A stretch of DNA of 32,000 nucleotides from Candidatus Lokiarchaeum ossiferum (GTDB taxonomy: Archaea; Asgardarchaeota; Lokiarchaeia; Sigyniarchaeales; Promethearchaeaceae): positions 240,001 through 272,000 of the forward strand of contig CP104013.1 of the NCBI GenBank assembly GCA_025839675.1, written 5' to 3'. This document shows positions 1 to 32,000 of this stretch, piece by piece (within the stretch, counting starts at the first letter, position 1; each line of letters begins with the position of its first letter). The translations under genes were made by a program, and so were the position numbers. The notes beneath the pieces were generated by a model. That model did not search any database, was not told the DNA's origin, and was given only the letters and a program-made list of their open reading frames with translations.

Positions 1-138
1 CAAGTGTTAATGACAAAAGCACCTAAAGGATGTAAGATTGAATGTTCCACTTGCTCTTCTATTTATACAATTCATACACGAGTACGTGAATTTAGATGTC
101 CTGTATGCAATGCACAGCTTCATTTTATTGAAAATTAG
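1..138 (+). CDS. 3' end of a CDS truncated by the window edge; cysteine-rich zinc-ribbon-like C-terminus
   Basis: Frame 1 is open from base 1 to TAG at 136-138. The translated tail QVLMTKAPKGCKIECSTCSSIYTIHTRVREFRCPVCNAQLHFIEN contains CxxxCxxC ... CxxC. Confidence 0.5.
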   Translation, partial: QVLMTKAPKGCKIECSTCSSIYTIHTRVREFRCPVCNAQLHFIEN

Positions 139-258
139 TAAAAAAACATTTCCACTAATAAAATCGTATTAAATATGCTTTTTTCCTTCACTTTTAGCCG
201 TTATGTATTCCAATTCATTGAGTTTATCAGTACGTATATATTTAAGGCAGAGCGATAA

Positions 259-540
259 TTGAAGATCATGAACAATAAGACAGAGAAAGAAACTTATTAT
301 TCTGAAAAACTCCAAAATAGAGTTAAAGAATTAAAAAAAGCAAATAAAATGAAGGATCTCTTCTTTTTAGGCAAAGAAAGATTCGGAATGCGTACAGTTG
401 AAAATTTATTCTGGCCTAATACATACCCTGAGCCGATTGATGAAGAGAAATGGATTAAATTGATGGATCAGATTCTCCATGAAGGATTATCTGCCGATGT
501 CAATTTCGTTCCTTTTGATTTGAACAATCAAGATATTTAA
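259..540 (+). CDS. hypothetical protein (93 aa from TTG 259; ATG at 268 is the more likely start)
   Basis: ORF track. Composition is protein-like and no family was recognised. Confidence 0.45.
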   Translation: MKIMNNKTEKETYYSEKLQNRVKELKKANKMKDLFFLGKERFGMRTVENLFWPNTYPEPIDEEKWIKLMDQILHEGLSADVNFVPFDLNNQDI

Positions 541-822
541 TTATATCTCATGATTAGTAATAATTTCAGGATTAATGCAGTTAGCAATCTAAAAAACTCT
601 CACCCTAACAAACTTTTTGAACAATTCGTTTGATTCCTCTAATTATGAACACTCGAAAAGCAACAAAAAAGGAAATAGAATTTGAAAATGCTTCGTTTTT
701 GAAGAAATTTTTTTTGACCTTAAAAGAAAACCCGATTTACCATGTACCACTAATCATAATTGTGTTCTACCTAGTATATGTTTCTATTTTTTAAGTTGAG
801 ATTGAATTGGAGTGATAACTCA

Positions 823-1212
823 TCAATTTCTAATTTTACCCTCAGCAATAGCCTGAATGTCATCTAATCCCGACAAAAATCCATCAGCAACCCGAATCGA
901 ATTGGGAATAGATTTCAAAATATCAGATTTAATCAAATCGAAATAGAGTTGGCGAAATTTCTCCCGAATTTCCTTATTGGCGAGATGAGGGTAACACTCT
1001 TGAAATGCACCTATATAAACCATTGATTCATGAGGTTTGACAATAGTATTCCGCAATTTCTTCAAATCTCGATTCGACAGGCCAGAATGGAATTGTTTCT
1101 TGAGCTGTTCGTTCACAATGTCGTTTGAATGGCCATCCACGAGTAATTTTAGTGCAATTCTCTTTTTTTGATCCCTGAGTTTTTTTTCCACAATTGGTAT
1201 TATCACGACCAA
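823..1212 (-). CDS. hypothetical protein, start uncertain (TTG at 1212; GTG alternatives a few codons in)
   Basis: ORF track. It is divergent from the 1342 operon and no family was recognised. Confidence 0.45.
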   Translation of the reverse strand: MVVIIPIVEKKLRDQKKRIALKLLVDGHSNDIVNEQLKKQFHSGLSNRDLKKLRNTIVKPHESMVYIGAFQECYPHLANKEIREKFRQLYFDLIKSDILKSIPNSIRVADGFLSGLDDIQAIAEGKIRN

Positions 1213-1341
1213 TTATTTAACACTTTTGTATTAGGGATCCAGAATTGGATCATTTGCAGATAATCAGAATTATTGTCAATTTGAATAAAAAGATAAAAAT
1301 ATTTATTTCTGAGAATTATACATATAATAAATGATAATATA

Positions 1342-2013
1342 ATGGGAACACTTTTCAGATTTCAGATTCCAAAAACATTCAAAAAAAATATTCAAGATTT
1401 GCTCTCAATATCTGAAAGCAATAGGAAGAAATTTTTAGAGCAAATTCAAATGGCTTCTCCCACTTTGGAGATCCAAGAACTAATTGATTGCTCAGAAAGT
1501 GAATTACAATATCCATCCCAAATGTTAATGTTCCTTTCAATGATTTACAGGATTTTTAAAGAATCGAAAACAAATTTGGGAGATTTTAGAATTTCTTTGG
1601 AAGATGCTATTAATGAGCTAGGGATATCTAAAGAACATGAAAAATACTCAGATATAATCAATTTTTTCATGGAAAGCATCCAACTTGATAATACTCTGGG
1701 GATTTCATCTAAAGCAAATGCAACAATGATAGATCATTCTCAAATAATAAGAAAAACGAGAATTTTAACTGATATTAGACCTCTTTTTCAAGATAATTTT
1801 GATGAATCAGTTAAAACAGGTGTCATTTATCATATGCTAAAATTAACCACTCGTCAGAATAAAATAGAGAAAAATCAATACATCGCATTTGATTTCGAGG
1901 ATTTGGTAAATTTAAAAAATACTATTGACAGAGCTTTAAGGAAAGAAAAAAATATTCGCCAATCACTTAATGATTGGATTATTTTAAGTTATTATGATGA
2001 AAACCAAATTTAG
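1342..2013 (+). CDS. hypothetical protein, first gene of a three-gene operon
   Basis: 223-aa ORF followed after 12 nt by the next ORF. No recognisable motif. Confidence 0.6.
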   Translation: MGTLFRFQIPKTFKKNIQDLLSISESNRKKFLEQIQMASPTLEIQELIDCSESELQYPSQMLMFLSMIYRIFKESKTNLGDFRISLEDAINELGISKEHEKYSDIINFFMESIQLDNTLGISSKANATMIDHSQIIRKTRILTDIRPLFQDNFDESVKTGVIYHMLKLTTRQNKIEKNQYIAFDFEDLVNLKNTIDRALRKEKNIRQSLNDWIILSYYDENQI

Positions 2014-2025
2014 GAGGAATAAATA

Positions 2026-2424
2026 ATGAAAATAATTGAAGAATGTAAAGTTTTGGACAATTATCCTCGTGATAATCAAATTAAAGTCCTGAATAGAGGA
2101 TATGGTAATAAAACCGATATGAATCAATGGTTCAAGAAAGATGAGGATGTTGAAATGAAATTAATTTACTCTTGTCAAACTACATCTTATGACAAAACAT
2201 ATTCAAAATGGGAAAAAGAAACTAATTATTTTAAACAAAATCTTAATTCATTCATTGAAGACATCAATTTGAATAATAAATTCGTAGTAATTTACAAACA
2301 AAAAATAATTGATCAAGGTAAAAATGAGTATCAATTATATTCAAGATATAAAGCAAAAATACCCAACGATGTTTTTATTATTATGAAAGTAGAAAAACCT
2401 CACCTGTATACTATCGAGAAATAG
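2026..2424 (+). CDS. hypothetical protein, second gene of the operon
   Basis: AGGAGGA lies 7 nt upstream of ATG 2026 (taggaggaataaataATG). 12-nt gaps separate it from both neighbours. Confidence 0.65.
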   Translation: MKIIEECKVLDNYPRDNQIKVLNRGYGNKTDMNQWFKKDEDVEMKLIYSCQTTSYDKTYSKWEKETNYFKQNLNSFIEDINLNNKFVVIYKQKIIDQGKNEYQLYSRYKAKIPNDVFIIMKVEKPHLYTIEK

Positions 2425-2436
2425 TGCGGGATTCAT

Positions 2437-2856
2437 ATGGAATGGCAATATAGTAAGAAATATTATACGGATCCTGAGGCTTTATTTGGAGAAGGATTTT
2501 TAACTCCATTGTTTGAAGATGATTGGCGAAAATTTAATTTCAAAATCGACACAGGGGCTGATGTTACAGTTGTCCCCAAAAATATAGGAGATTTCTTTTC
2601 AAAAAAAATTAATCCAAGTTCTTCTTTGAACATTAAAGGTTCAAATAATACAACAAAAACTTATCCTGCTTCTTATTTCAGTTTTTCTCTTGATAAAGCA
2701 AAAGAAATTACTATTAAGTCTGCCTTTGTTCGAGATGATGATTTAATTTTACTTGGTAGGGATGTCTTAAATCATTTCATTTTACATGCAGATGGTCCAG
2801 CTAAAATTTTTAAGATGTACACTGAACCAAGTATAGATTCAGACAGTGGAGTTTGA
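2437..2856 (+). CDS. retropepsin-like (clan AA) single-domain aspartic protease
   Basis: FKIDTGADVTVVP carries the D-T-G-A catalytic signature. ILLGRDVLNHF matches the conserved C-terminal hydrophobic-G-x-D motif of retropepsin-like proteases. The 139-aa size fits a homodimeric half-pepsin. Confidence 0.75.
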   Translation: MEWQYSKKYYTDPEALFGEGFLTPLFEDDWRKFNFKIDTGADVTVVPKNIGDFFSKKINPSSSLNIKGSNNTTKTYPASYFSFSLDKAKEITIKSAFVRDDDLILLGRDVLNHFILHADGPAKIFKMYTEPSIDSDSGV

Positions 2857-3631
2857 ATAATTTATCAAATTCCTTCAAATGCAAGAAATGTCTGTAGGTT
2901 GACGTATTTTAAGAGTTTAGAACATCTGGTATAGGTTGAGATAGAATTTAAACCAGATCACCCGTATCTCCCTCTTTACATCCCCTCGAGTCCCCCGTCC
3001 CGTATTTTTTAAGATACTTTTCAAATTTTTTTAAGATACTCTTCTTTATTTTTACAATATTGTTATTTTAATTCTTTTTCTTTTTCTTTCTTTTCTAAAG
3101 CCTTATCTAAGGGATGGTAAACCCCCCTTCGCAAAATTTCGAGATGTTTTTTGAAAATCCAAATTCATATACTGACTTATTTTCAACTCTTCGCCACTTA
3201 TTTACTTTTGTCGGAGTAATTCAAATGGGTGCTAAAATTCAGTAAATCGAAAATAAAAGTCTGTTCTAACACACTGCACCTTTTAATTAGAAGATTATAA
3301 ATAATTATATTAGATTTATCAGCAATTCTAAGGAGCTAATTTTGTTCAATCATAAACAAAAATAGCTTTAGAATTCACTACAGCCTTCTGATTCTATTTT
3401 GTGACATTCCCAAATTCAAATGCAAGATAACCCTCAAAAATTACTTCTAAATGAGTAACAAAAAATTACTCACAAGTAAAATAAGTAAGAAAAAAGGTGG
3501 TGATTAAGCGGAAGGATATCTTGGAGTTGCTGATATTGATCTGGAGTAACATATATTTTTATTATGGTGATGGCATCGGAATCGAATGTTGAAAATTTCA
3601 AAGGATCCTCTAAAAGAGTATTTTTTTAATT

Positions 3632-3952
3632 ATATGAGGTTCTATCAAGATTTTCCAATTTAAACTTTTTTTGATTTACTTCGAGTTAATTAACCCGTTT
3701 TGAGAATTTATCCTATTTTCAATTTTGTCGAATTGAAATTTTGATCCTTTTATGAAATCGACTGTATGAAGTATATTTAATAATCTCATAGTTACTCCTT
3801 TTTTATTGAATTTGAGCGAGATAAAAATCTTAGAAATGATTTATCCAAAATCTAAATTGGAATATTAATGGGATAGATGGCTTATAAGTCGGCATAAATT
3901 TCACAAGGATGCCAAAATATTTAATCTAATAAATCTTGATAGAACCTCATAT
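3632..3952. repeat. 22-bp perfect inverted repeat pair (3632-3653 atatgaggttctatcaagattt / 3931-3952 reverse complement) bounding a 321-bp segment; MITE-like or invertible-segment-like
   Basis: Read directly from the sequence. The arms are exact reverse complements separated by 277 bp. No obvious target-site duplication. Confidence 0.8.
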
Positions 3953-4075
3953 GTCAAAATTGTTCGTAATGAAAAATGGATATTTCAGATTTTCTTCCTA
4001 TGATCAAAAAATATCTTTTTTCAATTCAATTGGTAGGAAACCCTTTTATGTTTTTTTTACTTTGATTTTTTTAAA

Positions 4076-4999
4076 ATGGAAGAAGAAATGACAGAATTTG
4101 GTCCACAAGGATGGAAGCAATTTATTCAAAATCGGGAAAAAATTTTAAATACCATTGATACAGAAAGAAAAGCACATGAAAATCAACAAGTTCAAACCGA
4201 CTATGGTTTTTTAGCAGAACAAAAGTTAAATGAATGGCTAAATGAATTTCTTCCAAAAAGATTTGCTGCGACGAAAGGATATGTGGTTTCTGATAATTAT
4301 AAATTTTGGAACGAAGAAAATTTGGAAGAATATGATATTATTATATATGATCAATTTTTAAGCCCAGTATTATGGAGCTCTTCAAGAGGAGATGATCCTA
4401 AAAGAATAATTCCGTTTAAATATGTACACGCAGTTTACGAAGTAAAGGGAAAATTCAACAGCACAAAAACTAAAGAGGCAATTGAAAAGCTTTCTAAATT
4501 AAACATGTATATAAATTCAAATAATAATCAATTAGAGATTGATTATCCAACGACACCGATTAAAACACATTTCCATGCCGGAATGATATTTATTGATGTA
4601 CCTGACGATACACCACATCCTGCTGCAGCTCTTTATCATTTAGTTCCCGACCAGTATTTAAATTACATAAAAGTTGGTTTAATAATGAGATCACATCAAC
4701 GAGATGTTCGAGATAGTGCTTTAATTTATTACAATTACAAAACACATTCTGATGAAATTGTATGGAGAGATGAAAAAATCTATGATAATGGGGTTCATGA
4801 ATCTAAAACAAAGTATTATTCAACGGTGAATGGAGTAGATTTACATTGTTATGCGGGAATTCAATGGCGTAGAGATATGTTTTCAACATTTATCTTTTCT
4901 CTACTTGATATATTGAATTTTAGTGCATCTACTCATTGTAATCGATGGCTGTTAAATCCTTCAAATCTATATGGTGTTGGATTTAATAGAACAGAATAA
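4076..4999 (+). CDS. PD-(D/E)xK restriction-endonuclease-fold protein (DUF6602-like N-terminal domain)
   Basis: EYDIIIYD ... VHAVYEVKGKF gives a D...E-x-K core. The preceding LNEFLPKRF..KGYVV pattern resembles DUF6602-type nucleases (from memory, not searched). Confidence 0.65.
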   Translation: MEEEMTEFGPQGWKQFIQNREKILNTIDTERKAHENQQVQTDYGFLAEQKLNEWLNEFLPKRFAATKGYVVSDNYKFWNEENLEEYDIIIYDQFLSPVLWSSSRGDDPKRIIPFKYVHAVYEVKGKFNSTKTKEAIEKLSKLNMYINSNNNQLEIDYPTTPIKTHFHAGMIFIDVPDDTPHPAAALYHLVPDQYLNYIKVGLIMRSHQRDVRDSALIYYNYKTHSDEIVWRDEKIYDNGVHESKTKYYSTVNGVDLHCYAGIQWRRDMFSTFIFSLLDILNFSASTHCNRWLLNPSNLYGVGFNRTE

Positions 5000-5316
5000 G
5001 TCTGATTTACCATATTTTTTAATATTTACTTTCTAAGTCATATAAACTTGAGATTTTTCATTCTTTCAGCAATATTGATACCCTTAAACAAATTTTGGAC
5101 ATCTCTCCTTATTGTTTCTCATGATAATAATGAAAAAACAATCATTTTTGTTTATTTGCAGATTTTTTAAGAACTAATCCATTTTTGATATTATTAAAAT
5201 GAAACAGATTGATTTCCAACAAGTAAGAAGAAAATGCAACACGTACACCTTTTGTTATTGTTTGCAAAAAATGAACCATAAATGGTTGATGAAAAAAAAA
5301 TAATCAAATTCAAGCT

Positions 5317-6231
5317 TTAGAATGCATAATAGCAATCCTTGCACAGAGGTTTACTATCCGTTATGCCACTTTGTTTAGTACCACAAATATGACATTGTTT
5401 CCCAAAAATACTACCGCGATATTTTTTATTTTTGAAGTAACATGGTTTGCACATTGGATGGGTAGGATCTAGTTCGATTTCCTCCCCACAAATGATACAA
5501 TTGCCTTGAATTTTCCGAATGTTTTTAATTTGGGTGTATTCAACATCCAAACCGTATTTCGTACGATTCCAATTCTTTATAACTTCAGCTTCATACCAGC
5601 TCCCATCTTTTAAACCCGGTGCATTAGCAATCAAGATTTTATTTTCATAACCCTCATCTGTTTCAACTTTAATCCATTTATTCCCTTTAGAGAGAACCAT
5701 GAATTTCTGTATTGAAAATTGTTCCTTGGAATTTTTCGCTAAAGTTGTTTCCTCTAGATTTTTCTTCTTTTCACTAACAGTTTTCTGTCCAGCACTCATT
5801 AAATATTTAATATGTTCCCGAACATCCAAAACTTTATCACGTTCTTCAAATAAAACTCCAATTTCATGGTTTTTTTCTGCAGAATGTTGATACATATTCA
5901 TGGACGTGACAAGTGCTGTCGTTTCGTTATAATAAACTTTAGAATGAAGATCATCAACCACATATACCCTGCATCTGTCAAGATATGGCGATAATTCATC
6001 GAGTGATTTGTTATTGCCATTTGGTTGGTTTCGAGTAATAATTGTAATTTCAATTTCATTTTTCTCATTATCATTCAAAACGTATTTCAAAGCATCGTTC
6101 AAGCGAGGCCATCCATCTAATTGAATATATGGGCTTACAATCATCAATTCTTTTCTTGCCCGTTTGATTATACTCAGAATTTCTGCTGTAACACCATCTG
6201 TTTCAGTAATTACTTTAACCATTTTTATCAA
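5317..6231 (-). CDS. phospholipase-D-family (single HKD, Nuc-like) nuclease fused to two C-terminal CxxC...CxxC zinc ribbons
   Basis: LHSKVYYNETTALVTSMNM is an H-x-K ... (T/G)S-x-N HKD-type motif, with the H codon at 5944-5946. The C-terminus carries CIICGEE...CKPC and CHICGTK...CKDC. Confidence 0.75.
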   Translation of the reverse strand: MIKMVKVITETDGVTAEILSIIKRARKELMIVSPYIQLDGWPRLNDALKYVLNDNEKNEIEITIITRNQPNGNNKSLDELSPYLDRCRVYVVDDLHSKVYYNETTALVTSMNMYQHSAEKNHEIGVLFEERDKVLDVREHIKYLMSAGQKTVSEKKKNLEETTLAKNSKEQFSIQKFMVLSKGNKWIKVETDEGYENKILIANAPGLKDGSWYEAEVIKNWNRTKYGLDVEYTQIKNIRKIQGNCIICGEEIELDPTHPMCKPCYFKNKKYRGSIFGKQCHICGTKQSGITDSKPLCKDCYYAF

Positions 6232-6466
6232 CTTTTTAGACTTAGTTCTAAATAGTAATTTATGGAAAATCTTTAAAAATTTATGCAGAATTGTTGATTA
6301 CAGAAAAGATATATAGATTTCACAAATGAAATCTATTTTCATTAAGTACAAAAAAACTTCTAACTTATTAACTACATATATACAACGTAGAGTACTTCAT
6401 TAGTAAAGCATTGGAAATACGCGGAATCATCTCAAACACAATATTTGAGTACTCAATCCGCAAGGT

Positions 6467-7381
6467 TTACGTTCTTTTCCAAAAATTATTAAAATATTGT
6501 TCTTGACAAAATTGTTCAAGCTTGTTTCCATTTACATAAATTCTTTCAACAGATTGCATTAATAGTAATTCAACAGGTAAAAATGTCAGCTCATTGCAAG
6601 ATAACGTTAATAATTTGAGCTTTTTCAAACTTAACAATTGTTCAGGGAGACTTTTAAGTTGATTCATTCCTAAATTCAGTTCTTCCAATTTTTTAAGATT
6701 ATTAATATCTTTAGAAAGTTCAGAAATCTGATTATCTAAAAGGTAAAGTATTCTAAGAGAAGAGATTGAAAATAAGATGTCGGGAATTTTGGTAATTTTA
6801 TTTGTTCTTAGATATAAACTCCGAAGTTTGGTTAAATTTCTGATACTTGAAGGGATTTCCTCTAATCCACATCGATATAGGCTTAAATGAAGAATGTATC
6901 CATTAGAAGATTTAAAACCAATGCTATTGTATCGAAGAACAGTTTTTTTAGGAATTGGGAATCCAAGTATTGATTCAATCTTATCTAAGAATTCTATTTG
7001 ACTTGCATACAAGGGTTCTCCATAATAATTATGGATAGGTTCATTATTCGAGTTTTTAATTTTTGCTTTCCGCTTCGCAAAAGTCTTCTCCTTTTCTTTT
7101 GCTAGATCTATTATTATTTTTTTTCTGTTTTGCTTGATCTGATATATTTCTGATGGATTTAACAAATTATCAGCGTTTTGATATTCTTCAAATAATATCC
7201 ACTTATTATTCTTGGAGATTAATAAGTATTCAACGCCAATCATTTCATGAAAGATAGAAAAACGATTCCATTTAAGTGAAACTGTCCTACATTTACACTT
7301 TTTCGACTTTTTATGAAAAATTTCCCCACATAATAGACATTGATAGGTATATTTTTTTAGATTTTGTGAATATTGTTCCAT
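6467..7381 (-). CDS. zinc-ribbon + leucine-rich-repeat (LRR) protein
   Basis: N-terminal CLLCGEIF...KCKC. The C-terminus holds about six LRR units of 22-23 aa (LTKLRSLYLRTNKITKIP, LSSLRILYLLDNQISEL, LKKLEELNLGMNQLKSLP, LKKLKLLTLSCNELTFLP). Confidence 0.8.
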   Translation of the reverse strand: MEQYSQNLKKYTYQCLLCGEIFHKKSKKCKCRTVSLKWNRFSIFHEMIGVEYLLISKNNKWILFEEYQNADNLLNPSEIYQIKQNRKKIIIDLAKEKEKTFAKRKAKIKNSNNEPIHNYYGEPLYASQIEFLDKIESILGFPIPKKTVLRYNSIGFKSSNGYILHLSLYRCGLEEIPSSIRNLTKLRSLYLRTNKITKIPDILFSISSLRILYLLDNQISELSKDINNLKKLEELNLGMNQLKSLPEQLLSLKKLKLLTLSCNELTFLPVELLLMQSVERIYVNGNKLEQFCQEQYFNNFWKRT

Positions 7382-7454
7382 CTCAAATCCTTTTTTCTTA
7401 TCTTTAGTAAAATTAGGTTGGAATAATGATAATAAAAACTTTTACTCGAATGTA

Positions 7455-7511
7455 TGAGTAATACTACTCATCAACAGAACAATAATTGGATTTATTAAGT
7501 AATATTACTTA
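7455..7511. promoter_or_regulatory. two related palindromes (TGAGTAatacTACTCA 7455-7470; perfect 16-bp TAAGTAATATTACTTA 7496-7511) upstream of the HTH gene; candidate operators
   Basis: Read directly. The centres are 41 bp apart and the second ends 21 bp upstream of ATG 7532. Confidence 0.4.
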
Positions 7512-7531
7512 TTATTAATTAGTGAAATAAT

Positions 7532-7849
7532 ATGGTTAAAATGACACAACAACAGAAAGATGATCGTGATACCAAGATCAAAGAGTTGATTAAAGATGGA
7601 CTAACAGTAGCACAAATTGTTAAGGAAGTCGGGTGTTCTAATTCCACTGTTTTAGATTTTACTCAACCCAAACATAATATTGGTTCAAGTAATATTACTC
7701 ATAACGAATTAACACCTGAGATTAAAAGTTCTATCGGTGTTATGATTGAGCTATTTAAAAACTCATTAGATATTCCAGAGTTCGTTGATTCAATTGATTT
7801 GAACATTAGAAAGGCAATTTCATCATTGGAGGCAATTATTGATGAGTGA
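7532..7849 (+). CDS. small helix-turn-helix DNA-binding protein
   Basis: GLTVAQIVKEVGCSNSTVLDF is a typical HTH segment near the N-terminus. Palindromes lie immediately upstream. Confidence 0.6.
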   Translation: MVKMTQQQKDDRDTKIKELIKDGLTVAQIVKEVGCSNSTVLDFTQPKHNIGSSNITHNELTPEIKSSIGVMIELFKNSLDIPEFVDSIDLNIRKAISSLEAIIDE

Positions 7850-8213
7850 AACCTTTGAGGAAGCTTTTCAGCGAAAAATAAAAGAAAAAGGAGTTATTAA
7901 AAGTAAAGATATTGCACTTGAAGAGAAAAATAAACCTTCTTTCAAAGATCCCACAAAATCCAATAAGAACCCAATTTTGAAAGAAAAAATTAAGAAGGAT
8001 AAACAACCCAATAAGAAAAGAAACATGTCTCCAAAGGCAAAAGAATCAGAAACTAAAGCGAAATTTGAGCCTACAATTTCATGGTATAGAGGTCAAGCGG
8101 AACTTTTAGCTGGAGGTTATGTGAAGGGAACTCGAGGTTCAAAAATTGATGCAATTGATGTTATGATTATTGAATTGGAGAAACGTAAATTACAATTAAT
8201 TTCTAAAATGTAA
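7842..8213 (+). CDS. lysine-rich hypothetical protein, translationally coupled to the HTH gene
   Basis: ATG 7842 overlaps the upstream stop (ATGAGTGA). GGAGG at 7828-7832 lies 9 nt upstream. Confidence 0.55.
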   Translation: MSETFEEAFQRKIKEKGVIKSKDIALEEKNKPSFKDPTKSNKNPILKEKIKKDKQPNKKRNMSPKAKESETKAKFEPTISWYRGQAELLAGGYVKGTRGSKIDAIDVMIIELEKRKLQLISKM

Positions 8214-8442
8214 TTTTTTGATTCTTTTTTGAAAATATTAACGGAAGACTGCTCAATTCCGCATTTTCATGCACAAGATAGTCATCTGTGAGTCTAAAGG
8301 TTGTATCTGTTTCATCTATCTCAAAAAATACCTTCAATTCCAATTTCTGAAGAAATTTTCTTATTTCAGGTGATTGAATTTTTGTAATGTCTACAGGGAG
8401 CTTGAGTAACATAGTTAAATTAAGTGAAAAAAAGAGTATCAA
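8203..8442 (-). CDS. small hypothetical protein (possible true start at the internal ATG, about 69 aa)
   Basis: It lies 40 nt downstream of, and co-oriented with, 8482-9441. TTG start. It overlaps the 3' end of the plus-strand ORF by 11 nt. Confidence 0.3.
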   Translation of the reverse strand: MILFFSLNLTMLLKLPVDITKIQSPEIRKFLQKLELKVFFEIDETDTTFRLTDDYLVHENAELSSLPLIFSKKNQKITF

Positions 8443-8481
8443 AGGGGGTATGATCGGGGAAGTATCAATGAAATCTGGATT

Positions 8482-17500: not shown

Positions 17501-20115
17501 TTCAGTATGGAGATATAATTGGGTATTTTCTCCAGCATATTGAAGAGGATAAGAAGGGGAATCATTCCTTATTATGGATAAAAGGGACATCGGGCAATAT
17601 TGGAAGAATAAGTGAAACATATTTGGAATTAGTCGGATTGTATTTACTTGAATCAGAAATATTTGAAATGGTCGATTCTCCTGCCCAAGGAAGGCTATTA
17701 AGGACCTTTACCGCCGAATCTCGAAGTTATGAACCCTTTTTTACCTTAGCTGGAAAAAAACTGGAAGAACCATTAACTAAAATTCCTTTTGTATATAACA
17801 ATAAGAAATCGCATAATAAACCTGAAATGTTGTATTTAGATTATCTCATTCCAACACAATTAATTCAGTTTTGTAATCCGGAACAAGGAAGTATTTTAGC
17901 AGATAGAAGAGGAAGAGTAAAAAGGAAGATATTACAAGAATGGCATATTTTAGATGAGAATAGTCAGATCACGCTTATTACCAAAGTGCTTATCAATGCC
18001 TTACGCTCATTTTTCTTTGTCCAGCTAGGAAAATCCAATCCAGACCTAATTTCTGAGTTTGAAGTCCGTTTTTCAATATCGGAAATGATTTATTTATCTC
18101 AGCATCACAAGAAAAATTATTCTAATATTCCGGTGCTGTCTAAAATTCTTACGAGTCCTAAACAATTAGCTTTTCTAATAAGGAAATTTGCAAAAAAAAC
18201 GAAAGAAGGGAATATGGTTATCGTGGAGGACTCGGGGTTATCAGAAATTGCAGATAAAGTTGAAATTTGGCAGTATGCAAATCCCGGAATTATTGATTAC
18301 TCTGATAATTTACCAAAATGTAAATTTGAAACAATTATTAAAGAGATCTATCACCCTCTCCAACATCCATTTACTTTGATAGATGGTGAGATTGGATGTG
18401 GAAAAAGTGTTTTACTCGCTCAAATCGCAATAAACCAGTTAGAGCAAAATAAAACAATTTACATATTGCAACCCTTTGTCGAATTGTCCCGAGTTCCCGA
18501 CATTAAACCAAATTCTTTAATCATCATTGATAATATCGACGCTTTATCAGATCATCAATTACAGATAATTAATTTATGGTATAATATCAAGGAGATACAA
18601 GTTATTGCGACTATTAGATCAGAAAAGATGAAAGCCTTTCGTAATCGATTTAATATCTTAAATCCATTACCAAATTCACTTAGTAGATGGCATTCTGTCA
18701 AATTCTCCAATTGGACGATTAAAGAATTAATTGAACTAATTGAACATGAAAAAAATTACTGGGGAATTGCATCGGGAATTGAAAATTATAGGGAAGAAAT
18801 ATTGGAGATTTCAAATGGAAATTGCACATTTTCAACCGGAATATTGAAAAACCTCCGATTTAAAGGAAAAAAAGTGCTGTTACGAAGCGATCTTTTTGAA
18901 CCTGTTGAGGCAATGGGTTCAAAAATTTTGCGATTATTAGCCGAACTTTACCTCGATGAAAATAGTCAAATAATCTCCGAAAATGCTACCAATGAATTAA
19001 AATTGATATGGATAATTCTTATGGCATATCGAAAAATTCCAATTGAACAAATAGAACCAAAAATAAATTATTATCGAGGTTTACCAGATATATTATTTAA
19101 AAGTCTTTTAGATAATTTGCACGTAGACTTGCAAAGTGATGATTCTTACTTATCGAGTATTTTTCCCGCAATTTTGAGAGGGAATTCCATAAAAATTCCC
19201 CCAAATATTGCTTGGAAGCAATATATTTTAGATATCAAAAACGGTGGATTAATTTTATTTATGAGGAATAAACAAGGGAATTCTTCTTTTTTTGAATTGG
19301 AAAGATGGGCTCAAATTCTAAAGATCTTTCAGAATATTCAAGAAGAACAAGGAGAAAGTATTTTTCAACTCTTTAAGAATATTATTCAAGAAATTGTGAA
19401 TTCAAATGATTTCGATTTTCATGAATTGATTCATATTATCTGTTTTACAATTGGATTTTATTACGATAGAGGGTTTTATGAATATTTTCCTTCAGAATTT
19501 TGGGAAAGCAAGAATTATCAAGAGATGTTCAAAAGTTTCAACAATGGAGAAATGATTGAATTTATTCAAATCATCCTTTCTACTATTTTGTATTCTTATA
19601 TGCCAATTTCTTTAGAAATTCCACAGGAAGTTATATTTAAACCGCTAAAAATTGTTGAAAGCATAATTAGTTATGCAGAAACAGATTTGAAAATTCTTGT
19701 TCCTAATTTAATTAAAACACAACTATATGGCTTTCAAGGAAAATTCCATTTCTATTTTCAAAATATAGAAGAAAGCCTAACTTCTTTCTTAAAGGTGGAA
19801 TCCCTCCCACAATTTTCAGAGATGGATTTAGAGATTCAAATGGAAATCTTAGAAGAAATTATATCGATTTATCTTATTCAGAAGAAACCTGAAATAATGG
19901 AAGCTTGGTTGACTAAAATAAAAGATGTTGATCAGAAAATGTGTAACAACCTTAATCGCTTTCCAAAAATACTTCAACCACATGTACATGAATTACATGC
20001 ATCCTATCTATTCATTTTATCACGATATTATGAAATAAGAGGTGATACTGAGAAGAAAGATGAACTCTTCATGGAAGCAAATATATATAAAAAGGAATGG
20101 AATATTGGAAAATAA
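14560..20115 (+). CDS. giant TPR-repeat / unknown middle region / P-loop STAND-like NTPase / helical C-terminal protein (1851 aa; ATG 14569 may be the true start)
   Basis: Many canonical 34-aa TPR units occur in the first ~800 aa (e.g. AEYNTLGLIYLYARKFENAIQSFKTSIEYNP, KFQLGNAYESRRDYQRAIKIYTEILQIDP). Walker A GEIGCGKS is encoded at 18385-18408 and Walker B LIIIDNID at 18517-18540. Confidence 0.85.
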   Translation: MKIMSHKTYTKLEAMLKELVQLITSENFTYETNYYAQILFIHEISVSLKNQSSLGKSIEGKIKSILDYLLQNKIEEIPQDLLDEEKIQILKLGINKFLNINNFNAADKGLQLLGNIKSENKFAIIYQTRLLCNQNKFKDARVKLNQIQIPNKKTEKYLFFSTKFNILVQKSNIEEWKNFEKQIKEYIPDDVSLARMTSIQIYKLEGEFEKAISLQQEVINELKAHEDTHSFVYSAEYNTLGLIYLYARKFENAIQSFKTSIEYNPTSLNLKFQLGNAYESRRDYQRAIKIYTEILQIDPSNPKVVTTLANMISRDGNPDNAIKMYRKLMDNKSYVEQNGYFFKNLALAYFRKGDFKNAEINHNIAIEKDPNNHQFYYHRGTFYLHSMKYNKSKHDLLKAIELFPSHPDYWNQIGNVYLNQNLVEDATTAFQECVKLDPIHFSALFNLGLVHYFQKKPSIALKFLQKAEKSCPSQFLVYFYQGVIHLKNIQYKKASKCFLIALKLEKPTKLMQERFEKFELDILCGLYHCHFELQQNEEALTIGQTLMKKTEKNIESNEIFVSNIESVQDPTSFLLIIKRNYAVLLERIGKYEEAIEILSDHRPSNSFLFDENHKERCFQLTSIMYLHKKEYINARNAIWHALSNRESSLSYFICGFIEFKLKTQDSQKNFKVSVQILYESQVNLFLYFENLKILFEFCEKFHFTSSFKKISAFQPSFAQLTQKTSSIEQFNIIPYQLWYKIIMFSICIDSTQEFMIEKLEELNERSQSKFSEWLDYWEMLLHLGIKYKKTQKIKRVLKKMFALNPNYKIRSKLWNNEIIGKQEVLKLKLSEKIKQQKQVDLTEERYVFKFRDRGFWHKGDYYIILDTGETGSEFREGPNNYYIKDQVDLGLSSKRMGLNTNDNINEEEKQKFQELMENLHTQVFLTDKTETNFQSNLTELFGMNNSGTMNYFLSKDDIQAIKEYNEIIKKSPEYLKQYGIIQYGDIIGYFLQHIEEDKKGNHSLLWIKGTSGNIGRISETYLELVGLYLLESEIFEMVDSPAQGRLLRTFTAESRSYEPFFTLAGKKLEEPLTKIPFVYNNKKSHNKPEMLYLDYLIPTQLIQFCNPEQGSILADRRGRVKRKILQEWHILDENSQITLITKVLINALRSFFFVQLGKSNPDLISEFEVRFSISEMIYLSQHHKKNYSNIPVLSKILTSPKQLAFLIRKFAKKTKEGNMVIVEDSGLSEIADKVEIWQYANPGIIDYSDNLPKCKFETIIKEIYHPLQHPFTLIDGEIGCGKSVLLAQIAINQLEQNKTIYILQPFVELSRVPDIKPNSLIIIDNIDALSDHQLQIINLWYNIKEIQVIATIRSEKMKAFRNRFNILNPLPNSLSRWHSVKFSNWTIKELIELIEHEKNYWGIASGIENYREEILEISNGNCTFSTGILKNLRFKGKKVLLRSDLFEPVEAMGSKILRLLAELYLDENSQIISENATNELKLIWIILMAYRKIPIEQIEPKINYYRGLPDILFKSLLDNLHVDLQSDDSYLSSIFPAILRGNSIKIPPNIAWKQYILDIKNGGLILFMRNKQGNSSFFELERWAQILKIFQNIQEEQGESIFQLFKNIIQEIVNSNDFDFHELIHIICFTIGFYYDRGFYEYFPSEFWESKNYQEMFKSFNNGEMIEFIQIILSTILYSYMPISLEIPQEVIFKPLKIVESIISYAETDLKILVPNLIKTQLYGFQGKFHFYFQNIEESLTSFLKVESLPQFSEMDLEIQMEILEEIISIYLIQKKPEIMEAWLTKIKDVDQKMCNNLNRFPKILQPHVHELHASYLFILSRYYEIRGDTEKKDELFMEANIYKKEWNIGK

Positions 20116-20130
20116 AAAAATAAGAAAATA

Positions 20131-20174
20131 GAGATATTTGGTGAACTCTAAAGAGATATTTGGCGAACTCTAAA
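20131..20174 (+). repeat. exact tandem 22-bp direct repeat x2 (GAGATATTTGG[T/C]GAACTCTAAA)
   Basis: Read directly. One mismatch between units. Located 16 bp after the stop of the giant gene. Confidence 0.9.
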
Positions 20175-20239
20175 CAATTATTTCACTTCTTTGGAGAGGA
20201 AAATATAAGAATTAGATGGTCACCAACAAAAGGTGTAGA

Positions 20240-20264
20240 CATCACAGTAACATCACAGTAACAT
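20240..20264 (+). repeat. tandem 11-bp repeat CATCACAGTAA x2 plus a partial third unit
   Basis: Read directly. About 100 bp upstream of ATG 20366. Confidence 0.85.
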
Positions 20265-20365
20265 TTTAAAATTTGAAATTATTACAAGATAGCTAAATTT
20301 AATAAGATATTTTTTCTTAAAAACATACAATCTGATAGTAATTAAATTGAGAAAGGCAAAAGAAA

Positions 20366-22408
20366 ATGTCAATTGCAAAAGGATTTTTTGATAATGAAGT
20401 TATTCAGCAAATAAAGTCAGGTAATTTAGATATTTTTAATCAATTAACAAAAGATATGGAGAAAATTGTAAATACTCAAATTAAGTTTAATAATTATAAA
20501 ATAAAAAAAATTTTTACATCTCCAAATTTGTCAGCAGGTAATCCACCTAGGATAATTAATCCTGATTGTGAATCTACAATTATTGTGGGACCAAGTGGAG
20601 CTGGAAAGACAACCTTTTTTGATAAAGTAATTCACCCAATAATTAGTTCAAATACAATTAAATCACCTATCAGAGAATACGTTAATGGTTTAAAAATAAC
20701 GTATTCAGTATCCGATAAAAAACCTCAGAAAGACAAAACTAGAGATGATTTAACATTTCAATTCACAACAACACTACCTAACGAGGTTTCTTTGATAGTT
20801 AATAATAAAAAATCAATTGAAAATAAAAAAATCTTGAAATCTCTGGGTTTGTATGACAATTATTTGAGTGCTTTTTTTTTTGTTAGTGGTCAAAACGATC
20901 ATTTACAGCTTTTCTCAAATTTTCAAGGAAATATCGCTCAATATAAGAGATTTTTTTATCACCCTACTGATTTAGAAGTTGTTAAATTATATGAAAGTAC
21001 GATAAATGAAATGTCTGAGATTTTGCAAGATAATAATTCTCGAATAAATCATATTGAAACTAGAAAAAGAAGAATTGAAGATTATATTACCAAATTGCAG
21101 AAAGAAATTATAGAATACCAGATGTTATTAGACAATAGCACAGATATAAAAATTTTAATTGATAAATTGCGAGCCAATTCAAAATTTAATGCATTGCGGG
21201 AAGAGTTAAAAGAAAATAGGAAGAAAATTGATAATATTGATGATAAAATATTGATTGAAAATCAGATTATAAAAGACAAGCAAAATAAAAAGATTTCAAG
21301 AAAATTTTCAGATGAATACCACCGATTTATTCGTGAGCAATACAATTCTTCCTTCAAGAGGTGCTTAATATGCTATGAGGAAATCAATTTCAATAAATAT
21401 CACAAAGCTTTTGAATCAGGAAGTTGCTATTTATGTAATTCAAAGTATCATGGATATGAAAAATATAATGGTACCATGTTTATTAAGGAAGAAAACAAAA
21501 CAAAAAAAATCCAAAAAGGTTTACTGCATTTTATTACTGATAAATCGAATTTACTCAAAGAAAAGGAAGAAATAATTAAAAGAATCAAAGAAAAGGAAAA
21601 ACTTACATTTTCCGATGAAGAAATACGTTTAAAAAAGATAATATCGCCATTTTACATGGAAATCACTAGGACGCATCGAAATTTTGAAGATCTTCTTAAT
21701 AATTTCGCAGATATTAAAAGTTCTAAAGAAGAAATGATTACAGGATATAAAGAAAATGTTTTTGATTATAATAAAGAAATAATCAAACTCAAAAAAATAC
21801 AAAATATTCTAAAAAAAAAATTTGAAATTATAAATGTAATATATAAAAATTTTATAGAAAAGTTAGAATTAGATATTAAAGATGTATATGAAGTATTTTG
21901 TGATAAAATATCTCAATTTTGGTCTCAGTTATCCCAGATTTCTGACAAAAAAATTCAAGAAAAAAATGGAAGACTTTATGTTGTTACAGTCTCAAAAGGG
22001 AGTCTTCTCCCCATTACAACTAAAATTACAGGTTTAGATCCAAAACAAAAAAGACTTTCTACAAACATGGTAGAAATATTAAGATATTCTATTCAATTAG
22101 CTTTTATTTATTGTTTATCTACCAAATTTCAAAAAACACCCTTTAAAGTAATATTTTTTGATGATCCAAATCAGAAATATCTCAGATCCCTTATAAATTT
22201 GTTAAACTCAACATTTGTTAATGACCTAAATTTTCAAATAATAATTTTAACACATATGGAAGAGGTCGAAACTTCATGGAAAAAAGAGGAATTCGATTTC
22301 TATGATGGAAATATGCCTATGTCAAATGATGCATGCTCATTAATAGTTAAAAATTGGAGATCTGGTGAATCAAATGATGTTAATTCTGAGGAGAATAATA
22401 AAAATTAG
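20366..22408 (+). CDS. Rad50/SMC-like ABC ATPase with a coiled-coil insertion carrying a CxxC...CxxC zinc ribbon
   Basis: Walker A GPSGAGKTT (20588-20614). Long K/E/I-rich coiled-coil-like middle. CLICYEE...CYLCNSKYH (21362-21435). Signature-like LSTNM..., Walker B VIFFDD (22148-22165) and H-loop-like IILTH near the C-terminus. Confidence 0.85.
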   Translation: MSIAKGFFDNEVIQQIKSGNLDIFNQLTKDMEKIVNTQIKFNNYKIKKIFTSPNLSAGNPPRIINPDCESTIIVGPSGAGKTTFFDKVIHPIISSNTIKSPIREYVNGLKITYSVSDKKPQKDKTRDDLTFQFTTTLPNEVSLIVNNKKSIENKKILKSLGLYDNYLSAFFFVSGQNDHLQLFSNFQGNIAQYKRFFYHPTDLEVVKLYESTINEMSEILQDNNSRINHIETRKRRIEDYITKLQKEIIEYQMLLDNSTDIKILIDKLRANSKFNALREELKENRKKIDNIDDKILIENQIIKDKQNKKISRKFSDEYHRFIREQYNSSFKRCLICYEEINFNKYHKAFESGSCYLCNSKYHGYEKYNGTMFIKEENKTKKIQKGLLHFITDKSNLLKEKEEIIKRIKEKEKLTFSDEEIRLKKIISPFYMEITRTHRNFEDLLNNFADIKSSKEEMITGYKENVFDYNKEIIKLKKIQNILKKKFEIINVIYKNFIEKLELDIKDVYEVFCDKISQFWSQLSQISDKKIQEKNGRLYVVTVSKGSLLPITTKITGLDPKQKRLSTNMVEILRYSIQLAFIYCLSTKFQKTPFKVIFFDDPNQKYLRSLINLLNSTFVNDLNFQIIILTHMEEVETSWKKEEFDFYDGNMPMSNDACSLIVKNWRSGESNDVNSEENNKN

Positions 22409-22422
22409 GAGTACTATGGAAA

Positions 22423-23001
22423 TTGAGTAAAAAAACCAGATCAATTATCAATTTAGTGTTAGATAAGTTCATTTTGAATAAATATAAGCAAAAAATAGAT
22501 GAAAAGTATTTAAAAAGTTTGTTTGTTGTATGTAAAAAACTAGAAAAGGAATTTTCAATATTCAATTTAGAAAAATTTATTTTGGGAATAAAATTTGAAG
22601 AAAAATTATATAATGAATCCATATTTAAAACTGCAAAAAAAACAATTCCAAAAAAAATTCTTACTGAAGATGCAGCTGTTGGATTGGCTTTCTGTTTTTT
22701 ATTCAAAATTTGTCCAGATATAACTGAAATAGAATGTTATCAGGCAGAAGGAGAAGGATATGATTACAGGTATCGAATCGGAGATCATTTTTACAAAATT
22801 GAAATGAGTGGGACAGATACAGAGATTTCTAAATATTTTACTGATCGAATTTATGCAAAAAGACAAAAATTTAAAGATGGTACATATTGGGAAGATAACT
22901 TCGAAAAAGAAGAAATTTTTATCGTTGATTTTCATTTCGACAGATATACTTATTGGGATTCAAAAGTACATGATAATATAAAGCAAGGTAGATTAAATTG
23001 A
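22423..23001 (+). CDS. hypothetical protein, second gene of the ATPase operon; weak PD-(D/E)xK-like pattern
   Basis: TTG start 11 nt after AGGAG (22407-22411), with no in-frame ATG nearby. EDAAVGL...GEGYDYRY...YKIEMSG could be an E...D...E-x-(S) degenerate nuclease core (speculative). Confidence 0.55.
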   Translation: MSKKTRSIINLVLDKFILNKYKQKIDEKYLKSLFVVCKKLEKEFSIFNLEKFILGIKFEEKLYNESIFKTAKKTIPKKILTEDAAVGLAFCFLFKICPDITEIECYQAEGEGYDYRYRIGDHFYKIEMSGTDTEISKYFTDRIYAKRQKFKDGTYWEDNFEKEEIFIVDFHFDRYTYWDSKVHDNIKQGRLN

Positions 23002-23813
23002 TTGGATTATATTCTGAAGATGTTGAAAAACATATCAATATTATTAAAAAAGAAAAAACTAGTCTCATCATCAATCTTAGGAACAATAGTGATGAAGAAA
23101 AAGATGATAATTATAGAAGAATAATTAGATTAGAACTTGAAATTGCAGATATGGAGATAATACGTGGATTTTATAATAAAGCGATAAGCAATATAAAAAA
23201 TGGCTTGATATTTTTAGACAAACTTCAAAACTCACATCATTTTATTGAAAAAATTTGTTTAAGAGGTCTAATTGAAGAAAAATTTTCATCAGAAAATAGA
23301 GAATTGTTTTTTAAATTTTTAATTAAAGATAAGGATCCTATTGACGAGGATTTAGAACAAATTTCTGATTCATTAAGAAATACTTTTGCTTATATCATTG
23401 ATGAATTTGTTGAAAATAAATTTAAAGCGAATCTCCAGAACCTAAATAAATCTCATTTCTATTTATATCAAAACACTCCTTTTAGGTACTTAGATTTGAT
23501 TCCAAAACCAATTATTAAAATTGGCTCATATCCGCTCTATTCGGAGCATTTTAATACATTTTTCTCGGTTTATTCTGAGAATTGGGATTTCTTCTCAATA
23601 AAAGATAATCTTGTACATCCAAGCCTTGAATACAATAGACTTCTTATATTCGCGAATTCATTTAAACGTCGAATTGCTGAGCAAAATGTTAAAATTTTGA
23701 CATTTTATGAAAACCTTCTTAAAAGTTTTTCAAATTGGAAAACTGATGAAATTAAAGAATGGGAAAAAAAGACACAAATACTAAATCATTTTGGTAGAGA
23801 TGCAAAGATCTAA
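22998..23813 (+). CDS. hypothetical alpha-helical protein, third gene of the ATPase operon
   Basis: TTG 22998 overlaps the upstream TGA (TTGA), suggesting translational coupling. No family recognised. Confidence 0.6.
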   Translation: MIGLYSEDVEKHINIIKKEKTSLIINLRNNSDEEKDDNYRRIIRLELEIADMEIIRGFYNKAISNIKNGLIFLDKLQNSHHFIEKICLRGLIEEKFSSENRELFFKFLIKDKDPIDEDLEQISDSLRNTFAYIIDEFVENKFKANLQNLNKSHFYLYQNTPFRYLDLIPKPIIKIGSYPLYSEHFNTFFSVYSENWDFFSIKDNLVHPSLEYNRLLIFANSFKRRIAEQNVKILTFYENLLKSFSNWKTDEIKEWEKKTQILNHFGRDAKI

Positions 23814-24270
23814 TGAGGATAATTATTATATTAAAAGAAAGGTCCGATTCATAATTGAATAAAGCAGAACCTGAGTCAATAAAATGAGATTTTTGATTTT
23901 CTTGGAAATAACTCAGTTTTTTGCGAATATTTATTAAAAATTTTCAAAATTTCCAATATTTCGAATATTTATCCATTTGGGTATATCTCCATTGAAAAAT
24001 GGAATCAATTTTTGCTCGTAAATCCTTTGAAGAAGGACATTTCTTCTCAGAGAGAGAAGCGAAGGCACGGTAAACATACAGCCATCCAAAAAGACAATAT
24101 ATGACTTTGCTCAAGTATCAATTGAAGTAATTTTGAGTGATAATTCAATTCAAAGAAACTAACAACGATTAAATTTATGAATAGAAAGTAAAAGAAAAAT
24201 TAACAAAAAAGCAATTCTAATAGATAAAACCAGTCAATTTCTCAAGAAAGTCCAAATTTTCTACATTATT

Positions 24271-24294
24271 ATGTAGGGATGTAGGGATGTAGAA
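24271..24294 (+). repeat. tandem octamer ATGTAGGG x2 plus a degenerate third unit ATGTAGAA, preceded by the inverted CTACAT (24261-24266)
   Basis: Read directly. About 90 bp upstream of ATG 24384. Confidence 0.7.
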
Positions 24295-24383
24295 GATGAT
24301 GGCTTAAGATAGGGAGTTGAATTATATAACTTGGCATACTTTTCTAGGTCTTTTTAAAATATTGTAACTAAAATATTCCTAAT

Positions 24384-24746
24384 ATGAATATAAAAACAGA
24401 TAACGATTTTTTTGATTTCATGCAGGAAGAAGTAATAAATCTTTTAAAAAAAAATAAAAGTGGATTAACAATAGAGCAAATATTGATTGCTATTAAGAAA
24501 AAAGGATATAATCTTCTTGCAGTTGACGATATTTGGCAAATTAGATATGGTATTTCTTTAATCAAAGAATTAGAAATACAAATTGGTGAAGATTTGAAAA
24601 ATGAGTTAGATAAACTATCCGAAAATCCATATACAAACCTATCTTTCGAAGAAAGTGTAGAAAGACTTAAATCTATTAAAGAACAGTATGTAAAAGAATT
24701 GTTTCTTTGGAACAAAGCAATGGGTCTCCCAATTAAGCGAGAGTGA
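24384..24746 (+). CDS. hypothetical small protein, possibly winged-helix-like
   Basis: Preferred over the fully overlapping antisense ORF 24368-24715, whose S/F/L/I-rich composition is typical of the antisense of K/E/N-rich coding sequence. Confidence 0.5.
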   Translation: MNIKTDNDFFDFMQEEVINLLKKNKSGLTIEQILIAIKKKGYNLLAVDDIWQIRYGISLIKELEIQIGEDLKNELDKLSENPYTNLSFEESVERLKSIKEQYVKELFLWNKAMGLPIKRE

Positions 24747-24856
24747 AGATTAAATCGGAGATCACAAAAATCTTAATGCATATCCTTTAAATCGAAAGTG
24801 ACATATTTTACAAATCTTTAGGATAATTATAAAACATTAGTTAAAGATAAAACCAT

Positions 24857-24937
24857 GGTTTAACGATGGTTAAACCAATTCTTGATATATTTTTTATAAT
24901 TTCTTGAGGGTATATAAGGGTTTAACCATCGTTAAAT
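24857..24937 (+). repeat. 18-bp perfect inverted repeat (24859-24876 TTTAACGATGGTTAAACC / 24919-24936 GGTTTAACCATCGTTAAA) with attC-like outer cores GTTTAAC (24858-24864) and GTTAAAT (24931-24937)
   Basis: Read directly. Each arm is itself a small palindrome (GGTTTAAC-gatg-GTTAAACC). The AACCATGGTT palindrome at 24851-24860 abuts it. Confidence 0.85.
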
Positions 24938-24941
24938 TTTA

Positions 24942-24967
24942 AGACCCACTCCCCCTCAGAGCCGCCA
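24942..24967 (+). repeat. copy B of the intergenic repeat core: AGACCCACTCCCCCTCAGAGCCGCCA
   Basis: Read directly. It is G+C-rich in an AT-rich spacer. Confidence 0.9.
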
Positions 24968-25168
24968 TTTTATTATTGGGAGAAATCTCTTGGTGAATAA
25001 CTAATTGATCATTATGATCAATTTTGCTTTTCCTTTATTGTTGGTCTGAAAAATGTGTAGAAAAGATTTACGTAGTTTTGATTAAAAAATATTTTTGGCA
25101 ATGGCAACTGCTAATTCGATTAATTTGAAGAAAATGAAGAAAAAAAAACTCTAACTTGATATTGTGAT

Positions 25169-25663
25169 TTATATAAATTTTTGCTGAATATCAAAATCAA
25201 GTAAAAAGGATTTGAGTTCATTATATACACCTGCTTGATTTAATTCTGAGATTTTAAAAAAAATAAAAGCATTCTTTTGAATATAAAGTAAAATCCAATC
25301 CTTGTATATAAGATAATGTAATATATTCTTGATAGAAATTTCCGTTTTTAAATCATTTGTCTGTGCAATGATACAACCATCAGCTAAAAACTCTATTTCT
25401 TCAGAAGCACCAAAATTTTTATTTGTTTTCGCAGCTCGCACCCAAGTACCAATATAAATCTGTTTGATAAATAGTAGGTATAATCCTATAACACTACAAA
25501 ATATCCCTTCTAAATTTTTTTTCAAGAAAATGAAATTAATTAATGCGATAAATAGCCCTAATAAACCCATTACAGGTAATATTTTCAGATATCTAATAGA
25601 CTTGTAATGGATGGCGTAAGCTTTTTTCCAGTCTATATCTGTAGATTGAATTGTAAAAGTCAT
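25169..25663 (-). CDS. small membrane protein with two predicted transmembrane helices
   Basis: Hydrophobic stretches ILPVMGLLGLFIALINFIFL and IFCSVIGLYLLFIKQIYIG. Flanked by repeat copies B and C. Confidence 0.65.
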   Translation of the reverse strand: MTFTIQSTDIDWKKAYAIHYKSIRYLKILPVMGLLGLFIALINFIFLKKNLEGIFCSVIGLYLLFIKQIYIGTWVRAAKTNKNFGASEEIEFLADGCIIAQTNDLKTEISIKNILHYLIYKDWILLYIQKNAFIFFKISELNQAGVYNELKSFLLDFDIQQKFI

Positions 25664-25943
25664 TTTTTTTATCTAATCCTTTAATATATCTAATTGGAAA
25701 GGGTATATTAAAAAAAAAGTTTTGGTTATTTGGATTCGATTCGAAACGGTAAAAATTACACAAGTTGAGGTTTCAATTTTTTTGATAATAGTCTTACAAT
25801 TAGGTAGCATCCCCATTGGAACAGCCAATATTAAGGCTCTAAGCTTTAAATACTAGTATCCTATGATGTGCGATTCTAAAATATGGAAAGGAGTTCTTCT
25901 TTTTCTTTTCTAATAGTAATAGAGGGCTCACCTTTGTATGATG

Positions 25944-25960
25944 TCCCCTCAGAGCCGCCA
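25944..25960 (+). repeat. copy C of the repeat core: TCCCCTCAGAGCCGCCA
   Basis: Read directly. Located in the divergent spacer between 25663 and 26075. Confidence 0.9.
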
Positions 25961-26074
25961 CTATCATAATTAAATAACATTTTATGAAGGAATGAACTTT
26001 GATAAAAAAAAAGGACTTTTTTTGATACCAAAACCCAAAAAAAATAAAGGGATAAAATAAGTAAATTACTTTAT

Positions 26075-26650
26075 ATGGATAATATTCTCCAGAATGCAGA
26101 CATTCTACATAAAGAAGCTAGTGATTTGTTATCCTCAATGGGACTTTTAAAATTACTAACTCAATATGGTAATTCCCATCTCACAGGCAGTTATTATTAT
26201 AATTTAATGACTTGGCGAGATATTGACATATGCGTGGAAATTGATTCTGTCGATAAAACAAAGATATTTGAGGTAGGGAGAGCAATTGCTCTGTTTCCTT
26301 ACACCTCTACTATGTATTTTCGAAACGAATTTGTTTTAAACACGGTTGGTAACCCCAAAGGAATCTTTTGGTGTGTGGAGATTTTACTCCCGAGTTCACA
26401 GTTATGGAAAATAGATATTTTATTTGCAAATAAAGAAGAAATTCACAAAATCCTTAAAAATGGAGAGGAAATTAAACAAAAAGTTACTCCAAGTATTCGA
26501 AGATCTATATTGGAAATAAAGACCCCCCTATCTAAAAGGCTAGAATATCGCAGGAGTTATCGATCAGTAGATATATATCATGCGGTGATTCATGACGGGA
26601 TACGAACGGTAGGTGAGTGGGATATATGGTGGAAAGCAAAAAAAAGATAA
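26075..26650 (+). CDS. polymerase-beta-fold nucleotidyltransferase (MNT/ANT-like)
   Basis: LTGSYYYNLMTWRDIDICVE matches the G-S-x(9-13)-D-h-D-h motif. A third acidic residue lies in WKIDILF. Confidence 0.65.
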   Translation: MDNILQNADILHKEASDLLSSMGLLKLLTQYGNSHLTGSYYYNLMTWRDIDICVEIDSVDKTKIFEVGRAIALFPYTSTMYFRNEFVLNTVGNPKGIFWCVEILLPSSQLWKIDILFANKEEIHKILKNGEEIKQKVTPSIRRSILEIKTPLSKRLEYRRSYRSVDIYHAVIHDGIRTVGEWDIWWKAKKR

Positions 26651-26670
26651 GATTGAAATAGTAATAATTT

Positions 26671-26737
26671 GACCCACTTCCCATCAGTACTCTCAAGTCT
26701 AAACCAAAAAAAAGACAATTCCCCCTCAGAGCCACCA
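26671..26737 (+). repeat. copy D: degenerate unit GACCCACTTCCCATCAG (26671-26687) followed by a good unit AGACAATTCCCCCTCAGAGCCACCA (26713-26737)
   Basis: Read directly. It begins 21 bp after the stop at 26650. Confidence 0.85.
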
Positions 26738-26853
26738 AAAACCGAATCAAAACAATTATGGCAATGTTTCAAATTATTTTTTATAGCAAAAAGAATTCCT
26801 TTTCAAAAAATCATAACAATTTTATGTATTAAATTCATTTAAATATATGAAAT

Positions 26854-28527
26854 ATGCTTCAAAAAAGAACAACGGCAATAATCAAGAATATTTCTGTTCT
26901 TTACATAATTTTAGGAATTGCTGGAACATCTATATTTATTATAGTAAACATAGTTCTTTTAACTCTTAAACTTAAATCTCCTGGTGAAATCGCTCAACAA
27001 TTTAGGTATGATTATTTTTTTATAGTTGAATTGAATTTTATGTTCCTATTATCTTCTATATTTGATATTATTGTCGGAATTTCAATTTTAAGAAGGGAAA
27101 ACATAGGAAAACAATTTTTAATCATTCATAATTTAGTGAAGATTATTTTAATTTTCTTTCAAGGTTTTTGGGAATCTGTTTATAAATTCACTGATTTAAA
27201 CACTTTTACAAGTAAAACAATATTGAATAGTGTATTGAGAGCCATTTTTTTGTTGTTCAATTTGATTTTAATTTTGTATTTCCAATTTTCCAGATCTGTT
27301 AGAGAATATTTTTCCAAAATTGAAAACAACTCCCAAAATTCTTTAAAATCTGAAGGAGTCTCAAGAGAGGGAAGGAAAAGAATAATAATAACTTATTTAA
27401 TAGTTAGTTGTTCTTTTTTTTTTTTAGGGAGTATAACTTATTCGACATCTGCAAGTAAAGACAAATTTGAAAGATCTAATTATGGTACTTTATTTGAAAC
27501 TGATTTAATAAATCCAACTATATCTATCGTAGATGAAAATTTGACAGAAGTTTTTGATTATAATCTCTGTATTCTAAGAAATCAAGCTTTAATAGGGACA
27601 ATTAGGGATCATTCCTTAAACCAGACATCAGTTATCCATTTTCAGCTTAATGAAAATATAAACCGATTAGAATATGTGAAAATCTTGAACATTAGTTATG
27701 ATATATATCAGGAGCATTTACCAACTATTATAGGATATAATCAATCAAGTTACTTCCTCATAAATTACAAGAGTAATAGTAATTATATCGTGGCTGTGAA
27801 CTCATCTGGAATTCAAATGAACCGACAGATATCTATTCCTACAGAATTCGAAGGTTATCCCTTGGATACTCAAAATTATAAATTCTACTATTTGGACATT
27901 CAAAAACACTTCTATAATATGATTATTCAAACAAGACCTATTTATGGTGAAATCGGCAAAGCTTTTTACATACGTTATTTTTCTTCTAACTTAACAATAT
28001 CCTCAATACAACCAATTATAACTGCGAGGAACTATCACTTAGATGAATCAAATACTTTATGGGCAATATGCAATAGAGATCCCATTGGAGGAGAACATAC
28101 TAGTTCTGTTTCAAAACTATCACCAATTAAAAACTCTTTCTATGGCTATAGTTATTCAAATGGAATATTAGGAAGAATTAATAGAACAATTCAACAGAAA
28201 TCTTCATACGTTGCCCTATTTGCTGGAGATACGAGGTTACATTATAGGTTAGAAATGGGATTGTTTGTTCATAATGATGAAATTATTATTCCATATTATG
28301 ACCAGAAAATAAATAATGGAAGTTCATTTACTTTATTTGAAGGAATAGCAAAATATGGGATTAATGAAAACCCATCTTTAAGCAGAGAAATGAAAGGATT
28401 CAGTCAAATTCAGATAATACAAGGATGTGCATTTCTTTTTTTCACAATTTCTAAAATTCCTGTTGTTCGTGAAAAACTGAAATATGTATTTTACAAATTG
28501 AAGCAAGAGACTAATCTCAATCTATAA
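26854..28527 (+). CDS. multi-pass membrane protein (about five N-terminal TM helices) with a large non-cytoplasmic domain of unknown function
   Basis: Five hydrophobic segments occur in the first ~200 aa. The remainder is N/S/Y/I-rich with no recognised family. Confidence 0.7.
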   Translation: MLQKRTTAIIKNISVLYIILGIAGTSIFIIVNIVLLTLKLKSPGEIAQQFRYDYFFIVELNFMFLLSSIFDIIVGISILRRENIGKQFLIIHNLVKIILIFFQGFWESVYKFTDLNTFTSKTILNSVLRAIFLLFNLILILYFQFSRSVREYFSKIENNSQNSLKSEGVSREGRKRIIITYLIVSCSFFFLGSITYSTSASKDKFERSNYGTLFETDLINPTISIVDENLTEVFDYNLCILRNQALIGTIRDHSLNQTSVIHFQLNENINRLEYVKILNISYDIYQEHLPTIIGYNQSSYFLINYKSNSNYIVAVNSSGIQMNRQISIPTEFEGYPLDTQNYKFYYLDIQKHFYNMIIQTRPIYGEIGKAFYIRYFSSNLTISSIQPIITARNYHLDESNTLWAICNRDPIGGEHTSSVSKLSPIKNSFYGYSYSNGILGRINRTIQQKSSYVALFAGDTRLHYRLEMGLFVHNDEIIIPYYDQKINNGSSFTLFEGIAKYGINENPSLSREMKGFSQIQIIQGCAFLFFTISKIPVVREKLKYVFYKLKQETNLNL

Positions 28528-28568
28528 AAGTAATAGCTAGTTTTAATTTCTATATTGACTCGATGACT

Positions 28569-28590
28569 AACGGTTTTGCTTTCAGACTTA
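28569..28590 (+). repeat. possible relic (copy F) of the repeat's upstream part: AACGGTTTTGCTTTCAGACTTA versus copy A ATCGTTTTACTTTCAGACCAAC
   Basis: Partial similarity only. The CCTCAGAGCCGCC core is missing. Confidence 0.3.
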
Positions 28591-28658
28591 TTCGGATAAA
28601 AACGAAATAAGAAATCAAAATAGGGATACTTTAAAAATGAATAAGTGGAGGACTTCGA

Positions 28659-29447
28659 TTGAATAAAAATAGTGCACTTTTTTGGTTACCAAGGATTCAA
28701 GAATTTAAGGATATTCTCATACCTCTTACTAAAATAATCGAAATTGACGAATCAGATGGATTATTACTTCTCAGTGGGATGGACTCTACTTTCAAGGAAA
28801 TATATGAAAAGAAAATTGAACAAGCATTAGAATCATTTAAGTTTCCTATTTTCATTAAAACCGATGATGTAGCGGGAAAACATGATTGGAAAGATACGTG
28901 CTACGTTGAACATAAAGAAGATCTCTATAATCACATAAAAAAACTAATCTACTATGCAAAAAAGTCGAGAGTTGAGTTTCATGCCATACTATTACGAGAG
29001 TTTCTTCATCTCGAATCTCCCTTTAATTTTTTTGATGGAAATATGCCTGTTGCAAAGGAAAGAAGATATTTTATTAAAGATGGACACGTAATATGTCATC
29101 ATCCTTATTGGGATGAAGAGGTATTTTTTGATACTTTTAATCAAGATGATAAAAGATCTTCTATTTTTTTGGAAAACAGGAGCAATAAGAAAGAGAAATT
29201 TCAAAGAAAATACCCCGAGGAGGTAAGAGATAGAATAATTAGACAACTTCGAGAAATTAACACAGAATCTGAAGATGAAATCTTGAAATTATCCAAAATT
29301 GCAGCCAAGGTATCTACACTTATAGATGGTCTATGGTCTGTAGACTTTGCATGTGATAAATCAGGAAAGTGGTATCTTCTTGATATGGCATTAGCTAAAC
29401 ATTCTTGGCATCCTACAACTTGTATGAAATTAGATAAATTATTATAA
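28659..29447 (+). CDS. hypothetical protein, possibly ATP-grasp fold (R2K-clade-like)
   Basis: TTG start 6 nt after GGAGGA (28647-28652). PIFIKTDDVAGKH..., ERRYFIKDGHVI and WSVDFACDKSGKWYLLDMA resemble ATP-grasp strand motifs (memory only). Confidence 0.5.
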   Translation: MNKNSALFWLPRIQEFKDILIPLTKIIEIDESDGLLLLSGMDSTFKEIYEKKIEQALESFKFPIFIKTDDVAGKHDWKDTCYVEHKEDLYNHIKKLIYYAKKSRVEFHAILLREFLHLESPFNFFDGNMPVAKERRYFIKDGHVICHHPYWDEEVFFDTFNQDDKRSSIFLENRSNKKEKFQRKYPEEVRDRIIRQLREINTESEDEILKLSKIAAKVSTLIDGLWSVDFACDKSGKWYLLDMALAKHSWHPTTCMKLDKLL

Positions 29448-29550
29448 AAATCCAATAATAAACATGGAATAATATATTCTAATCCTAATTCCTTGAGCAT
29501 CTTCTTACTAATTATTAAAAAATGTGCGACATTGTCGGACTTAAAGGTGG

Positions 29551-29570
29551 ATTCCCCCTCAGAGCCGTCA
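29551..29570 (+). repeat. copy E of the repeat core: ATTCCCCCTCAGAGCCGTCA
   Basis: Read directly. Located in the convergent spacer between 29447 and 29597. Confidence 0.9.
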
Positions 29571-29596
29571 TCCATAGAAGAAATGGTTAAATTTTT

Positions 29597-30544
29597 CTAA
29601 GCAAAAAAAATTGAGTGAAATCCCTCACCCACTCCATCAATTCCATGAGAAAAACCACCGGGAATAATACTCTTCGCTTTTTCACGCATCAAACTAAACA
29701 AAATCCCACCAAAGAATGTATACAACCCCCATGACCAAATAAATTCCCAATGATTCAGCCAATAATTTGTAGGATTCAAAATATGAGTTAAACTAAATAT
29801 CAATGCGTTAATGATAAGACCCGGTCCAAAAGAGATCCCAGAAATTTTGTAGGGTTTCCCAAAACTCTGATTTAATCTTCCTAAAATATAACCTCGGAAG
29901 AAAAATTCTTCCCCAAATCCAGAAAAGAGTAATTGCCACATTACAATTGAAACTAAGTTCCAAGAAAGCTTCCCCAAGAAAAATCCAATAAAAATTGGAC
30001 ACCCATAAATCAATATTAAGGTTAGAATATTAGATATATGTTTTCTATTTGAAATTATTTCAGATTGTTTGGTTATATTATTTTTTTGAGAATATAAGAA
30101 TATAAAAATGGACATTATGAAAGTAAGTGATAAAATGGCAGATCCAAGCCAAGAATCATGTTCAATATTAAGGAAGGTAATAAGGAGAAAGATACTGGAA
30201 GGAATCAACATGATTAAAATCATATTCAGACTAAAATCAATCTGATTTCTAAAATTAGCGAAATTAAGTCCATAACTCACAAAAGATCGTCTAAATGATG
30301 TAATTATCAGTAGTGGAATCAAATACCATAAAAATCCAATAATATAAGGAATATACCATTTTTGGAAATAATTCCCCTCAAAAAAATATTGTAAAATGAA
30401 ATGGGCAACTATAGAATAAATACCAAATCGCACAAGAAGTACTTCGATAATCGAAAGAATTTTTTTAAAGAAGGATTGCTCATCTTTTGAAGTTAATTGA
30501 TTTGATTCTATATGGGTTTGATCTTCCATATTAAGATAACTCAT
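29597..30544 (-). CDS. CPBP-family (CAAX protease / Abi-type) intramembrane glutamic endopeptidase
   Basis: GFGEEFFFRGY (EExxxR), FSLTHILN (FxxxH) and GGFSHGI motifs sit within a polytopic hydrophobic protein. Confidence 0.85.
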   Translation of the reverse strand: MSYLNMEDQTHIESNQLTSKDEQSFFKKILSIIEVLLVRFGIYSIVAHFILQYFFEGNYFQKWYIPYIIGFLWYLIPLLIITSFRRSFVSYGLNFANFRNQIDFSLNMILIMLIPSSIFLLITFLNIEHDSWLGSAILSLTFIMSIFIFLYSQKNNITKQSEIISNRKHISNILTLILIYGCPIFIGFFLGKLSWNLVSIVMWQLLFSGFGEEFFFRGYILGRLNQSFGKPYKISGISFGPGLIINALIFSLTHILNPTNYWLNHWEFIWSWGLYTFFGGILFSLMREKAKSIIPGGFSHGIDGVGEGFHSIFFA

Positions 30545-30682
30545 ATCTATATCTTAAAAAATGATATCACTTGATGTGAAACAGTTCTGAACACCTACTT
30601 GAGTCTTCTTGTAGCAAATAATCTAGTATTGTTGTCGATTCCCATCGAGACCTGCTCCTTTTTCTATTACTTTGGTCTAAAA

Positions 30683-30949
30683 TTAACTTCGTTTTAGGAG
30701 TCTCTCTATTTCCTCAATTATATGATCTCGAGATCCTGGTGAAAACTCATTAGTTTCGAAGATAACAGTATCTTCTATTTGTAATCTAATATGAGGCTGA
30801 TCTTTTAGGCGCTGGCGATCTTTTAGGTACCGCCATTTATAGACTCCCGATGGGGGAACGTATGGATTATAGCAGTCATACAGCTCCCGTCGCTTGAGAG
30901 CAGAATTTGAGCCATTTGTATACATTTTCAAATAATGCTTAACATTCAC
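30683..30949 (-). CDS. hypothetical protein (88 aa)
   Basis: ORF track only. No family recognised. Confidence 0.4.
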   Translation of the reverse strand: MNVKHYLKMYTNGSNSALKRRELYDCYNPYVPPSGVYKWRYLKDRQRLKDQPHIRLQIEDTVIFETNEFSPGSRDHIIEEIERLLKRS

Positions 30950-31230
30950 TCCTTTAGGGGTTTGGTTAAGAAATATGGCTTATAATCCCGCATCAATTAA
31001 ACCACCTCAACACGTAGGGAATTAAGCGCATCTCAGAATAAATGAGGGTGTGTAATTGCATACCATTTTTTTAAACTGTTGTCTAACTGTTTTAGAAGTC
31101 ACTCCTCATTCATGACCATCTTCGAGAGAAATTAGGGCATTTCAAAACTGGAAAATCCCTTATTAGGAGAAAAATTCATTCTGATTGTTGAAACTCAATA
31201 AGAGTATTTATAAGATTGTACTATTAGAAT

Positions 31231-31716
31231 TTATTTTTCATAAGTTTTTAATTTGGAACCAATCATTTGGGTTGTAAGGTCTGCTAAAAAAAGATAAAAC
31301 TTTTGGAGTTTTACTAATTCATCTAATGTGGCATCATGATATTGATTTTGAAAGAGATATTGAATATTATCTTTATTCATTGTGGGAGGAAAAGTTCCCC
31401 GAGGTTGTGTTAAGAGAATCGAAGAATTGGTAATGATTTTTAACATTTTTAAGCCGATGTCAGTGATACGATATGTTTTTGCTTTTTTATTACTATTAAG
31501 AACAAGTTCTATAATCAGATCATCTTGCATTTCAGTGAGAATTGGATAAAGCGAACCAGGTGATGGTTTCCAGTGATCCAAGGATACTTCTTGAATTTTT
31601 TTGATTATATTTGATCCTGTCATTTTTGGATACTCCCCCTCTAAATTTTGGGTACCAAACATCATCAATATTGTGGGATGGAGAAACCCGCGTTTAATGC
31701 GATCAAGCCATTTCAA
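31231..31716 (-). CDS. PadR-family winged-helix transcriptional regulator (start uncertain: TTG 31716 or an internal ATG)
   Basis: MTGSNIIKKIQEVS...PSPGSLYPILTEMQDDLIIE...KTYRITDIGLKML matches the PadR G.lYp.L..Le..Gli ... Y.lT..G pattern. Confidence 0.7.
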   Translation of the reverse strand: MKWLDRIKRGFLHPTILMMFGTQNLEGEYPKMTGSNIIKKIQEVSLDHWKPSPGSLYPILTEMQDDLIIELVLNSNKKAKTYRITDIGLKMLKIITNSSILLTQPRGTFPPTMNKDNIQYLFQNQYHDATLDELVKLQKFYLFLADLTTQMIGSKLKTYEK

Positions 31717-32000
31717 GATAAGTTTTTCTGAAAGGCCTTCATATAATGATAAATGAGAATCATAAATTCCAGAATCATAACTATCGGAGAAATCTTGTTT
31801 ATGGATCTGTTGATTATCATCTTTTGTTTTTGTAATTTTTGAATCACCAAGTTTTTGGGGAACCTACGCAGAATTCTGATTTATATTATATGGAATAATA
31901 ATTAAATATATCGATTGACCGATATATTTAAATGTGTTTTTCTCCTTTTTTATAAGCAATCCATTATATGATTCGGATAATCGAAATATTTTTAATATAA

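Follow-up and report, generated by a model that had tools for sequence, protein, structure and literature searches.

Positions 4,076–23,813 of the window (the whole 32,000-nucleotide stretch that was analysed) most probably hold a mosaic, strain-variable antiviral defence island in the chromosome of the cultured archaeon Candidatus Lokiarchaeum ossiferum B35, assembled from at least eight independently mobile modules; we put the probability of this reading at about 0.8. The island is real, but of a rather ordinary kind, and its single apparently unreported feature is the pairing of a viperin gene with a gene for an NYN RNase. Its features are, in order:

3632–3952 (no strand): MITE-like inverted-repeat element with 39-nt arms, 82% complementary, within a 1.2-kb non-coding gap (2857–4075)
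4076–4999, forward strand: nuclease of the NucC-like/DUF6602 restriction-endonuclease fold (Pfam DUF6602, E 4e-18; PADLOC PD_DExK, 4e-17; NucC effector, 9e-16)
5317–6231, reverse strand: DrmC/DpdK-like nuclease of the PLD family (HxK), its C-terminal part with four CxxC motifs (PLDc_2, E 2.7e-10; DrmC, E 5.8e-9)
6467–7381, reverse strand: protein with an N-terminal CxxC and C-terminal leucine-rich repeats (LRR_8, E 3e-13; LRR_4, E 1e-12)
7532–8213, forward strand: two small overlapping ORFs of 105 and 124 aa, the 105-aa one with a weak resolvase-type HTH (HTH_7, E 2e-4, under the gathering score)
8482–9441, reverse strand: Schlafen-type AlbA_2 protein (domain at aa 26–156; SLFN_AlbA_2, PADLOC and PDB matches), the C-terminal half uncharacterised
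9575–10594, forward strand: fusion of an AbiJ-N-terminal-like domain with a Rossmann-fold domain of NDT/TIR-like type (aa 209–339; PADLOC, AlphaFold model, Foldseek)
10861–12220, forward strand: 350-aa protein with a PD-(D/E)xK-like motif (D65...E79-V-K81) read from sequence only, then a 75-aa Cys-containing ORF
13079–13969, reverse strand: prokaryotic viperin (pVip), a radical-SAM enzyme (PADLOC, NCBIfam, PDB alignment, motif)
13970–14449, reverse strand: Zc3h12a/Regnase-type NYN RNase (PF11977, PDB matches, invariant residues)
14450–14559 (no strand): divergent intergenic region of 110 nt, nearly all one long palindrome (inverted repeat I1)
14560–20115, forward strand: TPR-STAND protein of 1851 aa (TPR array at about aa 190–520, some 750 aa without known fold, STAND P-loop NTPase at aa 1267–1358, C-terminal region of about 490 aa)
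20366–22408, forward strand: LmuB-like SMC/Rad50-type ATPase (PADLOC LmuB PDLC03859, E 4.8e-19, aa 43–664 against profile positions 2–608 of 611)
22423–23813, forward strand: two ORFs (192 and 271 aa) with a 4-nt overlap, directly 3' of LmuB (operon spacing)

The initial annotation had reported six domain types within 20 kb (viperin, Regnase-type NYN, Schlafen AlbA_2, TIR/NDT-like, LRR and TPR-STAND), and profile or structure searches bore out all of them. The prokaryotic nucleases and SMC-like ATPase that it placed alongside were recovered as NucC-like, PLD and full-length LmuB matches. The contig, which it had supposed might be archaeal, is specifically Asgard. Clustering of defence genes exceeds chance, by a modest statistic: PADLOC matches at E<=1e-6 were obtained for six of the 14 island ORFs, versus none of the 10 flanking ORFs (Fisher one-sided p = 0.022). 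Ordinary genes make up the right flank (ATP-grasp, CPBP protease, PadR, nitroreductase, MFS). The MITE-like element probably marks where the island starts on the left; the short-read Logan assembly is broken between its arms, with one contig ending at 3685 and the next starting from 3922. This boundary is uncertain, and the genes at 1–2856 and others farther left (Prim-Pol-like, a weak TIR_2 protein) may be island members. In the published PADLOC/DefenseFinder list for B35, viperin is the sole entry from the region 4076–23813 (bioRxiv 10.64898/2026.02.13.705702).

The viperin scores 226.8 bits against PADLOC pVip (E 7e-68) and 233.6 against the NCBIfam equivalog NF038283 (cut-off 180), carries the motif NxHx4Cx3Cx2CF at aa 9–24, and is alignable over aa 4–278 to solved viperins of fungi, a cnidarian and mouse. 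The closest viperins are those of Promethearchaeum/Lokiarchaeia, at 42–69% identity; Heimdall sequences reach 37% and bacterial ones at most 39%. For L. ossiferum B35, the gene has already been recorded as its pVip system, and pVip was undetected in the proteome study of this strain (bioRxiv 10.64898/2026.02.13.705702), so the NYN-viperin operon may be silent or expressed only on induction. Asgard viperins have been described (PMC11291487), and the B35 protein is like them in being an Asgard-clade sequence. Known pVip systems, as Bernheim et al. 2021 are cited in PMC12988326, include viperin-kinase pairs and an archaea-only type, 'viperin associated with a TPR-domain protein'. The B35 system resembles these in that a radical-SAM viperin above the equivalog cut-off is encoded alongside a TPR-containing protein. 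It differs from the viperin-kinase pairs, since viperin shares its operon with a Zc3h12a-type NYN RNase and no nucleotide kinase, and from the viperin-TPR type, since the neighbouring TPR protein is a divergently transcribed STAND NTPase of 1851 aa. This NTPase has no match to the PADLOC viperin-associated models at E<=0.01.

The NYN protein matches Pfam RNase_Zc3h12a (PF11977) with 37.2 bits (cut-off 23; E 3e-9), and its top PDB sequence matches are ZC3H12A, ZC3H12B, ZC3H12C and KHNYN. Across 11 members of the family, the catalytic residues D11, N14, D48, D81 and S97-N98-D99 are invariant; in the Lokiarchaeum protein they correspond to the DxxN, D and SND motifs of eukaryotic Regnase-1/ZC3H12A and KHNYN. 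The protein differs from these in being a lone 159-aa domain, with neither a CCCH zinc finger nor a KH domain, and its sequence similarity to the eukaryotic PDB chains is low (E 1e-4). All of its named relatives come from Asgard archaea. Because the NYN stop codon directly adjoins the start codon (ATG) of viperin, the pair constitutes one operon, led by NYN. The gap is 0–2 nt in the window and in the loci L091 and L004, as it always is where NYN lies upstream of viperin in the Loki clade. With an NYN HMM, the gene was found beside viperin in six of the eight distinct viperin loci of the Loki clade that could be assessed; of about 72 viperin loci from elsewhere, none had it there. The searched literature yielded no account of viperin paired with NYN, and no paper in it joins 'pVip' with 'NYN'; the latter term is absent from the main text of the viperin and archaeal-defence papers checked for it. 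The words 'viperin', 'NYN' and 'operon' co-occur in one searched paper, each a single time.

Between this operon and the divergent TPR-STAND gene lies the palindromic intergenic region, which when folded as RNA gives -41.9 kcal/mol (z = -6.1). Its nucleotide identity to L091 is 89%, against 76.5–85% for the flanking CDS and 63–79% for third codon positions (binomial p 1.7e-6 against 70%, from two independent sequences, the window and L091). As a candidate operator/promoter, the region may serve both the NYN-viperin operon and the TPR-STAND gene, which would probably be co-regulated in this species group. In L091, the N-terminal 430 aa of the TPR-STAND protein are 68% identical, and the gene has the same divergent position. 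The window protein matches TPR_2 (E 3e-35) and nSTAND_NTPase5 (35.4 versus a cut-off of 34), with Walker A at 1276–1283 and Walker B at 1320–1325; aa 560–1851 gave no PDB sequence match. Similar to bacterial and archaeal NLR-like STAND defence proteins (Avs/nSTAND), it has a P-loop STAND NTPase (just over the gathering score), TPRs, a very large size and a location in a defence island. In contrast to them, it carries its TPR array on the N-terminal rather than the C-terminal side of the NTPase, has no recognisable effector domain, and includes about 750 aa plus 490 aa that belong to no detectable family.

The LmuB-like ATPase has Walker A at 75–82, Walker B at 595–600 and, between them, a coiled coil that bears CxxC at 333 and 354. 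The full-length profile match, the Walker motifs, the coiled coil and the three-gene operon are all as in Lamassu (LmuA-LmuB, with or without LmuC). Unlike in Lamassu, the neighbours match no LmuA or LmuC model, LmuB is the first gene of the operon, and the two CxxC, set at the tip of the coiled coil, recall the zinc hook of Rad50. The published list for B35 has no Lamassu system (bioRxiv 10.64898/2026.02.13.705702). Neither downstream ORF has a match in Pfam, PADLOC, NCBIfam or the PDB, and a single-sequence AF2 model of their region was unusable (pLDDT 38); they are candidate Lamassu partners (effector/kleisin-like).

The fusion protein at 9575–10594 shows weak similarity to the AbiJ family (AbiJ_NTD4, E 0.003, under the cut-off), matches the PADLOC TIR effector (E 8.6e-7) and PDC-S32 (9e-7), and has over 2,100 homologues, many of which have AbiJ_NTD3/5 at the N-terminus. 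Its C-terminal domain was modelled with a pLDDT of about 90. Foldseek against the PDB ranked nucleoside 2'-deoxyribosyltransferases best (E 1.4e-4), then DNPH1 and BcmB, and then TIR domains. Together with the Rossmann-like fold and an invariant glutamate (E281), these structural matches liken it to NDT/TIR-type N-glycosidase effectors (e.g., Thoeris ThsB, SPARTA TIR), and it is a predicted nucleotide/NAD N-glycosidase effector. It differs from AbiJ, where the C-terminal domain is HEPN, and from TIR effectors, being closer to NDT enzymes and having no Pfam TIR match. The 55–67% identity of the NDT/TIR-like domain to proteins of Sphingomonas, Phyllobacterium, Bacteroidetes and Methanoperedens indicates recent cross-domain transfer.

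The AlbA_2 protein (SLFN_AlbA_2, 56.8 bits, cut-off 25.3, E 4e-15; PADLOC PDC-S50, E 1e-9) shares this core with eukaryotic Schlafens but not their linker/SWADL and helicase parts; its only PDB matches, SLFN5, SLFN8 and SLFN11, are weak (E ~3e-3). The PLD nuclease, far under the NCBIfam DrmC cut-off, is encoded downstream of the LRR gene in the same orientation, and the LRR protein, with three LxxLxxLxLxxNxL repeats and no PADLOC match, could be its sensor partner. Asgard genomes encode many LRR and TPR proteins, which could have roles outside immunity. No cyclase partner for the NucC-like nuclease was found within the window. The small ORFs at 7532–8213 are possibly a regulator; the 124-aa one had no match in family searches, including Pfam. 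The ORFs at 10861–12220 had none in Pfam, PADLOC or NCBIfam, and the 350-aa protein is putatively PD-(D/E)xK-like.

One alternative is that proto-eukaryotic immune modules (viperin, Regnase-like NYN, Schlafen, TIR, LRR, NLR-like STAND) came down here as an ancestral package of the Asgard archaea, inherited vertically and retained jointly as a snapshot of the toolkit handed on to eukaryotes; we regard this as very unlikely. The Asgard provenance agrees with it, as do the Asgard origin of the closest relatives of both viperin and NYN, and a eukaryotic viperin (EukProt P0073, 185 bits) that outscores most bacterial viperins. Published trees place eukaryotic viperins beside Asgard or archaeal ones (PMC11291487; bioRxiv 10.1101/2023.09.13.557418; PMC12988326); for viperin, the link from Asgard archaea to eukaryotes that the initial annotation invoked is already in the literature. 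Its picture of a compact toolkit kept together holds only for the Asgard origin and the conserved NYN-viperin pair; other parts of the island are not conserved. The sister strain B36 (97.2% ANI to B35) has no viperin (bioRxiv 10.64898/2026.02.13.705702). In P. syntrophicum, the pair sits in a different island, among CARF-HTH proteins, an SF1 helicase and a Gabija-like ATPase, and is all that is shared with the window; L091, a closer relative, also shares TPR-STAND and has different genes 3' of viperin. The absence in B36 and these differing neighbours support strain variability, and the cross-domain identity of the NDT-like domain and the GC minimum over the Lamassu-like operon are signatures of horizontal transfer. 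Vertical inheritance is further opposed by the bacterial similarity of the NDT/TIR-like domain, by the missing hallmark architectures (SWADL/helicase of Schlafen, CCCH finger of Regnase, NACHT/NB-ARC of NLRs), and by how common the AlbA_2, LRR, TPR, STAND, PLD, NucC and LmuB families are across bacterial defence islands (PADLOC).

Strain specificity might also mean that the block, or only the 12.7 kb that form its right half (12263–24965), arrived in one delivery event as cargo of an integrated mobile element rather than accreting gradually at a chromosomal hotspot, which we consider unlikely. The MITE-like left edge, the reduced GC at 20–24 kb (with a minimum of 0.24–0.26 over the Lamassu-like operon) and a Prim-Pol-like 1133-aa gene about 6 kb left of the window would fit, as would a 46-nt direct repeat (85% identical; 12263–12308 and 24920–24965) that brackets the viperin, STAND and Lamassu-like genes. 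However, the core of this repeat, CCYCCTCAGAGCCGC, is present three further times outside the block, which makes it a dispersed motif of intergenic DNA rather than an att site. The window lacks any integrase, transposase or tRNA gene, viral contigs gave no match to the NYN family, and plasmids gave none to LmuB. It is highly improbable that most of the genes are non-immune, with TPR, LRR, STAND and NYN serving Asgard-specific signalling or RNA processing and viperin nearby incidentally. A TPR-NYN fusion (P0255) does lie in a metabolic, non-defence neighbourhood, in L093 a bona fide ThiC gene has an NYN homologue ahead of it, several ORFs match no family, and the non-detection of pVip in the proteome points the same way. 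Against this, nine ORFs of one consecutive neighbourhood belong to defence-associated families and the flanks have none, NYN adjoins viperin with minimal spacing in the Loki clade, and the P. syntrophicum pair is likewise surrounded by defence genes.

For the mosaic defence island, we infer biochemical activities, sensor-effector pairings, co-regulation and an antiviral role, presuming that every module acts like its family. The eight modules would be the NucC-like nuclease; LRR plus PLD nuclease; Schlafen-AlbA_2; AbiJ-NTD with the NDT/TIR-like N-glycosidase domain; the PD-(D/E)xK-like protein; the NYN-viperin operon; the giant TPR-STAND NTPase; and the Lamassu-like LmuB ATPase with its two partners without family. 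The nucleases would cut invader DNA, the SMC-like ATPase would sense DNA ends or replication structures and release an effector, and the N-glycosidase would deplete or modify nucleotides or NAD. Viperin, predicted to produce 3'-deoxy-3',4'-didehydro-NTPs, would supply these ddhNTP chain terminators and stall viral polymerases, and the co-translated NYN endoribonuclease would break down viral or aborted transcripts. The LRR, TPR, STAND, AlbA_2, PLD, NucC and LmuB families were mostly defined from bacterial defence islands; eukaryote-like domain content is therefore a general trait of such islands and not Asgard-specific. The evolutionarily stable core of this one is the NYN-viperin operon, tightly coupled in Loki-type archaea.

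Between positions 4076 and 23813, the B35 contig of Candidatus Lokiarchaeum ossiferum carries a dense candidate antiviral defence island, much as the initial annotation had described from the sequence alone. Of the 14 ORFs of at least 100 aa in this interval, six match PADLOC models at E ≤ 1e-6, compared with none of the ten flanking ORFs (Fisher one-sided p = 0.022), for which the best PADLOC E-value is 0.0077. Several unrelated defence families are therefore clustered here, as is characteristic of a defence island. Profile searches confirm all six domain types originally listed (viperin, NYN, AlbA_2, LRR, TPR-STAND and TIR/NDT-like), as well as the accompanying classical nucleases and SMC-like module. 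The features are as follows.

4076-4999: NucC-like/DUF6602 nuclease (Pfam, PADLOC)
5317-6231: PLD (DrmC-like) nuclease with four CxxC motifs (Pfam, PADLOC)
6467-7381, minus strand: LRR protein (LRR_8, E 3e-13)
8482-9441, minus strand: Schlafen-type AlbA_2 protein (PF04326, 56.8 bits against 25.3, E 4e-15)
9575-10594, plus strand: TIR/NDT-like protein (PADLOC TIR effector, 8.6e-7), the least certain domain call
13079-13969, minus strand: viperin, pVip (PADLOC, NCBIfam, PDB alignment)
13970-14449, minus strand: Zc3h12a-like NYN RNase (Pfam RNase_Zc3h12a)
14560-20115, plus strand: TPR-STAND protein, 1851 aa (TPR_2, nSTAND_NTPase5)
20366-22408: LmuB-like SMC ATPase (PADLOC PDLC03859, E 4.8e-19, full length)

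The viperin matches the NF038283 equivalog at 233.6 bits (cut-off 180) and the PADLOC pVip model at 226.8 bits, covering profile positions 1-256 of 257. The radical-SAM CxxxCxxC is found in its viperin-type context, NxHx4Cx3Cx2CF (NLHLTNRCNYHCKFCF, aa 9-24), and residues 4-278 align end to end with solved eukaryotic viperins in the PDB, including the C-terminal extension. Viperins convert CTP, UTP or GTP into ddhNTP chain terminators. The closest relatives are two metagenomic proteins with 68-69% identity; the JGI contig that encodes one of them also carries NYN (76% identical) and TPR-STAND (68% identical) genes. Identity is 50% to the viperin of P. syntrophicum MK-D1, 48-49% to those of Promethearchaeum MAGs, 42-48% to those of other uncultured archaea and 37% to that of a Heimdallarchaeote, while the top bacterial matches (cyanobacteria, myxobacteria) reach at most 39%. 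The proposed link to eukaryotic immunity was made conditional on the contig being archaeal, particularly Asgard, and the nearest named viperins bear this out. Other Asgard viperins are active in E. coli (PMC11291487; bioRxiv 10.1101/2023.09.13.557418).

The NYN protein matches PF11977 over aa 10-135 (37.2 bits, gathering score 23), and its only meaningful PDB sequence matches are ZC3H12A, ZC3H12B, ZC3H12C and KHNYN. Residues D11, N14, D48, D81 and S97-N98-D99 are invariant among 11 sequences of the family, and a PDB sequence search aligns D81 and SND with the YDD and SND motifs of Regnase-1. Because the invariant residues match a Regnase-type active site, the protein is predicted to be an active RNase. 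It has the catalytic domain and active-site residues of Regnase-1/ZC3H12A but not the CCCH zinc finger that follows the NYN domain there: the protein stops at aa 159, with no second Pfam domain.

The gap between the NYN and viperin genes is 0-2 nt in the window, in its closest relative (L091) and in the P. syntrophicum MK-D1 viperin locus (L004), a spacing that points to an operon headed by NYN. Across 93 fetched loci, tblastn with the island's proteins and an hmmsearch with the NYN HMM found only NYN recurring beside viperin. It lies directly upstream of viperin in the window, in L091/L092, in L004 and in two further Loki-clade loci (L007, L008), and a more divergent NYN gene lies downstream of viperin in L006. 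No NYN was found beside viperin in the Loki-clade loci L005 and L009, nor in about 72 bacterial and other archaeal viperin loci; in L010 the flank is too short for adjacency to be assessed. In an exhaustive profile search the NYN clade is small, with 7 representatives at E ≤ 1e-30 and 224 at E ≤ 1e-10, and all five organism-named relatives are Asgard (Promethearchaeia, Promethearchaeota, Heimdallarchaeota and Heimdallarchaeaceae). The profile has no match among viral contigs.

Some relatives of the NYN protein occur in other settings. In Promethearchaeia, two proteins (P0255 and P0260, from loci L094-L096) consist of an N-terminal TPR array fused to a C-terminal Zc3h12a-type NYN domain, and the source names one of these fusions just 'tetratricopeptide repeat protein'. 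P0255 has no viperin adjacent to it and is found in a metabolic, non-defence neighbourhood, where it adjoins a HepT/MNT pair. In L089, also without viperin, a NYN homologue is divergent to an 849-aa TPR protein across 110 nt. In L093 (376-2936), a homologue with 45% identity abuts a bona fide ThiC radical-SAM gene (359 bits) at 0 nt, and a methyltransferase gene comes next; as with viperin, a NYN gene of this family directly precedes a radical-SAM enzyme, the second such case.

Neither the Asgard defence paper, nor the viperin evolution preprint (bioRxiv 10.1101/2023.09.13.557418), nor the archaeal survey (PMC12988326) uses the word 'NYN' in its main text. No mention of a viperin-NYN association was found in the searchable literature, where 'pVip' and 'NYN' are never combined, and where 'viperin', 'NYN' and 'operon' come together only in a single paper, in which each term appears once. 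The Lokiarchaeia-specific NYN-viperin operon appears to be new.

The TPR-STAND gene is divergent to this operon. Its product scores 35.4 bits for nSTAND_NTPase5 (gathering score 34) and E 3e-35 for TPR_2, and has a Walker A motif (GEIGCGKS, 1276-1283) and a Walker B motif (LIIIDN, 1320-1325). It thus shares with NLR-like STAND proteins a P-loop NTPase combined with repeat sensor domains, but the NLR order of effector, NTPase and C-terminal repeats is not seen; the domain order is atypical because the TPRs (about aa 190-520) are N-terminal and precede the NTPase. No effector domain was detected by profile and PDB sequence searches, the middle and C-terminal parts have no match in a PDB sequence search, and a metagenome scan returned no relatives of the C-terminal half. 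The first 430 aa are encoded in L091/L092 at 68% identity and in the same divergent position as in the window.

The 110-nt spacer between the two units is almost wholly one long palindrome, with a folding energy as RNA of -41.9 kcal/mol (z = -6.1). Between the window and L091 it is 89% identical, compared with 76.5-85% for the flanking coding sequences and 63-79% at third codon positions (binomial p = 1.7e-6 against 70%). At the level of sequence, and in two independent sequences only, this points to a conserved control element shared by both units. Upstream of NYN in loci that are more distant, no such conservation is seen. A conserved palindromic control region common to the NYN-viperin operon and the TPR-STAND gene appears to be new.

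In the mechanism that we propose, viperin would produce ddhNTPs and the NYN endoribonuclease would cut transcripts that are viral or aborted, so that the operon would be a dual-effector cassette; the TPR-STAND protein would plausibly be a sensor or switch. Taken one step further, the three genes would make up a single co-regulated, Lokiarchaeia-specific three-component system, in which a STAND sensor controls a dual effector of chain terminator and Regnase-type RNase via the conserved 110-nt palindrome. We consider this unlikely, with a probability of about 0.15. The hints in its favour are the divergent arrangement and intergenic region conserved in L091/L092, the TPR protein in L089 that is likewise divergent to NYN over another 110-nt spacer, the TPR-NYN fusions in Promethearchaeia, and the Asgard origin of every named NYN relative. 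In addition, a 'viperin plus TPR protein' system type has been reported as Archaea-exclusive (PMC12988326). A general adjacency of TPR proteins and viperin was not borne out by a crude phmmer test across 80 retrieved viperin loci, which found it only in the window, L091/L092 and one bacterial locus.

The remaining modules resemble known defence families to different degrees. The weak PDB matches of the AlbA_2 protein are exclusively to SLFN5, SLFN8 and SLFN11. It has the AlbA_2 core in common with Schlafen proteins but lacks the linker/SWADL region and the C-terminal helicase of group III, since aa 160-319 have no further Pfam or PDB match. A public gene caller predicts a 69-aa ORF (8203-8412, minus strand) directly downstream of this gene. 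In the TIR/NDT-like protein, the PADLOC TIR effector match spans 73 residues, Pfam gives AbiJ_NTD4 only, below threshold, and no TIR match, and a PDB sequence search returns nothing. Its C-terminal ~140 residues are common to more than 2,100 homologues, and a confident alignment-based AlphaFold model was obtained for aa 209-339. Foldseek ranks nucleoside 2'-deoxyribosyltransferases (NDTs) first (the top 17 matches, E 1.4e-4 to 2.2e-3, TM by target 0.49-0.57), then DNPH1 and BcmB, and then TIR domains. Members of the NDT superfamily have a Rossmann-like fold in which a conserved nucleophile Glu follows strand 4; the domain shares these features, and E281 in the FYEAG motif is invariant in 30 sequences. 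Going by the model, NDT-like is a better label than TIR, and the hedge in the initial 'TIR/NDT-like' label was justified. Proteins from Sphingomonas, Phyllobacterium, Bacteroidetes, Methanoperedens and Heimdallarchaeaceae share 55-67% identity with this domain, which argues for its recent horizontal spread across domains of life.

The NucC-like nuclease has a NucC-type domain (PADLOC NucC effector 9.2e-16, NucC 4.2e-9), and no CD-NTase or Cas10 cyclase partner is encoded within the window. CRISPR arrays are reportedly absent from B35, and its published system list does not include CBASS (bioRxiv 10.64898/2026.02.13.705702). From gene order, the LRR protein may be paired with the PLD nuclease. 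The LmuB-like ATPase carries Walker A and Walker B motifs, and the middle of its coiled coil contains two CxxC motifs. It shares this ATPase with Lamassu, but no LmuA is recognisable in the operon: neither of the two ORFs downstream matches an LmuA or LmuC model, or any other family in Pfam, PADLOC, NCBIfam or the PDB. We would call the unit a Lamassu-like candidate and not a Lamassu system. PDB sequence searches with LmuB and with its 192-aa neighbour gave no match, and neither a metagenome scan nor a plasmid tblastn returned relatives of LmuB. The single-sequence AlphaFold model of the 192-aa protein has a pLDDT of 38 and no usable fold; an apparent PD-(D/E)xK-like motif in this protein is a guess. 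GC content falls to 0.24-0.26 at 20000-24000, over the LmuB-like operon, from about 0.29-0.31 elsewhere, which is compatible with a more recent acquisition.

The window as a whole is AT-rich (GC 0.24-0.33) and contains neither a tRNA gene nor an Rfam match. A scan for sigma-70 promoters and intrinsic terminators gave the same counts as shuffled sequence and is uninformative for an AT-rich archaeon. The right flank and the DNA beyond it encode ordinary proteins (YcxB-like, a membrane protein, R2K ATP-grasp, CPBP protease, PadR, nitroreductase and an MFS transporter). On the left, the island is bounded by a 1.2-kb non-coding gap with a MITE-like inverted repeat:

3632-3670 and 3914-3952: arms of the MITE-like inverted repeat, 39 nt each with 22-nt perfect cores, in the 1.2-kb gene-free gap

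This edge is drawn with less confidence, as no clear function could be assigned to the genes at 1-2856. In a public Logan short-read assembly of this organism, a contig break falls between the two arms. A multi-copy repeat was considered as the cause and rejected, the inverted repeat itself being the simpler explanation; the DNA of the window is also found in a 70-kb Logan contig. Three tightly spaced co-directional genes at 1342-2856 encode a 223-aa protein, a 132-aa protein (weak DUF5678) and a 139-aa retropepsin-like aspartyl protease (weak), and may be a further accessory module just outside the island. In the DNA to the left of the window (L085), a 1133-aa protein with a weak Prim-Pol match is encoded about 6 kb from the window start (1417-4818), and a 222-aa protein with weak TIR_2 and zinc-ribbon matches about 0.5 kb from it (7034-7702). 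The variable or mobile region may thus reach left beyond the window.

A 15-nt motif, CCYCCTCAGAGCCGC, occurs in five intergenic copies, all on the plus strand, compared with none expected by chance:

12294-12308, plus strand: CCYCCTCAGAGCCGC
24951-24965, plus strand: CCYCCTCAGAGCCGC
25944-25958, plus strand: CCYCCTCAGAGCCGC
26721-26735, plus strand: CCYCCTCAGAGCCGC
29554-29568, plus strand: CCYCCTCAGAGCCGC

Two of the copies extend to a 46-nt repeat (85% identical) that flanks the segment containing the viperin, STAND and Lamassu-like genes. These direct repeats, at 12263 and 24920, were considered as att sites and then dismissed as such, given that the core motif has three further copies outside the block. 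The motif could be a dispersed regulatory or REP-like element. A separate 22-nt unit is tandemly duplicated (95% identical) at 20130-20173, just past the TPR-STAND stop and within the 250-nt gap before the LmuB-like gene.

The proposal that the island represents an Asgard immune toolkit kept together holds only in part: an Asgard setting is supported, and a retained package is not. B36, a sister strain at 97.2% ANI, lacks the pVip found in B35, and the two strains have just two defence systems in common (bioRxiv 10.64898/2026.02.13.705702). An exact look-up of flanking proteins (26075-26650, 2437-2856 and 31231-31716) for the B36 or empty-site allele returned only B35-type assemblies. The neighbours of the NYN-viperin pair also differ between relatives. 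In P. syntrophicum (L004, 4956-15400) the pair is surrounded by an SF1 helicase, a Gabija-like OLD/TOPRIM ATPase and two CARF proteins of Card1 type, one of which carries a MarR HTH; here the same two genes are the core of another defence island. In L091 the genes downstream of viperin are unrelated to those of the window. Together with the spread of the NDT/TIR-like domain across domains of life, this indicates that the island is a variable, shuffled accessory region, not a retained package. Dense co-occurrence of eukaryotic-immunity domains is typical of prokaryotic defence islands. In B35, pVip is the sole defence protein that went undetected in the proteome, and the B36 provirus failed to infect B35 despite a near-identical integration site (bioRxiv 10.64898/2026.02.13.705702); either observation could be linked to the island.

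Defence islands, Asgard viperins and the pVip of B35 have already been published. Of the systems that the PADLOC/DefenseFinder list gives for B35, pVip is the only one that maps to the island, and Lamassu is not among them (bioRxiv 10.64898/2026.02.13.705702), so the other modules are unannotated candidates, and this set, in a cultivable Asgard archaeon, appears to be new. Standard tools recognise viperin alone here; the other seven or so modules, including the Lamassu-like ATPase with partners of no known family, the giant TPR-STAND protein and the LRR-PLD pair, are candidates for a largely unexplored archaeal defence repertoire. Since the island is a shuffled accessory region, caution is needed: co-located eukaryote-like domains should not be read as evidence of an inherited toolkit.

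Only a handful of Asgard archaea have been cultured, Ca. L. ossiferum among them, and with the virus-host system now available for its sister strain, predictions from this locus can be tested in a relative of the eukaryotic ancestor. The conserved NYN-viperin operon suggests a coupling of viperin immunity to the degradation of RNA, not to nucleotide kinases, in Loki-type archaea. An Asgard connection has already been proposed for viperin, and the operon prompts one to ask whether it extends to Regnase/KHNYN-type RNases. If TPR-STAND, NYN and viperin do form one system, the eukaryotic arrangement in which viperin and antiviral RNases are induced by a sensor would have a counterpart in archaea, and the Asgard-enriched NYN clade would follow viperin as a second candidate immune module linking Asgard archaea and eukaryotes.

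Follow-up and report, generated by a model that had tools for sequence, protein, structure and literature searches.

A three-gene locus of the Asgard archaeon Candidatus Lokiarchaeum ossiferum encodes an ATPase which, judged by its sequence, is a member of the LmuB family, together with two small proteins of previously undescribed families to which effector and adaptor roles appear to fall. The explanation we prefer, and hold to be reasonably likely, is that the trio constitutes an autonomous immune module of the Lamassu kind, capable of horizontal transfer and organised around this LmuB-type ATPase. The three genes move together between archaea and bacteria-labelled contigs, and for this reason the trio is probably a known antiviral system in a rare and rearranged form, not a housekeeping repair complex. 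We infer its defence function from homology and from the genomic neighbourhood.

Organisation of the locus

The genes correspond to NEF87_000224, NEF87_000225 and NEF87_000226. The NCBI gene calls are identical to the open reading frames and all three products are annotated as hypothetical. Their positions in the window (the whole stretch of 32,000 nt that was analysed) are as follows.

20116..20365, + strand: upstream intergenic region of 250 nt, presumed promoter site; from the sequence
20366..22408, + strand: ATPase gene NEF87_000224 (680 aa, ATG start), predicted LmuB-type SMC/Rad50-like ABC ATPase; open reading frame and PADLOC match
22407..22411, + strand: Shine-Dalgarno-like AGGAG, 11 nt 5′ of the TTG of the second gene; read from the sequence
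22423..23001, + strand: second gene NEF87_000225 (192 aa, TTG start), orphan family, candidate PD-(D/E)xK-like nuclease effector; open reading frame and NCBI call
22998..23813, + strand: third gene NEF87_000226 (271 aa, TTG start), orphan all-helical protein, candidate adaptor; open reading frame

The ATPase gene terminates with a TAG codon ending at 22408 and is separated by a gap of 14 nt from the TTG start at 22423. The second junction is a 4-nt TTGA overlap in which the TTG of the third gene (22998-23000) runs over the TGA of the second (22999-23001). The arrangement originally described, three ORFs with TTG starts, an AGGAG and a TTG/TGA overlap, is therefore confirmed by the ORF list and by the reading of the junctions. 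The 250-nt region 5′ of the ATPase gene includes two tandem repeats; a sigma-70 promoter scan is inapplicable to it because the host is an archaeon.

Assignment of the ATPase to the LmuB family

The PADLOC LmuB model PDLC03859 matches the window ATPase over its full length (E 4.8e-19; residues 43-664 against positions 2-608 of the 611 in the model) and every homologue tested matches it too, with E values from 1e-9 to 6e-15. This end-to-end match substantiates the LmuB-like character suspected in the original prediction. In the same PADLOC scan other ABC/SMC models (JetC, mad3/mad8) were insignificant and no PtuA, AriA or GajA model was among the matches. The Pfam scan gave only weak, sub-threshold P-loop matches, among them AAA_23 with an E value of 0.005, below its cutoff, and the family profile reaches no solved LmuB chain at the sequence level. 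Orthology with housekeeping Rad50/SbcC had been raised as a possible objection. NCBIfam gave no Rad50/SbcC model match, and scans of the two partners and of neighbouring genes detected no calcineurin-like phosphoesterase of the Mre11/SbcD type.

A further relative is encoded by an uncharacterised operon (EI982_RS18595-RS00730) of the Haloplanus rallus plasmid pMBLA003601. In an hhalign comparison this ATPase of 707 aa matches the profile of the family (probability 96.7, E 4.5e-10), and it also matches PDLC03859 itself with an E value of 5e-37. It provides a transitive check, independent of AT-rich composition, which supports the LmuB assignment.

The following features were identified in the window ATPase.

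20588..20614, + strand: Walker A GPSGAGKTT, residues 75-83; G-x4-GKT[TS] invariant across all homologues
20966..21361, + strand: ascending coiled-coil arm, residues ~201-332; within a stretch free of Pro and Gly (201-351); heptad test
21362..21436, + strand: apex, putative Zn-binding motif CLIC-x17-CYLC, residues 333-357; conserved across homologues
21437..21925, + strand: descending coiled-coil arm, residues ~358-520; heptad test
22055..22069, + strand: ABC signature-like LSTNM, residues 564-568; Ser invariant in the family
22148..22165, + strand: Walker B VIFFDD, residues 595-600; without the catalytic Glu
22241..22255, + strand: H-loop IILTH, residues 626-630; motif comparison of homologues

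All four motifs of the split ABC head claimed at the outset are thus present. Relatives on bacteria-labelled contigs carry FSQGQ, LSNSQ or FSHSQ as signature, and the H-loop His is restricted to close Lokiarchaeum-type relatives (the window, L001 and L002). The second residue of Walker B is D, E, A, T or S across the family (FFDD in the window) and the catalytic Glu is absent from most members. Reported LmuB Walker B patterns are hhhhDD in long and hhhhD[Q/S/T/E] in short proteins (PMC12663957); the intact Walker A and the Walker B variation of the present family fit these.

Heptad periodicity exceeds the 95th percentile of shuffled sequences in 47% (ascending arm) and 43% (descending arm) of 28-residue windows, compared with 0% and 11% when the same test is applied to the heads. 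Each arm is ~130-160 residues long, in ATPases of 624-683 aa. The helical region between the heads measures ~320 aa (about 201-520) and not the ~400 aa first estimated.

The Cys motif (C333-L-I-C336, 17 residues, C354-Y-L-C357) is located halfway along the coiled coil. The spacer had been given as 20 residues but is in fact 17, and neither the four Cys nor the spacer length varies among the full-length homologues or in the Haloplanus ATPase (CPIC-x17-CPLC). The motif had also been interpreted as a complete intramolecular zinc ribbon as opposed to a half-site hook. The four Cys are there, while the intrachain arrangement was inferred and overstated: one intrachain Zn(Cys)4 site and two interchain hook-type sites are alternatives that the sequence cannot separate. 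Short LmuB proteins include zero, one or two CxxC copies and long ones a single copy (PMC12663957). As LmuBs with two CxxC have already been described for short Lamassu (PMC12663957), the double CxxC is not new.

Distribution and genomic neighbourhood

The original prediction had left open whether the three genes co-occur elsewhere. They are found in the same order at nine or more distinct loci, including Lokiarchaeota and bacteria-labelled contigs (at least the window, L001, L002, L005/L008, L007, L009, L012, L013 and L015, to which short fragments can be added). At all nine the ATPase gene is first, as in the window, and the junctions are tight (-23 to +56 nt). The three proteins diverge in step, with pairwise identities of 48-63% inside the Loki clade and 23-37% from one clade to another, and their genes are inherited together. 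The second clade owes its "bacterial" label to MAG binning and to a single NCBI "[bacterium]" tag. The distribution is patchy and resembles cross-domain transfer, and the family of the 192-aa protein is very rare, with 12 representative clusters among 1.84 billion, all of them standalone proteins of 111-202 aa. Loci on long contigs (6.0 and 6.3 Mb, 174 kb) are chromosomal. No copy of the trio was found on the viral contigs searched, and no close copy on the plasmids or phages searched.

Neighbouring genes differ at every locus, even between two Lokiarchaeum genomes, and frequently have a role in defence. Those of the window encode a viperin homologue (E 2e-35), a NYN RNase, SLFN_AlbA_2 and a TPR-nSTAND NTPase. 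Elsewhere they include a type IIG restriction-modification enzyme and SLFN_AlbA_2 (L008), AbiTii, HNH and PDC-S50 (L009), a TIR protein and pEK499_p136 (L013), and an integrase fragment, HD-HATPase and a 1525-aa SLFN_AlbA_2 protein (L002). A transposase lies near L012. L007 is surrounded by DnaK, DnaJ and OsmC genes, with no defence genes.

Two other explanations bear on these observations. The trio might be a divergent housekeeping repair complex of the Rad50-Mre11/SbcCD type, in which the ATPase would sense DNA ends, the 192-aa protein would act as nuclease and the 271-aa protein would assist in the repair of the chromosome. We regard this as highly improbable: the neighbours vary even between the two Lokiarchaeum genomes, the 192-aa partner is extremely rare, most members lack the Walker B catalytic Glu and the profile searches returned neither a Rad50/SbcC match (NCBIfam; sub-threshold only in Pfam) nor, in partners and scanned neighbours, an Mre11/SbcD-type phosphoesterase. 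These outweigh the Rad50-like architecture (split ABC head, coiled coil, CxxC apex), the surroundings of L007 and the proposal that Lamassu itself derives from SbcCD (PMC12663957).

Alternatively, the trio could be a module, with an SMC-like ATPase at its centre, that serves mobile elements and not immunity. It might help to maintain or partition the element, cause addiction (toxin-antitoxin-like) or act when elements compete with one another. The patchy distribution and apparent cross-domain transfer are in keeping with this, as are the integrase fragment beside L002, the transposase near L012 and the fact that the closest relative within the plasmid collection is carried by a haloarchaeal plasmid of 268 kb. 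This explanation nevertheless seems unlikely, given the results of the viral, plasmid and phage searches, the chromosomal position of the long-contig loci, a best family match to a validated defence ATPase family and neighbours that are often defence genes and not replication or partition genes.

The two partner proteins

Neither partner had been credited with a recognisable effector domain, and this holds, with no significant match in the family databases searched; nor did either match a described family, defence-related or otherwise. Pfam, NCBIfam, PHROGs and PDB returned nothing for the 192-aa protein, and PADLOC only a weak REase_II match (E 0.02, residues 104-162), the sole match of either partner to a nuclease family model. 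The 271-aa protein had no match in Pfam, NCBIfam, PADLOC, PHROGs or PDB. No LmuA, LmuC, ABC-3C middle-component or CTD model (PADLOC/Pfam, E up to 10) was matched by either, other family members included. Foldseek searches of PDB with the AF2 models (pLDDT 52 for the 192-aa and 43 for the 271-aa protein) gave nothing significant.

Each partner includes one region that can be delimited.

22660..22935, + strand: conserved core of the 192-aa protein, residues 80-171 (E82, G112-x-D114, E127-x-S129-G130, R142, K146, D169); family alignment
23013..23165, + strand: N-terminal helical hairpin of the 271-aa protein, residues 6-56; sole region modelled with confidence

The alignment of 17 sequences of the 192-aa family shows D114 to be invariant and E127 nearly so, with E82, R142 and K146 conserved; the position of the (D/E)xK lysine is occupied by Ser or Thr. 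In the low-confidence AF2 model the predicted elements (H80-96, E102-107, E113-119, E122-131, H136-151, E164-171) follow the order alpha-beta-beta-beta-alpha-beta, and E82, D114 and E127 occupy the places expected for PD-(D/E)xK enzymes. The E...D...ExS pattern noted originally is thus a conserved one, while its reading as a nuclease has neither a profile nor a fold match behind it; the protein weakly resembles a PD-(D/E)xK-type nuclease.

The 271-aa gene is always directly 3′ of the 192-aa gene in the recurring loci. The hairpin of its product is modelled with pLDDT ~77-87 over residues 11-50 and carries conserved K20, L27, E46 and I49.

The roles of the two partners could also be exchanged, the 192-aa protein being a non-enzymatic, LmuC-like middle component beside the LmuB-like ATPase and the 271-aa protein an LmuA analogue, effector-less or with a novel effector. 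The 192-aa protein is encoded by the middle gene, its size is typical of LmuC, its family lacks the catalytic Lys and it has no nuclease family or fold match. We nonetheless consider this assignment rather improbable: conservation of D114, E127, E82, K146 and R142 on a predicted restriction-endonuclease-like core is hard to reconcile with a purely structural subunit, and a cyclic permutation of A-C-B gives B-A-C, with the effector second. In its favour, PMC12663957 reports that one clade of short Lamassu has no effector domain and that LmuC eludes sequence methods.

Proposed mode of action

For the preferred explanation, a Lamassu-like immune module, we propose the following, taking the solved Lamassu complexes as the analogy. 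Two ATPase chains would pair via the apex, with its putative Zn site, and via their coiled coils, and the helical 271-aa protein would dock on the coiled coil or the heads and keep the 192-aa protein inactive. The complex would be remodelled when it binds ATP and either the ends of foreign DNA or replication intermediates. ATP hydrolysis is probably slow, since Walker A is intact but Walker B carries another residue in place of its catalytic Glu. The 192-aa protein would then be released or activated and, most likely as a PD-(D/E)xK-type nuclease, would degrade DNA and abort the infection.

A more radical possibility, which we consider doubtful, is that of a distinct, undescribed SMC-like immune system. 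Its LmuB-type sensor would use an intrachain Cys4 zinc ribbon to close the coiled coil and dimerise otherwise, a free mini-nuclease would be controlled by a dedicated helical adaptor, both partner families would have originated separately from LmuA and LmuC, and the module would have been exchanged between Asgard archaea and bacteria.

Comparison with known systems

Like Wadjet (JetABCD) and other SMC-kleisin-KITE systems, the trio combines an SMC-superfamily ATPase with two small partners and, presumably, a defence role. In these systems a hinge-type SMC works with kleisin and KITE partners, to which Wadjet adds a Toprim JetD. The trio differs in that the JetC match (E 0.32) is insignificant and covers only the Walker A region, JetA, JetB and JetD models are not matched in PADLOC, a Cys motif takes the place of the hinge domain and the coiled coil is far shorter. 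With Rad50-Mre11/SbcCD, the presumed source of LmuB, it shares the split ABC head, the antiparallel coiled coil and the Cys-based, putatively Zn-binding apex. It is distinguished by the lack of a model match and, among the partners and scanned neighbours, of an Mre11/SbcD phosphoesterase, by two CxxC in place of one, by a much shorter coiled coil and a degenerate Walker B, and by being rare and mobile.

In the Haloplanus operon the ATPase gene is last, preceded by three hypothetical genes (264, 187 and 304 aa). The products of these, also unannotated, resemble neither the 192-aa nor the 271-aa family.

Hallmarks of Lamassu are ATPase- and effector-dependent anti-phage or anti-plasmid activity, an A1B2C1-type complex and sensing of DNA ends; LmuA CTDs are very diverse. 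Lamassu/ABC-3C/DdmABC (LmuA-LmuC-LmuB; Millman 2022; Haudiquet 2025, PMC12663957) is the closest known system, especially the "short" Lamassu with two CxxC. Common to both are the LmuB profile from end to end, the length of the ATPase and of its arms, the apical CxxC (two copies, a number also known from some short LmuB), a Walker B without the catalytic Glu, three genes, defence-gene neighbours and a patchy distribution. The original description of a novel or highly divergent Lamassu-like system is thus borne out for the LmuB-type ATPase; the gene order differs and neither partner matches LmuA or LmuC models, although LmuC is reported to be untraceable by sequence. Lamassu follows the order lmuA-(lmuC)-lmuB with the ATPase last, a difference noted from the start and upheld by the ATPase-first order at all nine loci. 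LmuA has an N-terminal effector fused to a C-terminal docking domain, in contrast to the standalone ~190-aa protein, whose conserved core is C-terminal. The Lokiarchaeum-type copies (window, L001 and L002) combine the short-type length and two CxxC with a "long-type" hhhhDD Walker B. Finally, the Lamassu census includes only seven archaeal genomes, all from Euryarchaeota or Thaumarchaeota (PMC12663957), whereas the present host is an Asgard archaeon.

Organization of the three-gene operon

The operon lies on the forward strand of an AT-rich window (~29% G+C) and comprises the following genes:

20366-22408, + strand: ORF of the ATPase, 680 aa, ATG start (NEF87_000224)
22423-23001, + strand: ORF of the 192-aa protein, TTG start (NEF87_000225)
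22998-23813, + strand: ORF of the 271-aa protein, TTG start (NEF87_000226)

At 100% identity, the products of 680 and 271 aa match NEF87_000224 and NEF87_000226 of Candidatus Lokiarchaeum ossiferum, NEF87_000225 corresponds to the 192-aa product, and all three are annotated as "hypothetical". The TAG stop codon of the ATPase gene ends at 22408 within an AGGAG sequence (22407-22411), with the TTG start of the second gene 11 nt further on, while the second and third genes are joined by a TTGA overlap. Re-reading of the sequence confirmed the trio together with the sizes, starts and junctions of its ORFs as first described. The only corrections needed concern the ATPase: the spacer between its two Cys motifs is 17 residues and not 20, and its heads are separated by closer to 320 than 400 aa.

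A repeat search around the trio revealed no flanking direct or inverted repeats which might mark an insertion, and neither tRNA genes nor Rfam families occur within the window. Ahead of the ATPase gene, the intergenic region includes two tandem repeats, at 20130-20173 (22 nt x2, AGAGATATTTGG[T/C]GAACTCTAA) and 20240-20261 (11 nt x2, CATCACAGTAA), which could be regulator-binding sites. A scan for sigma-70 promoters and terminators is not meaningful for an archaeal host. Downstream of the trio is a stretch of 570 nt without an ORF (23814-24383), which has no Rfam match and carries two copies of ATGTAGGG at about 24271-24292.

The ATPase belongs with LmuB

The ATPase has the split head of the Rad50/SMC-like proteins, together with a Q-loop-like SGQ:

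residues 75-83: Walker A, GPSGAGKTT
residues about 201-332 and 358-520: two coiled-coil arms between the heads
residues 564-568: signature-like LSTNM
residues 595-600: Walker B, VIFFDD
residues 626-630: H-loop, IILTH

Heptad a/d hydrophobicity exceeds the 95th percentile of shuffled sequences in 47% and 43% of 28-residue windows in the two arms, compared to 0% and 11% in the heads. Among PADLOC models the best match by a wide margin is LmuB, the ATPase of Lamassu systems (PDLC03859, E 4.8e-19, residues 43-664 against positions 2-608 of a 611-residue model), and two further LmuB models are matched at 2e-7 and 1e-6. Every ATPase homologue that we collected matches PDLC03859 end to end. The scores of Wadjet JetC and of MADS mad3/mad8 are insignificant, and the models for Septu PtuA, PARIS AriA and Gabija GajA are absent from the matches.

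A housekeeping role would place the protein with Rad50, SbcC or RecN, beside an Mre11/SbcD-type partner. The P-loop matches to Pfam are all sub-threshold (AAA_23, E 0.005) and NCBIfam yields no Rad50 or SbcC match; an orthologue of these proteins is therefore excluded at the level that the two libraries allow. No Mre11/SbcD-type phosphoesterase was found in the genes scanned beside the trio at any locus. The original prediction of a Lamassu-like system is supported for the ATPase and, as described below, for the trio as a conserved unit.

Profiles of the three proteins and their enlarged alignments matched no LmuB, LmuA, LmuC, Rad50 or nuclease chain in the PDB. As profile searches against the PDB matched neither the family ATPases nor a plasmid-borne relative (see below) to a solved LmuB chain, the ATPase clade must lie far from the structurally characterized LmuBs.

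The second residue of Walker B varies within the family. It is D in the Lokiarchaeum-type copies and in three other loci (L007, L012 and L013), E in L005, from a MAG labelled Ignavibacteria, A in L009, T in L015 and S in the plasmid relative. The H-loop His is limited to the close Lokiarchaeum-type relatives (the window copy, L001 and L002). Thus the nucleotide-binding site of the ATPase is intact while its catalytic base is degenerate, a hallmark shared with LmuB.

Conservation and distribution of the trio

Word-indexed searches recovered very few relatives, on contigs which carry the three genes in identical order. These include a trio of 681, 191 and 276 aa (L001) and one in a second Lokiarchaeum genome (CP163304, L002), whose neighbours differ from those of the window. 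When genome and metagenome collections were scanned by pattern, more distant copies with 25-28% ATPase identity came to light (L005, identical to L008; L007; L009); here the ATPase has 624-678 aa, the second ORF 167-182 aa and the third 273-284 aa. For the 192-aa family, an exhaustive search using HMMER recovered no more than 12 representative clusters out of 1.84 billion, each of standalone proteins (111-202 aa). This led to further contigs (L012-L018) with an ATPase, then a ~190-aa gene and then a ~275-aa gene; the contig of L012 begins within the ATPase reading frame. A survey of the trio across genomes had been proposed initially, and co-occurrence in the same order was found at these loci.

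Junctions between the genes range from -23 to +56 nt. Pairwise identities run in parallel for the three proteins (48-63% inside the Lokiarchaeum clade, 23-37% between clades) and, together with the constant gene order, imply that the three genes are co-inherited. There is no conserved fourth gene on either side. Viral contigs gave no copies in scans using the ATPase or the 271-aa alignment, nor were there close copies in the plasmid and phage records searched.

In the Promethearchaeota/Lokiarchaeota MAG WJKO01, an ATPase N-terminus ends one contig (L006, 2082-2417) and a C-terminal half begins another (L012, 1-983). Next to the first of these is a long ORF, and near the second a weak match to a DDE transposase. 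The split may be due either to a break in the assembly or to an insertion sequence within the gene.

A relative on a haloarchaeal plasmid

Since coiled-coil, AT-rich proteins can gather spurious scores, an independent link was sought. A tblastn search of plasmid and phage collections with the ATPases gave one marginal match (E 0.4, with a bacterial-type ATPase as query), to a 707-aa "AAA family ATPase" from Haloplanus rallus plasmid pMBLA003601. This protein matches the family profile with a probability of 96.7% (E 4.5e-10, 434 columns), and carries CPIC-x17-CPLC with exactly the spacing of the trio ATPases; to judge from the profile comparison, it is a real relative. It also matches PDLC03859 at 5e-37 as well as several other LmuB models. 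Its gene is the last of an uncharacterized four-gene operon (264, 187, 304 and 707 aa; NZ_CP034344.1, 151362-155749), the usual Lamassu layout. The 264-, 187- and 304-aa partners have no PADLOC or Pfam match and show no similarity to the trio partner profiles using hhalign. The operon may be another unrecognized Lamassu-type system.

The cysteine apex

At the midpoint of the arms of the Lokiarchaeum ATPase are C333-L-I-C336, 17 residues and C354-Y-L-C357. The first motif is CPIC in the bacterial-type copies, and CPIC resembles classical hooks. A ribbon hairpin would fit the length of the spacer and the alternation of its hydrophobic residues. A Cys4 ribbon within each chain and two interchain sites, both of which would take up one Zn per chain, are indistinguishable by sequence, and the zinc ribbon originally proposed in place of a hook is a possible reading. 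A double CxxC is already known among LmuBs; what appears to be new is the invariant 17-residue spacer, from Lokiarchaeum to the haloarchaeal plasmid. This common CxxC-x17-CxxC apex provides a defined handle on dimerization of the two-CxxC LmuBs.

The partner proteins

Neither partner, including every member of the enlarged alignments at E up to 10, has a match in Pfam, NCBIfam, PADLOC or PHROGs, and their profiles match no natural PDB protein and show no similarity to each other (hhalign). This agrees with the initial failure to recognize an effector domain in either. Shallow alignments yielded AF2 models of poor quality (pLDDT 52 and 43 for the 192-aa and 271-aa proteins).

In the 192-aa family, D114 is invariant, G112, E127, G130, F139, R142 and K146 are nearly so, and E82 is present in most members. 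These residues fall on elements of the low-confidence model (pLDDT 52, pTM 0.57): a helix (80-96), three strands (102-107, 113-119 and 122-131), a helix (136-151) and a strand (164-171). We take this order to be that of a PD-(D/E)xK core, in which E, D and E occupy the positions expected of them. Ser or Thr replaces the motif lysine, so that its role would have to fall to K146 or R142 in the next helix. Profile support for a nuclease comes solely from PADLOC REase_II (E 0.02, residues 104-162), and a Foldseek search of the PDB with the model returned nothing significant. On balance we lean slightly towards a PD-(D/E)xK-type nuclease.

The 271-aa family is predicted to be all-helical, with a confident model for the N-terminal hairpin only (residues 6-56); its invariant positions cluster in this hairpin and in a C-terminal W-E-K...L motif. 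Foldseek returned only generic helical-repeat matches in the PDB, none significant. The one nominal profile match in the PDB, to an engineered "de novo design amidase" (4loa_A, E 4.6e-5, residues about 95-187, window 23280-23558), was rejected as a homologue: it is accompanied by no natural PDB match, and a second segment of the alignment falls out of order. The match is probably driven by composition.

Genomic neighbourhoods

Upstream of the trio in the window are:

14560-20115, + strand: TPR and nSTAND-NTPase protein, 1851 aa, immediately upstream
13079-13969 and 13970-14449, - strand: viperin homologue and NYN/Zc3h12a-type RNase, genes directly adjacent
8482-9441, - strand: SLFN_AlbA_2 (Schlafen/AlbA_2) protein, further upstream

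The 1851-aa protein carries TPR repeats in its N-terminal part and, centrally, a P-loop domain of the nSTAND NTPase5 type (residues about 1267-1358). It could be a STAND sensor resembling Avs, and is not conserved beside the trio at other loci. Over its full length, the 296-aa radical-SAM protein is homologous to viperin (E 2e-35 to viperin 6b4c and 3e-31 to mouse RSAD2 in a phmmer search of the PDB); it may be an Asgard viperin that is paired with the RNase encoded alongside. L008 and L002 also have SLFN_AlbA_2 proteins beside the trio. Neighbours at other loci are:

L008: type IIG restriction-modification enzyme and SLFN_AlbA_2 protein
L009: AbiTii, HNH and PDC-S50
L013 (JGI metagenome contig), 5782-7808, - strand: TIR-domain protein and pEK499_p136-family protein, ~3.5 kb from the trio
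L002: integrase fragment, HD-HATPase protein and 1525-aa SLFN_AlbA_2 protein
L007: DnaK, DnaJ and OsmC, an exception to the immune-gene pattern

Rare and patchy spread among differing neighbours, often immune genes, is the pattern of a mobile defence module.

Comparison with Lamassu

Lamassu is among the commonest SMC-based immune systems, and its range of architecture is still being mapped. The trio suggests that an LmuB-type sensor can function in an operon of reversed order, alongside two partners which are unrecognized by PADLOC and the Pfam ABC-3C families; such a system would probably escape automated defence finders. With the trio, the Asgard archaea gain a Lamassu-type module, a copy of which lies next to a viperin homologue in a cultured Lokiarchaeum. 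No lineage in which experiments are becoming possible is closer to eukaryotes.

The data directly support the architecture, the placing of the ATPase in its family, joint inheritance of the three genes and their context. A mode of action may be sketched by analogy with solved Lamassu complexes. The ATPase would form a dimer joined at the Zn apex, and its partners would be bound near the coiled coil or the heads, with the effector kept silent. The trigger for release or activation of the effector would be DNA ends or replication intermediates in combination with ATP binding, and host and invader DNA would then be degraded, aborting infection.

In a recent survey (Haudiquet et al. 2025, PMC12663957), short LmuBs average ~600 aa and include zero, one or two CxxC copies and a Walker B of the form hhhhD[Q/S/T/E], while long LmuBs average ~800 aa, always with one CxxC, and have hhhhDD. 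Lamassu was found in only seven archaeal genomes of the surveyed set, from Euryarchaeota and Thaumarchaeota, and LmuC is not traceable by sequence methods. The trio ATPases resemble the short LmuBs in length (624-683 aa) and in their two CxxC motifs. They differ from the LmuA-LmuC-LmuB operon order (PMC12663957) in that the ATPase gene comes first throughout the trio loci, as the original prediction had noted for the window, and no LmuA is recognizable. Because both gene order and a recognizable LmuA were looked for and neither agreed, we have not filed the trio as a plain Lamassu member; at the level of sequence, it appears to extend the known Lamassu theme rather than to introduce a new principle.

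Follow-up and report, generated by a model that had tools for sequence, protein, structure and literature searches.

Integration of mobile elements at the 3′ end of tRNA genes is a well-known mechanism. The tycheposon islands of Prochlorococcus are tRNA-linked genomic islands that result from repeated integration, and archaeal elements such as PYG1 of Pyrococcus yayanosii have a complete tRNA gene at one end and a partial one at the other. In enterobacteria, selC, the gene for tRNA-Sec, is associated with islands and phages such as LEE, PAI-I of E. coli 536, SHI-2, and phage phiR73. In streptococci, ICE/CIME accretion involves cis-mobilisable, integrase-less elements with flanking att sites.

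Here, we describe an island of composite structure in Candidatus Lokiarchaeum ossiferum strain B35. It spans about 41 kb, and the window (the whole stretch of DNA analyzed, 32,000 nucleotides) covers its distal three quarters; two proteins encoded in the window show 100% identity to L. ossiferum NEF87_000231 and NEF87_000232. A repeat in this window most probably (about 85%) represents att-site scars of site-specific integration into the 3′ end of tRNA-Sec(UCA), with successive insertions building up the island. Like tycheposons, the island combines a tyrosine recombinase and a primase/helicase-type replication module with cargo, and both share tRNA 3′-end integration, older inserts that appear to have been pushed outward, scattered partial tRNAs, and strain-specific content. 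It differs in the Asgard host, the tRNA-Sec target, the distantly Xer-like nature of its integrase, remnants in which no fragmented integrases were seen, and a cargo that is mostly antiviral (viperin, an LmuB-like protein, a STAND NTPase, and nucleases). With the selC islands, it shares the tRNA-Sec hotspot, direct repeats of the 3′ end, and an integrase adjoining the tRNA, but those islands have P4-type integrases, a tRNA-Sec of the bacterial 8/5 fold, and cargo of an unrelated kind; the two have converged on one target. A classical, non-suicidal tyrosine integrase, an att core in the 3′ part of the tRNA, and complete and partial tRNAs as borders are features of PYG1-type elements as well, whereas the tandem arrangement of at least five partial tRNA copies is not. 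Integrase-less, att-bounded segments beside an integrase-bearing element at the 3′ end of one tRNA or other gene are also found in the streptococcal ICE/CIME systems, but conjugation genes are absent here. A tRNA-linked island is in itself of an ordinary kind; one with antiviral cargo at an Asgard tRNA-Sec has apparently not been described before, and a review of archaeal tyrosine recombinases mentions neither selenocysteine tRNA nor Asgard archaea.

The repeat family, also recovered by independent repeat finding, had been noted in a first-pass annotation as five main copies on the plus strand exclusively, and pattern searches agree. The 12-mer CCCCTCAGAGCC (≤2 mismatches) occurs at 12295, 24952, 25945, 26722, and 29555, always on the plus strand, against a chance expectation of 0.21 in the window; it is intact in four of the five copies and has no minus-strand match. 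The 16-mer ACTCCCCCTCAGAGCC (≤3 mismatches) gave 12291, 24948, 25941, 26718, and 29551, every match again on the plus strand, with 0.02 expected from shuffles. Copies 1 and 2 have a 46-nt unit in common (12263 to 12308 and 24920 to 24965; 85% identity), and copy 5 is the final one within the 48 kb examined (Table 1). The annotation also listed a degenerate unit at 26671 to 26687 and a relic at 28569 to 28590, neither of which is significant alone. Its view that each spacer between 24.9 and 29.6 kb carries one copy nearly holds: the spacer between the genes for the 557-aa protein and the ATP-grasp protein (28528 to 28658) has the nonsignificant relic only. A further weak candidate, at 25807 to 25827, has mismatches at 7 of 21 positions.

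The gene for tRNA-Sec(UCA) ends in the motif, which spans its 3′-terminal 17 to 21 nt and comprises the last base of the T loop, the 3′ strand of the T stem, the 9-nt 3′ strand of the acceptor stem, the discriminator G, and CCA. Both Promethearchaeum syntrophicum and Ca. Lokiarchaeum ossiferum B36 have a tRNA-Sec gene that the motif matches; the gene of B36 is scored as tRNA-Sec by Rfam with 57.6 bits (gathering score, 47). In 185,579 species genomes searched, low-GC matches to the 18-mer were confined to 16 stretches from Promethearchaeum and one related archaeal MAG, and 4 of these 16 are complete tRNA-Sec genes whose 3′ end is exactly the 18-mer. The earlier idea of an att core made of tRNA acceptor strand, discriminator, and CCA was thus correct, and the matching tRNA that it called for exists; CAGAGCC, however, is not the acceptor strand, since the acceptor stem of tRNA-Sec has 9 bp and the strand therefore reads CTCAGAGCC. 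In B35, the 3′ end of tRNA-Sec lies on the plus strand 11.6 kb left of the window (window −11614), on a flanking Logan contig; only the last 40 nt of the intact gene are known because the contig breaks there. All five remnants are located downstream of this tRNA and in the same orientation.

Table 1. Features of the island (window coordinates; negative numbers lie left of the window)
Feature	Position	Strand	Remarks
Left end of integrase-bearing element	−11614 to 0		tRNA-Sec 3′ end, 525-aa gene, tyrosine integrase, small ORFs, 1133-aa Prim-Pol-like replicase
Distal part of integrase-bearing element	1..12262		NucC/PD-DExK-like (DUF6602), PLD/DrmC-like, LRR, Schlafen/AlbA_2, TIR-like, and PD-(D/E)xK-like proteins
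P-arm (type A), copy 1	12263..12289	+	One half-degenerate arm site GTTAAACCATCGTTTTAC
tRNA-Sec 3′-end remnant, copy 1	12290..12309	+	Degenerate: one C>T, CCA short of one C
Copy 1-copy 2 segment	12310..24857		12.6 kb, integrase-less; viperin (pVip), NYN RNase, 1851-aa TPR-STAND NTPase, LmuB-like SMC ATPase, three unannotated genes
Palindromic arm-type site GTTTAACGATGGTTAAAC	24858..24875		18-mer type shared with two attL sites; 18-bp stem, z=−3.6
Second arm-type site GTTTAACCATCGTTAAAT	24920..24937		Inverted partner of 24858..24875
tRNA-Sec 3′-end remnant, copy 2	24947..24967	+	19/21 match to tRNA
1.0-kb module	24968..25939		One gene (25169..25663, − strand): two TM segments, weak YcxB-like match
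tRNA-Sec 3′-end remnant, copy 3	25940..25960	+	19/21; in divergent 5′-5′ intergenic region
0.8-kb module	25961..26716		One gene (26075..26650), orphan
Possible decayed type-A remnant GACCCACTTCCCATCAGTACTC	26664..26692	+	E=3.2 (long-unit profile); alone not significant
tRNA-Sec 3′-end remnant, copy 4	26717..26737	+	19/21; discriminator G>A
2.8-kb module	26738..29529		557-aa orphan membrane protein, R2K-clade ATP-grasp protein (NEF87_000231)
Possible type-A P-arm relic	28560..28591	+	E=19 (long-unit profile, 28572..28591); alone not significant
P-arm of second att family CATTGTCGGACTTAAAGGTG	29530..29549	+	
tRNA-Sec 3′-end remnant, copy 5	29550..29570	+	20/21; CCA>TCA

As first reported, the window itself encodes no integrase (Pfam), yet a search of the flanks for recombinases, suggested at the time, was successful: an intact tyrosine integrase of 316 aa (NEF87_000194; PF00589; window −9842 to −8892) is encoded 1.7 to 2.7 kb from tRNA-Sec, roughly 9 kb before the window begins, its gene being overlapped by a small ORF upstream. 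With 66 bits against the archaeal XerA model (cutoff, 220), it is not an XerA orthologue; its sequence suggests a distant, Xer-like relationship. The palindrome GTT[TA]AAC-N4-GTT[TA]AAC (18 bp) occurs three times in 48 kb and each time beside a core: two occurrences are in the first 60 nt after the tRNA (attL), and the third is 77 nt upstream of copy 2. Furthermore, no more than about 100 nt separate 8 of the 11 heptamers of the GTT[TA]AAC type from a core. Arm and core of copy 1 together reached an E value of 3.4e-13 with the long-unit profile, and 18 nt of copy 2 (TCCCCCTCAGAGCCGCCA) are identical to attL. Copies 1 and 2 carry the palindromic arm motif of attL and are most probably attR-type junctions; copies 3 to 5, whose upstream arms are unlike those of copies 1 and 2, are probably older remnants. 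The arm of copy 5 belongs to a second family, and similar arms precede remnants in another Lokiarchaeial MAG, L038, and in contig L054 from a metagenome. The segment between copies 1 and 2 has mismatched arms, with GTATTAC/GTGATAC-type repeats on the P′ side and the GTTTAAC type on the P side. Hence, the segment is no simple single element. Either copy 1 or copy 2 may mark where the integrase-bearing element ends on the right, with copy 2 as the best candidate for attR of the current element.

In our model, the integrase, presumably NEF87_000194, would bind core and arm sites and recombine attP with the 3′ end of the tRNA. The incoming element would bring a replacement 3′ end, so that the tRNA stays intact, and the displaced original end would come to lie beyond the insert. 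Each newcomer would enter at the tRNA and shift earlier inserts outward; these may then have shed their integrase and most other genes until only short modules of one or two genes remained between co-oriented scars. No integrase or integrase fragment was found in the small modules, neither in those of the window nor in about 10 from relatives (three lineages), and therefore, this decay route is assumed rather than seen. The scar density, up to seven in 4.7 kb with one or two genes between neighbors, is unusual for random decay. The sequences between the copies are mutually unrelated in a repeat search. The gene at 26075 to 26650 was called nucleotidyltransferase-like solely on the basis of a GS...DxD motif spotted by visual inspection; it matched no family. 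No chromosomal boundary was found on the right-hand side of the island, and IMG/VR yielded no episomal attP form.

The small modules could also be read as mobile units in their own right: integrase-less, with their own tRNA-Sec-like sites, and captured, excised, and reshuffled in trans by the tRNA-Sec integrase (CIME/IME-like) instead of having decayed from autonomous elements, the locus being a platform for cassette accretion that is integron-like in function. The lack of integrase remnants would fit, as would the well-preserved cores around modules of only 0.8 to 2.8 kb. The copy 1-copy 2 segment is bounded by sites with the arm motif of the resident integrase, upstream and downstream arm families combine differently in a related MAG, and contigs of this MAG often stop at the motif, a hint of population heterogeneity at the junctions. 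Nevertheless, we consider this reading unlikely. Module genes differ in orientation and certain modules are multi-gene, copies 3 to 5 lack upstream the arm motif of the sole integrase found, none of the modules was found as a circle or at another locus, and the closest ATP-grasp homologues of NEF87_000231 (46%) are on virus-like contigs, in keeping with a remnant of a provirus; moreover, arrays in Prochlorococcus islands are already explained by tandem accretion and decay. An integron-like cassette array proper, as first proposed, does share ordered small gene modules that each end in a recombination site of single orientation, but it is not supported: the site is a tRNA fragment and not an attC-type hairpin, the genes differ in orientation, and the integrase, no XerA orthologue, is not placed next to the start of the array as in integrons.

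That tRNA fragments were spread otherwise, by segmental duplication, homologous recombination of tRNA-like sequences, or chromosomal rearrangement through an integrase, as described for pTN3-type integrases in Thermococcales, appears highly improbable. Some junctions in relatives (L074 and L028) retain GCCA alone or have a boundary without core, so that secondary rearrangements do occur, and the 46-nt unit of copies 1 and 2 could be a duplication. However, inverted copies are absent, the segments between copies are unrelated, and the co-oriented copies lie downstream of a tRNA with integrase and arm sites at the tRNA-proximal end. The other proposal of the first-pass annotation, a REP/MITE-like element, can be dismissed with near certainty, together with an RNA-level signal (terminator, processing site, or small-RNA end). 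The copies do occupy intergenic positions, mostly 3′ of a plus-strand ORF, but the core is unstructured (z=0.38), without palindrome or terminal inverted repeats, and occurs on one strand only and in the stretch downstream of one tRNA. Rfam gave no match in the window, copy 3 cannot be a terminator since it lies between two divergent gene starts, and the tRNA-Sec gene explains the sequence base for base.

Integration into tRNA-Sec is supported by the variation of intervening genes among strains, anticipated earlier and now found in B36 and Promethearchaeum. At this site, B36 (genome ANI to B35, 97.2%) carries an element that has diverged, with the same order, AKR, tRNA-Sec, cargo, integrase, and DUF5906 replicase, and with 75% identity of the integrase and about 77% identity of the DNA; viperin is absent from B36, as are orthologues of the ATP-grasp and Rce1-like genes. 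Relatives in Promethearchaeum have insertion polymorphisms at the same tRNA-Sec. In one contig (L068), the backbone resumes 44 nt after tRNA-Sec; in MAG CSMAG_2442, this backbone lies 8 kb downstream of tRNA-Sec with two remnants in between, and contig L074 has an additional module of 1.1 kb adjoining the tRNA.

The G+C-rich repeat reported by the first-pass annotation does recur, and on the plus strand only: in the AT-rich window (24 to 33% G+C throughout), the 16-mer ACTCCCCCTCAGAGCC, with up to three mismatches allowed, has five matches, all on the plus strand, against an expectation of 0.02 in dinucleotide-preserving shuffles. The block that does not change among the copies is CCCCTCAGAGCC. 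Repeat finding also recovered the motif family and, in addition, a longer unit of 46 nt that is common to copies 1 and 2 (85% identity). Of the candidates in that annotation, the "degenerate unit" (near 26671) and the "relic" (near 28569) indeed resemble this 46-nt unit, but neither is significant when taken alone (E = 3.2 and 19).

The motif corresponds to the 3′ end of the selenocysteine tRNA gene. A scan with TCCCCCTCAGAGCCRYCA against one genome per prokaryotic species gave 38 stretches, of which 22 (48 to 73% G+C; single matches in unrelated taxa) were taken as chance matches; the 16 low-GC stretches came only from Promethearchaeum syntrophicum MK-D1, two Promethearchaeum sp. MAGs, and one uncultured archaeal MAG. 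In four of the latter stretches, the motif is the extreme end of a 93-nt tRNA-SeC(UCA) gene. In B36, a second L. ossiferum strain that we compared with B35, the strain of the window, the gene is tRNA-Sec according to Rfam (57.6 bits; gathering score, 47), with ARAGORN agreeing on the tRNA identity, and the Rfam alignment lays out the motif as the T-stem 3′ strand CCCC, the 9-nt acceptor 3′ strand CTCAGAGCC, G, and CCA. Since each window copy agrees with the 21-nt 3′ terminus of the tRNA, GATTCCCCCTCAGAGCCGCCA, at 16 to 20 positions, the earlier guess of an acceptor strand followed by a discriminator and CCA was right, and a tRNA with the matching 3′ end exists. Neither tRNA genes nor Rfam families were found within the window. 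The 3′ CCA is DNA encoded in all of the Lokiarchaeial tRNA-Sec genes at hand (L010, L011, L016, L039, and L080), and an AAAAT-like sequence follows the CCA in several genomes and remnants, so that a few bases past the tRNA end may also belong to the conserved att core.

In homology searches, two window proteins matched NEF87_000231 and NEF87_000232 of Ca. Lokiarchaeum ossiferum with 100% identity, and the window was extended leftwards with Logan contigs of run SRR22273277 to a composite of 48.3 kb. A Pfam scan of the window proteins found no integrase, as noted before, and the recombinase sought in the flanks is present to the left as the tyrosine recombinase NEF87_000194. All five remnants have the orientation of the tRNA and lie 23.9 to 41.2 kb downstream of its 3′ end, and the integrase gene lies within the island, 1.7 to 2.7 kb from tRNA-Sec. 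The integrase matches PF00589 with an E value of 8e-9 (35.9 bits; cutoff, 27.1) and has the motifs RVGG...HLFR...Y. Its nearest solved structure is PDB 5hxy (XerA; E = 7.6e-6), and judged by its sequence it is probably distantly Xer-like; it does not qualify as an archaeal XerA orthologue, because it reaches 65.9 bits on the NCBIfam model XerA_Arch (NF040815) versus a cutoff of 220. An SSV-type "suicidal" integrase was considered and rejected, since the ORF is intact in the integrated state; moreover, the core is 1.7 kb away. A truncated paralogue of 231 aa (63% identical) is encoded on L082 (Logan SRR22273278_567, 10001-10696), in a defence-rich locus with HpaII-type R-M, AAA_15/21, and OLD-TOPRIM genes. 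No tRNA-Sec core was found within 10 kb of this paralogue, which is likely to be what is left of an element that decayed at another site or in another strain.

Features of the tRNA-Sec island in B35 (window coordinates; negative values lie left of the window)
Feature	Position	Strand	Remarks
tRNA-Sec 3′ end	core at -11614	+	contig break inside tRNA; last 40 nt identical to B36 gene
525-aa orphan gene	-11455..-9878	-	
Tyrosine integrase NEF87_000194, 316 aa, intact	-9842..-8892	-	PF00589
165-aa ORF overlapping integrase start	just downstream of integrase region	-	B36 counterpart weakly NikA/RHH-like
Small ORFs, then 1133-aa Prim-Pol-like protein	further right, before window	+ and -	DUF5906/Toprim in B36
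Small ORF after DUF5678-like ORF	2026-2856		
39-nt inverted repeat	3632-3670 / 3914-3952		82% complementary
Defence-type gene run	4076-11913		
Half-degenerate palindrome	12263-12280		upstream of copy 1
Copy 1	16-mer match at 12291	+	16/21 positions of tRNA end
pVip ORF	13079-13969	-	between copies 1 and 2; PADLOC, E = 7e-68
pVip and Zc3h12a/NYN-type RNase genes	13079-14449	-	
47-nt imperfect inverted repeat	14446-14563		
1851-aa protein	14560-20115		
LmuB-like ATPase and two further genes	20366-23813		
18-bp palindrome	24858-24875		upstream of copy 2; inverted partner at 24920-24937
Copy 2	16-mer match at 24948	+	19/21 positions
Copy 3	16-mer match at 25941	+	19/21 positions
Copy 4	16-mer match at 26718	+	19/21 positions
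Copy 5	16-mer match at 29551	+	20/21 positions

This arrangement is best accounted for by elements that integrated one after another, by site-specific recombination, at the 3′ end of tRNA-Sec (serial integration); newer elements would lie nearest to tRNA-Sec and older ones would be found farther out and decayed. An element that integrates into a tRNA gene leaves part of the tRNA repeated, and the remnants, which follow the tRNA on its own strand, have the geometry expected of attR-type scars. Integration at tRNA genes is well documented in bacteria and archaea and also explains the partial tRNAs across the islands of Prochlorococcus; the likeness to the tycheposons of Prochlorococcus lies in the architecture, by which alone they are compared here. 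Between copies 2 and 5 lie three modules of 1.0, 0.8, and 2.8 kb with one or two genes apiece. Neither these modules nor about 10 others in relatives showed an integrase remnant, and no integrase was among the 25 commonest families listed for 90 pooled ORFs, although a lone integrase could escape such a listing. In relatives, Pfam assigned only housekeeping or accessory functions to the proteins beside remnants (RsmB-type methyltransferase, TetR, and FMN reductase, with a SnoaL-like protein beside the tRNA); a LigA-like ORF near a remnant was recognised by eye alone. PHROGs and NCBIfam gave no matches for the module proteins. The occurrence of relatives of the ATP-grasp protein in virus-like contigs fits an origin of the modules between copies 2 and 5 as provirus leftovers: the nearest relatives (46%) of the R2K ATP-grasp protein of the window are encoded on L084 and L085, contigs of 36 to 42% G+C with tightly packed, co-directional small genes and without a tRNA-Sec core.

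At attL, the tRNA-Sec side of the island, the CCA is directly followed by CAAAAGTTTAACTATGGTTAAACCTTTGAAGGTTAAACGATAGTTTAACGATGGTTTAAAC. The 18-bp palindrome GTT[TA]AAC-N4-GTT[TA]AAC occurs three times in 48 kb, twice after tRNA-Sec and once upstream of copy 2, and the same motifs follow tRNA-Sec at attL of B36. These palindromes are putative arm-type sites in the usual arrangement around an att core and would link the attL of the resident integrase to copies 1 and 2. Furthermore, an 18-nt core, TCCCCCTCAGAGCCGCCA, is identical between attL and copy 2. From the shared arm motif and core, the current element ends at either copy 1 (23.9 kb) or copy 2 (36.6 kb); the attP junction would then consist of the P-arm of copy 2 or copy 1, the core, and CAAAAGTTTAACTATGG, and an empty attB would read from tRNA-Sec into the sequence to the right of copy 1 or copy 2. 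The short palindromes that follow copy 1, GTATTAC and GTGATAC, are different, and the arms at the two ends of the copy 1-copy 2 segment hence do not match as they would in a simple element. The arms upstream of copies 3 to 5 are also unlike that of copies 1 and 2. Remnants in another Lokiarchaeial MAG and in one metagenome contig are also preceded by the copy 5 arm, CGACATTGTCGGACTTAA, which indicates that a second element family probably targets tRNA-Sec, too. An episomal form was sought in IMG/VR with the core, the T-loop plus core, the arm plus core, and the arm palindrome, and only chance or unrelated matches were obtained (L003 and L004 are coding sequence; L086-L096 are without a core).

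B35 and B36 share 97.2% ANI, and the tRNA-Sec locus of B36 has the same layout as that of B35 (aldo-keto reductase, tRNA-Sec, Mrr-like gene, integrase, replicase). The two integrases are 75% identical, with about 77% identity of the DNA over 2.1 kb, and the tRNA-plus-arm stretch is 90.8% identical, beyond which no further similarity was detected. B36 has no orthologue of the ATP-grasp gene to the left of copy 5 or of the Rce1-like gene to its right (next-best matches, 46% and 41%). A search for B36 by exact-protein matches to the NTase and PadR led to B35 contigs only. Presence/absence polymorphism at tRNA-Sec was found between B35 and B36, whose cargo differs, and, in Promethearchaeum, between L068 and L028 and between L074 and L016. 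In the metagenome contig L068, the backbone starts 44 nt after tRNA-Sec, and in the MAG CSMAG_2442 the same backbone lies 8 kb downstream of tRNA-Sec with two remnants in between; L074 has an extra 1.1-kb module between tRNA-Sec and what follows the tRNA in CSMAG_2442. Together, the differences between the L. ossiferum strains and within Promethearchaeum mark the tRNA-Sec 3′ site as a hypervariable hotspot across the lineage. Thus, none of the findings named beforehand as fatal to an att reading was made: the tRNA and a recombinase exist, and the intervening genes vary between strains. The right-hand boundary of the island was not found within the 48 kb examined, and genes common to the window and the Promethearchaeum loci amount to LRR/TPR similarity only.

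Insertion polymorphisms downstream of tRNA-Sec in Promethearchaeum were seen on L028 and L016 (JAUWOE010000006.1), L068, L074, L034, and L039; the inserted DNA spans about 8 kb and includes inter-remnant modules of 1.1 and 3.9 kb. At some junctions, GCCA is all that is left or the core is missing altogether, and therefore secondary deletions occur. In the uncultured archaeal MAG binchicken_co116_149 (CAYPTZ01; L006, L010, L013, L015, L026, L038, and others), the motif is present on at least 13 contigs, many of which end within about 150 to 330 nt of it, suggesting strain heterogeneity at the motif junctions in the sampled population.

The repeats had also been likened to an integron-like cassette array or a REP/MITE-like intergenic element. 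Contrary to the former proposal, there is no attC hairpin: core-containing stretches fold no better than shuffles (z = 0.38, 0.27, -0.76, and -1.13), and an upstream inverted repeat is present at copy 2 only. This GTTTAAC/GTTAAAC repeat was tried as an attC and rejected, as it occurs at one copy only and attL has its palindrome, too, there as a putative arm site. Nor is the layout that of an IntI integrase next to an attI with co-oriented cassettes; the 525-aa gene separates the integrase from the tRNA, the module genes are on both strands, and the integrase matches archaeal XerA weakly. A REP/MITE-like element does not agree with an unstructured core whose copies in the 48 kb examined are all on one strand and inside one island. 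A terminator can be dismissed on the same lack of structure and single strand and on the position of copy 3 between two divergent gene starts. A C/D-box sRNA or k-turn on the minus strand (CTGA) is superfluous, every base being already explained by the tRNA match, and for a casposon or TIR element, no likeness was seen when the sequence after one core was compared by eye with the reverse-complemented sequence ahead of the following core; Cas1 was not among the Pfam matches listed.

As an alternative, the tRNA-Sec 3′ end in Lokiarchaeia would be the docking site of a true gene-capture platform. Its modules would hold one gene, no integrase, and a tRNA-Sec-like site whose arm belongs to any of several conserved families, and tRNA-Sec-specific integrases would act in trans to insert, excise, and reshuffle them. 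We regard this as improbable and prefer serial integration.

A tRNA-linked composite island with att scars is of a kind already known, and this instance has apparently not been described: neither an integrase nor an island is mentioned in the B36 preprint, and neither the selenocysteine tRNA nor Asgard archaea in a 2021 review of archaeal tyrosine recombinases. With serial integration, tRNA-Sec would be an integration hotspot in Lokiarchaeia, parallel to selC in enterobacteria. The parts of the apparently current element are the 18-bp core, the palindromic putative arm sites, NEF87_000194 with its B36 homologue, and the Prim-Pol/DUF5906 replicase. To our knowledge, there is no genetic system for Asgard archaea, and a native site-specific integration module of a cultivated member is therefore a practical lead. 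Furthermore, island cargo would account for part of the antiviral difference between two strains of such high ANI. According to the published strain comparison in the B36 preprint, viperin is present in B35 and absent from B36, and pVip, the prokaryotic viperin of the window, thus appears to be island cargo.

The pVip gene is directly upstream of a Zc3h12a/NYN-type RNase gene. The same integrase-less segment encodes the 1851-aa protein, which combines TPR repeats at its N terminus with a novel-STAND NTPase domain. Where the NYN/viperin operon and the STAND gene diverge, there is the 47-nt imperfect inverted repeat, G/C-rich at its centres (GGGGAAGG...CCCCCC), which may be a regulatory site. 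Two unannotated genes (192 and 271 aa) come after that for the LmuB-like (Lamassu SMC-type) ATPase of 680 aa (PADLOC, E = 5e-19), and together they may form a divergent Lamassu-type system. In the integrase-bearing element, the defence-type run comprises NucC/PD-DExK-like (DUF6602), PLD/DrmC-like, LRR, Schlafen/AlbA_2, and AbiJ-N/TIR-like genes as well as a 350-aa orphan with a PD-(D/E)xK-like motif spotted by eye. In the same element, the small ORF after the DUF5678-like ORF matches a retroviral-type aspartyl protease weakly and below the cutoff (PF13975; E = 3e-5). Finally, the 39-nt inverted repeat surrounds 243 nt of non-coding DNA and coincides exactly, over 3632-3952, with a Logan contig break (_4550/_14); a MITE-like or invertible segment is conceivable, as is a population variant.
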